IMG/VR virus record: IMGVR_UViG_3300015610_000614
Location: 35,694 to 99,693 of that record
Strand: one strand, 5' to 3'
Source of the DNA: a virus
Lineage: Duplodnaviria > Heunggongvirae > Uroviricota > Caudoviricetes
Length of the DNA: 64,000 bases
The translations under genes were made by a program, and so were the position numbers. Below, one piece after another: positions 1 through 64,000 of this stretch (position 1 is the stretch's first letter; the number at the start of each line of letters is the position of its first letter). The notes below the pieces were generated by a model, which worked only from the letters and a program-made list of their open reading frames with translations, was not told where the DNA came from and did not search any database.

Positions 1-907
1 GAATATGATTGACCTCAAGAAATTCTCTGGGAAAGCTAACTTGTTTTATCTTGCATTTGCGCGCGAATATTTTAGTAGTATTTCCAAGTTTACTTCTAAT
101 AATAGACTCTACTATTGATCTCTTTACTACCCAATCATAGTCCTTTATATGAAGTAATTGATACCCAAATGCTTCTACTGCTTCTGTTTTATCTTTATGA
201 TATGTTTTACCTACTTTATGCTCACCGTGCCAGTAGGTACCATTATACTCAATGGCCAACCCAATATCTGGTAGCACAATATCTAATTCCTTGCCATTTA
301 AGATAGTTCTATCATTAAATTCAATCCATCCTTTATACTCCGATGTAATAAACTTACGTAACGACTCTTCGTTTCTAGACACCCCCTCTAGTGCAAAACA
401 CTTCGGGCATCCAGTATTATGATAGATGATATTACTAGCCTGCTGAGTTACTGTGTGCCCGTTATTACAACAAACATTAACAAGTACTTTAGCTGCACTA
501 AACTCTGAAACTAGTGTACGTCCTTGAAGTTTTAAAATTTCTAGTAGCTTCAAATTACTAGTTCTCTCTCTAGGATTAGTAATTCCTTGCTTAGCCAGCA
601 TGTTGTTAATAGCCGAAACAGTCGTATTTAGTTCTGCAGCCACATCTTTAGTCGATTTAAACCCCAGTGCTTGTACAGTTTCTATGATCTTAGATTCGGT
701 CCATTCAATTTTAGGTATAACCTTGTGCCCCGTAGTACATTCTTTACATTTATACCCTCGTTGTAACAAATTGGTCGCCGTAGCGACGTTTTCATGGTTG
801 TTTTCGCATTTAAATCGTACAGTATTATGTGCCCCTGTATATTCAGAAATTAAATCTAGATTCCATTTTGATTTAATTTCTGAGGCGTATTTCGCAGTAG
901 TTTTCAT
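1..907 (-). CDS. Homing-endonuclease-like protein with Zn-finger-like repeats and a C-terminal Vsr/DUF559-like PD-(D/E)XK domain; 3' end truncated by the window edge
   Basis: Minus-strand ATG at 907..905. My own translation: MKTTAKYASEIKSKWNLDL...CENNHENVATATNLLQRGYKCKEC...CCNNGHTVTQQASNIIYHNTGCPKCF...LDIVLPDIGLAIEYNGTYWHGEH, reading through to position 1. The + strand ORFs 115..306 and 600..914 are antisense to it. Confidence 0.5.
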   Translation of the reverse strand, partial: MKTTAKYASEIKSKWNLDLISEYTGAHNTVRFKCENNHENVATATNLLQRGYKCKECTTGHKVIPKIEWTESKIIETVQALGFKSTKDVAAELNTTVSAINNMLAKQGITNPRERTSNLKLLEILKLQGRTLVSEFSAAKVLVNVCCNNGHTVTQQASNIIYHNTGCPKCFALEGVSRNEESLRKFITSEYKGWIEFNDRTILNGKELDIVLPDIGLAIEYNGTYWHGEHKVGKTYHKDKTEAVEAFGYQLLHIKDYDWVVKRSIVESIIRSKLGNTTKIFARKCKIKQVSFPREFLEVNHI

Positions 908-977
908 TTATTAGTATTATAGAGTGAAAATTATATTTTAATAATTTTTGATGAGAATTTCAAGTGCAGTATTTTAA

Positions 978-2291
978 ATGCTAACAATTAGTCGTGACAA
1001 TATTGATAGGTACAATATTACCGAATACTCGGTGGGCGAGCGTTTCATTAAGCTCCCCATCGCGAATTACCTAAAGCTGATGTGCCTAGAGCCCGGAAAG
1101 CCTAGCATATACGAACAGCTTAACAGACCACAAATTGCATTAATTAACGCAGTTAATTGCCCACAATATCGTTTCATCTGCGCAGCACTTTCACGACGCC
1201 TAGGTAAGACATTTATTGCAAATATTATCGGACAGCTAGTAACTCTAGTTCCTGGTAGTAACGTACTAATCATGTCGCCTAACTTCTCCCTGTCTTCGAT
1301 TAGTTTTGAGCTACAGAGAAAGTTTATTAATCACTTTGATATTGAGGTAGAAAAGAATAACCTTAAAGATAAGGTTATTGAGTTAAAGAACGGCTCAACC
1401 ATTCGTATGGGTTCTATTTCTACAGTAGATAGCTGCGTAGGGCGTTCTTATAATCTAATTATATTTGATGAAGCAGCTCTGGGTGCTGATGCTGAAGACG
1501 CTTTTAATATCGCTCTACGTCCTACTCTAGATAAACCAGGTAGTAAGGCTATCTTTATTTCTACCCCTCGTGGTAAGAATAACTGGTTCTCTACATTCTA
1601 TAATCGCGGGTTTAGTAAAGACTATCCTGAATGGATTTCTATTCATGCTGATTATACTGAAAATGAACGTATGAGCGAGGCCGACGTTGCAGAAGCTCGT
1701 CGTAGTATGACTGCTGCTCACTTCGAGCAGGAGTATATGGCATCGTTCACCTCATTCGAAGGTCAGATTTATAAATTTGACTCAAATAAGTGTGTTAAAC
1801 CATTCTACGATAATGGTGACAAATACGAGATATTTGCAGGTATTGACCCGGGGTATAGAGATCCTACTGCATTTATAATTATTGCTTACTTCCCTACAGC
1901 TGACTACTACCATGTAGTAGCTGAGTATCAGAAGTCAGAAGCTACTACAGATAAACATGCTGCTGTACTTAAGGAAATGAGTGCTAAGTGGAGCCTCGAT
2001 ACAATATTTATTGATTCTGCTGCTCCTCAATTTTCCGCTGACTTAGCTTATCTATACGATATAGCTACAATTAAAGCAAAGAAACAGGTATTAGAAGGCA
2101 TTGCTTTCTGCCAGACTTTAGTTGAACAAGGGAGATTAATAGTAGACCCCGATTGTACACATACTCTAGCTATGCTGGATCAGTACAAGTGGGATAATAG
2201 AGAAACACTAACTACGGAAAAGCCCGTACACGACGAATATAGCCACATGGCTGACGCTATGCGATATGCGCTGTACACATTCATACCTTAA
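978..2291 (+). CDS. terL: Terminase large subunit
   Basis: Walker A-like SRRLGKTF, Walker B IIFDEAA, nuclease motif GIDPGYRD, length 437 aa. Confidence 0.8.
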   Translation: MLTISRDNIDRYNITEYSVGERFIKLPIANYLKLMCLEPGKPSIYEQLNRPQIALINAVNCPQYRFICAALSRRLGKTFIANIIGQLVTLVPGSNVLIMSPNFSLSSISFELQRKFINHFDIEVEKNNLKDKVIELKNGSTIRMGSISTVDSCVGRSYNLIIFDEAALGADAEDAFNIALRPTLDKPGSKAIFISTPRGKNNWFSTFYNRGFSKDYPEWISIHADYTENERMSEADVAEARRSMTAAHFEQEYMASFTSFEGQIYKFDSNKCVKPFYDNGDKYEIFAGIDPGYRDPTAFIIIAYFPTADYYHVVAEYQKSEATTDKHAAVLKEMSAKWSLDTIFIDSAAPQFSADLAYLYDIATIKAKKQVLEGIAFCQTLVEQGRLIVDPDCTHTLAMLDQYKWDNRETLTTEKPVHDEYSHMADAMRYALYTFIP

Positions 2292-2923
2292 TGGCTACTG
2301 GAATTTATAAGCTTGATTTTTCTGACGGCACATACTACATCGGTCAAGCGGTGGATATAGATGTACGCTATAAACAACACTGTAAAGAGTTGTTAGATAA
2401 AAAGCACTCGGTAAAAATGAATGAAGCGTTTTGTAAAAATGCTCGTATTTTACCTAAGCTTTCTATCATGATAGAGTGTCACAGAGACTATTTAGATATA
2501 TTTGAATGTTTCTTCATTTATAAATATAATAGCGACAGACTTCTAAATACTACCATGCCAAAAGATATTCTAGGTGGATTGACTCAATCGGCCCTAGATA
2601 CTTTAGTAGAAAATAGGTTCAATTCAATTATAAATATAATCGATATTCTAGCTACTCAAGTAGGAAAAATCGAAGGACTAAAAATATCTTTAGAGGAAGC
2701 CGAAGACGAGATAGACCGTTTAGAGCATAAAAGATCTTTAGAGGAACTAGAGCGAGATACTAAGAAACGTATACGTAGATTACAGGACCAAGTAAAATTT
2801 CTCACCAATATTACGGAAGAGAAGGAAACTAGCCTAAGGGACCTTGAAAATCAATATACAGATGTTTCTGATGAATTACGCAAATTAAAATCCAAAGGAT
2901 TCTGGGCAAGAATCTTTGGTTAA
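2291..2923 (+). CDS. GIY-YIG homing endonuclease with a C-terminal coiled coil
   Basis: N-terminus GIYKLDFSDGTYYIGQAVDIDVRYKQH. ATG overlaps the terL stop (taATGg). Confidence 0.7.
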   Translation: MATGIYKLDFSDGTYYIGQAVDIDVRYKQHCKELLDKKHSVKMNEAFCKNARILPKLSIMIECHRDYLDIFECFFIYKYNSDRLLNTTMPKDILGGLTQSALDTLVENRFNSIINIIDILATQVGKIEGLKISLEEAEDEIDRLEHKRSLEELERDTKKRIRRLQDQVKFLTNITEEKETSLRDLENQYTDVSDELRKLKSKGFWARIFG

Positions 2924-2925
2924 TA

Positions 2926-2966
2926 AGAACCCGTATGGTTTATTTGACCATACGGGTTTTTTCTTT
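2926..2966 (+). terminator. Rho-independent terminator after the GIY-YIG gene
   Basis: aacccgtatggt / accatacgggtt stem followed by tttttt. Confidence 0.7.
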
Positions 2967-2987
2967 TGGGCTTTCAATTTTTGGGTG

Positions 2988-3016
2988 TTGACATGTATTA
3001 GGTCCCGTGCTATAAT
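2988..3016 (+). promoter_or_regulatory. Consensus sigma70 promoter (TTGACA, 17-bp spacer, TATAAT)
   Basis: ttgaca at 2988-2993, tataat at 3011-3016, 17-nt spacer. Confidence 0.7.
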
Positions 3017-3044
3017 AGCTACAATTATAAATTTGTACATAAAA

Positions 3045-3521
3045 ATGGCAAAGAATACAGGAATGAAGCGTATCCCTGTAAAATGGATACGTGATAGGGC
3101 TAAGAGCGCATATGAAAAGAAGGAAACTTGCCATATCTGCGGAACAAGCCAAGATCTAGAACTACATCATACTCATTCCATAACTCTACTTTTAGAAGAA
3201 TGGATTAAAGTAAAGGGCTACGATATTTCTACGGACGACGGGATAATTGCAGTAAGAGACGAATTTATTGCAGATCACCACTCTGAGTTATACGATCATG
3301 TATATACCCTGTGTAATAAACATCACGTAATGTTACATGCAGTGTATGGAAAAGCTCCAGCTTTAAATTCTGCTAATAAGCAGGTTAAATGGATTGAGAC
3401 TCAAAAAGCAAAGATTAGTGGCGGGCTAGTAGAGGTTCACAACATATTAGACCCTAAAGAAGCTAATAGATTAGTAAAACCTTGTAAAGACGCTTCGTTA
3501 TCTTTTGCGAAGTTCTTATAA
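3045..3521 (+). CDS. HNH homing endonuclease
   Basis: CHICGTSQDLELHHTHS ... CNKHHVMLH (HNH/Zn motifs). The ORF opens at 2916, but the terminator and promoter lie between 2916 and 3045, so I call the start at the ATG at 3045; the exact start is uncertain. Confidence 0.6.
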   Translation: MAKNTGMKRIPVKWIRDRAKSAYEKKETCHICGTSQDLELHHTHSITLLLEEWIKVKGYDISTDDGIIAVRDEFIADHHSELYDHVYTLCNKHHVMLHAVYGKAPALNSANKQVKWIETQKAKISGGLVEVHNILDPKEANRLVKPCKDASLSFAKFL

Positions 3522-3530
3522 GGAGCACTC

Positions 3531-4751
3531 ATGACATGGTATAACCCAGCAACATGGTTCACAAAAGCTAATCCAGCACAAGAATTAATAGCTAGAGGGG
3601 AAGGCCCTCAAATAGCTAGTGACGTACCAATATCTTTTCAAACATCTTTCTATAACCTAGAAACGGTTAATAGAGGCGTCAATATGATAGTTAGCGCATG
3701 TGCTAGCTTAGACTTTGACATTAAAGATATGAAGATGCCGGGCGTAGTACTAGGTACTAGAAAAGCTAGCTTAAATAACTTATTAAATTATAAACCCAAT
3801 CCAAATCAGTCGGCACAGGAATTTAGAACTGCTATATTTACTGATTTAATAATTGAAGGCAATATCTTCATTTATTATGATGGTGTTTATATGTATCACC
3901 TACCTGCGGTAAACGTAAAGGTAATTCCAGATCCTAAAACGTTTGTATCGCACTATTTATATAATGATATAACTCGCTTCTCTCCGAACGAGATTATTCA
4001 TATAAAAGATATAAATACTACCTCAATTTATAGAGGAACCTCAAGGCTACAAGCCGCTGAGCGCAATATACAGATTCTGTATAAAATGCAGTTATTCCAG
4101 GAACAGTTCTTCAAGAATGGGGCCGTTCCTAGTATGATCTTAACTACAGAGAATACTTTAAGCGAGACTGCTAAACAGAAAACTATTCTAGGTTGGTCAA
4201 GACAGTATAATCCAAATTCCGGAGCTAAGAAACCGCTTATCTTAGATAGCGGCATGAAACCTGTAATAGGTATTTCAGCGTCCTTCCAGGAGATGGATTT
4301 TGATACAAGTATCAAGACACATGATACTAAAATTCTAAAAGCGCTTGGTGTACCACCTATTCTTTTAGACGGTGGTAATAACGCAAATATCTCACCTAAT
4401 TTACGTTTATTCTATCTAGAGACAGTAATACCTATTATTACTAAGTTAGTTTCTGGATTTGAACGCTTCTTTGGTTATGATATATCACCGATTACTAGCA
4501 ACGTATCAGCGCTACAGCCGGAATTAAAAGAAATTGCTAGTTATTACACTACTCTGGTCAACGGTGGAGTAATAACACCAAATGAGGCTAGATTAGAGTT
4601 GCGCTATGAAAAAGACACTGATCCAGCTTCTGATAAACTGCGAGTACCTGCTAACATAGCCGGTTCTGCAGCAGACCCAAGTCAGGGTGGGGCTCCTAAA
4701 AAGCCACAAACTGAACCAAAACCCGCAAAGGAGTTTCATGGACAAATATAA
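3531..4751 (+). CDS. Portal protein
   Basis: 406 aa, sits between terminase and protease/capsid, RBS aaggag precedes the ATG. Confidence 0.65.
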   Translation: MTWYNPATWFTKANPAQELIARGEGPQIASDVPISFQTSFYNLETVNRGVNMIVSACASLDFDIKDMKMPGVVLGTRKASLNNLLNYKPNPNQSAQEFRTAIFTDLIIEGNIFIYYDGVYMYHLPAVNVKVIPDPKTFVSHYLYNDITRFSPNEIIHIKDINTTSIYRGTSRLQAAERNIQILYKMQLFQEQFFKNGAVPSMILTTENTLSETAKQKTILGWSRQYNPNSGAKKPLILDSGMKPVIGISASFQEMDFDTSIKTHDTKILKALGVPPILLDGGNNANISPNLRLFYLETVIPIITKLVSGFERFFGYDISPITSNVSALQPELKEIASYYTTLVNGGVITPNEARLELRYEKDTDPASDKLRVPANIAGSAADPSQGGAPKKPQTEPKPAKEFHGQI

Positions 4752-6663
4752 AGTACTTCATTTAGAGAGTGCTTTCAAAGTCAAGGAGCTTCCCACTGCA
4801 GACGAGCAAATTGACTCTATCTACATTGAGGGGTACGCAAGTACCAACGATATAGATAGAGCAGGTGACGTAGTTCCAGCTTCTGTTTGGGAAGCCGGAA
4901 TCCAGAATTACCTAAAGAATCCAATCATACTAGCTCAACATGACCATGACGATCCTATTGGTAGAATGGTAGAGCATAAGATTGATCCTAAAGGTTTATG
5001 GATTAAGGCACGAATTTCGGCAGCTGCCGAAATATTTAATTTAATTAAAGACGGTGTAGTAACCGCCTTTAGTATCGGTTTCAGAGTACTCGATGCAGAA
5101 TATAACTCTGCTACTGAGCTATTTGTAATCAAAGAGTTGGAACTAGTAGAAATCTCAGTGGTTTCAGTTCCATGTAATCAAAACACTATTTTTACTCTTT
5201 CCAAATCTTTCGCAAACGATGCGGATTACAAGGAATTCAAAAAGCAGTTTGAACCAAAAGAAAATTCAGCTAAAGGGCTAGAAGCCACTAGCGGTTCGAA
5301 AGGCATTTCAAAACAAAAAGGATTTAATATGGATGAAACTCAAATCGCCGCTATGCTAGAAAAGGCTGCTAAGGAAGCTACCGAAAAGGCAATTAAGGCT
5401 GTAGAGGAAAAGGCTGCTAAGGAAGCTGCTGAAAAGGCTGCTAAGGAAGCCGAAGAAAAGGCTATCCAAGACCGCATCGAAAAAGCTGTAGCTGCTCGTA
5501 TTGAAGTAGGTACCAGCGGTGCTGAGCGTCTAGTTCAAGATCTAGCTAAGCGTCTAGAAGAAGAAACTGCCGGCATCAAGGATCTAAAGTCAGCCCTAGC
5601 TGAAAAGACCGAAGAAATTAAGCGTATTCAAGAATCGCGTATGGAATTTAGCGACCGTAAGAGCGCTGACGGTATTACCGATAAGGATAAAGAAACCGCT
5701 GTTCTACTAGGTCAACTAATGGGCAAGAGCCTACGTGACACTAAGTTCGGTGCTGGTCTACTAGAAAAAGCAGGCCCTCACGTTGCTAGCGCTACTTGGG
5801 AACTAGAAGTTTCTATGAATATGGAAGCGGAAGTTCGTCGTCGCCTAGTAGTAGCTCCTCTACTACGTAGTGTAGCGATGAAGACCAACGTTATGACTAT
5901 TCCTGTAAACCCTGAGGCTGGCTATGCTACTTGGGTACAGAATGCTCAGTTCGGTAGTACTGCTTCTGCTGGTGCAGCTCAAACTCACCAACTAAAAGAA
6001 ATTACGCTAAATGCGTACAAGGTTGCAACCCTTGAATATATGAACTTTGAAGAAGAGGAAGACTCTCTACTAGTTCTAATGCCGCTAGTTCGTGACGCTA
6101 TGGTTCGTCGTCTAGCTCTTGCTGTAGATAAGGCTTATCTACTAGGTGCTGGTTCTGGTGCTGATCCTGTTAAGGGCCTATCTATTTATGACGCAACTTC
6201 TGTTGTAACTCCTACCAACACTGGTGTTGCTACTGTTGCTAATATGCGCGCCCTACGTAAGGACTTAGGTGCATGGGGTCTAGAACCTTCTGAACTAGCT
6301 TACATCGTTTCTACTGAAGTTTACTATGACCTACTAGACGACACTCTATTCCAGAGTGTCGATAAGGTTGGTGATAAGGCTACCCTACTAACTGGTCAAG
6401 TTGGTTCTATCGGTAATAGCCCGGTTCTAGTATCTTCTGTATTCCCAACTAAGGCTGGCGGTGCAGCTACTGCTTCTACCAACATCGGTGCTATCGCGTT
6501 TGCTGCAGGTAACTTCCTAGCAGGTAACCAACGTGGTCTACGCTTCGATACTCAAGACCTAGTTGAAACTCAACGTAAGGCTCTAGTAGCTTCTCTACGT
6601 ACTGGTCTAGCGCAAGTTACTACCAACCTTGGTGGTGGCGTTTCTACCCTACGTTGGAGCTAA
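4738..6663 (+). CDS. Fused prohead protease (HK97/S78-like), (EKAAKEA)n linker and HK97-fold major capsid protein
   Basis: N-terminus DSIYIEGYASTNDIDRAGDVV...ILAQHDHDDPIGRMVEH...AFSIGFRV is an S78 protease signature. Then the low-complexity repeat EKAAKEATEKAIKAVEEKAAKEAAEKAAKEAEEKA. The C-terminal ~350 aa are MCP-like. RBS aaggag lies 5 nt before the ATG at 4738; the ORF opens at 4687. Confidence 0.65.
   Translation: MDKYKVLHLESAFKVKELPTADEQIDSIYIEGYASTNDIDRAGDVVPASVWEAGIQNYLKNPIILAQHDHDDPIGRMVEHKIDPKGLWIKARISAAAEIFNLIKDGVVTAFSIGFRVLDAEYNSATELFVIKELELVEISVVSVPCNQNTIFTLSKSFANDADYKEFKKQFEPKENSAKGLEATSGSKGISKQKGFNMDETQIAAMLEKAAKEATEKAIKAVEEKAAKEAAEKAAKEAEEKAIQDRIEKAVAARIEVGTSGAERLVQDLAKRLEEETAGIKDLKSALAEKTEEIKRIQESRMEFSDRKSADGITDKDKETAVLLGQLMGKSLRDTKFGAGLLEKAGPHVASATWELEVSMNMEAEVRRRLVVAPLLRSVAMKTNVMTIPVNPEAGYATWVQNAQFGSTASAGAAQTHQLKEITLNAYKVATLEYMNFEEEEDSLLVLMPLVRDAMVRRLALAVDKAYLLGAGSGADPVKGLSIYDATSVVTPTNTGVATVANMRALRKDLGAWGLEPSELAYIVSTEVYYDLLDDTLFQSVDKVGDKATLLTGQVGSIGNSPVLVSSVFPTKAGGAATASTNIGAIAFAAGNFLAGNQRGLRFDTQDLVETQRKALVASLRTGLAQVTTNLGGGVSTLRWS
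5359..5462 (+). repeat. In-frame tandem nucleotide repeat (gaaaaggctgctaaggaagc)x3 encoding the EKAAKEA linker
   Basis: Direct repeats are visible at 5359-5378, 5408-5430 and 5431-5455. Confidence 0.7.
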
Positions 6664-6670
6664 TCTAACA

Positions 6671-6698
6671 CTGATGGGACTTCGGTCCCATCTTTTAT
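6671..6698 (+). terminator. Rho-independent terminator after the capsid gene
   Basis: gatgggac ttcg gtcccatc tttt; a second weaker hairpin (taagcat...gtgctta) follows. Confidence 0.75.
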
Positions 6699-6740
6699 AA
6701 GCATTTATTTAAGTGCTTATAAAAGATATAAGGAACAAAT

Positions 6741-7310
6741 ATGGGAAATAGTCTAGTATCTAGATCGCAATATAAAACATATGCAGGAATATCGAGTTCT
6801 AATCAAGATGCTAAGATTGATTCTTTAATTCCTATTGTTAGCGCTTTTGTAAAATCATACTGTCGTAGAACTTTCGTAGACTACTACGATACAGAGAAAA
6901 CTGAATACTTTAGAGGCGGAGACGGCTTCTACCCAAAAGAACTACCAATAGTAGAAGTAACTTCTTTAGAATACTCACTTGACTACGGTAAAACATTCTC
7001 TCCAATGGCGGAGTTTACCGATTACGTTATAGACCAGGAAACTAGCCAGATAGTGCCTGCATCTTCTATCTCATTTACGGAAAGAGTAAACGGGTATAGG
7101 TTAACCTATAAGGGTGGATACGAAAGCATTCCAGAAGATTTAATGGTGGCTGTTTTTGACATGATTACTTATTATATCAAAAATGACTCTGCTATTCACT
7201 CCCCTAAAGTACCTGGCAGTAATACAGTACAGATAGAATATATTTCTAGTAGCTCTTTACCAGCTAATATTAAGAGAGTACTGGATATTTATAAAGATAA
7301 CTGGATATGA
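6741..7310 (+). CDS. Head-tail connector (gp6/gp15-like)
   Basis: 189 aa, immediately after the MCP gene, with a typical N-terminus (ISSSNQDAKIDSLIPIVSAFVKSYCRRTF). Confidence 0.5.
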   Translation: MGNSLVSRSQYKTYAGISSSNQDAKIDSLIPIVSAFVKSYCRRTFVDYYDTEKTEYFRGGDGFYPKELPIVEVTSLEYSLDYGKTFSPMAEFTDYVIDQETSQIVPASSISFTERVNGYRLTYKGGYESIPEDLMVAVFDMITYYIKNDSAIHSPKVPGSNTVQIEYISSSSLPANIKRVLDIYKDNWI

Positions 7311-8800
7311 GCTTCTATACAGCAGATTGGGTTAGGAAATACGTAAAGCAAGAGCACGAGGCTCTTCAAAAACATATTTCAGGTAAAGATAAAGATTTCA
7401 GAAGCTTTATAGACGCGTCACTTCCTTTCAGCCTGTACTTAGATATAGGTGAAATACGTGATAGAATACTTAAGCCTAACACTGCCTTTATAGCAGAACT
7501 AGCTGCCTTACTAAAACTAGACGATCCTAATATTATTATATCTATATTGGATAAAGCCTATGTAGACTTAATTAATAGTTATGCCGATAACCCTAGATTT
7601 AAAAAGATAGACAGTAATGAACTTAAGTCTATTATGGACGAGTTCAATAATGCAGTAGTATCCGGCGCTAATATACAGAGTACTATTACCAAATTCTTTT
7701 CTAATACAATAGTAGTTTCAAATCTATGTGTTAGAAACGTAAGAACTTTCTTGATATTCCCAAAGTTTAATACAGTATCGAATGATTTTGGTAAAAGATT
7801 AAAAGACTTAATTGATTTATCGCCTCTATCTGATTACATCGACGACGAGTTAGGCGACAGTCCTAGAAACATATTTAAGAACTTCTTAAATAAAAACTTT
7901 GGTAAATTACAGAACTTAGGGCATGCGGAAGTAGACGTTATATCTACAACCTCTAAAGAAGTTAAAAGAGGCCTAGTATCTCCTAGACTATTACAGGCAT
8001 TAGTATCGTTACCAAAAGAAACTAAAGTAGAGCCTATAGTTAAAAGATTCTCCAAAGAAACAGGGCAAGCTAATACTAGAATTATTGTGCGAAAAAAATT
8101 CGCAGATTCTAAGATGGTACTAGAGGTTCTTGTTGAATCAGGGTTCATGATAGGAATACCTGAATCCCAGGCCGATAACCTTACTAAGGCACCTTTAGAA
8201 AAGCAATTTAATATTGGGGCTAATCTAACAGCTGCAATTAAAGCGAACCCCAATATTATATTAGATTTAGAAACATCTAAATCTATAAAGCAATACGCAG
8301 CAGAGGCTGTATTAGAGAGCATAAAAACAGGTAGAGTTAAACCCTATACCTCAACTGCAGTAATCGATACTAGTACTAAAATTACTAGAACCAAAACTGT
8401 AGTAACTGCTCCTAAAACAAAAGCTCCGTCGTCTTCTAGAGCACCTAAATTACCTAAACCTCCTTCAGCGTCAGTCGATTTGTCCTCGCTGCTAGTACTA
8501 ATTCAGCATAATATTGCTGCACAAGTAGAAAAGAATATGGGTACTGGAAATAGACATGATGTTCTAAATTATAGAACTGGTAGGTTTGCTAACTCTGTGA
8601 AAATAGAGAAACTTACTCAATCTAAAGAAGGTATGATCTCTGCTTTTTATTCGTATATGAAGTATCCGTACGCTACGTTCTCAGAGGGCGGTCGTCAACA
8701 GTATCCGCGTTCGCGTGATCCTAAGACGCTAATATCTAAATCAATTAAAGAAATCGCTGCAGAAAAGGTAGCAGCAAGAATGCGAGCTGTCCTAGTATGA
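7307..8800 (+). CDS. Hypothetical virion (neck/decoration?) protein
   Basis: 497 aa ORF, translationally coupled within the head-tail joining region. Confidence 0.35.
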   Translation: MSFYTADWVRKYVKQEHEALQKHISGKDKDFRSFIDASLPFSLYLDIGEIRDRILKPNTAFIAELAALLKLDDPNIIISILDKAYVDLINSYADNPRFKKIDSNELKSIMDEFNNAVVSGANIQSTITKFFSNTIVVSNLCVRNVRTFLIFPKFNTVSNDFGKRLKDLIDLSPLSDYIDDELGDSPRNIFKNFLNKNFGKLQNLGHAEVDVISTTSKEVKRGLVSPRLLQALVSLPKETKVEPIVKRFSKETGQANTRIIVRKKFADSKMVLEVLVESGFMIGIPESQADNLTKAPLEKQFNIGANLTAAIKANPNIILDLETSKSIKQYAAEAVLESIKTGRVKPYTSTAVIDTSTKITRTKTVVTAPKTKAPSSSRAPKLPKPPSASVDLSSLLVLIQHNIAAQVEKNMGTGNRHDVLNYRTGRFANSVKIEKLTQSKEGMISAFYSYMKYPYATFSEGGRQQYPRSRDPKTLISKSIKEIAAEKVAARMRAVLV

Positions 8801-9237
8801 GTAAACGTCAAAGTATTCTAAAAGCTTTAACTGATAAGCTTAAAACAATAGATGGAACTGGTTCTTTTAAAACTAATTTAAACGGGAATGCCTTCCCATT
8901 TATTAATTACTGGGATCAGGTTTCGGATTTCCCTTGTATTTATAGTACTTGTGGTCAAGAAACTAGAGAATACCACCCATCTAACTTTGCTTGGGGCTAC
9001 ATAAATGTAGTCTTAAAGCTGTATACGCATGGTGAAGATTGTACAGATCAACTGGAAAATCTTCTAACAGACGTAGAACAAGTAGTGAATGCTAATAGGA
9101 CATTAGTGTTCGATTCTGAAACAAATTCAACAATTACTGAAATGTTAGTAACGTCTATAATTACTGATGAAGGTGTAATGAACCCTTATGGTATAGGCGA
9201 GATAATGCTTCAGGTACGCTATCCACTTATAATGTGA
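8797..9237 (+). CDS. Hypothetical tail completion/terminator-like protein
   Basis: 146 aa, coupled ORF just upstream of the tail tube gene. Confidence 0.35.
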   Translation: MSKRQSILKALTDKLKTIDGTGSFKTNLNGNAFPFINYWDQVSDFPCIYSTCGQETREYHPSNFAWGYINVVLKLYTHGEDCTDQLENLLTDVEQVVNANRTLVFDSETNSTITEMLVTSIITDEGVMNPYGIGEIMLQVRYPLIM

Positions 9238-9310
9238 TTTAAGTCCTATAGGTACAGAAAGATAAATGTCAATCTAAGCCTAGACAGACTTTGCCAACCA
9301 GGAGAAATCT

Positions 9311-10762
9311 ATGGCAATTAACTTAAGTCGTAATACAAAGGTATACTTCACTACTAACGTGAACCAAAATACCGGCGTATTAACAGATGCTACTACTGGC
9401 TTCACTGCGGCAAACCTTATCGAAATCGGTGTTCTAGACGGATATTCATTCTCTCAAGGTACGCAGCAACAAACCATCACCATCTCTGAAGGTGGTAACA
9501 CTCCAGTTCGTGGTCAACGTTCGATCAATACGCAAGTTGATCCTGTTGATTGGAGTTTCTCAACTTATATTCGCCCGTATAATAACGCTTCTACCATTGC
9601 TCCGCAAGAGCGTGTACTATGGAACGCTATGTTAGGTGCAGGTGCAGTAGATACCACGGGTACTACTCCTACCACAATCAGTCGCGCAAATACTACCAGC
9701 CCTACCGCTAGTATCGTTGTAGCCTCTCCTATTACTGCTGTTGTTAATGGTAGTACCGCTCCTTTAGCTGTAAATGACGTGCTAAATATCGGTGGTATCA
9801 TTGCAGCTAACCAATCTACCTGGAACCAGCCTGGTGTAATCACCGCTGTTGCTGGTGCCGGTCCTACTACCTATACTGTAGAGCTATCACGTGCCCCAGC
9901 TGCTGCAGCCGGTACTACTGCTACTGTAGGTTCAGGTAAAGTATACGTAGGTCAATGGGCTACTGGTCCTAGTGGGGGTAACTCTGCTCTTGGTCAGTTC
10001 TCTTATGTGTCTACTATGGCATCTAACAAGAACTTGATGCAACGTTTCGGCCTAATCTTCGTTGTTGACAGCGCAGTTTACGGTATTGATAACTGCTTCA
10101 TCGATCAGGTAAGCGTAGACTTCGGTCTAGATGCTATTGCTACCGCAGCATGGTCTGGTAAGGGTACTCAGCTAAAACAGATGACCGCATCTGGCCTAGC
10201 CTCCGCCCTAGCTGCAACTGCAACTGCTAACCCAAGTTCAGCCCCTTACATTACTAATAAGCTATCTACTATGAAGCTTGATAGTAACATTGGTGGTGGT
10301 GACTACGCCGGCTCTACTGCATACGTTGTAGCTATTACTGGTGGTAATATTACCATTGCTAATAACGTTAACTATCTAGTACCTGCTAACCTTGGTGTTA
10401 TTAACCAAGCTATCGGCTACTTCCCAGGTCAGCGTTCTATTACTGGTAACGTAACTGCTTACCTACGCACTGGCGAAACTAACGGTACCGGCGACGTTCT
10501 AAAGAACCTACTAGCTAACATATCTACTGCTATCGAACCTAAGTTCCGCGTACAGCTAGAAATGGGTGGTGCTTCTAACGCTACTCGCGTTGAGTTCGAA
10601 ATGCCTGGCGTTTCGCTACAAGTACCTACTGTAGAAATTCAAGACGTTGTATCTACTACGATTAACTTTAACGCTCAGGCGTTTAACCCTGATACTCAGA
10701 ACTCTCAGACCTTCGATCTAACTAAGGCTAATGAGTTACTAGTTCGTTTCCTAGCTCCTTAA
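9311..10762 (+). CDS. Major tail (tube) protein, T5 pb6-like in size
   Basis: 483 aa, T/S/G/A-rich with an Ig-like C-terminal region, strong RBS aggagaaatctATG, followed by a terminator. Confidence 0.6.
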   Translation: MAINLSRNTKVYFTTNVNQNTGVLTDATTGFTAANLIEIGVLDGYSFSQGTQQQTITISEGGNTPVRGQRSINTQVDPVDWSFSTYIRPYNNASTIAPQERVLWNAMLGAGAVDTTGTTPTTISRANTTSPTASIVVASPITAVVNGSTAPLAVNDVLNIGGIIAANQSTWNQPGVITAVAGAGPTTYTVELSRAPAAAAGTTATVGSGKVYVGQWATGPSGGNSALGQFSYVSTMASNKNLMQRFGLIFVVDSAVYGIDNCFIDQVSVDFGLDAIATAAWSGKGTQLKQMTASGLASALAATATANPSSAPYITNKLSTMKLDSNIGGGDYAGSTAYVVAITGGNITIANNVNYLVPANLGVINQAIGYFPGQRSITGNVTAYLRTGETNGTGDVLKNLLANISTAIEPKFRVQLEMGGASNATRVEFEMPGVSLQVPTVEIQDVVSTTINFNAQAFNPDTQNSQTFDLTKANELLVRFLAP

Positions 10763-10775
10763 TCAGAGCTTGTTT

Positions 10776-10811
10776 ATAGAGCGCGGTACGCGCACCGCGC
10801 TCTCTTTTTAA
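10776..10811 (+). terminator. Rho-independent terminator after the tail tube gene
   Basis: agagcgcgg tacgcgca ccgcgctct followed by ctttttaa. Confidence 0.75.
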
Positions 10812-10845
10812 CAAATTCCAATTATTAAAATTAGAGGATACTCTT

Positions 10846-11283
10846 ATGTCAGAACAAATCAAAAAGGTTCCTAGCCTAAAGACTGTAGTAGCTAACCATA
10901 AGACCGCTGAACTAGAATATGCAGGTCTACCGGGTTTCTACGTAACGCTAGCATTTATGACTCGCGATACCATGCTAAAGCTTCGTAAGGATTCTACCAA
11001 GGTTACTTTTAAACCTGGTCAGGGTGCTGTAGAAGAATTTAATCCTGATCTATTCCTAAAAGAATACGTTAAAAGCGCCGTTCTTGGTTGGAGAGGTCTA
11101 AAGTATGAATACATTCAGAACCTAGTACCTACTGATGATGATCTAGATGTACCTGCTGACGCAGAACTAGATTTCAGCATTGAAGAAGCACTATCACTAA
11201 TGAAGGGTAGTACTGATTTTGACACTTGGGTAACTTCTAATGTCAATACTCTATCAAATTTTCAGAAGAACAAGAAAGCCTAA
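10846..11283 (+). CDS. Tail assembly chaperone (G-like)
   Basis: 145 aa acidic protein immediately upstream of the TMP. Confidence 0.5.
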   Translation: MSEQIKKVPSLKTVVANHKTAELEYAGLPGFYVTLAFMTRDTMLKLRKDSTKVTFKPGQGAVEEFNPDLFLKEYVKSAVLGWRGLKYEYIQNLVPTDDDLDVPADAELDFSIEEALSLMKGSTDFDTWVTSNVNTLSNFQKNKKA

Positions 11284-11327
11284 GACGTAAGAAGATTAAG
11301 TCCTTTTGGGAAAATTCCAAAGTAGGT

Positions 11328-11654
11328 ATGACCAAAGAGCAGTACTTAGAAATGTGTGCTGCTCTTGGTTCTGAGCCTAAAGAGGATGAAATACCTGTAG
11401 AATATCATGATCTTGACGAGTTAACGAAATTAGCTTTAATGGTTTATGATGCTTTACAAGATACCAGAGATAATTTTAATAATTGTTATACTGGTAAAAA
11501 CCTAGTAGGATTTCTTGATGTATTTAGCTTATTTGATATAGATACTTGTGATTATAGAGAAGTCTATAATATTATTAAGTATTTGGATTCTTTAAAAATA
11601 GAAGCATCGAGAGATGCAGCAGCAAAAGCTCAAAACAAAAAGCCCCCTGGTTAA
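11328..11654 (+). CDS. Tail assembly chaperone-associated protein (T-like?)
   Basis: 108 aa, in the -1 frame relative to the previous ORF, directly upstream of the TMP. Confidence 0.4.
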   Translation: MTKEQYLEMCAALGSEPKEDEIPVEYHDLDELTKLALMVYDALQDTRDNFNNCYTGKNLVGFLDVFSLFDIDTCDYREVYNIIKYLDSLKIEASRDAAAKAQNKKPPG

Positions 11655-11678
11655 TGCCTCGGGGCTTTTTTCTTTTTG
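11637..11678 (+). terminator. Terminator-like hairpin with a T-run
   Basis: agcccc ... ggggct followed by ttttttcttttt. Confidence 0.5.
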
Positions 11679-11700
11679 TAAGAGTACAAAAAATAACGTC

Positions 11701-11729
11701 TTGACTTTTAATTCCTACAGTGCTATAAT
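11701..11729 (+). promoter_or_regulatory. Consensus sigma70 promoter upstream of the tape measure gene
   Basis: ttgact at 11701-11706, 17-nt spacer, tataat at 11724-11729. Confidence 0.7.
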
Positions 11730-11799
11730 CTGTAGGACGATGCGAACTGCATCCAAATATTTCAATACCTTTCAGGTATTGGTTTAAAAAGAGGTAAGC

Positions 11800-14700
11800 A
11801 TGGCAGGAAACACTATTGAAACAAATCTGCGTCTTAATGCTACTGGTATTAAAGAAGCAACCGAAGACGCCAAGCGTCTAAACTCAGAATTATCGCAAGC
11901 CATAAAGAATGCAGGTAAAGCACGTACTGCAGGACAAACCTCGGCCGTATTAAATGCTAATAACAAAGATAGTCGTGCTAATGAAGGCATGGCTTATTCC
12001 ATTGCCCAGGCTGGTGGTGGTTCTGGTGCTGCTGCGCGTGATTTTGGTAAGCAAGCACGTGGTTTAGGTGGTTTAGTTCACTTATACGCAACATTTGCTG
12101 CTAACCTATTCGCTGTAAGTACTGCATTCACTGCGCTACAGCGTGCTATGGATACTTCTAATATGATCAAAGGCCTTGATCAGTTAGGGGCAGCATCCGG
12201 TAGAAATCTAGGTACACTTGCTAGACAAGTACAAGCAGCTTCAGATGGTGCTATTTCATTACGTGATAGTATGGAAGCTGTAGCGAAAGCAAGCGCAGCC
12301 GGTATGTCTACTACACAAATTACTAGAATGACTGAGGCAGCCAAGAAAGCCTCACAAGCTCTAGGTGTAAATATGGCTGACGCTATTAGTCGTATTACTC
12401 GCGGTATTACTAAGCTAGAACCTGAACTACTAGATGAACTAGGCATTTTAGTACGTGTCGATAAGGCTACACAAGATTATGCTAAGACTGTTGGCAAGTC
12501 AGTTGGCTCACTAACACAGTTTGAAAAACAACAAGCATTCGCAAACGCTGTACTAACAGAAGCTGAACAGAAGTTCGGTAGTATTCAGATTGATAGTAAC
12601 CCATATTCCAAACTACTAGCATCATTCCAGGACTTATCTTTCCAAGGTTTAGAGCTTGTAAATAAAGTTCTAGGTCCTATGGTTAACTATCTTGCACAGA
12701 GTCCTGTAGCACTAACTGCAGCTGTTACTGCGGTAGGTGCTGCACTACTAAAACAAGCTATTCCTGCTATTGGCGCATTTCGTGAAAATGCTAATGCTGC
12801 AGCAGAAGAAGCTCGTAAATTAGCGGTGTACAGAAATAAGGCAGCAGAAGCAGCCCATCAGGCAGAGCTTAAAGCTGTAGCACAACGTGCTGAAGAACTA
12901 GCCGACAGAGAGCTAATGGCTAAGGAAGCAGCGATTGCTAAGCTTGAAAAGCAAAAAGGTGCTCGTAAAGTAGGTAAAACATATGCCCCTATTCTTGAGA
13001 AGAGTGCAGATGAAGTTACCGACGCAGAATTAGCTAAACTACGCAAGGAAGCAGCTATTCAACAGAAGCGTGGTAATGTAGAAGCGGCTAAGGGTTATAA
13101 TGACTTAGCAGCTGCTATAGAGACTTCTAGAACTGCAGAATTAAACTATATTCAAGCTGTAGACAAGAATAAGAAAGCTCTTGCTGACCGCAATAGTTAT
13201 TTCTCTATATCCGGTCAATTGGCTCGTCAGGCCGAGGCAGCTAACCAATCTGCTATTCAAAAGACTATTAAAACACTTGCATCTGAAACTGTATATACAG
13301 AAGGTGTTCGTGCTGCATGGAAGAAGTTAAATACTGAAATCGCAGCAGCCAGATCAGGTCCTAGAATGGTAGATTTTGGCGATGGTCCTGAGCAAGTAAA
13401 GAAGATGACAGCTATGCAAGCTGGCTGGACTAGAATTTCTGGTGCAGTCGGTATTGCTACTGCTGCAGTATCAGCTTTTGCTGGAGCAATAGGTACAGCC
13501 TTTATGGTTGTTGGAGCCTTTGTAGCTGTATTTGAAATACTAGACTCAGTTTTTGGAAAGAATAGTAAAGAACTAGAGATATTTACTAGAAATACTGATG
13601 CCTTAAACGAATCTGCTGCTAATTTAGATAGAACATTGGATGCTATCTACAAGAAAAAACCAGGAGAAGGGTTTAGCGTAGATAGTATAAATGCTATGGC
13701 TACTGCCATGCAGGATCTGTACGAGAATGCGGATAAACTGGCTGATTCTTTTGCTAAAGTTAACTCCAAAGCGTCTGGCTGGGATAAGTTTGTAGATACT
13801 ATGTGGGATTTAGTGGGTAGAGGCTCAGTTGATAAACTAAGAGATTCTATCAGTAAAACTATAACAAGTGCCATTAAGTCAGCTCCGGTAGGTGAAGCCA
13901 GAGACGAATTTAAGAGAACTATAGCAGCTATATATAATGTAGATCCAGAAGATACTAAAGCTATCCAGAAAGTATTTGATAATATCGGTAGTTCAGAAGA
14001 TGCATCTAAATTAGCTAATTCTACTAGCGCGGCTCTTAAGCAGTTAGCCTTAGAACTTAACAATACTGCATCAGTAGCTAAGACTGCTGATGAAGGATTT
14101 AAGAAGATAAATGAATCTTATAGAAACCTAGCTAACTCACTAAGAGATCAAAGCCCATTAACACTACTTGGACAGAATCTAGTAACAGAATCTATTAATA
14201 TCGCTAAGGCTCTAAACGATCCTAAGTTGGCGATAACTGAGCTAGTTAATCTAGTTAAAGATGAGTCTAAACTACGTCTATTACCTGTTGATACTGTTAA
14301 GCAGTTGAAATCTGCACAATTTCAGATTGAACAACTAGCAGTATCTACAGAAGAATTCCAGAAGCAACTAAAAGATGCCGAGGAAGCAAGAGCTAAAATT
14401 GCTAGTATCAATCCGCTAAAACAAAGCGGCCGTGGTCTACAAAGAAATCCTGAATATGATGCTCTTAAAGAGATCATCGCTAAGGGTGATAAAGCTAAAA
14501 TTCAGTTAGATATTAATACTTCTAAATTAACTGAACTTCGTCAAACACTATCCGGTGCTATGGACGAATCATTTAAGCAGGGTGTACGTATTATTACCGA
14601 TAAATTCGTAGAGGCTTCAACCAAAGCGCAGTTAGCGGTATTAAGCTCGATCACTGCCAGGTTCTCAGGTCCTGGTAAATCTGACTTAGAAACCAGTATA

Positions 14701-17700
14701 AAGAATAAAGAATTAGCAATACAAGAACGCAATATTGATACGATGTTCAGCTTAGCAACTAGTTTAGATAACTTAGCTATTCTTATGGAAAAAGAACAGC
14801 TAACTAAGGAGCTAGCCAGTACTACTAGCGAAAGCCGTATATCCGCTATTTCATCTAGATTAGGTGAGTTAGTAGAAATGAGTGGCTTTACAGCTAAGCG
14901 TTTTAAAGCTACAGCGGCTGATTTCGACCAGTTAAGTGCTAATGCCAAGAAAGGTCTATCTAATTATATTACCACACTATTCGGGGCAAAAGCTCAATTA
15001 GCAGGTATAGCCGGTGAACGTACTAAAAATACTTTAGCTGGACAGGCTGGTACTCGTGCAGAAAACTTTGGGGAAGATCAAAAGCGTAAGCAATTAGAGA
15101 TAGATATTAATGCTCTTACTGTTGAACGTTTACGTAACCTAAATAGTATTAGTGGTAATCAAAGTCTATATTTACTATCGCTAAAGCAATCTGCAGAAAT
15201 CGAAGCAGAAAGTTTAGCTAATAGTAAGGCAAGAGCTGAGGCCGAGTTCAAGATAAATCAACTAGTAATAGAAAAAGACAATTTAGCTAAGCAAGGTGCT
15301 GATGCACAACAATTAGCTAATGCTCAAAAGTCTGTAGATGCAGCACAAAGAGAGCTAGATACCATAACTAAAACTCAAGCTATTAGAGCCGATAATTCGG
15401 CAGTAGTTAGAAGACAAGAAACAATAGCTGCTATAGCTGCTCTTGAAGAAAAAGAACTAGCTTTCGCCAGAGAGCAGTTTAGTTTAGATTCAGAAAGAGC
15501 ACAGATATCTCTAGATATTGAACAACAACGTCTAGGTATGTCTTCACAGTATGGTCTAATGCTAGGTTCACAGCAAATTGCAGAACAAGCTAAGTTAGAT
15601 ATTCTTAATGCAGAGCTACAGGCAAATCAACAGATCACTGCTGCATTAAATGAGCAAGCTAGCGTTAAACTTAAAAACGCTACTGATAGAGATAAGGAAA
15701 TGGCCGGTGCTACTACCTTAGATCAAATCATTGAGATTGCTCAAAGATACGATGCACTAGACTCAAAAATTGAGCAAAGTACTACTAAGCGTATAGATAA
15801 CACTAAGCTAATGCTAGAAGGCCGTAAAGACTACATTAAGAGTATGTCAGAAGAACAGAAACTAATGGCCGGTATTAGTGAAGCTACAGAAAACCTTGTT
15901 ACTGTATTTGGGGACCTTGGTGATGCTATCGGTGGTTCATTGAAGTCACTACTAACATTCCAGGCCGGTTCTAAGAAGCTAGCAGATGCCCAGGCTGATA
16001 AGCTAAAGAAATTTGCTAAAGGTAGTGACGAATACAATGAACAAGAAAAAGAAAATATCCAGGAACGTACAGACTATGAATTAAAATCAGCACAAGGAAT
16101 TGCTGGTGCTACTAAAAAGATGTTTAATGAAAAAACTGTTGCATATAAAGCATTTGCAGCAGTTGAAAAAGCTATTGCAATTACTAGACTAGTAATGGGT
16201 GCTAAACAAATGGCACAAGATGCGGCAGAAACTGCTTCAGCCATTGCTAAGTCAGTTGCAAGAGCCTCAACTGATGGGGTTGCAGCAGTTGTAAAAACCC
16301 TTGCAAGCTTACCATTCCCAGCAAACGTGGCGGCCGGTGCCGCAGTTGCTGCTATAGTAGCTGGCTTGTTATCTAGTATCGGTGGCTCTGGTCCTAATAT
16401 GTCGTCCGTAGGTATGACTGCGGAAGATAGACAAAGTACACAAGGTACAGGTACTTCTTGGCAAAATGGTCAGAAGGTAGAAAATGGTGGGGGCGTATTC
16501 GGCGACTCTAGTGCTAAATCTGAATCAATTGCACACTCATTAGATATTATTAGTAGTACTTCAGTAGAAGGTCTACAAAATGATAATAGAATGATTGACG
16601 CATTGTTAGGAATTAGAGACGCAGTATCTGGTACTGCTAAAGTACTATATTCTGTTGCAGGTCTTCGCACTAAATCTATCTTTAATACCGAGGAAGGAAC
16701 TAAGACTAGTGGTATTAGTGGTCTATTTGGTAAAACTACTACCAAAGAAATCATTGATGCAGGTATTCGTCTAAAAGGGTCATTCAATGATCTAGCTAAG
16801 GGCGTATCTGGTGCTATTCAACAGTATGAAACGGTAAAACAAACCAAAACTAATAGCGGTTTCCTAGGTATCGGCAAGAGTACTAGTACTAGTATCTCTG
16901 AGACGTATACTGCTGCTGATAAGGCTATTTCTGATAGTATTACAAAGATATTTACTAATGCTACCAATACTTTTGTACAGGTAGGTTCTAAGCTTGGTAT
17001 GAGTATGGAAGACGTACTAAGCAAGCTAGGTAACGTAAATATTGACCAACTAGCTTCGTTAAGAGGACTAAGCGGGGAAGCGCTACAGAAAGAATTCGAA
17101 TCAGTTATCAGTAATATCCTAGATACTGCAAGTAGTACACTATTCGAAAGTCTATCGAAATACCAGCAATTCGGCGAAGGCATGTTAGAAACAGTAATTC
17201 GTGTTACTGATGCTAACGATAAGATTAAGCTATCGCTAACCAGTATTGGTAAGAAGTACACCGAACTATCGTTTGATGTAACTGAAGCACTATCTAAAGC
17301 ATCTGGTGGACTAGATAAGTTCATGGAGCAGGTGGCTAGCTTTAAGGATAACTTCTTAACTGATGCAGAAAAGCTAAAGCCAATAGCCGAAGACGTAAGC
17401 AACACTCTAGCTAAGCTAGGTTTAAGTAATATTCAAACTAGAGAGCAGTTTAAGAACTTAGTAAATAGCATAGACTTAACTACTGACGCAGGTCAGAAGA
17501 TGTTTATTGCTTTGATGAACATACAAGATGCGTTTGCTCAAGTAACCGCACGTCATCAAGAACTACTAGATGAATATGTATCTCTAGAAGAGAAATTAGC
17601 TGATACTCTTGGCGGTAACAATGCGCTTAAAGAGGCTTTAAACAAGAAAGAATTAGCTTCCATGAATGATATTGAAAGAGCTCAATATCTAAAGAATAGA

Positions 17701-19719
17701 CAAATGGAAGCTGAGATTGATACTGTTAAACAGTATAACGATTTAACTTCTCAATTAAATCAATATACTAAAACATCCGTTGAACTACGTACTGAAGAAC
17801 GAAACAAGCTAAGCGATATTAATAAAGCACTGTATGATGTAGTTAATGCGTATAAGGATCTTAAGGATGCTAACGCAGCCATAGCGACAGCTATGTCTAC
17901 TTTAGAAAGTGTTACTAATAGTTTCGCTTCCGGGCTAGCATCAGCCGCTGCCGCTGTAGAAGCAGCAGACCAGGCAATAGCTAGAAATAATGCGTCAATT
18001 GTCGGAGCTGTTACTACTGCTCAAAAGGGTATAGTTGACAAATATCGTTCGGCCTCTACTACTCTACAGAATGCTAAGAAGGCTACCACTGCTGCCTTAG
18101 CCGGTATAACCACTGGTTATTTAAATGCGCAAAAAGCAGTAGCAAGTGCTAGCAGTGCTGTAGCAAGTGCGAATAAGAAGGCTAAGGACGAGCTTCGCTC
18201 GCTAGCAGATAATATCATGACATTCCTAGACGATCTTCGTACTGGGGCTCTTGGTATCCTGTCTGGCGGTGATAAGTTTGATGTACTTAAGAATAAGTTT
18301 GCTGCAACCGCGGCAGCAGCGCAAGCAGGCGACAAAACAGCCGCAGCAGCACTGCCTGACTTAGCTCAGAAAGTACTAGAACTTGCACAAAGCAACTCTT
18401 CTACTAGCTTGGAGTACGCTAAAGTATACGGCGAAGTAACGAGTACTTTAAACGACGTATCTAATAAAATCTACGACGCGGTAGGGCCATCTACTCCTGA
18501 CGTGGATCTAGAACAGTCACAGGCTCTAGCTGATTTAGCAGCAGCGCAAGCTGAACTAGCTAAGTGGCAGGATGCTGTCAATGTTTCAGGGGCTTCTAGT
18601 ACTGAAGCTACAATAGATCTATTAAAAGAGTGGAAGGATGCCAAAGCTTCTGAAGTAGAAGCTTCCGAGATGTTTGATAAGTGGACTAAGCTTGCTGAAC
18701 AGGCAGGTTTAACCATGAAGGATCTAATTGAAGATCCTATGCAAGACTATATCGATGCACGTAAAGCTTACTTAGACTCTATTGATGCACTAAATAAATG
18801 GAACGACGCTCTAGCTAAGTCAGGTATTTCAGTTAAGCCTGAAGATACCGCTATTGATACATATCTAAAAGCAATTGAAGATAGAAATCAAAAAGTTAAA
18901 GACCTAGAAGCATGGCAAAAAGCAATTAAAGATAACGGAATAGATGTTAGCAAAGCTACTACTGGTGTACAAAGCACCATAGATAAGTATGTTGCGGATT
19001 GGAAGAAGGCCAACGCAGATCTAGCTGAAGCGCAAGCCAAAGCTGCTGCTGCTCAGGCAATTATTTCTGATATGACTGCATCAAAACTAGATGCTATTAA
19101 ATCAGCTGTAGAAGCTTCTGCAAATGCCATTGCTAAATCAATTCTAGATAGCTTAAATAAACCTAAGGAAGTAATACCTCCTCCAAATCCTGCTGCTAAT
19201 CCTACTAGCCCAAGTACTGGCGGACCTACTACGAAAATACCCGAAACTCCTAGTATACCTAAATCTGCTGCTTATGTAATGAGCTCAGATGATATGATGA
19301 GTCTAAACTCAGCAATATTAATGGATCAATACAAGGGTGACGGTGGTTATAGTAGTCGTCTGTTACTAAGTCGTTGGGGAGTTGATAGTCTAACTAAGTT
19401 GGAAGACTTTAAGAAGACTAATGCAACCCTATTAGGTAGTTTGTTGAATCCTATACCTGATATGGCATTGCCTTCGTTCGACGTAGGTACTAATTATGTT
19501 CCGCAAGATATGATTGCTCAAATCCATAAGGGTGAGGCAATTATACCTGCTAGATATAATAATCAAGGTAATGAAGATTTGGTTAATGAGGTAAGAGCAC
19601 TAAGGGCTACAGTAGTACAACTACTACAAACAACCAATAGTGTAGAAACTAATACTAGAAAGTCGAAAGATGTTCTAGTTCGTGTAACTCAAGATGGTGA
19701 AGGAATGGTTACTGCATAA
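11800..19719 (+). CDS. Tape measure protein (2639 aa)
   Basis: Very long Ala/Lys/Glu-rich coiled-coil protein with a hydrophobic segment (AVGIATAAVSAFAGAIGTAFMVVGAFVAV), after the chaperones. RBS agagg. Confidence 0.8.
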   Translation: MAGNTIETNLRLNATGIKEATEDAKRLNSELSQAIKNAGKARTAGQTSAVLNANNKDSRANEGMAYSIAQAGGGSGAAARDFGKQARGLGGLVHLYATFAANLFAVSTAFTALQRAMDTSNMIKGLDQLGAASGRNLGTLARQVQAASDGAISLRDSMEAVAKASAAGMSTTQITRMTEAAKKASQALGVNMADAISRITRGITKLEPELLDELGILVRVDKATQDYAKTVGKSVGSLTQFEKQQAFANAVLTEAEQKFGSIQIDSNPYSKLLASFQDLSFQGLELVNKVLGPMVNYLAQSPVALTAAVTAVGAALLKQAIPAIGAFRENANAAAEEARKLAVYRNKAAEAAHQAELKAVAQRAEELADRELMAKEAAIAKLEKQKGARKVGKTYAPILEKSADEVTDAELAKLRKEAAIQQKRGNVEAAKGYNDLAAAIETSRTAELNYIQAVDKNKKALADRNSYFSISGQLARQAEAANQSAIQKTIKTLASETVYTEGVRAAWKKLNTEIAAARSGPRMVDFGDGPEQVKKMTAMQAGWTRISGAVGIATAAVSAFAGAIGTAFMVVGAFVAVFEILDSVFGKNSKELEIFTRNTDALNESAANLDRTLDAIYKKKPGEGFSVDSINAMATAMQDLYENADKLADSFAKVNSKASGWDKFVDTMWDLVGRGSVDKLRDSISKTITSAIKSAPVGEARDEFKRTIAAIYNVDPEDTKAIQKVFDNIGSSEDASKLANSTSAALKQLALELNNTASVAKTADEGFKKINESYRNLANSLRDQSPLTLLGQNLVTESINIAKALNDPKLAITELVNLVKDESKLRLLPVDTVKQLKSAQFQIEQLAVSTEEFQKQLKDAEEARAKIASINPLKQSGRGLQRNPEYDALKEIIAKGDKAKIQLDINTSKLTELRQTLSGAMDESFKQGVRIITDKFVEASTKAQLAVLSSITARFSGPGKSDLETSIKNKELAIQERNIDTMFSLATSLDNLAILMEKEQLTKELASTTSESRISAISSRLGELVEMSGFTAKRFKATAADFDQLSANAKKGLSNYITTLFGAKAQLAGIAGERTKNTLAGQAGTRAENFGEDQKRKQLEIDINALTVERLRNLNSISGNQSLYLLSLKQSAEIEAESLANSKARAEAEFKINQLVIEKDNLAKQGADAQQLANAQKSVDAAQRELDTITKTQAIRADNSAVVRRQETIAAIAALEEKELAFAREQFSLDSERAQISLDIEQQRLGMSSQYGLMLGSQQIAEQAKLDILNAELQANQQITAALNEQASVKLKNATDRDKEMAGATTLDQIIEIAQRYDALDSKIEQSTTKRIDNTKLMLEGRKDYIKSMSEEQKLMAGISEATENLVTVFGDLGDAIGGSLKSLLTFQAGSKKLADAQADKLKKFAKGSDEYNEQEKENIQERTDYELKSAQGIAGATKKMFNEKTVAYKAFAAVEKAIAITRLVMGAKQMAQDAAETASAIAKSVARASTDGVAAVVKTLASLPFPANVAAGAAVAAIVAGLLSSIGGSGPNMSSVGMTAEDRQSTQGTGTSWQNGQKVENGGGVFGDSSAKSESIAHSLDIISSTSVEGLQNDNRMIDALLGIRDAVSGTAKVLYSVAGLRTKSIFNTEEGTKTSGISGLFGKTTTKEIIDAGIRLKGSFNDLAKGVSGAIQQYETVKQTKTNSGFLGIGKSTSTSISETYTAADKAISDSITKIFTNATNTFVQVGSKLGMSMEDVLSKLGNVNIDQLASLRGLSGEALQKEFESVISNILDTASSTLFESLSKYQQFGEGMLETVIRVTDANDKIKLSLTSIGKKYTELSFDVTEALSKASGGLDKFMEQVASFKDNFLTDAEKLKPIAEDVSNTLAKLGLSNIQTREQFKNLVNSIDLTTDAGQKMFIALMNIQDAFAQVTARHQELLDEYVSLEEKLADTLGGNNALKEALNKKELASMNDIERAQYLKNRQMEAEIDTVKQYNDLTSQLNQYTKTSVELRTEERNKLSDINKALYDVVNAYKDLKDANAAIATAMSTLESVTNSFASGLASAAAAVEAADQAIARNNASIVGAVTTAQKGIVDKYRSASTTLQNAKKATTAALAGITTGYLNAQKAVASASSAVASANKKAKDELRSLADNIMTFLDDLRTGALGILSGGDKFDVLKNKFAATAAAAQAGDKTAAAALPDLAQKVLELAQSNSSTSLEYAKVYGEVTSTLNDVSNKIYDAVGPSTPDVDLEQSQALADLAAAQAELAKWQDAVNVSGASSTEATIDLLKEWKDAKASEVEASEMFDKWTKLAEQAGLTMKDLIEDPMQDYIDARKAYLDSIDALNKWNDALAKSGISVKPEDTAIDTYLKAIEDRNQKVKDLEAWQKAIKDNGIDVSKATTGVQSTIDKYVADWKKANADLAEAQAKAAAAQAIISDMTASKLDAIKSAVEASANAIAKSILDSLNKPKEVIPPPNPAANPTSPSTGGPTTKIPETPSIPKSAAYVMSSDDMMSLNSAILMDQYKGDGGYSSRLLLSRWGVDSLTKLEDFKKTNATLLGSLLNPIPDMALPSFDVGTNYVPQDMIAQIHKGEAIIPARYNNQGNEDLVNEVRALRATVVQLLQTTNSVETNTRKSKDVLVRVTQDGEGMVTA

Positions 19720-21137
19720 TGAAAGTAATACCTCCAATAAGTATTACTTCTAGCATGTTTACCAGTACCGTATCGGAACCCAGTGCAGGTGAAACTGCCT
19801 GGGTTTCCGGTAGCGGTTATGCGGTTGGCGCTAGAGTAATTAGAACTAGCACTCATAGAGTGTATGAATGTATAGCAACAGTTACGGCAGCTTCAGCAGC
19901 ATCTACAACTACTCCTGAGGTAAGCGTAACAGCTATTACACCTTACTGGGCTGATGCGGGCCCAACAAATAAATATGCTATGTTCGATTTATATCGAAGT
20001 AGCGCAACAACTCCGGGCACTACAGCTATGACAGTTGTATGTACTCCTGGGCAAAGAATTGACTCAGTTGCACTCATGGGAATGAGTAATGTGCAACAAG
20101 TACGTATATCTGCTACTAGTATTAATGGAAAGGATGCTAATTTACTTAATGCATCTTCATTAAACTCTAGCGGTATTACACTATCTGGTACCACTGCCAC
20201 TAAATCAGCTGGTACTTCTGGATGGGATTCTGGGTATACTTCCACTTATGGTTATTCAGGACGTATGAGCTTAACCTTTAAGGTAGGTATTTCAGCTTAC
20301 TTTATGGTTGGTTTAAAGTCTAACCCAACCGCTGGATACGGTTCTGGCAGTATAGATTGGGGGATATACTTTCAAGGTGGTAGTATATCAGTGCTTGCTA
20401 ATGGTAACAATCCTGTAGGTACTACATATACTACTGGAGATACATTTGCTATTGCTTATGATGGTACATACATAAAGTATTATAAAAATGGTGTAGAGTT
20501 TTACAGTGTAACTGCATCCCCTACCGGAACACTATATGCAGGAGCTACTTTTTATCACAACGGCGCCTATACCTATGATATGTATTTCTCTAACTTCCTA
20601 ACGCCAGATGCGGTTTACGACACTGGGTATGTGGGCCTTAATAAACGAAACACCTTAGGATGGTATAACTACTTCTTCTCTAGAATTAGATATGCGGATA
20701 TTTACGTTAAATTTGATATACCTCCTTATACAGATATAGTAGTAACTATAGAATTTATTGGAGCCACTACTATGTATATAGGTGGCACAATACTAGGTAT
20801 GTCTGAGTGGATTGGATATATTCAACGAAAACCTTCTCTAGATACGTTAAACTTCTCAAAGGTAGATAGAGATGCATTTGGTAACGCCACAATGACTCCT
20901 AGACGTAATGTACCAAAAACTAATCAGACACTGTTCTTAGAGAATACATACCTTGCTAGAGTACTAGAGGTTAAAGAGCAGCTCAATGCTGTACCTGCTT
21001 TATGGTGTGGGGTGGATGATATTGGAGACAGCCCTTACTTTGAGCAATTAATGATTGTTGGATTCTATAGAACTTTCTCCGTAGATATAGATAATCCGCT
21101 GGGAGTATTTATAACACTTGAGCTGGAGGAGTTATGA
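19719..21137 (+). CDS. Tail tip/distal tail protein, paralog A
   Basis: 472 aa. N-terminus MKVIPPISITS... and C-terminus EWIGYIQRKPSLD...KVDRDAFGNATMTPRRNVPK...LWCGVDD are shared with the next ORF. Confidence 0.45.
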   Translation: MKVIPPISITSSMFTSTVSEPSAGETAWVSGSGYAVGARVIRTSTHRVYECIATVTAASAASTTTPEVSVTAITPYWADAGPTNKYAMFDLYRSSATTPGTTAMTVVCTPGQRIDSVALMGMSNVQQVRISATSINGKDANLLNASSLNSSGITLSGTTATKSAGTSGWDSGYTSTYGYSGRMSLTFKVGISAYFMVGLKSNPTAGYGSGSIDWGIYFQGGSISVLANGNNPVGTTYTTGDTFAIAYDGTYIKYYKNGVEFYSVTASPTGTLYAGATFYHNGAYTYDMYFSNFLTPDAVYDTGYVGLNKRNTLGWYNYFFSRIRYADIYVKFDIPPYTDIVVTIEFIGATTMYIGGTILGMSEWIGYIQRKPSLDTLNFSKVDRDAFGNATMTPRRNVPKTNQTLFLENTYLARVLEVKEQLNAVPALWCGVDDIGDSPYFEQLMIVGFYRTFSVDIDNPLGVFITLELEEL

Positions 21138-21994
21138 TCGTTATACCTCCGATTACTTTATCTATACTATCTAGCTCTGCTACTGAACCTGTAGCTAGTG
21201 ATGGTACCGCATGGGTAACTGGAACTAGTTATACTCAGGGCACTGTTGTATACTTAGCGTCTAATCATAAAACATACTATTGTATAGCTAATGGAGTAAG
21301 TACACAATCTCCTGACCTTAATATCTATGCTGCAATACCTATGTGGATAGAATATGGGTATACTAATAAGTATACCCTTTTAGATATGTTTAGAAATAAG
21401 GGTACTACAGCTACTACAACATACAGTGTATCCTGTTCTAGTTCTAATAGATTTGATACTGTTGCAATATACAAGGCTACTGCAGATACTCTCGTGGTTT
21501 CTGTATCTAGTAGTACTGTAGGCACTTTCTATACCTACACAGCAACCGCACTAGCTAGTGGCACTGTACTATGTGAGAATATACCACCCTACTATAATGC
21601 CACTATAACAGTTACTGCATCCGGACCAAATATTTCAATATCTGGATTAACAGCAGGTATATCTGAGTATATAGGGTATATTCAGCGTAATGCAGTTTTA
21701 GATAGTAATAACTATTCAAAAGTGGATAGAGATATCTATGGCAACGTTACTTTAACTCGCCGTAGAAATGTACCTAAAATAACTTGCACTACTATGTGTG
21801 AGGCGGAATTAATTAATCGTGTAGCAGAAGTACGAGACGATATAAATGCTAAGCCAGTACTATGGATAGGCTTAGAAAAACAAACAACAAGTACGTACTA
21901 TCAACCACTAGTTTTAAAGGGTTTTTACAGATCCTTTAAAATAGCGTTAGAGGAAATGATGGCTACTATAAGTTTAGAATTAGAGGAGGTATAA
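21134..21994 (+). CDS. Tail tip/distal tail protein, paralog B
   Basis: 286 aa. MIVIPPITLS... and EYIGYIQRNAVLD...KVDRDIYGNVTLTRRRNVPK...LWIGLE are homologous to 19719..21137. Confidence 0.45.
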   Translation: MIVIPPITLSILSSSATEPVASDGTAWVTGTSYTQGTVVYLASNHKTYYCIANGVSTQSPDLNIYAAIPMWIEYGYTNKYTLLDMFRNKGTTATTTYSVSCSSSNRFDTVAIYKATADTLVVSVSSSTVGTFYTYTATALASGTVLCENIPPYYNATITVTASGPNISISGLTAGISEYIGYIQRNAVLDSNNYSKVDRDIYGNVTLTRRRNVPKITCTTMCEAELINRVAEVRDDINAKPVLWIGLEKQTTSTYYQPLVLKGFYRSFKIALEEMMATISLELEEV

Positions 21995-22452
21995 TGCCCT
22001 TAGTAACACCAACAGCGCCCTCAGCGCTATCTACTCCGCCTAGTACACAGGACGTAGTAAATTTCGACTCACGTGCTGATACGTTTTTAGGGCAGCTACC
22101 TGCTTTTAGAACCAGTATGATTCAGCTCGGTAGTGATACATACACTAACGCAGCATATGCACTAGAACAGGCAACCTCTGCTTCCGTTCAAGCAGCCAGC
22201 GCAACTACCCAAGCCGCTAACGCGGCAGCCAGCGCAACGGCAGCCAATAATGTAGCGGGTGCAGGTAAATGGTCCGCAGCTACATCATACGCTGAAGGTA
22301 ATACCGTATGGAGTCCTGTTAACTTTCAAACGTACAGAAAAAGAACCTCAGGTTCATCTACTACAGCTGAACCATCTATAACACCTACAGTATGGGAACT
22401 TATTGGTTCTACTGTACCACACTTTATTTTACAAGCTCAAGGAATAGTATAA
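21994..22452 (+). CDS. Hypothetical tail protein with an Ala-rich fibre-like segment
   Basis: 152 aa, contains AYALEQATSASVQAASATTQAANAAASATAANN. Confidence 0.35.
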   Translation: MPLVTPTAPSALSTPPSTQDVVNFDSRADTFLGQLPAFRTSMIQLGSDTYTNAAYALEQATSASVQAASATTQAANAAASATAANNVAGAGKWSAATSYAEGNTVWSPVNFQTYRKRTSGSSTTAEPSITPTVWELIGSTVPHFILQAQGIV

Positions 22453-22453
22453 T

Positions 22454-22855
22454 ATGGCAGCTTTAGCAACATATGCAAGTACTCCAGTAGGTGCGTTAGC
22501 CCAAGTAACTACTGCTAATACTAATGTAGACGGTACCGGTACTTTGGGTACTACTATGATAAACGTTATACAGGGCTCAACTAACGGTACTCGTATCGAT
22601 AGCATTAGTATAGTAGCAGCAGGTACTGTTGCTACAGATACTATGCTACGTTTCTTCCTATTTGACGGAACTAGTACTAGACTATGGAAAGAAGTACCTA
22701 TTAAAGCAACTACTGCAGATCAGTATACTCAGAATTACGCTGTAGACTTAACTAATCTAGGTTTAGTGTTACCGAATAATAGCTGGTATCTACGCGCGGC
22801 AATCCATACTAGTACCAGTGTTAATATTGCTGTAACCTTGGCAGGAGCATTCTAA
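22454..22855 (+). CDS. Hypothetical tail protein
   Basis: 133 aa coupled ORF. Confidence 0.3.
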   Translation: MAALATYASTPVGALAQVTTANTNVDGTGTLGTTMINVIQGSTNGTRIDSISIVAAGTVATDTMLRFFLFDGTSTRLWKEVPIKATTADQYTQNYAVDLTNLGLVLPNNSWYLRAAIHTSTSVNIAVTLAGAF

Positions 22856-24240
22856 TGAATTTTGGCCTTTATCCCGGAGCTACTCCAGGTTCTAGCAGCG
22901 CGACCGAAGGCTACCCAATTATAGGTCAAGCAGTAGAAATGGGGTACTCTCTAGCTAACTTTACTACTCCAGATGGCAAAGAGTATTTACGTAGTGGATA
23001 TGCTAAAGCATATTTACCTAAATACAGTACGTTTTATACTCGCAATCCTTATGCTTGTTCTTATAATATACAGGCTACGGAGCACGTTGCTGTAACTGGA
23101 TTAACTGTAGATACGGCTAATTTTAATTACATAAATCTAGCTAACGGTAGACATTATATTATACCGACAGAGCCCAGTGCAACTGGATTCGATGGTGTAC
23201 TATTAAAAACGGGTACCTCTATACCTAATATGGCTACTAATACTAGTACTCTATATAACCCAACAGCAGTTGGTGGTAAGGCACAGGCAGTTGTACCTTA
23301 TGGAACCGCGTATGTAGCCGTAGCAATGAGTGGTAATGCCAGCGGTGGGGTTTCTATATTTACTGGAGCTAATACTGTATCTGCAACCTGGACTACAGTC
23401 ACTGCTACTACTAGTATAGCTACTAACGGTAGCACTAGTATACTAGCTATGGCAGGTAGTAGTTTATCTAATGGTAATAGTACTAATATAGTAAGAGGAA
23501 CTTCCACAGCGGGTGGTTTCCCTGCTACAGCAACAGCCGTTACAGTAACTGCAACAGGTATAGGAACTATAGAGTATTCTAAAGACGCTCTAGCCTGCAT
23601 ACCTAATTCTAGCACATATCTACTATTGGGTACTACTAATACAGGTAGCTTCTCAGTACTGTATATATGGAAGTCAGTAGATATTGGGTCTAATTGGACC
23701 TCATTATACTTAGGTAAACTACCTGTTCTTGGAGGTGGTTTAGCTAGTTTTAGAGCTGGCCGCAATTTTGCTACTAACGGTAATATAGCAATATTTAATA
23801 TACCTGGTGAAACTAACTATGGTGCATCGTTGATATGGACTGATGGAAGTACAGTATCTATTATAGATATGTCTAATGTACTACCTTTAGGATACAATTT
23901 AAGTAAGGGCTTATTAAGTTACGATTCAGTTAATAATAACTTTATACTTACCTTCTATAATATAAGCTCCGCAAGTGCTGGATTATTTATGGCGGTATCT
24001 AAAGACGGAAAAAATTGGACACCAAAATTTAATGTGTATCCAGCGTTTCCAGTGGCAGTGCAGTACGCAAGATGTTCTAGGGGTACTACTGTTATGTTTA
24101 CTTACTATGCAACTAATTCTGCTTATATGGATACAGTTATAGATGTTTCTGCATATACTACTAAATCTAGTCCAACACATATAAATACTATTAATCCAGC
24201 AAATGGTAATAGTCTAGGTACACTGTATAGGATAGCATAA
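22855..24240 (+). CDS. Tail fibre-like protein
   Basis: 461 aa, T/S/G/N-rich and beta-rich composition. Confidence 0.4.
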   Translation: MNFGLYPGATPGSSSATEGYPIIGQAVEMGYSLANFTTPDGKEYLRSGYAKAYLPKYSTFYTRNPYACSYNIQATEHVAVTGLTVDTANFNYINLANGRHYIIPTEPSATGFDGVLLKTGTSIPNMATNTSTLYNPTAVGGKAQAVVPYGTAYVAVAMSGNASGGVSIFTGANTVSATWTTVTATTSIATNGSTSILAMAGSSLSNGNSTNIVRGTSTAGGFPATATAVTVTATGIGTIEYSKDALACIPNSSTYLLLGTTNTGSFSVLYIWKSVDIGSNWTSLYLGKLPVLGGGLASFRAGRNFATNGNIAIFNIPGETNYGASLIWTDGSTVSIIDMSNVLPLGYNLSKGLLSYDSVNNNFILTFYNISSASAGLFMAVSKDGKNWTPKFNVYPAFPVAVQYARCSRGTTVMFTYYATNSAYMDTVIDVSAYTTKSSPTHINTINPANGNSLGTLYRIA

Positions 24241-24518
24241 TGTTAATATATATTGACCAACCTAAACCAGCGCATATTACGCTTCTAGCGTTAAATCTGC
24301 GCTTCACTCGTGCAGAGCGCGATGCCGTTAGAGCTGCAGAAATATCAGATCCAGACGTATCAGATATTATGTACCTAATGCGACAAGCTAGTTTTATTAG
24401 CTTAACAGATCCTACTACTATTCAAGGGCTACAAGCCCTTGAATACAAAGGGTTATTGGGGCCTGGACGGGCTGATGAAATATTAAATCAGGCAGTACAA
24501 GATAAAGAAAGGCCCTAA
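24240..24518 (+). CDS. Small protein, paralog of 26173..26553 (fibre assembly/chaperone-like)
   Basis: Shared pattern LxxRFTxxERxAxRxA...DPxxxxLxxLxxxGLLxPGRxDxIL. Confidence 0.4.
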   Translation: MLIYIDQPKPAHITLLALNLRFTRAERDAVRAAEISDPDVSDIMYLMRQASFISLTDPTTIQGLQALEYKGLLGPGRADEILNQAVQDKERP

Positions 24519-24521
24519 TTT

Positions 24522-24764
24522 ATGGGAATGTTAGCAAAGTATATCTTCAACTTATTGGTAGCTCTAGATAGACTTGCCAACACTCTTTTATTCGGGGATC
24601 CTGAAATGACTCTATCTGGCAGAATGGGTATTGCTATACAGGAGGGATCCTGCCTTCTATGCAAACCCATCTGCTGGGTTCTAGGTAAACTAGATAAGAA
24701 TCATTGCCAAAAAGAGGGTGAAAATGAAAAGCACGAAGGAGATGATGAAATATGGAGATGGTAA
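24522..24764 (+). CDS. Hypothetical small Cys-containing protein
   Basis: 80 aa ORF. Confidence 0.3.
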   Translation: MGMLAKYIFNLLVALDRLANTLLFGDPEMTLSGRMGIAIQEGSCLLCKPICWVLGKLDKNHCQKEGENEKHEGDDEIWRW

Positions 24765-25060
24765 TGAAACTCATATCTTACCTATCTGGTAAGATTAAAA
24801 ACTTCGATAAGTACTTACACTTATTAATAGGCACGCTAGTATACGTAGTAACTGCTACTAACTTTAATGTATTAATAGGCCTATGCGCTACAGCTGTAGT
24901 TGCTAGATGGAAAGAAATATACGATAAAGGGCATCCAGATAAGCATACTTACGATGGGTGGGATGCATACGCAACCCTGCTAGGTGTTGTAGTTGGTGAA
25001 GCTCTATTAAACTCTCCTATTAAGTTATACGTAATCGAATTAGCAAACAGATTCATTTAA
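24752..25060 (+). CDS. Hypothetical small membrane protein
   Basis: 102 aa with 2-3 predicted hydrophobic helices. Confidence 0.35.
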   Translation: MEMVMKLISYLSGKIKNFDKYLHLLIGTLVYVVTATNFNVLIGLCATAVVARWKEIYDKGHPDKHTYDGWDAYATLLGVVVGEALLNSPIKLYVIELANRFI

Positions 25061-25061
25061 T

Positions 25062-25094
25062 AAAAATTCCGACCAATGGGTCGGAATTTTTTTA
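25062..25094 (+). terminator. Rho-independent terminator
   Basis: attccgacc aatg ggtcggaat followed by ttttttt. Confidence 0.8.
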
Positions 25095-25096
25095 AC

Positions 25097-25125
25097 TTGA
25101 CTGACCTAATCCTACATGGTATAAT
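25097..25125 (+). promoter_or_regulatory. Consensus sigma70 promoter for the second tail-fibre gene set
   Basis: ttgact at 25097-25102, 17-nt spacer, tataat at 25120-25125. Confidence 0.7.
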
Positions 25126-25167
25126 TAGACCAACTAATGATTATACCAATTATTTAAAGGAATAACC

Positions 25168-25758
25168 ATGGCAGGACCTGCTAAATTAAATCTTAAAATA
25201 TATCAAGGTAATACCTTCAGAGAAACACTGCGCCAGGGAACCTCCTTAAAAGGCTATGCTAATGTAACTGGTATTACTAAAACCGCGCCTGTACAAATTA
25301 TTGCACCAGGAGCCTCCTTACCCGCTGGGTGGAGATTTCAGGTTACTAATGTAACAGGCATGAAAGAAATAAACTGTACTGAAGATACCTACTATACTGC
25401 TACCACAGTTTCTGGAGGCACTATTACTGTAAATGCAGTAAATGCCGCTGGCTTTAGTACTTATACCTCTGGTGGTGTAGTTTCGTGGGCAGTACCTAAA
25501 TCGCTAGCAGGCGTAACGGCCCGTATGCAGATTAGGGCTAAAATAACAGACGATGTTGTTATCAAGGAATTAACCACTGCCAATGGTGGCATCATTATTG
25601 ATGATACCAACAAGACTATAACTATCTATATGTCGGCTGTAGACACAGCAGCCCTATCCTTTAGTTCAGCGATATATAGCTTAGAACTAGTAGAAGGTTC
25701 AGATGTAACCACTATAGTAGCAGGAAGCGTTACTTTAGAGAAAGAAGTAACACGATAA
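25168..25758 (+). CDS. Hypothetical virion protein (Ig-like?)
   Basis: 196 aa, first gene after the promoter, RBS aaggaataaccATG. Confidence 0.35.
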   Translation: MAGPAKLNLKIYQGNTFRETLRQGTSLKGYANVTGITKTAPVQIIAPGASLPAGWRFQVTNVTGMKEINCTEDTYYTATTVSGGTITVNAVNAAGFSTYTSGGVVSWAVPKSLAGVTARMQIRAKITDDVVIKELTTANGGIIIDDTNKTITIYMSAVDTAALSFSSAIYSLELVEGSDVTTIVAGSVTLEKEVTR

Positions 25759-26180
25759 TGGATTTGGTATCAGTAGAAACATCAAATGTACTAGTACCTG
25801 TTGCTAATACTGATACAATAGTATTAGAGCAAGAAAGTATCGTAGCTGGTGAACGACTAGTAGAGGTAGTGGTTACTACTAACGATACTTCTACAATACT
25901 GGTAGAGGTAGAAAATAGCACTGTTATTCTAGCAGGGCAGCCGGGCCCGCCAGGGGCCCCGTCGGAGGATACTATAATGTACTCTAAAAGAGTAGATTTC
26001 AACGGTGATACTTTACTATACAAGGGAGAAGCACTTCCCGGTACACTAGATTCAGCACCTAATTGGAGAATTTCTAAGGTAGAAATCTTGTCCGATGGCG
26101 ATGTTATAACTACATGGGCTAGCGGATCAGCAGATTTCTCATTCATATGGGATAATAGAGCGGGCTATACTTATGTATAA
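25758..26180 (+). CDS. Hypothetical tail protein with a short collagen-like motif
   Basis: Contains GQPGPPGAPSED. Confidence 0.35.
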   Translation: MDLVSVETSNVLVPVANTDTIVLEQESIVAGERLVEVVVTTNDTSTILVEVENSTVILAGQPGPPGAPSEDTIMYSKRVDFNGDTLLYKGEALPGTLDSAPNWRISKVEILSDGDVITTWASGSADFSFIWDNRAGYTYV

Positions 26181-26553
26181 ATTTATAGTTATTGAAAAAA
26201 CAACTGGAACTCCTAAGTACGAGTATAACGCTGACGCTGCCCTAGAACTCGTACTATGGCCGTTCTCTGAATACGATCATGTTCAGTATGATATTGATCC
26301 TACCTCTGTACCTCAAATGTCAGAGATAGTATGGACAAAATTAGAGTTCCTGACTAGATTTACTGTACCTGAAAGAATTGCTATTAGAACCGCAGCTAAG
26401 ACAGACGCGGTAGTAGAAGATTTCATGGCTTTACTAAATATAGCTGAGTTTGTTAGCAGCTTAGACCCTAATCTTAAGCCAGCACTAGATTACTTGCAAT
26501 TGCTCGGAATCCTAGTACCGGGTAGGGTTGATAAAATTCTTGGAGTTTATTAA
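26173..26553 (+). CDS. Small protein, paralog of 24240..24518
   Basis: See 24240..24518. Confidence 0.4.
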   Translation: MYKFIVIEKTTGTPKYEYNADAALELVLWPFSEYDHVQYDIDPTSVPQMSEIVWTKLEFLTRFTVPERIAIRTAAKTDAVVEDFMALLNIAEFVSSLDPNLKPALDYLQLLGILVPGRVDKILGVY

Positions 26554-28538
26554 TGGCAACATATGTTATAGACCACGGAGCTTACACTTATAGTGCAACT
26601 CCTACATGGCCTAATGGAGGAACCCCAGTAGCCCAGGATGGCGATGGGGTTGGTACTGTAACAGCCGTACCATCGGTAGCCACAATAGATTTTAGCACAA
26701 CTACCGCTGTAGCAGGTAATACACTAATAATCGCTGGTGCTACTCTAACTTGTGTAGCATCTGGTGCTGCCGCTAACCAGTTTAACGCTGGGTCTGGTGC
26801 TACACTAGCAGCCAACGTAGCTTCGTCTATTAATGCAGCGACTAATACAGTATCAGCCTCTGCTACAGTATTTACTCCTCAGTTGCGAGATTTCTGCTAT
26901 GCTAGAACCAAATCGGGAGCTACTAGTACCGTTGAAATAATGACTCGTGCTGGAAGTGATAATAACAACTATACCACTAATTCATTCGTCGCTATTACTA
27001 CTAGCGGCATTACTCCACCAGTAGTACAGTTTGCCGGAGGTAGCAGCGGTTTCTGGGGTTGGTTATGGAATCCTAGTGCTTCTTTCATGCCTAGTGCTAA
27101 AGCTGTTGGCGGCTACGGTGTAGGTCTTGTTAACGGTAATACAGCAGGTCGACTATTAGCTGGATCATTGACTACCTCGGCAGATATTGTATGGCTATTA
27201 GCTAATGATAGAACATTAACTCCTGGTGCATCTGTTACATTAAACGTAGTAGGTAATATAAACATAGTACTGGACGCAAATAACGTCGCTAGAGGCGATA
27301 CGCTTGGTAAAAAGTTTTATATTGCTATGCCTACAAATACCAATGTATGTAATATTGTATGCGGTGGGGTATCCTCTGGTGTTGGTAATTACGACATATA
27401 TCTAGGCTCTAATGTTAGAAATGCTTGGTCTATTTCCAATAGTAGCACTACTGGTACTATGGCAGTACAAGCTAACTTAGCGGCTAACGTAGGTATAATG
27501 TTAGAAAATATAGAATTCATAGATAATTCTACGTCAGGGACGATTAAACTTAATAATAGTTATCAAGCTGGTAACAACAAAACCTGGAATATTAGAGGGT
27601 GTAGATTTAGATTTGTACGTTCTACGGCTAACTACGGTTTGTTGGATTTCGCAGGTGTTCAGACTGGTACTATCTATATGCTGTTTGAAGATTGCGAATT
27701 CTTATACGATCTATTAGGTGCAATTCACCCCGGCATTATAAATGCTGCATCAGTTAATAATGGTAGTGCTACGTACAGGCTAGTAAACTGCTTAGGTACT
27801 TCATCCGTATCTTTAACTGCATTCCAGAAATTCTCTGCTACTACGGTTGCATTCTCCGCTTATGCAGAGAATTTAAGAGGCTCGTTTAAATTAGACGTAG
27901 CTTCTCAAGTAGGGTTATTTGGTACTTATAGTACGAGCCCAAAGGTGGGCGGCCAAGATAACGGTTTTGCACTACATCAAAATATCGGCCCTAAAAAGGG
28001 ATTTAGATTAGAGACGCCAAGTACTGTACTAGAGTGGGTACCCGATGGCGGATTTCCTACTCTATCCTCGTTCTTGCCAGATGGTACGTATTGGTCATGG
28101 AGAACCGCTTGGAGTGGCTCAGCCAACCATTACGCAGCTCCTGCTCCAGTAGAGGTAGTATCTCTTGATAAATTGGGGCTTTCTAGTGATGGCATACGCA
28201 CTATTACTATGGAAATGTTGGTACCTTCCGCCGCTGTAGCATCTATTACTAATAAGCACATCTCTCTTGCAATAGCTTATACTAATACTTCGTCTAACCA
28301 GGTAGTAGAAACTACATATCCGACTAATGCACTCTTAGTGAGCGCTACTGCTGTGCCTACTAGTAGTGCTAGCTGGACTCTTAATAGCTATCCAGCGTAT
28401 TCTGCTATTAAAATGTCTATAACTACTTCTGCAAGTGTTAAGGCTAATACAGATATAAGCATTAGACTAAGACTGCATAAAGAATGTCCTACAGGTCCTG
28501 GCTCTATATTTATTGATCCAGAGGTGTATATAGCATGA
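26553..28538 (+). CDS. Large tail fibre/tailspike-like protein (beta-helix-like)
   Basis: 661 aa, G/T/S/N-rich with a repetitive beta-strand pattern. Confidence 0.45.
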   Translation: MATYVIDHGAYTYSATPTWPNGGTPVAQDGDGVGTVTAVPSVATIDFSTTTAVAGNTLIIAGATLTCVASGAAANQFNAGSGATLAANVASSINAATNTVSASATVFTPQLRDFCYARTKSGATSTVEIMTRAGSDNNNYTTNSFVAITTSGITPPVVQFAGGSSGFWGWLWNPSASFMPSAKAVGGYGVGLVNGNTAGRLLAGSLTTSADIVWLLANDRTLTPGASVTLNVVGNINIVLDANNVARGDTLGKKFYIAMPTNTNVCNIVCGGVSSGVGNYDIYLGSNVRNAWSISNSSTTGTMAVQANLAANVGIMLENIEFIDNSTSGTIKLNNSYQAGNNKTWNIRGCRFRFVRSTANYGLLDFAGVQTGTIYMLFEDCEFLYDLLGAIHPGIINAASVNNGSATYRLVNCLGTSSVSLTAFQKFSATTVAFSAYAENLRGSFKLDVASQVGLFGTYSTSPKVGGQDNGFALHQNIGPKKGFRLETPSTVLEWVPDGGFPTLSSFLPDGTYWSWRTAWSGSANHYAAPAPVEVVSLDKLGLSSDGIRTITMEMLVPSAAVASITNKHISLAIAYTNTSSNQVVETTYPTNALLVSATAVPTSSASWTLNSYPAYSAIKMSITTSASVKANTDISIRLRLHKECPTGPGSIFIDPEVYIA

Positions 28539-28945
28539 GCGCTTCTACTCCAACTAGTCAACGCATACCTGGTAGATCTTTCACTGCTATTATAAGTGAT
28601 AGTAGTATTAAAAGAAGCTACCAGGTGGGCTCTGGACAATATTCTTATCAAAAAGTAGAGACAGATTCTATTGGGCAGTTTAGCCTTACGTTACTAAATG
28701 TAGTAGTAGGTAGTGTAGTAAGTATACAAAGAACTTCTGATAGCTCAGAAATTTATAATACAACAGCCAGTGTGTCTACTGTTGTATGTAATCTACCGGC
28801 GTATACTATAGGTAATGCTTCTAATAGTATTGCAATAAAAGTACGTAAAGGATCTAGTGCACCCTACTACAAACCATACGTAACATATGATACCTCTTAT
28901 GTTGGTAATAAGAGTATATATGTATCTCAGATTAATGATGATTAA
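28535..28945 (+). CDS. Hypothetical tail protein
   Basis: 136 aa coupled ORF. Confidence 0.3.
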   Translation: MSASTPTSQRIPGRSFTAIISDSSIKRSYQVGSGQYSYQKVETDSIGQFSLTLLNVVVGSVVSIQRTSDSSEIYNTTASVSTVVCNLPAYTIGNASNSIAIKVRKGSSAPYYKPYVTYDTSYVGNKSIYVSQINDD

Positions 28946-28953
28946 GGGAACTT

Positions 28954-30369
28954 ATGCCAACAATTAATTCAAGCGAATTTTCCATTTCAGCAGCAGGTGA
29001 CATACGTTCCATCTCTGGTTCTACTACATACTCAGTATTAGATCTACATACCTGGCTGCAAGATTTAGCAGATAATGCTGCCCCTATAGGCGATGACTCC
29101 GTATCTATATTAGGTGACAATCCATCAGAGCTTGCTGGTAAGCGATTTACAAATCGTCCTATGGCTTTAACTCTGTTGCCTAACTATAATATAGACGATA
29201 CTACTGCTCAAAGATTTTACTTTGGTTCCATTGAACAGAATAGTGGTAATACACTATATACTGGCGTAAAGTCAATCGGTTCAATCGTTGCTAGTAGTCC
29301 TGTATATATTGTACAAAATAATGCAAAAGCTACTAAGTTTTGGCCTAACGGACATATTCAAATTCTACTAAAAGCCAAAACCGGCGGTACTCTAATAGAC
29401 TCCGGTAACATCACAGTATTCTCTAGAAAGTACGGTCAGACATACTCTCACTTCGATGCCAACCTATCGGCAGGTGGTGAACAACAGGCCGCTCTTTCAA
29501 CCTCTATTGATAGTAATATTACTTTAACGGAAGCCTCGGCTCAGTCTATTCTAAGTACTATAAGTATTACTATTGGTGATACTACCCAAGACTTGGGCGG
29601 CGGGCAGGGTCCTAAGCTGCACAAAGGTACAATAACCTTAAATGGTAGCACTACTCTACTACAGGCATATCATGCACTAATGTATGCTTGTTCTGAAAAT
29701 AGTACAGCTACAGTTAATGCAGTGCCTGGTTGGAGATACCGAACATTAAACGCAGCATATACAGAAAATATTGCTGCACCTTTCGGTACGTTTGCGGGCG
29801 GTAAGTGGTTCGTAGCACAAGGCTGGTGGTTAACCGGAGTTATGGCTAGCGAAAGTAAAAACTATCAGCTAACAAGTCACGACGGAACTATTGAAACTCC
29901 TCCTAACGTAATTGCAGTATCTGTAACTGGTGTTGCATCTGGTGACTATGTAGTAGTAGGTAGAGATAATGGTAGTGGTAACATTAACACTACTGAATAT
30001 ACTGTATCCGCAACTGCTGGTGCTACAGCTGTAACAGTAACCGGGCTTAAAGTAGATACACCTGCAAGTGGTGTAATACGTATAAACGGCAACAGACATA
30101 CGTATACTTCGTGGACAGGTACTACTGTATCAGGACTATCCCCAGCTGTGCCAGGCGGAGGTTACACCTCTGTATCGGCGTTTATTCCGCTGATTGATAC
30201 AACTGCAACAGGTACATCAGTTACTTCCGCCACCTTCCAGTACAGCGCAGATTTTAACTGCGTGTATAAAGTACGTAACGGTTCAGCACCTATAGTACCT
30301 TTCCAATCAACCTTGCAAGTTACTTCTACTGGTGGTAGTGGTACTGCAGTTAGAACTCTAGAACAGTAA
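28954..30369 (+). CDS. Tail fibre/receptor-binding-like protein
   Basis: 471 aa, beta-rich, RBS gggaacttATG. Confidence 0.4.
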   Translation: MPTINSSEFSISAAGDIRSISGSTTYSVLDLHTWLQDLADNAAPIGDDSVSILGDNPSELAGKRFTNRPMALTLLPNYNIDDTTAQRFYFGSIEQNSGNTLYTGVKSIGSIVASSPVYIVQNNAKATKFWPNGHIQILLKAKTGGTLIDSGNITVFSRKYGQTYSHFDANLSAGGEQQAALSTSIDSNITLTEASAQSILSTISITIGDTTQDLGGGQGPKLHKGTITLNGSTTLLQAYHALMYACSENSTATVNAVPGWRYRTLNAAYTENIAAPFGTFAGGKWFVAQGWWLTGVMASESKNYQLTSHDGTIETPPNVIAVSVTGVASGDYVVVGRDNGSGNINTTEYTVSATAGATAVTVTGLKVDTPASGVIRINGNRHTYTSWTGTTVSGLSPAVPGGGYTSVSAFIPLIDTTATGTSVTSATFQYSADFNCVYKVRNGSAPIVPFQSTLQVTSTGGSGTAVRTLEQ

Positions 30370-30791
30370 TGGCTATAACAGTAGACTGGGTTAATAAAAT
30401 AATCCTGTCTACTGCTAGTATTACGGACCTCAAGGCGTTTCACCTTGAACTTAGAGATCTAGAGGATTCTGAGGCGGGTATGATCTGTGATCCAATTCAT
30501 ACTTGGGCAGCTCTAGATCTTGGAGGTGGTGCGTACTTCTACGCAGTAGATTTTGTTAACGGGTATCAGTTAAAATTTCCAAACCCAGGTAACTATATAA
30601 TATCCGGTAACTTAAATGCAACCATAGTTCCAGTAGCTAACGTATATGTAGAACGCCGTACTAGTGCGGCGTATATTACGACTTCTGTTGGTTCTAGTGG
30701 TAGCACTCCAGAACAAGTGGCAGATGCTGTATGGAGCCATTCGTTCACTTCAAAGCTATTAACAGTAGCTAAATTCTTAGGTTTGAAATAA
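30369..30791 (+). CDS. Hypothetical tail-associated protein
   Basis: 140 aa coupled ORF. Confidence 0.3.
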   Translation: MAITVDWVNKIILSTASITDLKAFHLELRDLEDSEAGMICDPIHTWAALDLGGGAYFYAVDFVNGYQLKFPNPGNYIISGNLNATIVPVANVYVERRTSAAYITTSVGSSGSTPEQVADAVWSHSFTSKLLTVAKFLGLK

Positions 30792-31132
30792 TGGTATTTA
30801 TACTAAAATACTGGAAAGACCTTATAGTAATACTTGCTCTAAGTATAAGTGGTTATCTAGCCTACGATAAGGTTTATACTAAAGGGGTATCTGATACTGT
30901 AGCTGCTCATCAAAAGTACTTAGATGAAAAGATAGGTAAATTAGAGCAGCTCAGTACAGATATTGCTAAACAAAACGAAACTAGTAATCAACAAGTTCGT
31001 GACGATTTAGCAGTTATACTATCAAATTCTTCCAAGAAGCCGACTGTAATTTATAAAGAGGGTAAGTGTATCCCATCAGATAATTTTTTGGATAGTTACA
31101 ACTCCCTTATTGATAGAGCCAATTCTAAATGA
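30791..31132 (+). CDS. i-spanin (Rz-like)
   Basis: N-terminal transmembrane segment (LIVILALSISGYLAY) followed by a periplasmic coiled coil. Confidence 0.55.
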   Translation: MVFILKYWKDLIVILALSISGYLAYDKVYTKGVSDTVAAHQKYLDEKIGKLEQLSTDIAKQNETSNQQVRDDLAVILSNSSKKPTVIYKEGKCIPSDNFLDSYNSLIDRANSK

Positions 31133-31440
31133 AAAAAGCACTATTTTGTATAGTTTTATGTGTTCCACTCTTAACCGGATGCGCACTTTTTGACTTTTTC
31201 AAAAAACGAGAAGAGCCAGTTATTCCCCGTGATAGAGTGGTTCACGTAGACCCTAAGCTGCTTGAGCCTTGCAAACCGCTCGTGAAGCTTGAAAAGGTAG
31301 ACCCTAAATCTGTGGATTTTGGCAATCAAGTATTAACAAACTTAGCTACTAATGCTGCAATATACTCTGAGTGTGCTAAAAAGCAAGACGGGGCTATTAC
31401 TCTTATAAAAGAGTTTGCAAATAGCAAGGAGAATAAATGA
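31129..31440 (+). CDS. o-spanin (Rz1-like lipoprotein)
   Basis: Signal peptide with lipobox LLTGC, Pro-rich, separate non-embedded gene. Confidence 0.6.
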   Translation: MKKALFCIVLCVPLLTGCALFDFFKKREEPVIPRDRVVHVDPKLLEPCKPLVKLEKVDPKSVDFGNQVLTNLATNAAIYSECAKKQDGAITLIKEFANSKENK

Positions 31441-31853
31441 AACAGTTTATTCCTAGAAAACGTACTCGTTGGTTAATTGGTGGTAGCGTAGTAGTTCTAC
31501 TATATTCTTTCTTAACTGATCCCAATGGTGGTACGTTAACAGCTGCAATGGTTGGCCAATTAGCTACTCCTATTTTAGCTGTCTGGTTTGGATACATTGC
31601 CTTGAAGGCACTATTTGACTATATGGATGGAGAAGAGTTTGTGAAGCAAGCTTACCATTCCCCTATTGGCGCAGGTATTGTTTTTCTTGGTCGTTGCATT
31701 GTATTTGCTGCATTAATTGGTCTATTCGGAAATCAATTAGTACATGCAGATCCATACATTCCACCACAAGCATATATACATGCACCAGCGCTGCAGGCCG
31801 AACAAGAAAGGCTATGGGCCGACCACCCAAAAGAGTTTTACTTGCAGGACTAA
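31437..31853 (+). CDS. Putative holin (three-TM membrane protein)
   Basis: Three hydrophobic helices, positioned between the spanins and the endolysin. Confidence 0.45.
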   Translation: MKQFIPRKRTRWLIGGSVVVLLYSFLTDPNGGTLTAAMVGQLATPILAVWFGYIALKALFDYMDGEEFVKQAYHSPIGAGIVFLGRCIVFAALIGLFGNQLVHADPYIPPQAYIHAPALQAEQERLWADHPKEFYLQD

Positions 31854-32389
31854 TAGAGCAGGAGTCCTGCATTTCACTAACGCATTCGCGTTGTTGGAAT
31901 CCTAAAAGCAGCCTTAAAACTCCTAGAGAAGAAGGGGCAGGAATGCCTCAAATTACTAGAGCCTACAAGGCTGACGGCTCTTTACGTTTTGATGCATTAT
32001 ACGAAATACGTAGAAAGTACCCCAAGGAATTGGGCGAACTTAGTTGGAGTAACGTCTATGACAGGCCCGACTTACAACTACGTTTAGTAGTTTTAAAAAT
32101 GCGTGATAACTACCAAGAATTCCAACCATACGCTAGCACAGATTTGGATGCTTATGCATTTGCAGATGCTGCGTATAATGGTGGTAGTAGAGACGTAAAC
32201 ACTGAAAGACGCGCCTGTAAAATGTCTCCAGGGTGCGACCCTAATAAATGGTTTGGGCATGTAGAGAAATTTTGTATTAAAAGCAAAGGCCCTCTATATG
32301 GAACTAGGTCAGCGTGCCAAATTAATAGAGAGCACGTAACGAACGTTATGAAGATTCGTTCGGATAAATATCATAAGATTTTCCAATAA
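31814..32389 (+). CDS. Endolysin, lytic transglycosylase (SLT-like)
   Basis: LIEQESC...NPKSS...GAGMPQI resembles the SLT motif EQES..NP.A.S..GA.GLMQ. The ORF opens at 31694 but that N-terminus is Cys-rich junk overlapping the holin; the ATG at 31814 has RBS aaagg. An alternative start is at 31943. Confidence 0.45.
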   Translation: MGRPPKRVLLAGLIEQESCISLTHSRCWNPKSSLKTPREEGAGMPQITRAYKADGSLRFDALYEIRRKYPKELGELSWSNVYDRPDLQLRLVVLKMRDNYQEFQPYASTDLDAYAFADAAYNGGSRDVNTERRACKMSPGCDPNKWFGHVEKFCIKSKGPLYGTRSACQINREHVTNVMKIRSDKYHKIFQ

Positions 32390-32397
32390 GGAACTTT

Positions 32398-33090
32398 ATG
32401 GGAACAAACACCGGGAAAAAAGCTAGAAAAGCTGCCGCTACTGCTCCTGCCCAAGAGTACCAAGTAGCTAAGTTTAAGGAAATTCATCCTCTAAACTATA
32501 TTCAAGAAACGTATATGGATGCCATCGAAGATAATAGTATTATCTTTGGTATTGGTAGTGCAGGTACTGGTAAGACCTTTATCTCTGCTACCTATGCAGC
32601 CCAGGAACTTTACTATAAACGAACCCGAAAGGTTATAGTAACAAGACCTAATGTAGAATCTGCTAGATCACTCGGTCACCTACCTGGTGAGCTGGAAGAG
32701 AAATACGCTCCATATCTAGAGCCTTTCGAGGCTGTATTCAGAAAATCTCTCGGTGTTGGATTTTATGAATACTGTTTAAAAGAAAAAATGATCGAACCTA
32801 AACCGCTAGGATTTATGCGAGGTGTTACGTTTGAGGATTGCGTCGTATTAGTAGACGAAGCTCAAAACATTACTAAATCCGAATTTAAGATGCTACTAAG
32901 CCGAATTGGTAGAAACTGCAAGGTAATCCTATCTGGAGATCCTAAGCAAGTAGATATTAAAGATTCCGGCCTTGATGATGCAGTCAGACGCCTTGAGCAT
33001 ATTGACGATGTAGAAGTAGTACGCTTCTTAGATTCAGATATTGTACGTAGCAAACTTTGTAAGGAAATCATCCTAGCATACAATGATTAA
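32398..33090 (+). CDS. phoH: PhoH-like ATPase
   Basis: Walker A GSAGTGKTF, Walker B VLVDEAQN. Confidence 0.8.
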   Translation: MGTNTGKKARKAAATAPAQEYQVAKFKEIHPLNYIQETYMDAIEDNSIIFGIGSAGTGKTFISATYAAQELYYKRTRKVIVTRPNVESARSLGHLPGELEEKYAPYLEPFEAVFRKSLGVGFYEYCLKEKMIEPKPLGFMRGVTFEDCVVLVDEAQNITKSEFKMLLSRIGRNCKVILSGDPKQVDIKDSGLDDAVRRLEHIDDVEVVRFLDSDIVRSKLCKEIILAYND

Positions 33091-33098
33091 GGAGTTGT

Positions 33099-33404
33099 AT
33101 GTCATTACCAAATTTCTCTCTACAGGAAACAGGAGTTTCTGTTCCAGCAGGCACAGCCAGTGCTGCCACTAGTATTCCGCTATTGGGAGGTCAAGTACCT
33201 GAGGATATTTTAATCTATAACCCAGACCCCAGTAACGTAGCTTACGTACGTACAGGTAAATCTACTGTTACCGCAAATACTAATTGCATGCCTATTTTAC
33301 CAGGTGAAAAAAGTACATGGGGCGTACGAGGAGCTACGCATATAGCTACTATTCGTGCTGCAGGTACTACTGCTCTACTTGTTTTTGCAGGTAGAGGTAA
33401 CTAA
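33099..33404 (+). CDS. Hypothetical small beta-rich protein
   Basis: 101 aa, last + strand gene before the convergent terminator. Confidence 0.3.
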   Translation: MSLPNFSLQETGVSVPAGTASAATSIPLLGGQVPEDILIYNPDPSNVAYVRTGKSTVTANTNCMPILPGEKSTWGVRGATHIATIRAAGTTALLVFAGRGN

Positions 33405-33467
33405 AATGGGTACCAAGCCTGCAAATAGTAAGAACCGTAACGGAAGAGGAAAAGGTTCAAACAAATG

Positions 33468-33506
33468 AAAAAAGCCCGCTGGCGTAATAACCAGCGGGCT
33501 TTTTCT
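33468..33506. terminator. Bidirectional rho-independent terminator between convergent late and early modules
   Basis: aaaagcccgctgg cgtaataa ccagcgggcttttt, with A-run and T-run on both sides. Confidence 0.8.
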
Positions 33507-33518
33507 TTATTCAATAAA

Positions 33519-34079
33519 TCACTTTATAGGACAGGAACCAGTAGCGCAAGCTTCTTGCTCCATTTCATCGAAACCGTTTACGCCGGTTAGATCAACAGGC
33601 TTTAACTTCGATACGTATTCACGGAATACTTCTTCCGTTACAACTTCTTGTGGTAGGTATAGATAACCTAGATCCTTTGCAGTCTTAGAAGGATCTGCAC
33701 GATATAGGAAACTTACGCCAACATAGCAATCCCAGTTTAGTAATAGCCAATCAATAATTGACGGTACTTCTTCCGGGGAGTAGCTAATAGTGATAGAGGT
33801 ATTTTGTTGCGTCCAGTTAGTCTGTAGCAGCTTATAACGTTCTAATTGCTCTAGAGCTGATTCTAGATTAACTTCCTTACCATTTGCATCCTTGTGGAAA
33901 GGAACATCCGACCACTCTACAGGGAATGTAACTAGTACGCCAGTGTTATCTGTAGGATGATTAAATACGTTATAACCAGCTTCACGTAGAATTGGTACTA
34001 CCGGATCGTGGATACTAAATTGTACATTATTGAAAATATACTTACCAAGAGGCTTATGACCACCTTCGGTAGTATCCAT
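33519..34079 (-). CDS. Ribonucleotide reductase large subunit, C-terminal exon
   Basis: Ends MEQEACATGSCPIK, like the class I NrdA tail CESGACKI. The frame stays open upstream of the ATG to 34193, so exon 2 may begin anywhere between 34080 and 34193. Confidence 0.5.
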   Translation of the reverse strand: MDTTEGGHKPLGKYIFNNVQFSIHDPVVPILREAGYNVFNHPTDNTGVLVTFPVEWSDVPFHKDANGKEVNLESALEQLERYKLLQTNWTQQNTSITISYSPEEVPSIIDWLLLNWDCYVGVSFLYRADPSKTAKDLGYLYLPQEVVTEEVFREYVSKLKPVDLTGVNGFDEMEQEACATGSCPIK

Positions 34080-34099
34080 AATTTTGGAAAGAGTTCCAG

Positions 34100-34432
34100 A
34101 GGGTTTGCATTTATGTTCAATATTACTCGTTAGGTAATACCCGTTTAATAAGTCTATAGTAGTGTGTTTTACTAATGCCGTATTTATCTTTCGCTAATTT
34201 AAATGAACCAGCAGAAAATACATATTATTTTACTTATTAAACAGCTCTATATTACTATAGAGATCGGACTATATCATCACACTATTAAGTGTGTTCTGCG
34301 CTTCCATACACTTGTATGTACTCTATAATAGATAGTCTCTGAACCTTCCGCATATGCGGCTTGGCTGCTGATTGTCCTTAACTTAATAGTAGGAGGTTCC
34401 AGCAATTCACAGAATTTTATTTGCGCCAATTA
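34100..34432 (-). ncRNA. Group I self-splicing intron interrupting the RNR gene (approximate boundaries)
   Basis: Read on the minus strand it contains the canonical group I core elements in order: P AAUUGCUGGAACC (34395-34407), Q AAUCAGCAGCC (34362-34376), R GUUCAGAGACUAUC (34331-34345), S GAUAUAGUCCGAUC (34259-34275). There is no ORF and the blocks are homologous to the polA intron. Confidence 0.7.
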
Positions 34433-35827
34433 CTTAACGCAAGTCACGTTTTTAGGGTGTGGTAGTCCTAGTTCGTCAGCCATACCAATAGCAGCGCCAG
34501 TAGCAGTACGCTTCATGCGCTCATAGTCATACCCTGTAAGGTCAGGACGCTTAGCTACACCAGTAATACCTACACCGCATAGACGTAGGAAATAGTTATT
34601 AATATGCCACGCTTCTTGTAGGATACCATCCTTAAGATTTACACAAGTTTGACGGTAGTTAGCTCGGGCAGCTAGACGCAGAGCGTCAAATAGCCCGGCC
34701 ATATTACCCTTGAACTTACCTAGATCAACTTCCGTAAGATTACAGAAAGACTTATTACCTAGTAGAATCTCTACGCAAGGATTACACCCCTTGAACCACG
34801 GTGCTCGACGTAGCGCTTCTTCTGCGTTAATAAATCCAGGCTCAGAACCCCCGGCTTCTTCCATTAGCTTGAAAATATCTTCAAGTTCTTTGCGAAGAGG
34901 CTTAGTACGGAAAACTAGACTATTATTAGATTGGGTACGATGAGCATTATTATGCATCCACCAATCCTTTTTAGCTACTGCGAATTCTTGCCATTCAGGC
35001 TCGCCATATTCAAATAGAGCAATTTCTGCACTACGACGGCTCGACAAGATGGTACCTAGCCAGTTAACAATATCTAGAATATCCATGCGAGTTAGTAGAG
35101 AATCAGCCCTACCGTTTAGGATATTTGCAATTGCTACGTATGCAACGCTAATGGCCTCATCACCAGAGCTAATCCAGCCATAGCCCTTTAGACGCTCACC
35201 CGCAGGACGCAGTTGACTGAAGTCCAGTACTAGCTTTTTAGCAGGATACTTACCAGCCATTAGCTTACCGATCGACTTAGCCCACGCTTCAGCAGAATCG
35301 CCTACACTAATAGTCCATACGCCAGTTTCAGGATCGAAGGTCTCTACGTTATTTTCGTTACCGCCCTTTTCAGTACGAGTAGAACGAATTACTTCAATAT
35401 TCTTGATTGATTTAGAGAAACCACTAAGAGTACCTACGATGGGGCGGAAACCTACGCCGCAGCCCTGTAGTAGTAGCCAAAGAATATCTACAATATCGTA
35501 AACAGTTTCGGCATTTGTGAAACTGCAATTAAACTGAGAAGCTTCGCGAGTTTTAGCAACTGAGGTACCGCCAAGCCAAAGAGTGCGACCGCTCATAGAG
35601 ATTTTACGATCTAGCATTAGACGTTCTAGATCGTACAGCTCTGCATATTCAGTGTCTAGTAGTTCGCGACCTACTGCACGCTCCCACAGCCATTGCTGGT
35701 GATTGATAACGCGCTCAACAGTGGCTTCCCATGTTTCAAATACTGTACCCTGATCGTTCAATGGACGATTATAGGTACGACGAGTAATAACTTGTGCACG
35801 AGTAGATGGTTTATATTCGATTGTCAT
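34430..35827 (-). CDS. Ribonucleotide reductase large subunit, N-terminal exon
   Basis: GCNPCVEIL matches the RNR active-site N-x-C-x-E motif (E. coli SNLCLEI); an upstream Cys sits in FNCSFTN. Confidence 0.5.
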   Translation of the reverse strand: MTIEYKPSTRAQVITRRTYNRPLNDQGTVFETWEATVERVINHQQWLWERAVGRELLDTEYAELYDLERLMLDRKISMSGRTLWLGGTSVAKTREASQFNCSFTNAETVYDIVDILWLLLQGCGVGFRPIVGTLSGFSKSIKNIEVIRSTRTEKGGNENNVETFDPETGVWTISVGDSAEAWAKSIGKLMAGKYPAKKLVLDFSQLRPAGERLKGYGWISSGDEAISVAYVAIANILNGRADSLLTRMDILDIVNWLGTILSSRRSAEIALFEYGEPEWQEFAVAKKDWWMHNNAHRTQSNNSLVFRTKPLRKELEDIFKLMEEAGGSEPGFINAEEALRRAPWFKGCNPCVEILLGNKSFCNLTEVDLGKFKGNMAGLFDALRLAARANYRQTCVNLKDGILQEAWHINNYFLRLCGVGITGVAKRPDLTGYDYERMKRTATGAAIGMADELGLPHPKNVTCVK

Positions 35828-35836
35828 TTATTTCCT

Positions 35837-36286
35837 TTAATTAGTTCCAGTACTACCAAACCCACCAGTCGAGCGTACTGAAGATTTTTCCCACATTTCA
35901 TCATCCATAGCCGATACGTCATCTACTTTAGGAAGTGCAATAGGTACTATTAATAACTGGGCAAATCGTTCGCCCATATCAATTACTGCCGGTTCTTTAC
36001 CAAAGTTGTATAGAACCACTTTTAAATTACCACGATAGCCTGAGTCAATTATACCTAGGCTATTGGCTAAAATTAAGTTCTTTTTCTGTAAAGAAGATCT
36101 AGCTGCTAATAGTCCAACATAACCATCTGGAATAGCAACCTGTACTCCGGTATCTAACATAACTTTAGTATCTGGTTCAATTACTACATGTGCGTCTGAT
36201 TTAAGATCCAAACCAGCATCGTTCGGATTCTTTCGCTCCGGTAGTAATGACCAACTACTGGCTCTAGCTTGCAAGTGTGCTAACAT
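35837..36286 (-). CDS. dut: dUTPase
   Basis: AGLDLKS, GIIDSGYRGNL, FAQLLIV, RSTGGFGSTG (dUTPase motifs I-V). Confidence 0.9.
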   Translation of the reverse strand: MLAHLQARASSWSLLPERKNPNDAGLDLKSDAHVVIEPDTKVMLDTGVQVAIPDGYVGLLAARSSLQKKNLILANSLGIIDSGYRGNLKVVLYNFGKEPAVIDMGERFAQLLIVPIALPKVDDVSAMDDEMWEKSSVRSTGGFGSTGTN

Positions 36287-37130
36287 AGCTTGTTACCTTG
36301 TCATCAAAATCAATAATGTTTTCAGCACCGATAGCTTCGTCGCAAAATGCTAATAGATCCATTAGCATGTAATTACGATAGATAGCATCCGATCCGAAAT
36401 TGTTAGTATATTCAATATATTTATATTTGCCTGGAATAGGAATAGCATCGGCTACATCCATTGCAGTGCCAAATTGCTTTAATAGCTTAAGTGCGGTAGC
36501 GGGTCCAACTTTATTGATTCCAGGTACGTTATCTCCAGAATCGCCTTGTAGACATTTAATGCTAATATGCTGCTCTTGACTATAGTCATAAAAATCGTGC
36601 CAATTTTCTAGATTAATGATTTTTTGTGTAACATAAGAAAATCTAGAGATACCATCGTCTAGAATTAATAGGTCCCAATCCTTGTCGGAACTTACTAGCA
36701 TTAATTCTTCAATATTGAACCGCTTTCTAGATTTTACCAACTTAGCAGCTAAATCATCTGCTTCTACGCCGTCATACTGTAATACTAGAAACTCTGGGCA
36801 ACTGTTCTCAATCTCGGCAATAGTACGTCGAAATTCAGCAATAAATTCCAGAAAACGCTTTTCTTCTTCTGGAGTTTGTTGTTCATATTTTTCGGTACGG
36901 TTTGCTTTATACTCAGGATAGATATTCTTACGATATGTAGAACCTCTAGAGTCTACAGTAATAAAAACCATGCCACATTCAAATGAACGTCGCAAGCTTT
37001 TAACTGTAGCAATATAGTCTTCTACGAAATTTTGTTGTTTGCTATGATACCAACGGAAAGCTAAGTTTAGTGCATCCACTACCATTGCTTTTCTTGGTTT
37101 ATAATTAGCTGGTTTAAATGCTTTTGACAT
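36264..37130 (-). CDS. 5'-3' exonuclease / flap endonuclease (T5 D15-like)
   Basis: LQGDSGDNVPGINKVGPATALKLL (H3TH), PGKYKYIEY, and the same N-terminal architecture as T5 D15. Confidence 0.85.
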   Translation of the reverse strand: MSKAFKPANYKPRKAMVVDALNLAFRWYHSKQQNFVEDYIATVKSLRRSFECGMVFITVDSRGSTYRKNIYPEYKANRTEKYEQQTPEEEKRFLEFIAEFRRTIAEIENSCPEFLVLQYDGVEADDLAAKLVKSRKRFNIEELMLVSSDKDWDLLILDDGISRFSYVTQKIINLENWHDFYDYSQEQHISIKCLQGDSGDNVPGINKVGPATALKLLKQFGTAMDVADAIPIPGKYKYIEYTNNFGSDAIYRNYMLMDLLAFCDEAIGAENIIDFDDKVTSYVSTLAS

Positions 37131-37155
37131 ATTATTATCAGTTAGTAAGCTATTT

Positions 37156-37184
37156 ATTATAGCTTAAATATTGAAAGAAATCAA
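37156..37184 (-). promoter_or_regulatory. Sigma70-like promoter for the flap endonuclease operon (TTGATT, 17-bp spacer, TATAAT)
   Basis: Minus-strand -35 at 37179-37184 and -10 at 37156-37161. Confidence 0.55.
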
Positions 37185-37636
37185 GACGTAAATTTTGGTT
37201 TTTCTTTCTGTAGCCATGCTTCTAATTCTGAGATGTAGAAACAATGTTCATCTCTAGATACAAATATATGATCTATATCTGACGAGGGAACGTCTGTGTA
37301 AGCCACAAATTTTTTCGATCTATTATGTTTAAAGATCAATAATGGTTTTCTTCCTACTTGCAAGGCTTGACGAGTTGCCTGAGCCCACCAGCTAAGTAAC
37401 GTCGGATCCTTACTAGTAAGTACTGCAGTAGTAACGTGATCTTCTTCATAATGTTTTACTTCTACACAGAATATATTTTGACGATCTACTAAGTATAGAT
37501 CACCTTTGAGTTTATGTTTTTCGTTAAGAGCACCCGAGCCTGGAACTCTTTCCCATTGTAATCCTGTGTATTTACGAAGTACGTCTCTAACATCTATCTC
37601 TGCTCGGGCACCCTTGGCTCTAGAATCAACTACCAC
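37181..37636 (-). CDS. PD-(D/E)XK nuclease
   Basis: GDLYLVD...CVEVKHYE (D...ExK). GTG start at 37636. Confidence 0.5.
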   Translation of the reverse strand: MVVDSRAKGARAEIDVRDVLRKYTGLQWERVPGSGALNEKHKLKGDLYLVDRQNIFCVEVKHYEEDHVTTAVLTSKDPTLLSWWAQATRQALQVGRKPLLIFKHNRSKKFVAYTDVPSSDIDHIFVSRDEHCFYISELEAWLQKEKPKFTS

Positions 37637-37820
37637 TTCTTAGTTTGGTTAAATCTTCTAGAATAACTAAGGAATTATCCTGATGTACACATATTTGACG
37701 TGCTTCGCCGTCTTTTACAGTTACCACATGCTGCACAGTGCCTTCTGCATTAAGTACTGATACCTTAATTTCTGACTTATAACCAGGATTAAGATGTGTG
37801 ATTAGAACTTGTGTGCTCAT
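37626..37820 (-). CDS. Hypothetical small protein
   Basis: 64 aa ORF between SbcC and the nuclease. Confidence 0.3.
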   Translation of the reverse strand: MSTQVLITHLNPGYKSEIKVSVLNAEGTVQHVVTVKDGEARQICVHQDNSLVILEDLTKLRSGS

Positions 37821-39622
37821 TGTTGCTCCAATTTAGATATGTGATTTTCTTTATTAACCACTAATTTTTGTAATAAAGGATGGCTGAAACCGTGCGATAC
37901 TACAAAAGTATTAAGATACTGCTCTTTCAGTAGGATTTCTACTAATCTATCTTTGCCGCCAACATCTATATGTTCCAGAGTTTCGTCTAGAATTAGTAGG
38001 TTGGTTCTAGTATTAGATAAAGACTGCATCATTGATCTAATACCAAGTAGTGCAGAAATACTTACGCGAGAGCGTTCGCCGTTTGATAGAGAACCAATAC
38101 TGATCTCATCACCATTGTCTGTAATAACTACGGCTAGCTTATCTGCTGCCTGAATCTGGAAAGTTAATTGGAACCTACCATCTGATAGTTCAGTTAAGTA
38201 CTTATTAATCTCAGACTCCAAGTCTTTAACGTCACTTTCAATTCTATAAGCCACTAAACCACTAGGACCGAAAGCCTTAACCAGAATTTGTAAATTGTTG
38301 TTAAGTTTCACTAGATCAGCTAAACCTGCTTGAAGTTTATTTAACTCCTGCTGAGTCTCTTCTAGTTGAGATGCAATCAAGTCAACTTTAGTATTATGAT
38401 TAATTGCCTTATTGTTGTCAGCTGTAGCTGCTGCAATTTGTTTTTGAATCTTATTAATACGATCCTCAACTGCAGCAAGCTCTTTAACCATTTCAGATTT
38501 ATCATGCAGCTCTTGCTCTAATTCAGGATTGTAAAGAGCATGGTACTCTTCATACTTGGCCTTACTAGAATTAGCAGCATCTAGCTCTAATTTGATTTTA
38601 TTAAGCTTAGCAATTTCTTCCTTAAGAATAGCAACGGCTTGTTCGCTAGTAGCTACTAGATCCTTCCGTTCCTGAATTAACGAAGTTACCTGAGTCTTAT
38701 CAATCTCCTGTAAACAAGTCGCACATTTATTACCCAGAGTATTCATCTTAGTAATAAATGCCTTAGCATCAGAAATTGCTTTATTATGCTGAGCAAGTTC
38801 AGTATTTAAATTACTAGTATCAAGACTGCCACTATAGGTAGGAGGATCTACTAATTTTACGCTATCTCGTAAATCCTTATACTTATTGTTGGTAGTAATA
38901 CGTTTATTGTCTTGCTCAACCGTAGCAAGTCGACCACGTAGGGTCGCTGCTAAACCTACTTCAGTATCTGGAGCTGGAGGTACTGGTACAACGTCTAACT
39001 TAGGTAACTTAGCAGTTGCAATATTTTTTGCAATCCAAGATTCTGCTACACTAATCTTACCCTTTAAGCCTGCTAAGTCTTCAGAAACTTCTTTGCTTAC
39101 AGCCTTAAATACTTCTTGAGCCTTATAATACTTATCAAGAGTAAGTAGGCTAATTAAAAATTTCTTGCGTTCCCCATCCGTTGTGGATAGGAATTCTAGG
39201 CTACTTAGGTTTGAAAGGTATACAATCTGGGAAAATATTTCATGCCCAAATCCAAGAATACTTTCTAGCTTTTTAAAGGTAGAAGTAGCAGTATGGTCTG
39301 AAATATCTTCCCCATTTTGCAATAGCGTAACAGTCTGAGTAGATGCACGCTTTGTACTTACTACGTATTCTGAATTATCTTTGTGGAAGCCAATTTCAAT
39401 GTAGTAAAATTTATCCTTACTGCGGCGGTTTAGAATATCAGCTTTTTTAATACCTTTTGAGTTTTTATTAAATAGGCCTTCTTCCATAGTAAGTGCAATA
39501 GAAGATTTACCATTTCCGTTAAGGCCCGTAAGCTGAGTAAGCTGCGCGCTAGTAAAGTAAATTATATTATCTGGTCCCCAACTGAAAGTGTTGGACCATT
39601 TCATATAGTCAAAAATAATCAT
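37817..39622 (-). CDS. sbcC: SbcC/Rad50-like ATPase
   Basis: Walker A GLNGNGKSS, long coiled coil with a CxxC zinc hook (CATC), Walker B LLILDE. Confidence 0.85.
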   Translation of the reverse strand: MIIFDYMKWSNTFSWGPDNIIYFTSAQLTQLTGLNGNGKSSIALTMEEGLFNKNSKGIKKADILNRRSKDKFYYIEIGFHKDNSEYVVSTKRASTQTVTLLQNGEDISDHTATSTFKKLESILGFGHEIFSQIVYLSNLSSLEFLSTTDGERKKFLISLLTLDKYYKAQEVFKAVSKEVSEDLAGLKGKISVAESWIAKNIATAKLPKLDVVPVPPAPDTEVGLAATLRGRLATVEQDNKRITTNNKYKDLRDSVKLVDPPTYSGSLDTSNLNTELAQHNKAISDAKAFITKMNTLGNKCATCLQEIDKTQVTSLIQERKDLVATSEQAVAILKEEIAKLNKIKLELDAANSSKAKYEEYHALYNPELEQELHDKSEMVKELAAVEDRINKIQKQIAAATADNNKAINHNTKVDLIASQLEETQQELNKLQAGLADLVKLNNNLQILVKAFGPSGLVAYRIESDVKDLESEINKYLTELSDGRFQLTFQIQAADKLAVVITDNGDEISIGSLSNGERSRVSISALLGIRSMMQSLSNTRTNLLILDETLEHIDVGGKDRLVEILLKEQYLNTFVVSHGFSHPLLQKLVVNKENHISKLEQQ

Positions 39623-39960
39623 ACTAAAATAATGTGTATATTGTCTTTGTGCAACTTTTTTCTAGCATAGGTTATAGTATCGGCAGTGCCTTTACTATAA
39701 CCATCCCAAAACGCAATTAGTTGTTCACACGAATCTACTATTTGTTTATTTCTAATAAACCCAGCTACTCTACCAAATTTAGACCACTCTGGTTTAATTA
39801 TAGTTTTAGGAATGCCAAATGTATCTGCGTACTCTTCTGCTAAAGTATCCGCCCCTATGGCTCCTCCAGATACAATATGCGTTATATTGTATTTAGCAAT
39901 ATTTATCACAAACTCGTATTCTGAAGTAAAACTCCTGGAACCAACTATTGCTGTTTTCAT
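39619..39960 (-). CDS. SLOG/DUF2493 (DprA-like Rossmann) protein
   Basis: VSGGAIGADTLAE ... FWDGYSKGT. Confidence 0.5.
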   Translation of the reverse strand: MKTAIVGSRSFTSEYEFVINIAKYNITHIVSGGAIGADTLAEEYADTFGIPKTIIKPEWSKFGRVAGFIRNKQIVDSCEQLIAFWDGYSKGTADTITYARKKLHKDNIHIILV

Positions 39961-39961
39961 T

Positions 39962-40189
39962 TTAGTTTAGGAATGCCCTTACTGCATCTAGACCACCGAT
40001 AGGTGCTCCGTTAATTACCACCTGAGGTACGGTTCTAGCGCCTGGGAAATGCTCGAAGAACTTCTTCTTAGCGTCTACGTTATCTAGTTTGATTTCTTCG
40101 ATAGTGTAACCTGCTACGCCTAGAATACTTTTAACAGTTGCGCAGCCTTGGCAGGCATTTTGGGTAAAAACAATAGCGTTCTTATTCAT
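39962..40189 (-). CDS. Glutaredoxin (NrdH-like)
   Basis: CQGC active site, 75 aa, TVPQVVING. Confidence 0.75.
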   Translation of the reverse strand: MNKNAIVFTQNACQGCATVKSILGVAGYTIEEIKLDNVDAKKKFFEHFPGARTVPQVVINGAPIGGLDAVRAFLN

Positions 40190-41138
40190 CTTTGTAATGA
40201 TCCTTAAAAATCTTTAGAAGATCCTCAACTGTATCGTCTTCTAAAGTTAATACATATCGTAAGTATTCTGCAAGCTCTGCACTCATACTCATATTCTGTT
40301 CTAGAATTAGCGTAGCTTCCGTACTTCTAGATACTAGTTTTTTAGAAACTAGAGAAGAATCTGCAGTTTCTAGAGCTGCTAGCGTACTCATATCGCCTTC
40401 TACCTCGTACATAACGTGATCGTATGTACCTGGTACTAGCTCTTCACCAGCCTTTACTGTTTTCTTGATGAGCTGTGGAAGATCGAACTTAATCCAAGTA
40501 TGCTCAAGAGTATCGGTATCAAGTACTATAGCACCAGTATCCACTCGTGAGCGATGAAACGAGGTTGTAACTGGAGATCCTGGATACAGAATATTACGCT
40601 GACAATTATCGTAAGAATGGAGGTCCCCTGCCAGTACCACTTCCCATTGGTTAAATAGGTCGAGATTAATCTCAGGTTTTACATGCGGTGGAATTTCAGC
40701 CCTAAAGTGACTACATACTATTCTTGAAGGATTATTAGGAAATCCATTAACTGCAAAGTCTTTTAGTTCACAGTATGGAATGAAGTCAATTCCATCAATA
40801 GTAGTATATTCATCAATAATCTTCACTAGAGGATTAACTAGATTCGTTACTACTTTTAAATTAGATAAAAATGTAGTACCTTTCTTTAAAGCTTCATGAT
40901 TACCGTCATATATATATGTAGGGATAGAACAATCCCTAATAAAATAGAAGTATAATTCTAACTCTTCCATACTAGGTAGTTTGTCAAAAATATCACCACC
41001 AATAATATGAACATCTACTTGTTTCTCTAATTCATGAATTTGCTGAAATAGAGAAAAGAATCGTTTTGTAGCCCAATCAATTGGAACGTTCTTTTGACCC
41101 AGACGAAGATGCCAGTCTGCTGTAAATAAAACTTTCAA
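40182..41138 (-). CDS. sbcD: SbcD/Mre11-like nuclease
   Basis: Calcineurin-like motifs ADWHL, GGDIFD, GNHE. TTG start overlapping the upstream stop (TTGA). Confidence 0.8.
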   Translation of the reverse strand: MKVLFTADWHLRLGQKNVPIDWATKRFFSLFQQIHELEKQVDVHIIGGDIFDKLPSMEELELYFYFIRDCSIPTYIYDGNHEALKKGTTFLSNLKVVTNLVNPLVKIIDEYTTIDGIDFIPYCELKDFAVNGFPNNPSRIVCSHFRAEIPPHVKPEINLDLFNQWEVVLAGDLHSYDNCQRNILYPGSPVTTSFHRSRVDTGAIVLDTDTLEHTWIKFDLPQLIKKTVKAGEELVPGTYDHVMYEVEGDMSTLAALETADSSLVSKKLVSRSTEATLILEQNMSMSAELAEYLRYVLTLEDDTVEDLLKIFKDHYKDE

Positions 41139-41350
41139 GTCCAGGACTCCTCTGCCTGTATAATAGGATATACGCCATCATCTGAAATACCTATCTCAAT
41201 ATTAGGACTAAACCCTCTGTAATGCCAATTATTGTCATAACCTTTACGCCATACATCAATCATTACTTCATGTTCTCCCAGCATTTCTTTATGCGGCTCA
41301 TGTTCATCAACTAGTTTTTGCAGTAATGCTATTAGATCGGTCGTACGCAT
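41135..41350 (-). CDS. Hypothetical small protein
   Basis: 71 aa coupled ORF. Confidence 0.3.
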   Translation of the reverse strand: MRTTDLIALLQKLVDEHEPHKEMLGEHEVMIDVWRKGYDNNWHYRGFSPNIEIGISDDGVYPIIQAEESWT

Positions 41351-41601
41351 GTAATGCCTCTAACTAGATTGTAAAAATAGCTGCGATCTGCTACAGTTAG
41401 GGTATGCCATCTATCCATAATGGAAACTAATTTGGATAATTCTTTTACATCAATAGTTACTTCTGTTTCTACGTAACCAAGCATACCTTCGTGCTCTACG
41501 TTAGGGGAAGTATATGTTACCTTATGTACAGCTTGGTACCCGTCAGGCTGTTGCTGCATCCACAGTAACTTACTATAGCATATCTTATCTTTTAGAATCA
41601 T
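41332..41601 (-). CDS. Hypothetical small protein
   Basis: 89 aa coupled ORF. Confidence 0.3.
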   Translation of the reverse strand: MILKDKICYSKLLWMQQQPDGYQAVHKVTYTSPNVEHEGMLGYVETEVTIDVKELSKLVSIMDRWHTLTVADRSYFYNLVRGITCVRPI

Positions 41602-41812
41602 TGTATTCTTTCTCTACTAGGTCCCATACCCTATCATAGCACTTCCAGTCGCTTTCAACCACAACACACTCTAGATTGCGTCTAGCATCGAGTTTTCTGC
41701 ACATCTCGATTTTATCTAGAATCGTATTTAACTGTGTTAGGTCTCTAATGCCTAAGTATTTCTTTATGTCTTTACGTTTAATTACAACGTATCTGTTTTC
41801 TTTTTCAAACAT
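41585..41812 (-). CDS. Hypothetical small protein
   Basis: 75 aa coupled ORF. Confidence 0.3.
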   Translation of the reverse strand: MFEKENRYVVIKRKDIKKYLGIRDLTQLNTILDKIEMCRKLDARRNLECVVVESDWKCYDRVWDLVEKEYNDSKR

Positions 41813-41820
41813 AATAGATG

Positions 41821-41858
41821 AAAAAGCCCGCTAAGCTTGAAAAACCTAGCGGGCTTAA
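41821..41858 (-). terminator. Rho-independent terminator after the SSB gene
   Basis: agcccgcta / tagcgggct stem with a U-run on the minus strand. Confidence 0.7.
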
Positions 41859-41866
41859 AAAGTTAA

Positions 41867-42520
41867 TTAACCTAGTTCGCGAGCAGCTTCACCTGCGGCA
41901 GCATCACCGTCTTCACCGCCTTCTTCTTCCTCAGAGCCAGTAGTCTGGATCTTAGTTAGAAGCTTGCGAATGTCTTCAGGAGTAGGACGCGGATACTTTT
42001 CGTCGATTGACTTAGCCGCAGCAACTACAGCGCGTTCAGCTTCCGTTAGAGGACGCTTCTTGCACTTTAGAGGCATTAGGTTGTATTCTACGTTAAAGGC
42101 ATGTGCACCAGTCTTAACGCGCTTGAATACAATATCCCAACCATCATCAGGATCGGTAGGATCACCAAGACTTTCTGCTGTTTCGACAATTTGTTGGAAC
42201 AGCTTCTTCTTTAGATTTACTGCTACTTCCTCGCCAGTAGCAAGGTTAATGCCGTTGATTACATAAGACCAAGAACACTTCTTGTCAGGGTAAAAGTCGG
42301 GTACAGGATCTTCTACTGCGTTATCAAAACGCTCATCCTCGCGATTGAAAGCAAGACATTCAACAGGGATATCCTTGTTATTCTTGCCCTTTAGCCAGTA
42401 TACATAACGTGCTAGAACGCCACCGAATAGACGTACAGCGTTTTCGCCATCCTTGTAGTCTAGAGTCTTTACGCGAGAGGTTTCTGCCTTACCCTTTGCC
42501 TTACCGAATGCTAGTGCCAT
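41867..42520 (-). CDS. ssDNA-binding protein (T4 gp32-like) with an acidic C-terminal tail
   Basis: GWDIVFKRVKTG resembles gp32 WEGANFVLKVKQV. C-terminus SEEEEGGEDGD. Confidence 0.45.
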   Translation of the reverse strand: MALAFGKAKGKAETSRVKTLDYKDGENAVRLFGGVLARYVYWLKGKNNKDIPVECLAFNREDERFDNAVEDPVPDFYPDKKCSWSYVINGINLATGEEVAVNLKKKLFQQIVETAESLGDPTDPDDGWDIVFKRVKTGAHAFNVEYNLMPLKCKKRPLTEAERAVVAAAKSIDEKYPRPTPEDIRKLLTKIQTTGSEEEEGGEDGDAAAGEAARELG

Positions 42521-42896
42521 ATTGTTCCTCGTATTTAAAAAGTATGTGTTTACCTGCTATTTTTAGCAGTGGATTGTGTTTAATTAGTTCTAGGTTTAGT
42601 TCTGGGAAATAGGAACTATCTAGTCCTTTATATCCGTATAGTTTATACTGTGTGTAATCTCGCCTTGCGGCTAGTTTAACGTATTGTACTCTATAACGCA
42701 AATCAACATCGTTATTTTTGAAGATTGGCGCTGGGTTCAGCAACCAGCTGAACCCTTTGGATATGTTTTTTATTGTAACGTAGGAGATTGTCCTACTTTT
42801 TGCCGGCTTGCCGGTGTGAGCTAATTCAAGTAAATATAGAAATTTATCTGGCTTATCTTTAGCTTCCTTTTCAAGTAGATCAAGATTGAAAAACAT
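42501..42896 (-). CDS. Hypothetical protein
   Basis: 131 aa ORF. Confidence 0.3.
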   Translation of the reverse strand: MFFNLDLLEKEAKDKPDKFLYLLELAHTGKPAKSRTISYVTIKNISKGFSWLLNPAPIFKNNDVDLRYRVQYVKLAARRDYTQYKLYGYKGLDSSYFPELNLELIKHNPLLKIAGKHILFKYEEQYGTSIR

Positions 42897-42959
42897 CTAT
42901 TACCCAAATTTAGAACATCTATTATAACAGCTTGCGGCCGTAGCCGCAAGCTCAGTTTT

Positions 42960-44354
42960 TTACAGCTTTGCACGATCTCGAATCTCGTCGAAGCTGTTCG
43001 TGACTAGTAGCTTACCGTCACGGAATACCTCAACAAGAATAGAGCGATCAGTTTCAGGAGTAGAGAAGTAACCGTAGCTATCTTTAGATAGCACTACACG
43101 ACCCTTCTTGCTAGACTTATTACTAGCAGTAACTGGATCCTTATATACATCATGCCACTCACCGTCAATGCAGATAGCAGAACATTTCATAGCGAATCCT
43201 AAGGTGTCGCGGTTAACATGATCTAGTAGGGCTCCGCCCATACCAAAAGCAATGTTATCAGCGCTCCATTGCAGCGTGTATAGCACATGCAGAATGTTCC
43301 AGATAGACTTAAAGTTAATGCCGTCTCCCCAGATTAGACGTACATGGTTAAGAACCTTGAACCCCTTGTCATTGACAGTGTATCCAAAGTCACTTTCCAG
43401 AATCTCTAGCATCTTAGGTAGCACCTTTTCAGGATCTCCACTATCAGGACGAATTACTAGAGTACCGCCACTAGAGATAACCTGGTCTTTTAGTTCACCA
43501 CCCCAAATACGGCAAGCATGATATATATCATAACTATCGCTGACAACAGCGTAGATCCCACCAGGCTTACTAAAATTAGAAACCATGTTGGCATAAGCGG
43601 ACGATTCCGACTCACGACCCCAGCTAGTAATAGTAGAGTGCTCAGCAGCAGGAATACTAAAACCGACTTCGCTAATAGAAGCGCCATAACTTTCGATAGC
43701 CTTTACAACAGCAACAAAGGTATCCGTACCCTTAAAATTAATAAGGTGTGCCATACCACCAAGAGCAGCAGTTTCATTACTCTTAGCACCACGTGCACCA
43801 AAATCGTGCAACTTAAAATCTAGTAGATTAACGTCACCCGTTACCTCTAGATAATGCTTAATTAGCTTCTTGATCTGACGGCTAAGGGTAGCTACACTGG
43901 AGGGGTACCAAATTGCACGTAGAAGTGCAGTTTCTACCCAAGTCGTAAGCCAAGGCACCTTAGGGTCGGTGTTCTCTACAGTACACAGTACATTACGCAG
44001 AGAAATTACACTACCTTCTGGAGCTGCCTTAATGCTGATTGGGAGAAAACCCCCGTGCTGCTTAACAATATAGTCCCATCCTTCCCGATTGAAAGGCTCA
44101 CCGTGCGCTGTCCAATAGGCATCCGCCAAGGCCACGTCATTTTCAGTGACGGGAGTAAGCAGATAATCTTGAATAAAAGCCTGTAGTCCAAAGAATACTG
44201 CGCCGTCGTCTTCATATCCATACCAGTTATCTGGTGTATTATTACTACGTGCTTCGATATAGCTGTATACGTATTCGGAACCTTCCGGATACTGCTTCCA
44301 CATCGAAACCTTATAGCTATCAGTGTTAAATAGAATGTTATTGATCTTAGACAT
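42960..44354 (-). CDS. nadV: Nicotinamide phosphoribosyltransferase (NadV/Nampt)
   Basis: N-terminus ILFNTDSYKVSMW is characteristic of Nampt; 464 aa. Confidence 0.85.
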   Translation of the reverse strand: MSKINNILFNTDSYKVSMWKQYPEGSEYVYSYIEARSNNTPDNWYGYEDDGAVFFGLQAFIQDYLLTPVTENDVALADAYWTAHGEPFNREGWDYIVKQHGGFLPISIKAAPEGSVISLRNVLCTVENTDPKVPWLTTWVETALLRAIWYPSSVATLSRQIKKLIKHYLEVTGDVNLLDFKLHDFGARGAKSNETAALGGMAHLINFKGTDTFVAVVKAIESYGASISEVGFSIPAAEHSTITSWGRESESSAYANMVSNFSKPGGIYAVVSDSYDIYHACRIWGGELKDQVISSGGTLVIRPDSGDPEKVLPKMLEILESDFGYTVNDKGFKVLNHVRLIWGDGINFKSIWNILHVLYTLQWSADNIAFGMGGALLDHVNRDTLGFAMKCSAICIDGEWHDVYKDPVTASNKSSKKGRVVLSKDSYGYFSTPETDRSILVEVFRDGKLLVTNSFDEIRDRAKL

Positions 44355-44385
44355 ATGAAACTCCTTCTTTATGTCGTTTATTAAA

Positions 44386-44616
44386 TTAACGATCTCGCCA
44401 GAAATCGCCGGTTATGTAACTACTAGTCTCTGGTTGTACTGGACGTAAACCACTTGGATAGTTTACACATACTGTCTGTAAACATACAGGACAAGTGCAT
44501 GACCAGTCTTCGCCATCTCGTAAATTAGACCTAGTCCTGCCGTCGGATTTACTAACTTCTAGTTCTGACTTACAGTGCCTACAAGTTACGCGATAGCGCT
44601 TCTCGGCCTCAGGCAC
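44386..44616 (-). CDS. Zn-ribbon small protein
   Basis: CRHC ... CTCPVC. Confidence 0.35.
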   Translation of the reverse strand: MPEAEKRYRVTCRHCKSELEVSKSDGRTRSNLRDGEDWSCTCPVCLQTVCVNYPSGLRPVQPETSSYITGDFWRDR

Positions 44617-44632
44617 TCCACGAGAAATAACC

Positions 44633-45616
44633 TTAATACCTATACATGCTCCAGTTATTAACTGCTAGGACTGGCTTCACTCCAGTCATTTCTGAAATGA
44701 TTTCTCCGTGGTCATCGTGAAGTCGCATATAATTGATAGCTTCCTCAATAGGCACAAACTTAGCATTAACTGCATCATCCATGCCCTTAACACGTGGGAA
44801 AGTACCGTCCGGATTGGGGTCAATATGAACCAATACTGCTAGAGTGACTTTAGGTACAAAACCACTACTACGGCTAGGATGGTCAAATAGACGCGTAGAC
44901 TTAATAGACCCACGAACTACTTTTTCAGGTACACGAAGATTTGTTTCTTCGTACATTTCACGAATTGCACAATCAATAAAAGTTTCGTACTTTTGTTTAT
45001 GCCCACCAGGTAGTGCCCAGGTACCGTTCTTACGTTCAATCAGCAGAACATGTCCTAGGCAAATAACTACTGCGTCTCCGCAGTTTGCTTGCAAGCAGTC
45101 AGGAAATGGGTAAGATTCAAACTTCTTACGATCGCTGTCGTAATCGAGGTATTCGAGCTGTACAACGGCCGGTAGTAGATGACGATGCGCGTTACGTAGT
45201 TCAGTACCGGATGTTTCGATTGTAGAATCGATATTCTGGTATTTAAACTGCGGGAACCAACGCAGATAGTCGTTGCCTTCCTTAAAATGACCGTATAGCG
45301 TAACATCCGCTTCTACAGTGATTACTTGCTTAATGGTTGCCGCAACGTCGGCCATCCATTGATCGTCACTGTAAAGGTAGTCATTAAGGGGCACTACATT
45401 TACACGGTCTGTGTACTCGGGTCCTAGTGCTTTATAGATAGCGCCTCGGCGTTCATCAAAGGTAAACGGATTCTTAATAGAACGAGCCTTATTTGCACTG
45501 CCTACCAGAATAATAAGTTCGTCAGATACCTCTAGAATTCGCTTCATCAGGAACATATGACCTTCATGAGGTTCAGGAACCTGAAAGCGACCAATCAAAA
45601 TACCAATCTTCTTCAT
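44633..45616 (-). CDS. nadM: Bifunctional NMN adenylyltransferase (NadM) plus Nudix hydrolase
   Basis: GRFQVPEPHEGH (HxGH nucleotidyltransferase). Nudix box GGHKQKYETFIDCAIREMYEETNL. ATG at 45616 with RBS gcaggag; the listed M1 is a TTG. Confidence 0.8.
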   Translation of the reverse strand: MKKIGILIGRFQVPEPHEGHMFLMKRILEVSDELIILVGSANKARSIKNPFTFDERRGAIYKALGPEYTDRVNVVPLNDYLYSDDQWMADVAATIKQVITVEADVTLYGHFKEGNDYLRWFPQFKYQNIDSTIETSGTELRNAHRHLLPAVVQLEYLDYDSDRKKFESYPFPDCLQANCGDAVVICLGHVLLIERKNGTWALPGGHKQKYETFIDCAIREMYEETNLRVPEKVVRGSIKSTRLFDHPSRSSGFVPKVTLAVLVHIDPNPDGTFPRVKGMDDAVNAKFVPIEEAINYMRLHDDHGEIISEMTGVKPVLAVNNWSMYRY

Positions 45617-45642
45617 TTGCAACTCCTGCAAAGTTAATATTT

Positions 45643-45687
45643 CCCACTCAATACATATATTATATGCTAATTGAGTGGGTTATTCAA
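45643..45687 (-). promoter_or_regulatory. Promoter of nadM (TTGAAT, 17-bp spacer, TATAAT) overlapped by an 11-bp inverted repeat
   Basis: -35 at 45682-45687 and -10 at 45659-45664 (minus strand). Inverted repeat cccactcaat(t) at 45643-45652 / 45670-45679 brackets the -10. Confidence 0.55.
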
Positions 45688-45697
45688 GTCAAGAATT

Positions 45698-47026
45698 TTA
45701 TTCAATGACTTCGATTGTCCAACCATTTTCCTTATATAATTTCAAGCGTTCTTTAGCTTGCTTATACTCGGTTGGACCATTAAATTGAATGTCTATAGTA
45801 ACGGGCATCTTCTTACTAGAATGCATACGCTGGATACGGCCTATTAGCTGTTCTAGTAGAATTCTGTTACTTGTAGGCTGGGCTAAAACTACGCAGCTTA
45901 GGATGTTGTACGACAAGCCTTCTGTGAAGATTTGTCGGCTACCAGCAATACTGGTAATTTCCTGCGATTCGAGTCTTGAGTCGATTTTTGAACGCTCTTC
46001 GAAAGAGGTTTCGCCTGTAACAAGTAAGCAACTTTCACCAACTTTAGCCTTTAAGTTATTAAGAAATTCAACGCGATCAGCAACTACTAAGACTCTATAT
46101 CCTGCAGCTACTTGAACTTTTACTATATTTGCAATAAAGTCTTGGTATTCTGGATCATACAATAGATTATTAATCTTAGTAGTCCAGTCTACATCAGGAG
46201 TTAATGCAAAATTAGTTGACAATACCTTTACATGAACTGGTAAAGTATTCTCTACTTCTGGTTGGAACATCTTTGTTCCAAAATAGTCTTGGAACAAAAC
46301 GTGCCTATTATCCTTACGCTTAATAGTACCAGATAAACCGATCTTATATCTAGCGTAAGATGAATTTAAAAAGTCTTGGAAAGTAGTAGCAGGGCAATGA
46401 TGTGCCTCATCAACAATTACCGTACCAAATTCTTTACAAATCGTAGTTTGATGCTTCTTTAAAGATTGTATATTACCCACTACAATACAGTGATCGTCTA
46501 CATCAAATTTACCACTACCAATAATGCCTGGACTAATGCCGAACAGCTTCTTAATTTCGCCAGCCCACTGATCTCGTAGAGCTGTGGTATGCACTACTAT
46601 CAACGTTTTCTGGGATAGTTTAGCAGCTACGTGTAGTGCCCAAAACGTCTTACCCCAACCTACCTTAGCATTCATAAAGCAGCAGTCGTGTACTGCATCG
46701 TGCATTTCTTGCTGACTACCAGCACGTAATGGGTACTTCGGCGCGGGGAACGGAATATTATCTGTAATGCGCTTGTCTACTATTTCTGCGTCTTCTGGTA
46801 TAAGGTCTACTCTACCAGAAGGGAAGGAAATCATATTACCGGGCAGTAGGGAGTATGTACGTACAAACTCAATATCACGTTTAGCACGAATTTCTCCAGA
46901 CATAATATCTTTTGTATGTCTAGTAATAGATATTTTATGAGTCAGCGCATTCATTAGCGAGCGTGCATCTATATCACTCTCCGGCAGCTTCATGTAAATT
47001 CTATTACTAATAACTACTTTAGCCAT
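45698..47026 (-). CDS. SF2 DNA helicase (DEAH box)
   Basis: Walker A GWGKT, VIVDEAHH. Confidence 0.7.
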   Translation of the reverse strand: MAKVVISNRIYMKLPESDIDARSLMNALTHKISITRHTKDIMSGEIRAKRDIEFVRTYSLLPGNMISFPSGRVDLIPEDAEIVDKRITDNIPFPAPKYPLRAGSQQEMHDAVHDCCFMNAKVGWGKTFWALHVAAKLSQKTLIVVHTTALRDQWAGEIKKLFGISPGIIGSGKFDVDDHCIVVGNIQSLKKHQTTICKEFGTVIVDEAHHCPATTFQDFLNSSYARYKIGLSGTIKRKDNRHVLFQDYFGTKMFQPEVENTLPVHVKVLSTNFALTPDVDWTTKINNLLYDPEYQDFIANIVKVQVAAGYRVLVVADRVEFLNNLKAKVGESCLLVTGETSFEERSKIDSRLESQEITSIAGSRQIFTEGLSYNILSCVVLAQPTSNRILLEQLIGRIQRMHSSKKMPVTIDIQFNGPTEYKQAKERLKLYKENGWTIEVIE

Positions 47027-47288
47027 AGTACCCGATTTCCGTTTTCTCTGTTAGTTTTTTGTTGCATACAGCACATTTAGTTATGTAGTCGATATATCCT
47101 CGGTCGTAGTAATCCCCTGACACGCTCTTTATTTCGGTCTTAGTTTCTTCGTGAGTGCATACATTTTGCACCCCTGTCTGTAGAGTACTCATATGCTCAC
47201 TTAGCTCCTTCATGGATTTATATAAAGTATCGTATGCTTCTCTACATTTACTAAGATCCTCTAGGAATTCTTTTACACTTTTCGCCAT
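47019..47288 (-). CDS. Small Zn-binding protein
   Basis: CTHEE...CAVCNKKL. Confidence 0.3.
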   Translation of the reverse strand: MAKSVKEFLEDLSKCREAYDTLYKSMKELSEHMSTLQTGVQNVCTHEETKTEIKSVSGDYYDRGYIDYITKCAVCNKKLTEKTEIGYYG

Positions 47289-47812
47289 CTTTTAATTCCA
47301 GTCGGTATTTCGTTTAATAGTCCATATATATACATACTACCTTTGTTACGGATTATAGCAGCATATTTAGGTGGATCTATATAGTAATTACCAAGTACTT
47401 TAAATCTACAGGGAAGACCTTTTACAGCAATTATACTTCCGCCTGCAGGTACTGGTATTACTTTCTCTACTTCATAATATTCAACAGTATATGCTGTGGA
47501 TTTCTTATACTTAAAGAGCTTGCCTTTAGAATCAATATACCAGACGTTAGACTTACTAATTTTAATTAGATCGCCAATAAAGAATATAGCTTTACCTAGC
47601 TTCTTTAACTGGTCACCTCTTACTTTTATATTAAGTCTACGTCTACCGAGTGTGTCACCCGGTACATTTTTATCATCTATAATATACGCAAATGTTGAAA
47701 AACTTCCGTCTTCGTGTTCCTGCTCTTTAAGAAATAGAGAGACCCCATCTTTAACGATAGGGTCTCTTGTTCCAACAACATATACCGGAAAAGTTATTTC
47801 CGATATATCCAT
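47273..47812 (-). CDS. Hypothetical protein
   Basis: 179 aa ORF. Confidence 0.3.
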   Translation of the reverse strand: MDISEITFPVYVVGTRDPIVKDGVSLFLKEQEHEDGSFSTFAYIIDDKNVPGDTLGRRRLNIKVRGDQLKKLGKAIFFIGDLIKISKSNVWYIDSKGKLFKYKKSTAYTVEYYEVEKVIPVPAGGSIIAVKGLPCRFKVLGNYYIDPPKYAAIIRNKGSMYIYGLLNEIPTGIKRWRKV

Positions 47813-47813
47813 C

Positions 47814-48584
47814 TTACTTTTCCTTAGGTTTCTTTACCAGGATACCGTCTACTTCTTCGTAAGTCTTTTCAAACTTGCCGAACGAGTAGTCCTTACCAAT
47901 TTCCTGATCTACACCAATAGGTGTACTGGGGATAGAACAACCACGATCCTTCTTAGTATTTCTACGTAGAATTTCGCAGTATTCTTCAACCTGATCATCA
48001 CGTACTAGCGCTACAATAGAGTCATGTACTAACATGAAGATTTGTGCGTCTAACTTCTTTTCTGCAATTTCAGCTGCGGTATCCATAGCAGCAAACAGAT
48101 TTACATCTGAAGCTAGCGACTGGATCTCAGAGTTAATGCCACTACGAACCTCATGTGAAGCAATGCCCTTATCTGCACTAAATACATTAGTTAGGCGACG
48201 CTTGCGCCCGAAGAACGAATAAGTGAAACCATTGGCTTCAATAAAGTCCTTACGAGACTCTAGCCACTTCTTAAGTTTGCTGAACTTAGTGAAGTAGTCC
48301 TTAATGTTGTCCTTCGCAGTATCTAGGCTGTAGTACTCACCAGTTGCTTTAGTTACGGATTCCGCAACTTTAGCCGGCCCTGAACCGTACAAGATTCCGA
48401 ATGTAATTGCCTTTGCAGCCTGCCGAAGGGCAGGGTATAGGGTTTTAACCTCATCTACCGAACAAGGCAGATTGAAAACCATCTTCGCAATAGTAGAGTG
48501 AAGGTCACCGCCACTAGAGAAAACAGCCTGAAGGTTTTTATCCCCACTCAACACCGCAGCGTAGTACACTTCGGCGGTGGTCAA
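47814..48584 (-). CDS. polA: DNA polymerase I family (PolA), exon 2 (motifs B and C)
   Basis: EVYYAAVLSGDKNLQAVF aligns with ELRIMAHLSRDKGLLTAF. RQAAKAITFGILYG is motif B. LVHDSIV is motif C. There is no ATG at the 5' end (TTG preceded by TAA). Confidence 0.8.
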   Translation of the reverse strand: MTTAEVYYAAVLSGDKNLQAVFSSGGDLHSTIAKMVFNLPCSVDEVKTLYPALRQAAKAITFGILYGSGPAKVAESVTKATGEYYSLDTAKDNIKDYFTKFSKLKKWLESRKDFIEANGFTYSFFGRKRRLTNVFSADKGIASHEVRSGINSEIQSLASDVNLFAAMDTAAEIAEKKLDAQIFMLVHDSIVALVRDDQVEEYCEILRRNTKKDRGCSIPSTPIGVDQEIGKDYSFGKFEKTYEEVDGILVKKPKEK

Positions 48585-48918
48585 CGGTTAACTCCCTAGT
48601 TTTCACTAGAGACCGGACTATATCTTCAACCTCTTGTAATGAATAAGCAAATAATACGTTTTTAGTGCGTATTTTTGCAATTCAGTAAGGCTGCCCCCCG
48701 TTTCGAGCTCATTACTCATGGCCCTACTCCTTTCGGATAGTCTCTGAACGTTCCACCTAAGGTATTAGGTGGCTTCGCTGCTGATTGCCCAATTTCTACA
48801 GTTTTCAAACCATCGCATTCACTATTACTAGTCGTGCTGTGGTCTGTAGAACTTAAGGGGTTTCCAGCAATTAGAGGGGTGTTTATCTCAGTATTACTAC
48901 TAAGAGGGACTTGAAATC
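48585..48918 (-). ncRNA. Group I self-splicing intron in polA
   Basis: Minus-strand P AAUUGCUGGAAACCC (48858-48872), Q AAUCAGCAGCGAAGCC (48771-48790), R GUUCAGAGACUAUC (48736-48749), S AAGAUAUAGUCCGGUC (48608-48624). It inserts right after the motif A Asp (..SIVSQD|) and contains no ORF. Confidence 0.75.
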
Positions 48919-50443
48919 AATCCTGGCTTACAATGCTATATCCAGCTGGAGCGACCAAACATCCTTTAATGATTGGGTCATCTCGCGGAATCTGTTGAGC
49001 ATTAAACTTTCCGCTACTAGATAAGCGCCCAGATGTGGTGAAAATAAGATTGAAATTTGTACGAATTCTTCCATCGTTGTCGATCTCCGGTAAAATCTTA
49101 CTAACATACGAGCTGCTAATTTTGGTAAGAGCACGTAGTTCTAGAATAGCCTTAGGTAGCGGATGCTGATCTGCTAGCTCTTTTAGAACTTCTGCGTCAG
49201 TAGATACCGCACCTGCCTTAGTAAGCTTACCAGTAGGAGTAAGTCCTACGTAGTCAAATAGTACTTTTCGTAGTTGAACTACTGAGCCAGGATTGAAGAT
49301 TTTACCCTCGTCCTTCTCATATTGCTTAACTTCGGGGAAGCTAAATACCTTTTCCTTGGCTGCTGAAATCTGTGTAAACAGATAAGTACCGGCAGCTTTC
49401 ATACGGTCTACACCGATAGGAATACCTACTTCTTCCATATCCATTAGGAACAGAGTACCGCGAATCAGAATATTTCGGTACACCCACTCCAGCTTAGGAT
49501 TATTGAGCACTAGCGGACGGAACTTACGATATAGCTCTAGAGTTACTGCCGTGTCGATAGCAGCATATCGACCAATAACATCCAATGGGATTAGATCGTA
49601 AGTGAAATCTTCCTGAAGAATACCGTGTTTAGCACAATATTCTTTCTTAAAGTCATCTAGTTCTGAATCGTAGTCACCAAAATCGGTGTACTTCAGTGCT
49701 AGCTGCTTTAGACCGTGCGAATCTGTCTCATCTAGAACGTAGTGCATAACCATAGTGTCATGCACGTTATCACGATTGAACCTAAAGCCGAAGTGATATG
49801 CAAGCATCTTATAATCGAACTTCATATTATGAAATACGACTGTATACTTATCAAAAATCTTCTGCATTAGTTCAATATGCTCAGAATCAAGGATATCTGA
49901 TACTAGGTATCTGCCTTGACGTAGCATATGCGACATAGAAATACCTAGTACGTACCCGTCGCGCGGATAAAGTGCAGTAGTTTCAGTATCCACTGCAACT
50001 TCGGTAACGTCACTATTATATACTTCTAATAGATATGCGTATGCTTCTTCCGCATTTGCAATCCACTTATAGTCACCGTTTACTGCTGCATTAGTAATCT
50101 TGCCAGCTAGAACGCCATGAATTTTATTCAGAGCTCGTTCAAAATCAGGCCTCATTTCAGGCTTAAATACTAGCATTGCAGGATTAGAAATACACATATA
50201 CTTGTTGTCAACAAGTAAGCCAGCATGACTAGTTACAGACGTAATTTTTGCGTAATGTTTTGCAGCTTCGGATCCTACTAGAATTACGTAATCATAAAGA
50301 TCCGGGTCAAAATCTAGAGTTACATCTTTCTTTAGTAGCTTTGGAATAGGTACTTCACTCATGTGAAGTAGATCAAACTCAAAATTGAAATGATCTGAAT
50401 AGTTGTTTCGGCTAGGTGCCTTGTCAATTACCGCAATTCTCAT
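48917..50443 (-). CDS. polA: DNA polymerase I family (PolA), exon 1 (3'-5' exonuclease and N-terminal polymerase domain up to motif A)
   Basis: VAVDTETTALYP (Exo I), HNMKFDYKML (Exo II), and ends ...GYSIVSQD (E. coli VIVSAD of motif A). Confidence 0.8.
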   Translation of the reverse strand: MRIAVIDKAPSRNNYSDHFNFEFDLLHMSEVPIPKLLKKDVTLDFDPDLYDYVILVGSEAAKHYAKITSVTSHAGLLVDNKYMCISNPAMLVFKPEMRPDFERALNKIHGVLAGKITNAAVNGDYKWIANAEEAYAYLLEVYNSDVTEVAVDTETTALYPRDGYVLGISMSHMLRQGRYLVSDILDSEHIELMQKIFDKYTVVFHNMKFDYKMLAYHFGFRFNRDNVHDTMVMHYVLDETDSHGLKQLALKYTDFGDYDSELDDFKKEYCAKHGILQEDFTYDLIPLDVIGRYAAIDTAVTLELYRKFRPLVLNNPKLEWVYRNILIRGTLFLMDMEEVGIPIGVDRMKAAGTYLFTQISAAKEKVFSFPEVKQYEKDEGKIFNPGSVVQLRKVLFDYVGLTPTGKLTKAGAVSTDAEVLKELADQHPLPKAILELRALTKISSSYVSKILPEIDNDGRIRTNFNLIFTTSGRLSSSGKFNAQQIPRDDPIIKGCLVAPAGYSIVSQD

Positions 50444-51291
50444 TTAGTATATTCCATAATCATTCGTACTTGTTCTTGATCCAGATCGCCAGGATCAATG
50501 TCATCTTCTAGCTTAATTATTTCGCAAGCATACCCAGCATCTTCAATCAAAGGCTTCAGCTTATTAGCAGCAGTAATACCGGCAGTATCTCCATCGTAAG
50601 CAATGTAGATTTTGGTAATACCCTGTGCCATAAAAGGCAATAGCTTACTCTTTGTATCTGTGTGTAGAGTATTAGTACCAAAAGTGCACACAACGTTTGT
50701 GCATCCTTTATCGTACATATTCAACATATCAAATATACCCTCCACTAGAACAATACTTCTAGTACCCGGTTCTTGAATACACGGGTATAGAGGTACTTGT
50801 ACCTTACTAGGATGAATTAGATACTTTGGATTTCCTGACGACATAGTATGCCGTCCAATATATACTGCAACTTTGTTAGCTGCGTCTTTAATAGGAAACC
50901 AAAGCCTATCCTCAAACTTAGGATCTCCATCAACATAAAAGGCTTCAAATTGTTTAAGCACTTTGGCGCTGATGCCTCGGAATGTGGTATTAAATGGTAC
51001 TGCCCCTTCGGGGATTGGTACTCCGTCTTTATCCAAGACTAGCTCCTTTAATTTCTGTTTTAGTTTTAGTACTTTTAGGGATACAGTATTACTTAGTACG
51101 CCAAAGTGCTTAAAGATATTTGTTTTAAACCCGCAGGAAAAGCAGTGTGCAATACCTGTAGTCTTATCTATACGAAAAGATGGGTTTGAGTCTTCATGCT
51201 CTGGATTTAAACACTTAGATAAGTAATCCTGTCCCGAAACCGTAAAGGATATTCCTTTACTGTTAAGTAGGTCTAGGACAGGATCACTCAT
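50440..51291 (-). CDS. DNA primase (Zn finger plus TOPRIM)
   Basis: CLNPEHEDSNPSF...CFSCG, plus TOPRIM VLVEGIFDMLN and DGDTAG. Confidence 0.75.
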   Translation of the reverse strand: MSDPVLDLLNSKGISFTVSGQDYLSKCLNPEHEDSNPSFRIDKTTGIAHCFSCGFKTNIFKHFGVLSNTVSLKVLKLKQKLKELVLDKDGVPIPEGAVPFNTTFRGISAKVLKQFEAFYVDGDPKFEDRLWFPIKDAANKVAVYIGRHTMSSGNPKYLIHPSKVQVPLYPCIQEPGTRSIVLVEGIFDMLNMYDKGCTNVVCTFGTNTLHTDTKSKLLPFMAQGITKIYIAYDGDTAGITAANKLKPLIEDAGYACEIIKLEDDIDPGDLDQEQVRMIMEYTK

Positions 51292-51689
51292 TACTTTAGC
51301 GCCTCTGCAACCATCTTAGAATCGTACTGGTTTGCATAGTTAGTCTTAAGATGCTTCATCATGTCAGCCATGCTTACTGTACCGCCGATACTCTTAGCGA
51401 TTGTACGAAGATCGTCTAGGGTTAGTTGCTTAGGCAAGAAGCTCTGAAGTACGAATAGTTCATCCTCAGCTGATTTATTGCCATAGTTAATCATAACTTG
51501 AGTATTCTTAACCATCTTCTTAATTTCAGCCATTACTTCATCGTCAGTAGGTAGGCCATTACGCTTATCTTTACCAACACGTTCAATAGCCCCTAGAAGT
51601 ACTGAAAGTACGCCTACGTCTTTACTTTTTTGTTTACGTGCAACTGTGTATTCTGATTTAATTTTATCGTATAACATAATTAATTCCAA
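51291..51689 (-). CDS. GatB/YqeY-like domain protein
   Basis: 132 aa helical protein; weak resemblance only. Confidence 0.3.
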   Translation of the reverse strand: MELIMLYDKIKSEYTVARKQKSKDVGVLSVLLGAIERVGKDKRNGLPTDDEVMAEIKKMVKNTQVMINYGNKSAEDELFVLQSFLPKQLTLDDLRTIAKSIGGTVSMADMMKHLKTNYANQYDSKMVAEALK

Positions 51690-53089
51690 GGAATATCTGT
51701 TGATGATTCGTCTTGTTTTAGATTTTCTTTTTTCTTTCCTGCACGCTTAATGCGTGGCTTTTCTTCACCAGATTCAGCATTTTGCTCATCCGGTAATTCC
51801 ATATTATTAGGACTAATACGAAGAGTATCCCAATCTATCGGGCTAGTAAACTTGGCTTCTGCTCCACCACGAATCTTAGTAGTTTCATAGGTAATAGCTC
51901 CCTTACTCTTGTCATGTACTTTAGACTTCAAAGCAATATCAGCAGGATCCAAAATACCTTTAGCGAAACGAGCTTCTCCCGACTCATCAGTTTGGTAAGG
52001 TGCGTAAATCGCTACATCATGCTTACGTGCAAGCTCCTTAAGTTTAGTAGCTACAATAATCTGCGCTTTCCAGTCGTACTTATCACCAGTAGCTCCCTCA
52101 AGTACAACCTGGTTAACATAGTCTACTACTGCTAGTTTGAACTTGTCACCATGCTTGGCTTTGAGTTTACCAATGTGCAGGTCAATAGCTGTAATAGTTA
52201 AAGCCCGATCATCAATGATAATTGGAGCCTCGTCCTTCAGCTTTTTAGATCGTACTAAATCTTTTTCAAATTTAATACGGTTTCTATGCTTGATAAAGTC
52301 CTGCACTAGTTCGTCAGCATCTAGGAACATTGCAGCACGTGCCTTAACAACCTTCAACCAATCATCGTCAGTCAATGTGCCCTTTTTAAGCCCGGAGTGG
52401 CTAACTTGGGCGTGCATAGCCATATTACGCTGCATTACTTCGTGGCCGGACATTTCAATAGTGAAATAAGGACATACGAAGCCTGATTCATACTGGTTAG
52501 TTTGAATATTACTACAGCTAATAGACTTACCTGAGCCTCGGTGACCACCCTGAAGAATAAGCTCTCCAGTAGCAACACCACCTAGCATTGAGTCGAACGT
52601 GTTATTAAGGCCTAGATATACCCTATTCTTAGCTAGAGTTTCCTCGTCTCGGAATAGAAGTAGATCAGCCATAGAATACACATTCTCAGATGAAAATGTC
52701 TTCTCGTCTAGCTTAAGTACAATCTCAGCCAGGCCATCTTTAGTTTCCTGTGCTGAATACATTGGCAAGTTATTTAAAAACTTGTCTAGAAAGTCAATCG
52801 TAAGATTTTGAGTATACTGGTCAATCAGAGCATCTAAAGCTACTTCTGCACTGATATTTTCTACGTCCAGTAGCTTTACAGCTGCTAGAGTACGAAGCGC
52901 TGGACCACTACGAAGCTGGATCTCTAATTCTTCAAAATTAGGTAGCTTACTGTATGTGTCGTAATATTTATGGATTACCGTGTATAGAGACGAATATGCT
53001 GGATCTAGATAAAGTAGTTTTAGGCGTGCCCAAATCTCGAGATTATTCTCGCCCAATACTTTATTTAGAACTACTGCACTTACATCCAT
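51680..53089 (-). CDS. DnaB-family replicative helicase
   Basis: Walker A GGHRGSGKS, LAVVDYVNQV (Walker B/H4 region), 469 aa. Confidence 0.75.
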   Translation of the reverse strand: MDVSAVVLNKVLGENNLEIWARLKLLYLDPAYSSLYTVIHKYYDTYSKLPNFEELEIQLRSGPALRTLAAVKLLDVENISAEVALDALIDQYTQNLTIDFLDKFLNNLPMYSAQETKDGLAEIVLKLDEKTFSSENVYSMADLLLFRDEETLAKNRVYLGLNNTFDSMLGGVATGELILQGGHRGSGKSISCSNIQTNQYESGFVCPYFTIEMSGHEVMQRNMAMHAQVSHSGLKKGTLTDDDWLKVVKARAAMFLDADELVQDFIKHRNRIKFEKDLVRSKKLKDEAPIIIDDRALTITAIDLHIGKLKAKHGDKFKLAVVDYVNQVVLEGATGDKYDWKAQIIVATKLKELARKHDVAIYAPYQTDESGEARFAKGILDPADIALKSKVHDKSKGAITYETTKIRGGAEAKFTSPIDWDTLRISPNNMELPDEQNAESGEEKPRIKRAGKKKENLKQDESSTDIPWN

Positions 53090-53388
53090 TACACTACTCT
53101 TTGCTCATTTTCAATAATTACTTGATCCAATAATTCCTCAAGCTTAGACAACATTTCAGCTCGTAGTGTTTTAATTTCAACAGGATAATTGGAACTCTTA
53201 TCAAACAGCATACTAATCTGTCTGTGTGTAATCATACACTGAATACCGTGCATAACGTGGTCATGCGGAGTACTAGAATCGGGACCCACCACTACTTTGG
53301 CCGCTGACCCATATTGATCTCTAGCATTTCGCACTACTTCTTCGACTGTCAGCGACTTAGGGTCATTATATATTAGTGTTACTTGCAT
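53089..53388 (-). CDS. Hypothetical protein
   Basis: 99 aa coupled ORF. Confidence 0.3.
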   Translation of the reverse strand: MQVTLIYNDPKSLTVEEVVRNARDQYGSAAKVVVGPDSSTPHDHVMHGIQCMITHRQISMLFDKSSNYPVEIKTLRAEMLSKLEELLDQVIIENEQRVV

Positions 53389-53458
53389 AAATACCAGAAG
53401 AAAAGGGGATGATCCCTTTATTGAATCACCCCCTAAAACTTATTGTTTTTATTATTTA

Positions 53459-54214
53459 TTAGGCAGCAGCCTTGCTTGCACGACCTGCGGCCTTTTCAGC
53501 CTTAGCAACGCCGTCATAATCAGCAGCCTTTAGGCCACGACGGGTTAGGAGAGTCTTAATACCGCGTTCGGTCTTACCAACAGCAGCAGCAATTTGCTCT
53601 ACAGTCATAGTAGAAAGCTTATCGCCTAGAACATCTACCGGATCAGCTTCGGCAGTAGCGTGCGATTCCTTTTGCTTAGGAATCGCAGTAATTTGACCAG
53701 AACGGCTTAGGCTTAGGGCCTTACCACGTACGCTAGCGATGGTCTTATTAAGAGCGGTAGCAATGTCTTCGATGAAAGCGCCCTTAGCTGCCATATCAAC
53801 GAACTTAGCTTCTTCATCAGCGCTATAAGTACGAGCAACTTCAACCTTTTCAGCAGGTAGAACGTGGCTGGTTAGTTCGAGAGCTAGAGCCTTACCTTGA
53901 ACTTGTTTAGGAGAGAACTTACCGCCTTGGAAGGCTTCAGCAATTTCCTTATAAGTCTTGGTGCCACTTACGCTTTCAATGTAAGCCTTAAGAGCGTTAC
54001 CTTCGTCTTCGGTGAAGGTAGCAGTAGCTTCCTTAGCTAGTGAAGCTACAGTGAAGTCTAGCTGACGTAGCTTAGCAGCTACAGAACGTGCGCTACGGCC
54101 AAGGGTCTCAGCAGCTGCATTAACAGTAGCAGCAGATACGGGAGATTCGCTACCGGCTAGGTCACGTAGTTGAGCAACAGCTTCGTCGGACCAGTTCTTC
54201 TTAGTTTCAGTCAT
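53459..54214 (-). CDS. DNA-binding-like protein with four tandem HTH-like repeats
   Basis: About 27-aa repeats: ..AAETLGRSARSVAAKLRQL, ..IAEAFQGGKFSPKQVQGKALAL, ..IATALNKTIASVRGKALSL, ..IAAAVGKTERGIKTLLTRRGL. Confidence 0.4.
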   Translation of the reverse strand: MTETKKNWSDEAVAQLRDLAGSESPVSAATVNAAAETLGRSARSVAAKLRQLDFTVASLAKEATATFTEDEGNALKAYIESVSGTKTYKEIAEAFQGGKFSPKQVQGKALALELTSHVLPAEKVEVARTYSADEEAKFVDMAAKGAFIEDIATALNKTIASVRGKALSLSRSGQITAIPKQKESHATAEADPVDVLGDKLSTMTVEQIAAAVGKTERGIKTLLTRRGLKAADYDGVAKAEKAAGRASKAAA

Positions 54215-54216
54215 AT

Positions 54217-54984
54217 TTATTCTTTCTTGAGAAATTCAATTAAATTAGTGATAATAGTAATGCCATATTGTTCAGCTTTATCGCGCTTACTACTTCCCTT
54301 ACCTTCCTCATCTACTAGGTAATCTAGAGTCTTTGTTACGGATTCTACTACTTTGTAGCCAGCGGCCTGTAATTTTTGTGTTGCTTCGGCCTTATTTTTG
54401 AAAGATAAAGGTTTTCCTGTGATGCAAACAGTTTTACCGTTTGCGTTTTCTTGTTTAATACTAGCTTGCTTGACGCTCTTAAATAGCTCAGACGGGACAA
54501 AATCCTCAATCTGAGTAAATTCAAACTCAAGCCATTCTAGTAAATTATTTGTTGCTTTGTCGCCTAAACCCGCTGCTTTACAGGTTTCTTCGTTGATCTG
54601 TTTAATATCGTCAACCACGGAGGCGATCTTGTTAGAAGCCGTATTCCCGATAAGAGGAATCGACATAGCAGCTAAAAATGTTGCAAGGCCTGCTAGCTTA
54701 GACTTTTCAATTTCTTGAACAAGTTTTTCAGCAATTTTAACGCTTCCCAGCGCTTCGGCAGCAGTCTCTACATCGAGATAAAAAATCTCTGCCAAACTAG
54801 TTAAATTCAATTTTTCAATTGACTTAGGCCCCATCCCTTTAATACCCATAACAGAGCAGAAATGCTCCATCTTCTTTGCCAACTGAGCATCGCACGCTAC
54901 GTTTTTACAAAAAAGCTGATCGTTGATCAGAGTCAAAGGATACTCGCAGCAGGGGCATGTCGTTGGTATAAGAATTTGTTGCAT
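54217..54984 (-). CDS. ligA: NAD-dependent DNA ligase, C-terminal subunit (Zn finger, HhH, BRCT)
   Basis: CPCCEYPL...C..C, HhH GIKGMGPKS, BRCT KTVCITGKPL. Confidence 0.75.
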   Translation of the reverse strand: MQQILIPTTCPCCEYPLTLINDQLFCKNVACDAQLAKKMEHFCSVMGIKGMGPKSIEKLNLTSLAEIFYLDVETAAEALGSVKIAEKLVQEIEKSKLAGLATFLAAMSIPLIGNTASNKIASVVDDIKQINEETCKAAGLGDKATNNLLEWLEFEFTQIEDFVPSELFKSVKQASIKQENANGKTVCITGKPLSFKNKAEATQKLQAAGYKVVESVTKTLDYLVDEEGKGSSKRDKAEQYGITIITNLIEFLKKE

Positions 54985-55009
54985 AGCTTCTCTATCAATT
55001 TAAGTATCT

Positions 55010-55038
55010 ATTATAGATTAATTTTAACCTATAGGCAA
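55010..55038 (-). promoter_or_regulatory. Promoter between the two ligA halves (TTGCCT, 17-bp spacer, TATAAT)
   Basis: Minus-strand -10 at 55010-55015 and -35 at 55033-55038. Lies in the conserved block AAGTATCTATTATAGAT that is shared with 59241-59260. Confidence 0.55.
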
Positions 55039-55059
55039 GCTCAAATTTTTGTATCTCCC

Positions 55060-56013
55060 TCAACCTACTTTATACACGATTTCGGGAATTACAGCACCCG
55101 CACGTCGTACACCTACAGTACATCCAATATACAAATCAAGCGCTCGAATGAATTCAGGATTATTAAGAGTTGCGCGAGATACCTTAGCATCTTCGATTAT
55201 TACTGGTTCTAGAATTGCTACAGGCGTAATTTTACCTGATCGACCTGTTTGCCAAACTACGTCCAATAGTTTGGTTTCTACAGCTTCGGTTCGTTCTTTC
55301 AGAGCATATGCACCTTTTGGATGTTTAGCAGTATAACCTGCGGCATTGAAGTCATCATTATTATTAATGCGATGTACAATGCCGTCAGAAGGATAAATTT
55401 TGTCAATATTTTTATCAAATACTGTATTGAAACCAGCTTTTGACAGATAAGTCATATCTACATCATACCATGGTCCAATGTTAGGTTGAATACCATAAGC
55501 AAAGAATTCTACTGCACGCGTTTTGAATTCTTCTACTGAACCAAGATTAAGTGCACCTGCTGCATAGTTACGAGCATTTTCGATATGCTTAGGAGCAACC
55601 AACTCTCCAGTAATCTGACGCATACCAAGGAACGGGATCTCCTTAGGAATCAAATTAGTGTTTGCAAACTTGTCTGTTACATCCTTACCCTCAATACCGT
55701 CACCACGAGTTGTGGACCGAAGGTATTTGCCGTCAATATAAAGATGCTCAACAGAAGCTCCGTCTAGTTTTATAGACGCGCACTTATCTTTAGTATACCA
55801 AGCTAGCGGACTTTTCTTACCTTCGTCTTCGTAATGCTTCTCTAGTGAGTACATTTGGAAGACATGCTTGTTTACATTATCGTGCTGTTTAGCACCTACC
55901 TTGTTATATCCAATACTATCTGCTAGAGCATCAAACTGTGCATCGGAGATAATAGGATTGCCTGCGTAGTAGGCAGAAGATGCTTTGTCAAGAAATTCTG
56001 TAATTTTTGTCAT
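55060..56013 (-). CDS. ligA: NAD-dependent DNA ligase, N-terminal adenylation subunit
   Basis: KxDG motif SIKLDGASVEHLY, 317 aa. Confidence 0.75.
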   Translation of the reverse strand: MTKITEFLDKASSAYYAGNPIISDAQFDALADSIGYNKVGAKQHDNVNKHVFQMYSLEKHYEDEGKKSPLAWYTKDKCASIKLDGASVEHLYIDGKYLRSTTRGDGIEGKDVTDKFANTNLIPKEIPFLGMRQITGELVAPKHIENARNYAAGALNLGSVEEFKTRAVEFFAYGIQPNIGPWYDVDMTYLSKAGFNTVFDKNIDKIYPSDGIVHRINNNDDFNAAGYTAKHPKGAYALKERTEAVETKLLDVVWQTGRSGKITPVAILEPVIIEDAKVSRATLNNPEFIRALDLYIGCTVGVRRAGAVIPEIVYKVG

Positions 56014-56037
56014 ACAATATGTCTAAGTAATGAAGAT

Positions 56038-56066
56038 ATTATATGCCATTAACTAGGTAAGTTCAA
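56038..56066 (-). promoter_or_regulatory. Promoter for the ligA N-terminal subunit gene (TTGAAC, 17-bp spacer, TATAAT)
   Basis: Minus-strand -10 at 56038-56043 and -35 at 56061-56066. Confidence 0.5.
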
Positions 56067-56405
56067 GTCAGGAATTTTATCGCTAAAGAACTTTAATACG
56101 GCGATACGAGATTCCTCGTATGAGGATAGTTCAATCAACCCTTCTAGTAGATTGTAGATGTTGTCGATTTCTGCCGGAAAAGATACCCCTTCCTTGGACG
56201 CAACGTACTCACCCTCAAAGGATAGGAAGTACTTACGAATATGAATGTATAATACTTCTCGGTATTCTGAAAGCACCATGCGTAGCTGGTACCCTTTAAT
56301 TTCATTTTCGTAAATGATCTTTTCAAATAGTGGCGGATTTTCTTGATCTGACATTTTAGGCATACTCCAGAGATTTATAGGCCCAAAATGTATATCGGGC
56401 CACAT
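56049..56405 (-). CDS. Hypothetical protein
   Basis: 118 aa ORF. Confidence 0.3.
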   Translation of the reverse strand: MWPDIHFGPINLWSMPKMSDQENPPLFEKIIYENEIKGYQLRMVLSEYREVLYIHIRKYFLSFEGEYVASKEGVSFPAEIDNIYNLLEGLIELSSYEESRIAVLKFFSDKIPDLNLPS

Positions 56406-56605
56406 TACTTACAAACATCATTAAGGTTAGAATTTTTACGTAGAAATGAGGTATGTCCAATACCGGGTTCTACATAATATGCTTCTTTAGTTTTAGGGTC
56501 ACACAATACTTTATAATCCGCACCACGATAATTATTAGAACATCCTGTAAGCACTAATATAGCTACAAATAGTATTTTATACATAAATTTCGCCGGTTGG
56601 CGCAA
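56405..56605 (-). CDS. Small lipoprotein
   Basis: Signal peptide with lipobox LTGCS. Confidence 0.5.
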   Translation of the reverse strand: MRQPAKFMYKILFVAILVLTGCSNNYRGADYKVLCDPKTKEAYYVEPGIGHTSFLRKNSNLNDVCK

Positions 56606-56631
56606 GTAGCACGCCTTCGCGTGCTACTGCC

Positions 56632-57606
56632 TTACTTCTTAGTATCTACGCTTAGGTAAGGTACCGGAGCGCTGCCATAAATATGGGTAGGTAGTGCACC
56701 ATTCCATTTCTGAGCTTTTGCTAGGTCAACTTCAATGCGCTTAAGTTCCAGAACATCGCGGTTCTGCGCTAGAGCATCGTTTTGAATCTTCAGAGCCTTA
56801 GCATTAGCCTCGGCGGCCTTTAGCGTTGCGTATGCTTCACCATCTGCCTTTGCCTTAAGAGCCGTAGCTTCTGCTTCAGCAGTAACAACCTTAATACGTT
56901 GTTCAGATTCTACAGTCTTAGCACGATTATCAGCAGCTAGCTTCTTCTGTTCTTCAGTAACCTTGGCATTAATAGCAGCCATGTAGCTATCACTGAAGCT
57001 AAAGCTAGTTACATCAACTGACACAATATTAGCGTAGTAAGTAGCCATCTTAGCTTGAATAGCAGCCCTAAACGCTAGAGATACGTCAGCTCGCTTGGCG
57101 ATTAGATCGGTAGCGGTATAACGTGAAGTAACAGCCTTAAAGGCTTCACGAGTAGCAGTATCTACATAGCTGTACAGATTGCCGTCATGTGAATAAGACT
57201 CGAAAACTTCCGCAACCTTATCCGGCATAATGTTATAACGTACAGTCAGCGAAACCTTAACAGGTTGCGTATCTGACGTAGCACCTTCAGCATTCTCAAC
57301 TACCGCAGCTTCGGGTCGGATACTGAATACGTGCAGCTTCTGGAGAGGATAAACAAACTTGTAACCTTCGCCAGTAATACCCTGGATAGAGCCACCGAGT
57401 GTAAATACGCCACGGTGGCCAGTAGGCACCTGATGGATAGGCCATAGAGATACTAGCAGGATGAAAATAACTAGAGCTGATACTGCCTGCTTAATTACTT
57501 TAGGCCAATTGGTTCGAGATACATTTACCTTACCATACCTAGAAGTCTCTACTTCTTCAGTGATAGTATAATTGAAAAAGTTCTTTAGTGCTTCGTTATT
57601 AAACAT
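56632..57606 (-). CDS. SPFH/band 7 (prohibitin/HflC-like) membrane protein
   Basis: N-terminal TM segment, SPFH core (GHRGVFTLGGSIQGITGEGYKFVYPL), C-terminal coiled coil. Confidence 0.7.
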   Translation of the reverse strand: MFNNEALKNFFNYTITEEVETSRYGKVNVSRTNWPKVIKQAVSALVIFILLVSLWPIHQVPTGHRGVFTLGGSIQGITGEGYKFVYPLQKLHVFSIRPEAAVVENAEGATSDTQPVKVSLTVRYNIMPDKVAEVFESYSHDGNLYSYVDTATREAFKAVTSRYTATDLIAKRADVSLAFRAAIQAKMATYYANIVSVDVTSFSFSDSYMAAINAKVTEEQKKLAADNRAKTVESEQRIKVVTAEAEATALKAKADGEAYATLKAAEANAKALKIQNDALAQNRDVLELKRIEVDLAKAQKWNGALPTHIYGSAPVPYLSVDTKK

Positions 57607-57609
57607 TTT

Positions 57610-58236
57610 TCAAATCTTAATTCCTAGTTTTTGTAGATGCTCTAGCGAGCCGAGTTCTTCTGCAGGTTGATAAGCGAATTGAGCCCATGCCGGATCGGGT
57701 AGCCAGATGCGGTATACCATGTTACCTTTAGCATCAATAAATAGCCCATGAACCTTTGCGATTGAATTATAACGTGCGGCAAATACTACATCACCTTCGT
57801 TAAATTCTTTTCGCATAGCTTCTTCGGGAATTAGTCCAGGCTTACGATAATCGTGCGAAGTATTACGAATAGGTACTGCATACTTATCTAGCACATACTT
57901 AATGACTTCGGTGCTACGATAAGAGGATTCTGCAATACTGGATACAGGCTCTCCACTGAGATACTCTTGAATAATGTACTTAGCTTCTTCCAGGTCAACA
58001 GGCTTACCACGCTTTTCAGCGCGTCGTTTTGCAGTACGTTCCTTCTTTTCTAGGTATTCCTTAATGATCTTATCTAGCCGAGTGGTATTGTACGCAATAT
58101 TAAGAATTGCGCAAGCCTCTTTCTTTGTGATAGGCTTCTTACCTTCCTCTTTAGGATCGAGTCCAGCAATTGCTTTTTCAATTGAAGAAGGGTCTAGGCG
58201 TTCTTCGTCGCCATTTTTAGTACGTCGAGTTGCCAT
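57610..58236 (-). CDS. Hypothetical protein
   Basis: 208 aa ORF. Confidence 0.3.
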   Translation of the reverse strand: MATRRTKNGDEERLDPSSIEKAIAGLDPKEEGKKPITKKEACAILNIAYNTTRLDKIIKEYLEKKERTAKRRAEKRGKPVDLEEAKYIIQEYLSGEPVSSIAESSYRSTEVIKYVLDKYAVPIRNTSHDYRKPGLIPEEAMRKEFNEGDVVFAARYNSIAKVHGLFIDAKGNMVYRIWLPDPAWAQFAYQPAEELGSLEHLQKLGIKI

Positions 58237-58261
58237 AAATTTCCTAGTTATCAGAGATAAT

Positions 58262-58290
58262 TATAAAGCAAAGTAAGTACTTATTCAAGA
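58262..58290 (-). promoter_or_regulatory. Promoter (TTGAAT, 17-bp spacer, TATAAT) downstream of a terminator
   Basis: Minus strand ttgaataagtacttactttgctttataat. Confidence 0.5.
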
Positions 58291-58291
58291 T

Positions 58292-58323
58292 CAAAAAACA
58301 AAGGGTAGCCGAAGCTACCCTTT
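58292..58323 (-). terminator. Rho-independent terminator
   Basis: Minus strand aaagggtagc ttcg gctaccctttgtttttt. Confidence 0.75.
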
Positions 58324-58326
58324 ATA

Positions 58327-58689
58327 TTAGGCTAGAAGCCCTGCGAAGTACACAGCGGCCTTGCCAGTTAGCTTGCTGAGAATGTCCTCGTCGACCTCCT
58401 TGCCAGCATCTTCGATTGCCTTCTTAAGGGCACCGATAGCATCTTCCTTGCTTACGCGCTTAGAACCTTCACCAGTCTTCTTCTCACCAGAAGCAGACTT
58501 AGAAGCAGATGCAGCAGCATCCTTCTTAACGTATACGCCGGCCTGCATTAGAACCATACGAACACCGTTTGCCGATTCTTCTAGTTCGTCAGCAATCTGC
58601 TTGACTAGCTCAGTCGAGTTTTCAGGAGTAGGATTGCGCTCCTTGTACATTTCAACAACGCGCGCCTTGTTTTCTTCAGTCCATGCCAT
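58327..58689 (-). CDS. Hypothetical protein
   Basis: 120 aa ORF. Confidence 0.3.
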   Translation of the reverse strand: MAWTEENKARVVEMYKERNPTPENSTELVKQIADELEESANGVRMVLMQAGVYVKKDAAASASKSASGEKKTGEGSKRVSKEDAIGALKKAIEDAGKEVDEDILSKLTGKAAVYFAGLLA

Positions 58690-58705
58690 AATTTAAATTC
58701 CTTGT

Positions 58706-58969
58706 TTAGTGAATAGAGTTATATTTTACATAAGAATAGCCAAACTTCGCAAGATCAGATTTTTCTAGTAGGGACATAACCCTAATATAACACCTACAAA
58801 TAGCATATAGCTCTTCGGTGTCTACTACTGATTCAGGGAAGTCTTCCAAAGATGTATCATCTGGAAGAGTGCTAGCCATCTTAGAGATTGCATCAAGATA
58901 TTCCGTAGCTTTTACAAACGTGTTGTAAAGTACGTCGTTTTCTTCTTTAGATATGTTCGCTGCTGACAT
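58706..58969 (-). CDS. Hypothetical protein
   Basis: 87 aa ORF. Confidence 0.3.
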   Translation of the reverse strand: MSAANISKEENDVLYNTFVKATEYLDAISKMASTLPDDTSLEDFPESVVDTEELYAICRCYIRVMSLLEKSDLAKFGYSYVKYNSIH

Positions 58970-59219
58970 TTGTCATCTTAAGCGGATCGAACCGCTTGTA
59001 ACTGTGCTTTAGATCAAATCGCATAGCGATACGAGTCATCTGATCCTTAAATGAGTCTACCAGATCATTAACGGCATTTGCATAATCTTGCATCAGTTCT
59101 GGGTCCATATCGGACAGGTCATATCCAGTATGGAAACTATCTGCTGGATGTACAACATGCATAACACGCTGCGAGGTAGAACCATTATCCTTAGTATAGG
59201 TGAACTCAAGAATTTGCAT
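58947..59219 (-). CDS. Hypothetical protein
   Basis: 90 aa ORF. Confidence 0.3.
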   Translation of the reverse strand: MQILEFTYTKDNGSTSQRVMHVVHPADSFHTGYDLSDMDPELMQDYANAVNDLVDSFKDQMTRIAMRFDLKHSYKRFDPLKMTNVSSEHI

Positions 59220-59249
59220 AAAAGCCCTTAATCAATCGAATAAGTATCT

Positions 59250-59278
59250 ATTATAGATAATTTAAGAACCTGGATCAA
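59250..59278 (-). promoter_or_regulatory. Promoter (TTGATC, 17-bp spacer, TATAAT) with the conserved ATCTATTATAGAT block
   Basis: Minus-strand -10 at 59250-59255 and -35 at 59273-59278. Confidence 0.5.
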
Positions 59279-59288
59279 TATCAAAATT

Positions 59289-59555
59289 TTATTCTTCGTC
59301 AGCGCGCTTACTGAATTCGACGATTAAGCTATCGTAGGTAATCGCACTAAACGAAGGAACAATATATAGTACTAATGTTACGGGGGTAAATAGCGTTGCC
59401 ATTAAGAAGCTTACCCATTTGCAAGTAATAGGGTATTCATGTGCAATCGACCCTGGCACAGAACGAGCAACACCTAGGGCAGGCCATCCAATACTCCAGG
59501 AAAAGCAAATGCCAGTTACTAGCATTGGTAGTAAAATTGCTAGTAAAATATTCAT
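59289..59555 (-). CDS. Small membrane protein
   Basis: 88 aa with two hydrophobic helices. Confidence 0.35.
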   Translation of the reverse strand: MNILLAILLPMLVTGICFSWSIGWPALGVARSVPGSIAHEYPITCKWVSFLMATLFTPVTLVLYIVPSFSAITYDSLIVEFSKRADEE

Positions 59556-59953
59556 TAATCCACCCCTAGCCCTAGGGTACGTACTGCGATGCTAAACATC
59601 TGACGTTCCTTAAATTCAGGCAGCTTAAACGTATCTTTATTAATCTTACCAGCAGCTGTTAGAGCGGGTGCGGAAACCTTGTCATTAGTAGAAAATACCG
59701 CACTATTAAAACTACCCTTAAACAGCTTAAATAGCTGTGCAATAGTCTTCTTAGATCCACCAAATAGGCGAGTATTAGGTGTCTTACGACGATAGTGAAT
59801 ATCCTTTAGAGCTACTGCGATTTGCTCATTTTCAGGATTCTTTTCCTTCGCTCGCGCAAGACGCTTACGGCGATTAGTTTCGTAAGTCTTACCATTCTTA
59901 TATGCAGTGTAGCGAGCCTTGTGACCAGCGCCTACGCGCTTACCTTTTGCCAT
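59555..59953 (-). CDS. Hypothetical basic protein
   Basis: Highly basic N-terminus (MAKGKRVGAGHKARYTAYKNGKTYETNRRKRLARAKEK). Confidence 0.3.
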   Translation of the reverse strand: MAKGKRVGAGHKARYTAYKNGKTYETNRRKRLARAKEKNPENEQIAVALKDIHYRRKTPNTRLFGGSKKTIAQLFKLFKGSFNSAVFSTNDKVSAPALTAAGKINKDTFKLPEFKERQMFSIAVRTLGLGVD

Positions 59954-59957
59954 TTAT

Positions 59958-60641
59958 TTATTCTCCGTAAGTGTTTAGCGCTTCAGTTACGCTAGGGAAA
60001 TGTTCAGCTAGGATGGGTAGTACGCCTGCTGCAACGTCCATGTGTTCTTTTTGAGTGCCACTACCAGGCCCCCGTGCTTGTAGATAGTGAATCCAAGAAC
60101 GAATAGTACCAGCCATATATAGGCGACTCTTGGTAAGGCCTTCTGGTAGAACATTGCGTGCTACCTCTTTAGCAATACCTAATTCAATAGCTTCTTTGTA
60201 TAGATCTTGCGCATTAGTCATTAACGCGTACTGCGCATCATCCCACCATGCGCGAAGACCATCGTCCTCAGTAACAATACTATTCTGACGATTCTTAGTA
60301 TCTTGTAGTCGTGCTTCGCTCTTAACGTACATTTCGCCCATAGCAGCAGGATCAGCATAGCGCTGGCTGAATTCCTGGAACGAGAATGAGCGGTGACGCA
60401 CAATCTGGTGAGCAATAGCACGAGTAGTCTCGATCTCCACAGTCATGCTAGCCATTTCAAACGGCGACCAGTGTTTATGTTTAATTAGGTATGATAGCAA
60501 CTTACCCGAAGTTGCAGTATTCATCTGATTGCTGGGATTACTTACGCGTGCAGCATACGCAATAAATTCATCCGCAGAACCGATACCAGGAATTACAGGG
60601 GCCGTGATGGCCACTAAACGTACTTTAGTTGAAGAAGTCAT
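59958..60641 (-). CDS. thyX: Flavin-dependent thymidylate synthase ThyX
   Basis: RHRSFSFQEFSQRY matches the ThyX RHR-X7-S motif. The ORF opens at 60716; I call the start at the ATG at 60641 (MTSSTKVRLVAITAP). Confidence 0.85.
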   Translation of the reverse strand: MTSSTKVRLVAITAPVIPGIGSADEFIAYAARVSNPSNQMNTATSGKLLSYLIKHKHWSPFEMASMTVEIETTRAIAHQIVRHRSFSFQEFSQRYADPAAMGEMYVKSEARLQDTKNRQNSIVTEDDGLRAWWDDAQYALMTNAQDLYKEAIELGIAKEVARNVLPEGLTKSRLYMAGTIRSWIHYLQARGPGSGTQKEHMDVAAGVLPILAEHFPSVTEALNTYGE

Positions 60642-60996
60642 TAGCGTTAACAGCCTTGTCATCAATCCACAAATTATAATGTGGCTTATTAGGAATAAAT
60701 CGAGTGTACTTAGCACCCCATAGTGCTAGTTGAGCTTTAGTAAATTCAGCCCAATCTTTGCCACTTTGAGCACCACGAGCTGTCCAATAAATAATTTGGT
60801 TGCCCTCGTCGTATAACTTATTAATCTTAGCAATACGATCAACATAAGGCACAGCTTTAGTATAGTCCCCGTGAGTATTAGTACAAATAGTTCCGTCAAT
60901 ATCTACATAGTAGACTAAAGATGGAACTACTTCAGGCAATTCCACTTGAGTGGAAATTGCCTGCAATTGTTGCACTTGAGGATCACTTGACAGCAT
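60625..60996 (-). CDS. HAD-family phosphatase (T5 Dmp-like 5'-deoxynucleotidase, or GmhB-like)
   Basis: YYVDIDGTIC (DxDGT motif I) ... KPHYNLWIDDK (motif IV). Confidence 0.55.
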   Translation of the reverse strand: MLSSDPQVQQLQAISTQVELPEVVPSLVYYVDIDGTICTNTHGDYTKAVPYVDRIAKINKLYDEGNQIIYWTARGAQSGKDWAEFTKAQLALWGAKYTRFIPNKPHYNLWIDDKAVNANDFFN

Positions 60997-61639
60997 GCTG
61001 TACTACCGGCATTAGCCAGAACATAGAAATTAGATATTGGTGAATATCAGGCACATAGTCCATGCTAATAGGCAGCTTGATAGTCTTGCCCTCTTCGAAA
61101 CGACGAGTTACTAGCTGAGTACCAATGCGCTTGTTATACACATCTTCCTTAGCGCAGTAAGCTACAGCCACTTCAATAGTACGACAATCACCGCCCTTTA
61201 CACCACGACGCCAACCAATAGTTACACCGCCTTCGGTACCCTTATGGTAGATAAAAGTAATACCTGGGGTGGGTTTATTAATTTTACCAATAAGTGCAGG
61301 GGTAGTAGACTCTGCCTCAGCAAACTTTTTAAGTGTATCACTACTAAAAGTTCGGCCAGAGCTAGGTAGCTGGGTATCAGTAATATTACGACCCATTAGG
61401 TTAAGTAGAGCAGACATTCTCTTACCCTTCCTACGAGAATGCAGAGCAGCCTTATAAGCATTCATGCTACGTAGATATTCTTGTAGCTTTTCAACAGCCT
61501 CTGTCTGACTACGTGCTTCTACAGTAAACATACTGCGCTTACCGTTATTATCTAGATATTCTACCTTGTACGGCTTAGATACTACAGGAGTAGCCGAGTA
61601 TCCATATCGGAATGAATCTGCAAAGGTATTCTTTTTCAT
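60983..61639 (-). CDS. Hypothetical protein
   Basis: 218 aa ORF. Confidence 0.3.
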   Translation of the reverse strand: MKKNTFADSFRYGYSATPVVSKPYKVEYLDNNGKRSMFTVEARSQTEAVEKLQEYLRSMNAYKAALHSRRKGKRMSALLNLMGRNITDTQLPSSGRTFSSDTLKKFAEAESTTPALIGKINKPTPGITFIYHKGTEGGVTIGWRRGVKGGDCRTIEVAVAYCAKEDVYNKRIGTQLVTRRFEEGKTIKLPISMDYVPDIHQYLISMFWLMPVVQHAVK

Positions 61640-61666
61640 AATTATTTATTAAGTTAGTAAGACTAA

Positions 61667-61695
61667 ATTATATTTCAATTTAGTACTTAAATCAA
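61667..61695 (-). promoter_or_regulatory. Promoter (TTGATT, 17-bp spacer, TATAAT)
   Basis: Minus-strand -35 at 61690-61695 and -10 at 61667-61672. Confidence 0.5.
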
Positions 61696-61705
61696 GACGA
61701 TATTT

Positions 61706-62176
61706 TTAAGCCTCGATAGTTGGAAATCCGTTAGCCTGTTTTTGCGAATCACCTGGCATTACTCGATAGTTGTCTTCGACGCTATCAGGGGTAGATACCT
61801 CGATAATAGTACCTGCTTCTAGACATACTAGCTGATGTGGTAGCAGTGGCGGATTATGCCAAACCATACCTGGAGTTAGTTCAGTAGTACGTACAAACGC
61901 ATCGTCAGTATTAATATGTAGAACACGGAATCGCCCGTTCAATACGTACCAAGTCTCATCTTTTACTGCGTGAAAGTGCATAGAAAACTTTGCACCCTCA
62001 TTAAAGTGCATTAGTTTACCGCAGTATTTATCGTTACTAGCCCAGATTTCTTCAGAGCCCCAGCCTTTATTAATTTTTCCGTGTAAACGTGTCATGTCGT
62101 TGTAGTAATGAATTAATTTCGTTAGTATGCGGAGCGTAACATCCATAATGTTGAACACTAACCGCGGCTGTAGCAT
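61706..62176 (-). CDS. Cupin-fold sugar-phosphate isomerase-like protein (type II PMI C-terminal domain-like)
   Basis: MHFHAVKDETWYVLNGRF...PGMVWHNPPLLPHQL...GTIIEVSTPD fits the cupin PMI pattern. The listed M1 is TTG; ATG candidates are at 62176, 62146 and 62095. Confidence 0.45.
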   Translation of the reverse strand: MLQPRLVFNIMDVTLRILTKLIHYYNDMTRLHGKINKGWGSEEIWASNDKYCGKLMHFNEGAKFSMHFHAVKDETWYVLNGRFRVLHINTDDAFVRTTELTPGMVWHNPPLLPHQLVCLEAGTIIEVSTPDSVEDNYRVMPGDSQKQANGFPTIEA

Positions 62177-62957
62177 TAGCAAAAGCTAACGCCTTATTAA
62201 TATCTTTTGTTTCCAGATAGTTGATTACTAAACCACTCAGGAAGGCATCGCCAGCACCACAAGTATCTAATACTGGTACATCATAGCCAGCATGTAAATC
62301 CCCTGCATAAAATGCACCCATGGAACCCATAGTAACAATCAAACTGGTTCTAGGTAGGTTTACCAAACTATCTGCTTCTGATTTATTTATCTTCACAAAA
62401 CCGTAGGTAATCATACTTAGGTCCCTACGCTTAGTATCAATAAATAGAGGAATACTATGTTGTTTAGCTAAACTACAAATAGCTTTTATATCTTCGTCAG
62501 TAAGAAAGCCCTTGCAATAATCACTAATAACAATAGCACTTATACTACTTATAGCAGGCATGCTAGCAAGACTGAACTTGGTTTTAGCCTCCTTATCATA
62601 ATCGATTCTAAATGCGTATTCGGAAATCATAGTAGTAATCTCACCTAACATGAAGCGTACTTTTAAGCACATTTCATCCGGGTTAGTAGTAAGATCTAGT
62701 ACTTTATATGTAGAAGGTACCGGCCCCTGCAACATCTTACGCATAGTTGCCACAACGTTGGCTGCCATGCCTGGTTTATCATCTACTTTCGCATTGTTAT
62801 TTACAACAAAAGCCGGTACATCTTTTTCTAGATTCTTTTTTGAAAATACTTGTATGTATTTATCAATGCAGGCATCCCCTATAACTAGGATGGTTGATTG
62901 TTGCCGTTGTGGATAGCGAATCTTTTTCCACAAATTTGATATCAGAGCAGTATTCAC
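62070..62957 (-). CDS. D-glycero-beta-D-manno-heptose-7-phosphate kinase (HldE domain I homolog, pfkB family)
   Basis: ILVIGDACIDKY, KPGMAANVV, VISDYCKGFL, PLFIDTKRRD, VLDTCGAGDAFLSGLV, FANATAAVSV all align with E. coli HldE kinase motifs. GTG start at 62957 overlaps the upstream gene by 95 nt; there is no ATG before GMAAN. Confidence 0.75.
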   Translation of the reverse strand: MNTALISNLWKKIRYPQRQQSTILVIGDACIDKYIQVFSKKNLEKDVPAFVVNNNAKVDDKPGMAANVVATMRKMLQGPVPSTYKVLDLTTNPDEMCLKVRFMLGEITTMISEYAFRIDYDKEAKTKFSLASMPAISSISAIVISDYCKGFLTDEDIKAICSLAKQHSIPLFIDTKRRDLSMITYGFVKINKSEADSLVNLPRTSLIVTMGSMGAFYAGDLHAGYDVPVLDTCGAGDAFLSGLVINYLETKDINKALAFANATAAVSVQHYGCYAPHTNEINSLLQRHDTFTRKN

Positions 62958-63279
62958 TTCCTACAATCCTTTTATTCTTATATTCATCACCTTTTACCAT
63001 AATAGGATAATCTAAGTCCTTTATGATAGCGATTAACTCTTCTTCAGAATCAAATTCTACAACCATATCTACGTAGCGTATAGCCTCAAGTACTTTTCTA
63101 CGATTATACGAATTATTAATTGGTCGATTGGCGCCCTTTAAAGTTTTTACACGCGAATCAGTATCAATAGCAACAATAAGTTTATTACCCAAACTGCGAG
63201 CATATTCCAGTAGTCTCACGTGTCCGCGGTGTATCACATCGTACACCCCATTACTTATTATTATTCTACTATTGTCCAT
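62863..63279 (-). CDS. D-glycero-beta-D-manno-heptose-1-phosphate adenylyltransferase (HldE domain II homolog)
   Basis: NGVYDVIHRGHV (HxGH), LIVAIDTDSRVKTLKGANRPIN, VKGDEYK and STT align almost colinearly with HldE residues about 340-470. Confidence 0.8.
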   Translation of the reverse strand: MDNSRIIISNGVYDVIHRGHVRLLEYARSLGNKLIVAIDTDSRVKTLKGANRPINNSYNRRKVLEAIRYVDMVVEFDSEEELIAIIKDLDYPIMVKGDEYKNKRIVGSEYCSDIKFVEKDSLSTTATINHPSYRGCLH

Positions 63280-63992
63280 TTTTTATAAGAGTTGTTTTTA
63301 CCATATTTGCCTAATCGCATTTGTCCTATGCAAAATGCCGAAGAATCTATATTAGAAGCAAATTCTGGTATACTTTTGCAGAATTCTTTTATAGATGTGG
63401 ATACGTGAAACTCTGCCCCCTCTGGTGATAAGAGTTTAAATGGTTTAATTCGGCTTAACGCTTTACCTCTTTTTAGCTCACTTTGCTGTATAGCTATGCT
63501 AAACTCATCTGGGTATTCATCCTTAAGCCAGTGGTGGGCTCTACCAGAAAGTATCGTTTTTACTAGAGATTCGGGTACTTTACATCGTAGAGCTGCCTCT
63601 TTTCTGAACATATTATATTTATATAAACATACTAGTACTTTCAATATAGTAAATCTGGAATGTTTAGAATGGGAGGAAGAGGTTCCTCGGCCACATATAC
63701 CAGCATCAATAATATTATATCCGTTCTTTATGGAATCAAATTCCTTCATATAGTATTCTTCTAGTACTAGAAGTTTATCAGTACTAGTAAGTTCTAGTAT
63801 TTCTAATTTTGGTAGCTCACCAGATATATTGTACTTGTCAGTTAATTTAAAATTAGTATGTCTATTTTTAGACAGATCCCTACAGTGCGTTTTATACCTT
63901 CTATGTATATCCTGGGATTGCCCTATATAAACCCTGTCATCATCTTCCCAGTGTAACAAATAAATACCACAGTGCATAGAAAAATTCCCCAT
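63261..63992 (-). CDS. GIY-YIG homing endonuclease
   Basis: MHCGIYLLHWEDDDRVYIGQSQDIHRRYKTH. The listed M1 is TTG; ATG candidates are at 63992 and 63977. Confidence 0.65.
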   Translation of the reverse strand: MGNFSMHCGIYLLHWEDDDRVYIGQSQDIHRRYKTHCRDLSKNRHTNFKLTDKYNISGELPKLEILELTSTDKLLVLEEYYMKEFDSIKNGYNIIDAGICGRGTSSSHSKHSRFTILKVLVCLYKYNMFRKEAALRCKVPESLVKTILSGRAHHWLKDEYPDEFSIAIQQSELKRGKALSRIKPFKLLSPEGAEFHVSTSIKEFCKSIPEFASNIDSSAFCIGQMRLGKYGKNNSYKKWTIVE

Positions 63993-64000
63993 TTCCAAAT

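Follow-up and report, generated by a model that had tools for sequence, protein, structure and literature searches.

Genes for a probable four-enzyme route to a nucleotide-activated heptose lie together on the minus strand of the window, the 64,000-nt stretch of viral DNA analysed here, and their carrier is a T5-like phage, confirming the phage-borne nucleotide-heptose module described in an earlier note on this sequence. All open reading frames (ORFs) that the note had named are present at the positions it gave, and the locus comprises the following features.

62863..63279, minus strand: nucleotidyltransferase (NT), 138 aa with an ATG start, HldE domain II/HldC-like, a putative heptose-1-phosphate adenylyltransferase.
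62070..62957, minus strand: PfkB kinase, 295 aa from GTG, HldE domain I-like, a putative heptose-7-phosphate 1-kinase.
62863..62957, minus strand: dual-coding NT/kinase overlap, specifying the NT C terminus (STT...I...R motif) and the kinase N terminus in frames offset by +1.
61706..62095, minus strand: metal-binding mono-cupin, 129 aa, a candidate sedoheptulose-7-phosphate isomerase and functional replacement of GmhA.
60983..61639, minus strand: 218-aa ORF between the cupin and HAD genes, a lineage-specific insert.
60625..60996, minus strand: mini-HAD phosphatase, 123 aa, a putative heptose-1,7-bisphosphate 7-phosphatase of the AfhF/9iqw/1xpj family.

In all T5-like relatives the module adjoins thyX, amid early nucleotide-metabolism genes. 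The 218-aa ORF has no match in Pfam, NCBIfam or PHROG; it is conserved at 91% in locus L005 and only partially in L178, and its slot holds different genes in other T5-like relatives. Bifunctional HldE is one polypeptide with the kinase at the N terminus and the NT at the C terminus. By contrast, the phage encodes the two as separate, overlapping genes in reversed order, as the earlier note had recognized, with the overlap in the +1 frame. This overlap measures 95 nt with GTG as the kinase start, which follows an AAGGA sequence 9 nt upstream, and at least 29 nt of it are certain because the conserved ILVIGD core of the kinase starts at 62891, before the NT stop codon (62863–62865) is reached. 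The arrangement recurs in homologous loci, where the overlap ranges from 8 to 98 nt (median 56), the kinase occupies the +1 frame relative to NT in 73 of 77 cases, and the NT stop usually falls 17–32 nt inside the hhhhGDxCxD core of the kinase or, in 11 loci, 1 nt before it. A kinase start codon is present in each of 62 distinct loci (ATG in 49, GTG in 13). The kinase here has no ATG, and the note had offered either a GTG start or a frameshift fusion; given an overlap conserved across 73 of 77 loci and a start codon belonging to the kinase itself, the GTG start suffices and a fusion is unnecessary. Split hldA and hldC genes are already known in bacteria, for example those for Burkholderia HldA and HldC (PDB 5x9q).

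Sequence comparison supports the assignment of NT and kinase as closest to the two domains of HldE. The NT matches Pfam CTP_transf_like (PF01467, 2.8e-15) and phrog_7878 (3.6e-37), and its best NCBIfam model is rfaE_dom_II (TIGR02199; 4.7e-32), which at 110.8 bits outscores TagD (68.3 bits) and lies below the equivalog cut-off of 181.5 bits. Its best PDB match is Burkholderia HldC (5x9q, 66 bits), with a motif alignment like that drawn in the earlier note, and the HRGH and C-terminal STT motifs of the cytidylyltransferase-like fold are present here and in all 62 distinct homologues. Likewise, the kinase matches Pfam PfkB (PF00294, 4.6e-18) and phrog_8133 (1.4e-54), and its top NCBIfam model is rfaE_dom_I (TIGR02198; 1.8e-25), which at 89.7 bits exceeds ribokinase (50.7 bits) and is under the equivalog cut-off of 345 bits. 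The N-terminal half of the kinase (residues 12–182), where the sugar binds, is aligned by rfaE/HldE models only; its phmmer matches in the PDB are ribokinases only and are limited to the C-terminal ATP-binding part. The invariant GD, DTK, NxxE and GAGD motifs of the PfkB fold are kept in the family alignment. For both proteins, E-values are far below chance. HldE is thus the best-scoring family for both, as the note had argued, and the opposing outcome that it had named, best matches to ribokinase and glycerol-3-phosphate cytidylyltransferase, did not arise in NCBIfam.

The phosphatase departs from what the earlier note had suggested. A HAD protein with a DxDGT motif does lie one gene beyond the cupin, but the GmhB-like identity considered for it was rejected: no GmhB model (TIGR00213, PRK08942 or HAD-IIIA) matched at E ≤ 0.01, and the protein belongs instead to the 9iqw/1xpj/EcbF mini-HAD family. 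It matches PDB entries 9iqw (2e-9) and 1xpj (9e-4), phrog_1238 (4.9e-29) and, weakly, the NCBIfam models BT0820 (8.2e-5) and EcbF-BcbF (2e-4). Motifs DIDGT, T72, K104 and DD112-113 are conserved, with DxDGT, T, K and DD invariant across the alignment. These four catalytic motifs, together with homology to AfhF, place it among the capless AfhF-type mini-HADs of about 100–135 aa. We take 9iqw to belong with the AfhF family, and it is putatively AfhF itself. AfhF is the arabinose-1,5-bisphosphate phosphatase of RB69-like phages and removes the distal phosphate of its substrate (PMC13326640). The mini-HADs of RB69-like and LC53 phages are 34–40% identical to the protein in the window (E down to 2e-10). 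The RB69-like UDP-arabinose pathway (isomerase, AfhE and AfhF), which yields arabinosylated 5-hydroxycytosine (PMC13326640), follows the same logic of isomerase, 1-kinase, distal phosphatase and NT, and there too NT precedes kinase. It differs in its sugar, in using an SIS isomerase, in transferring its product onto DNA, and in its kinase and NT, which are fused and have unrelated folds (APH-like and MurU-like).

The remaining step would fall to the cupin. Although its ORF was listed as 61706–62182, the ATG at 62095 is the start chosen by gene callers and shared by more than 100 homologues, which makes the protein 129 aa long. The protein carries the metal motifs HxH...E...H, with KGWGxE, H40xH42, E47 and H87 invariant, and its AlphaFold model (pLDDT 84.6) is a cupin barrel. 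It exceeds the Pfam cut-off for MannoseP_isomer (PF01050; 25.4 against 23.6 bits), likewise that for Cupin_2, and matches phrog_7851 (5.9e-40). Homologues number more than 4,000, the best 120 being 65–95% identical, and its profile retrieves 1,350 cluster representatives at E ≤ 1e-10. Like the cupin-type aldose-ketose isomerases (type II phosphomannose isomerase, archaeal cupin phosphoglucose isomerase and D-lyxose isomerase), it is small and metal-binding, shares the HxH...E...H pattern and passes the Pfam PMI-C model; conversion of fructose-6-phosphate to mannose-6-phosphate would be the hexose analogue of converting sedoheptulose-7-phosphate to manno-heptose-7-phosphate. Among characterized isomerases we found no close sequence or structural relative, a fold search did not separate isomerases from other cupins, and the literature searched held no cupin-type sedoheptulose-7-phosphate isomerase family. 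The candidate has a cupin in place of the SIS domain of GmhA. A GmhA probe found no module-carrying phage, and GmhA-like sequences were absent from the window and from 180 loci (1.65 Mb).

Gene neighbourhoods support placing the cupin and HAD in the same pathway as NT and kinase because the genes are syntenic in hundreds of phage loci, HAD–cupin (P0359, P0360 and P0412) and NT–cupin (P0423) fusion proteins exist, and a bacterial operon links the cupin to heptose genes. In this operon, on Ca. Comchoanobacterales MAG contig L263, overlapping genes encode in order HldE (321.5 bits), HldD (229.7), a cupin 61% identical to that of the window, and GmhB (134), and no gmhA is found where one would be expected. 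A gmhA gene may sit elsewhere in this MAG or come from the host. The earlier note's idea that the cupin could replace GmhA therefore gains real, if indirect, support from the synteny, the fusions and the operon. Alternatively, NT, kinase and HAD could make ADP-heptose with host GmhA, leaving the cupin as, for example, a CapF/WbuC-like metal-dependent nucleotide-sugar epimerase or in some other role. We regard this as unlikely: the cupin persists where a T5-like genome has no SDR nearby, it fills the sole empty step of the bacterial operon, its fusion partners HAD and NT act before nucleotide-sugar tailoring, and an SIS isomerase occurs in no phage locus examined. Host supply of heptose is also doubtful for the cyanophage relatives because marine Synechococcus LPS is reported to be without heptose.

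Judged by sequence searches, the module is widespread in aquatic phages. IMG/VR contains at least 584 loci of the NT–kinase–cupin type, and among 80 kinase loci inspected across ±6 kb, 76 contain NT and 72 the cupin, a near-invariant clustering in which every sampled context is concordant; the HAD is near the kinase in only 26. The heptose assignment is supported by this context, which includes 6-epimerase-like neighbours and sometimes GT9-like glycosyltransferases. In 59 of the 80 loci an SDR resembling ADP-heptose 6-epimerase is found within 6 kb of the kinase, and that of cyanophage S-CAM1 scores 188.5 bits against TIGR02197 versus 34.7 for GalE. GT9-like genes are near the module in 16 of the 80, and also in S-CAM1. 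All four proteins have homologues, with a similar NT/kinase overlap, in the 'LPS/heptose' cluster of cyanomyophages and pelagimyophages (S-CAM1, S-CAM3, P-SSM2, S-SSM7, SynMITS9220M01 and others), at identities of 27–37% for the kinase, 37–45% for NT, 44–50% for HAD and 32–41% for the cupin. By contrast, the carrier here is a T5-like siphovirus with the module beside thyX, no adjacent epimerase, and a TPR-domain GT9 gene in its terminase region. RefSeq labels the cyanophage HAD proteins, including those 44–50% identical to ours, 'phosphoheptose isomerase' and the cupins 'cysteine dioxygenase', names that do not fit their folds. The cyanophage copies have already been catalogued as heptose genes (PMC7378029). 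That the pathway was undescribed as a phage function, as the earlier note supposed, does not hold: cyanomyophage annotations include the homologues, and lists of auxiliary metabolic genes contain heptose genes (PMC7378029; PMC7029224 lists rfaE).

These neighbours also bear on whether the module might activate another sugar by the same logic, taking fructose-6-phosphate through mannose-6-phosphate to ADP- or CDP-mannose, or a pentose as in the RB69-like pathway. The cupin's match to the PMI C-terminal family, with its known reaction on fructose-6-phosphate, the homology of the mini-HAD to that of arabinosylating phages (PMC13326640), and the scores of both core enzymes under HldE equivalog cut-offs would suit such a route. 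We nonetheless consider it improbable, since the HldD-like 6-epimerases found alongside the module in 59 of 80 loci, and also in L263, act at heptose C6, so that a hexose or pentose would offer them no substrate; in addition, GT9, an ADP-heptose-dependent glycosyltransferase family, recurs beside the module, and the bacterial operon sets bona fide HldE and GmhB next to the cupin.

A candidate user of the product is encoded in the same genome. The earlier note had proposed looking for a glycosyltransferase just beyond the window end, and a GT9-like one was found, but beyond the other end: its gene, located 1.1–2.4 kb to the left of the window in the interval separating the small from the large terminase gene, is followed by an FkbM methyltransferase gene. 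Window bases 1–12291 are identical to contig L016, which places it in the same genome. The modelled C-terminal domain has a GT-B fold with GT9 sequence motifs, and its best matches are the GT9 heptosyltransferases WaaC, WaaF and TibC, from which the phage protein differs by an N-terminal TPR domain, a sub-threshold Pfam score (13.8 against 22 bits for PF01075) and, relative to the module, a location outside the window. PF01075 is matched by 17 of 21 members of the TPR-GT family (best 6e-4), and other families are each matched by at most one member. A second, diverged T5-like genome holds both module and TPR-GT, and in L142, L165 and L264 a GT domain of this family is 2.5–5 kb away from the module. 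The family comprises 251 IMG/VR loci. It seems far commoner than the module among T5-like contigs, and the two are therefore not obligatorily linked. The TPR-GT9 protein probably consumes the product of the module and may heptosylate a protein acceptor; that this acceptor is a virion protein is a guess.

ADP-heptose could instead be made for purposes other than a phage glycosyltransferase, such as remodelling or upkeep of host LPS core (for example in superinfection exclusion, the usual assumption for cyanophage 'LPS genes'), phage DNA glycosylation or perturbation of host signalling. Homologous cyanophage and pelagiphage genes have been read as LPS-related auxiliary genes (PMC7378029, PMC7029224), and both the early, thyX-adjacent setting of the module and the excess of TPR-GT contigs over module carriers are in keeping with this. 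We give such uses little credence here, given that the phage itself encodes a GT9-like enzyme bearing a TPR domain, a domain characteristic of protein recognition; neither a hydroxymethylase nor a DNA glycosyltransferase was detected, and the score of ThyX is that of a canonical equivalog.

Overall, we think it likely that the module is a phage route to ADP-heptose in which the cupin is predicted to stand in for GmhA and the mini-HAD for GmhB. The cupin would isomerize the ketose to heptose-7-phosphate; the kinase, homologous to HldE domain I, would phosphorylate C1 of this presumed substrate; the mini-HAD would remove the 7-phosphate, by analogy with its homologue AfhF; and the NT, homologous to HldE domain II and HldC, would add AMP, its predicted nucleotide. 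The product would then probably pass to the TPR-GT9 protein, with the adjoining FkbM methyltransferase, for possible protein heptosylation. This order of reactions is that of the bacterial ADP-L-glycero-beta-D-manno-heptose pathway (GmhA, HldE or HldA/HldC, GmhB and HldD), with NT and kinase homologous to the HldE domains. The phage version would differ in swapping GmhA and GmhB each for a non-orthologous enzyme, a cupin for the SIS isomerase and a mini-HAD of 100–120 aa for the HAD-IIIA phosphatase, and in having the HldE halves separate, reversed and translationally overlapping, with a conserved +1 offset. The bacterial pathway also has HldD, whereas the approximately 85 kb of this phage genome that were examined yielded no HldD-like gene. 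Points against the main reading are the sub-cut-off NT and kinase scores, the ribokinase-only PDB matches of the kinase and the presence of HAD in just 26 of 80 loci. More tentatively, aquatic phages of several lineages might possess a self-sufficient ADP-heptose pathway whose cupin isomerase and mini-HAD 7-phosphatase are absent from the bacterial textbook route, with the product here serving the TPR-GT9 enzyme as protein heptosyltransferase and FkbM as O-methyltransferase to place heptose or methyl-heptose on virion proteins.

The pathway itself is known, and its genes were already annotated in cyanophages, uncharacterized and partly mislabelled. Marine-phage 'LPS genes' have existed as annotations for more than 20 years with their purpose still unexplained; a complete donor pathway coupled to a phage GT9 enzyme would give them a concrete, testable one. 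If the reading is true, the cupin is a non-orthologous replacement of GmhA, and two recurrent phage labels, which call the cupin a 'cysteine dioxygenase' and the HAD a 'phosphoheptose isomerase', would be corrected. Heptosylation would be a possible modification of virions or host surfaces. In animals ADP-heptose is known to act as an innate-immune agonist, so its production by phages could be relevant in host-associated settings.

The window belongs to a T5-like siphovirus genome of ~99.7 kb, for which metagenomes are the sole source and which encodes T5-type hallmarks including small terminase, A2, dNMPase and nicking-endonuclease domains, together with a major capsid protein 33–38% identical to its counterparts in Vibrio T5-like phages. 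Megablast of the right-end gene module against GenBank phages returned no match, and we therefore used protein searches to analyse it. The reading frames, motifs and overlap described in an earlier note are all present in the sequence, within the following gene arrangement.

Gene layout at the right end of the window
63261–63998, minus strand, GIY-YIG endonuclease (group I intron endonuclease family), immediately preceding the nucleotidyltransferase gene
62863–63279, minus strand, nucleotidyltransferase (NT), 138 aa
62070–62957, minus strand, PfkB kinase, 295 aa, GTG start
62095 (ATG) to 61706 (stop), minus strand, cupin
60983–61639, minus strand, 218-aa ORF with no family match
60625–60996, minus strand, HAD phosphatase, 123 aa
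59958–60716, minus strand, ThyX

Among relatives, the 218-aa ORF inside the module is conserved in just the nearest one (L005, 91%) and in part in L178; elsewhere in the T5-like group its place is taken by a Metallophos-like gene or by different genes.

Profile comparisons place both the NT and the kinase closest to the two domains of HldE. The best NCBIfam model for the NT is rfaE_dom_II (4.7e-32, 110.8 bits, against 68.3 bits for glycerol-3-phosphate cytidylyltransferase) and its closest solved structure is Burkholderia HldC (5x9q). The kinase scores highest on rfaE_dom_I (1.8e-25, 89.7 bits; the ribokinase model reaches 50.7), and the rfaE/HldE models extend over residues 12–182 in the sugar-binding part of the protein, whereas other PfkB models and all PDB matches are confined to the C-terminal ATP-binding third. 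Both scores fall well under the NCBI equivalog cut-offs of 181.5 (NT model) and 345 (kinase model), and the proteins are therefore best described as closest to HldE but not certified as HldE. The refuting outcome named in the earlier note, with ribokinase and TagD as the best matches, occurred only by half, and only in single-sequence PDB searches.

The two genes overlap in a manner shared across phages. In 73 of 77 loci carrying both genes, the kinase reading frame is shifted by +1 from that of the NT, and the overlap measures 8–98 nt (median 56) among 62 distinct sequences. The NT stop mostly falls 17–32 nt inside the conserved hhhhGDxCxD core of the kinase, or 1 nt before it in 11 loci, and the overlap encodes a conserved NT STT...I...R motif that extends to the NT's own stop. 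The suggestion that the kinase might be expressed as a frameshift fusion is unneeded and can be rejected, because all 62 distinct sequences have a kinase start codon upstream of the core (ATG in 49, GTG in 13) and the NT motif continues up to its own stop. In the window, AAGGA precedes the GTG at 62957 with a spacing of 9 nt. On its sequence, the junction is dual-coding and conserved, and each gene initiates on its own.

The cupin is by far the best-conserved component of the module. It is a mono-cupin of 118–129 aa with invariant KGWGxE, H40xH42, E47, H87 and EVSTxDSxEDNxR elements, and the window protein shares 64–77% identity with its counterparts on the contigs examined (T4-like, pelagimyophage-like and T5-like), with cyanophage S-CAM1 an exception at 41%. 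Identities between the same contigs are 30–36% for the kinase, 41–49% for the NT and 55–59% for the HAD, and the cupin is conserved to a degree that is unusual among accessory genes of phages. In a scan of one genome per species across 185,579 species, the cupin is present in only six genomes. In five cases the gene is on a short MAG contig, and four of these contigs also have NT, kinase and epimerase homologues; in the remaining case it is on a contig of 357 kb (JBMHDW010000001.1) from a Ca. Comchoanobacterales MAG. On this long contig (L263:2888–5952), an operon of overlapping genes encodes, in order, a fused HldE (321.5 bits), an HldD-like epimerase (229.7), a cupin 61% identical to that of the window and GmhB (134). 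Apart from the step of the sedoheptulose-7-phosphate isomerase GmhA, which was not found in this locus, the operon covers the whole ADP-L,D-heptose pathway, and 3 kb further downstream there is a Dot/Icm DotD gene.

Gene fusions also link the cupin to its neighbours. An exhaustive profile search of 1.84 billion cluster representatives yielded 1350 matches at E ≤ 1e-10, among them three HAD–cupin fusions (P0359, P0360 and P0412) and one NT–cupin fusion (P0423). A further representative, P0356, joins a weak NT5C-type HAD match to a cupin, and P0360 has an additional C-terminal part of ~250 aa with no match. To search for the canonical isomerase we used an E. coli GmhA sequence purely as a probe, which recovered a 97% identical match; it detected 13 phage records, none a module carrier, and had no match across 180 loci totalling 1.65 Mb or at the six cupin genome loci. 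T5-like genomes retain the cupin even though they have no SDR nearby. The decisive evidence thus comes from context: given the L263 operon, the fusions, the absence of GmhA from these loci and the retention of the cupin without an SDR, the best reading of this protein is a putative isomerase that would act in place of GmhA.

The HAD retains invariant catalytic DxDGT, T, K and DD motifs. It had been proposed to be GmhB-like, but no GmhB or HAD-IIIA model matches it, and its relatives are instead 9iqw ('capsule biosynthesis protein', 2e-9) and 1xpj, the closest structures by sequence, and AfhF-type mini-HADs. Phage homologues form two groups, cyanophage proteins at 42–50% identity and a mini-HAD of RB69-like, JS10, Acinetobacter and Serratia LC53 T-even phages at 34–40% (E down to 2e-10). 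Within the latter group, the homologue AfhF takes the 5-phosphate off arabinose-1,5-bisphosphate en route to UDP-arabinose (PMC13326640). By direct analogy with this role, the module HAD is a putative heptose-1,7-bisphosphate 7-phosphatase. The gene was detected near only 26 of 80 kinase loci, and in every T5-like relative it immediately precedes thyX. Comparison of ~10.4 kb at the window end with contig NODE_59 (ERZ17987007) revealed 32 mismatches in 10,417 nt, all clustered in 150 nt of the HAD gene (60798–60946, codons about 17–66) and leaving the catalytic residues unchanged; a third assembly (k141_1179593) stops exactly at the start of this patch.

Gene context further points to heptose as the sugar. 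Homologues of an S-CAM1 epimerase, an SDR protein that reaches 188.5 bits with the model for ADP-glyceromanno-heptose 6-epimerase and 34.7 with GalE, occur within 6 kb of 59 of 80 IMG/VR kinase loci. S-CAM1 also encodes a GT9-like protein upstream with weak heptosyltransferase III/RfaQ matches, and homologues of this protein are near 16 of the 80 loci. From what is established for the two heptose pathways, a heptose kinase of PfkB type, rather than the GHMP-type HddA, implies the β-anomer and hence the ADP-linked route. Our analysis covered roughly 85 kb of the ~99.7 kb phage genome, in which no HldD-like gene was found, and hldD or more glycosyltransferases may lie in the remaining 15–17 kb or so. 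Together, sequence and gene context support the predicted core of the original proposal, a nucleotide-heptose pathway with a cupin in GmhA's place.

Components of this pathway have been annotated in phages before. GenBank phage homologues (31 records for the kinase and 35 for the cupin) are limited to cyanomyophages and marine single-virus genomes, and IMG/VR contains at least 584 kinase loci, with T4-like and pelagimyophage-like contigs among the metagenomic settings. In S-CAM1 and S-CAM3, the NT and overlapping kinase cluster with a 107-aa 'phosphoheptose isomerase', a 117-aa 'cysteine dioxygenase' and a nucleotide-sugar epimerase; PHROG and NCBIfam matches and alignment identify the first of these annotated proteins as the mini-HAD and the second as the cupin. 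A genome announcement counts heptose-related LPS genes among the auxiliary genes of cyanophages (PMC7378029) and a pelagimyophage study lists rfaE (PMC7029224), and the pathway is thus not new to phage annotation; the literature we searched contained no functional study of the phage module. What is new is the T5-like lineage as a carrier, in which the pathway was previously unnoted. Three short contigs (L260, L262 and L264), assigned to MAGs of Chitinophagales, Caulobacter and Phycisphaerales, carry phage-type module genes, with split NT and kinase, a cupin and, in two, an epimerase, and may be mis-binned phage DNA. Gene order among them is variable, including both cupin–NT–kinase–epimerase and NT–cupin–kinase.

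A glycosyltransferase had been anticipated just beyond the window end, but none occurs within 10 kb there and no window ORF matches a glycosyltransferase family. A GT9-like candidate lies instead beyond the other end. Window positions 1–12291 are 100% identical to NODE_59. In the terminase region of this contig, the genes of the small and large subunits flank that of a TPR protein of 419 aa, situated 1.1–2.4 kb to the left of window position 1, and then that of an FkbM-family methyltransferase (L016:6611–8597). The C-terminal 290 residues of the TPR protein contain the GT9-like motifs EQGxGD and D-T/S-x-x-x-H-x-x-G-x-x-G. PF01075 is weakly matched by 17 of 21 family members and any other family by one member at most, and one distant homologue carrying PF01075 is annotated as a TPR-containing glycosyltransferase. 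The closest matches to the modelled C-terminal domain are the GT9 heptosyltransferases WaaC, WaaF and TibC, with scores of 14.2 for WaaF, 14.1 for TibC and 13.6 for another GT9 protein, ahead of a UDP-GlcNAc 2-epimerase as the next-ranked GT-B protein (11.2).

This TPR-GT family comprises 251 IMG/VR loci and is nearly absent from cultured phages (one weak match), and it is syntenic with a T5-type small terminase at 69 of 80 loci and with FkbM at 44 of 80. Co-occurrence with the module is confirmed in two genomes, that of the window and the diverged T5-like genome 3300048672 (103,964 bp), and members without TPR lie 2.5–5 kb from the module in three loci (L142, L165 and L264). The TPR-GT9 protein is the likely consumer of the nucleotide-heptose, and the TPR domain and similarity to TibC lead us to guess that its acceptor is a protein. 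As the family appears more common than the module, the module may be an accessory that secures donor supply. DNA hypermodification was also considered because thyX adjoins the module and the HAD is AfhF-like; we rejected it, as neither a hydroxymethylase nor a glycosyltransferase for DNA could be detected, ThyX is of the canonical kind and the one glycosyltransferase candidate belongs to GT9 and bears a TPR domain.

Several other features were observed in this genome. Homing-endonuclease-like genes include the GIY-YIG gene at 63261–63998, a second at 2291–2923, after the large terminase, and a Vsr/DUF559-like ORF of 434 aa on the minus strand (1–930, continuing past the window start), which is located between the FkbM and large terminase genes; a look-up of ORF 600–914 returned no record. 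A single 658-aa ORF (4687–6663) matches both prohead protease (Peptidase_S78) and major capsid protein. At 42960–45631, a nicotinamide phosphoribosyltransferase (phrog_448, 1.4e-161) adjoins a 332-aa ORF, in a block with one CTP_transf_like and one NUDIX match, most simply read as a putative NMN adenylyltransferase/Nudix partner for NAD+ salvage. Beyond the window end, upstream of the module, a 441-aa TROVE/Ro60-like protein (L003:1833–3158), whose gene is kept in T5-like relatives L005, L008 and L178, and a 177-aa HAD_SAK_2 protein (L003:8142–8675) suggest a function in RNA repair or quality control.

The phage pathway would thus be a variant of a known route, supported in its core and corrected with respect to prior annotation, HAD family and frameshifting. 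As predicted here, the module offers a testable new enzyme assignment, the cupin, paired with a plausible downstream heptosyltransferase.
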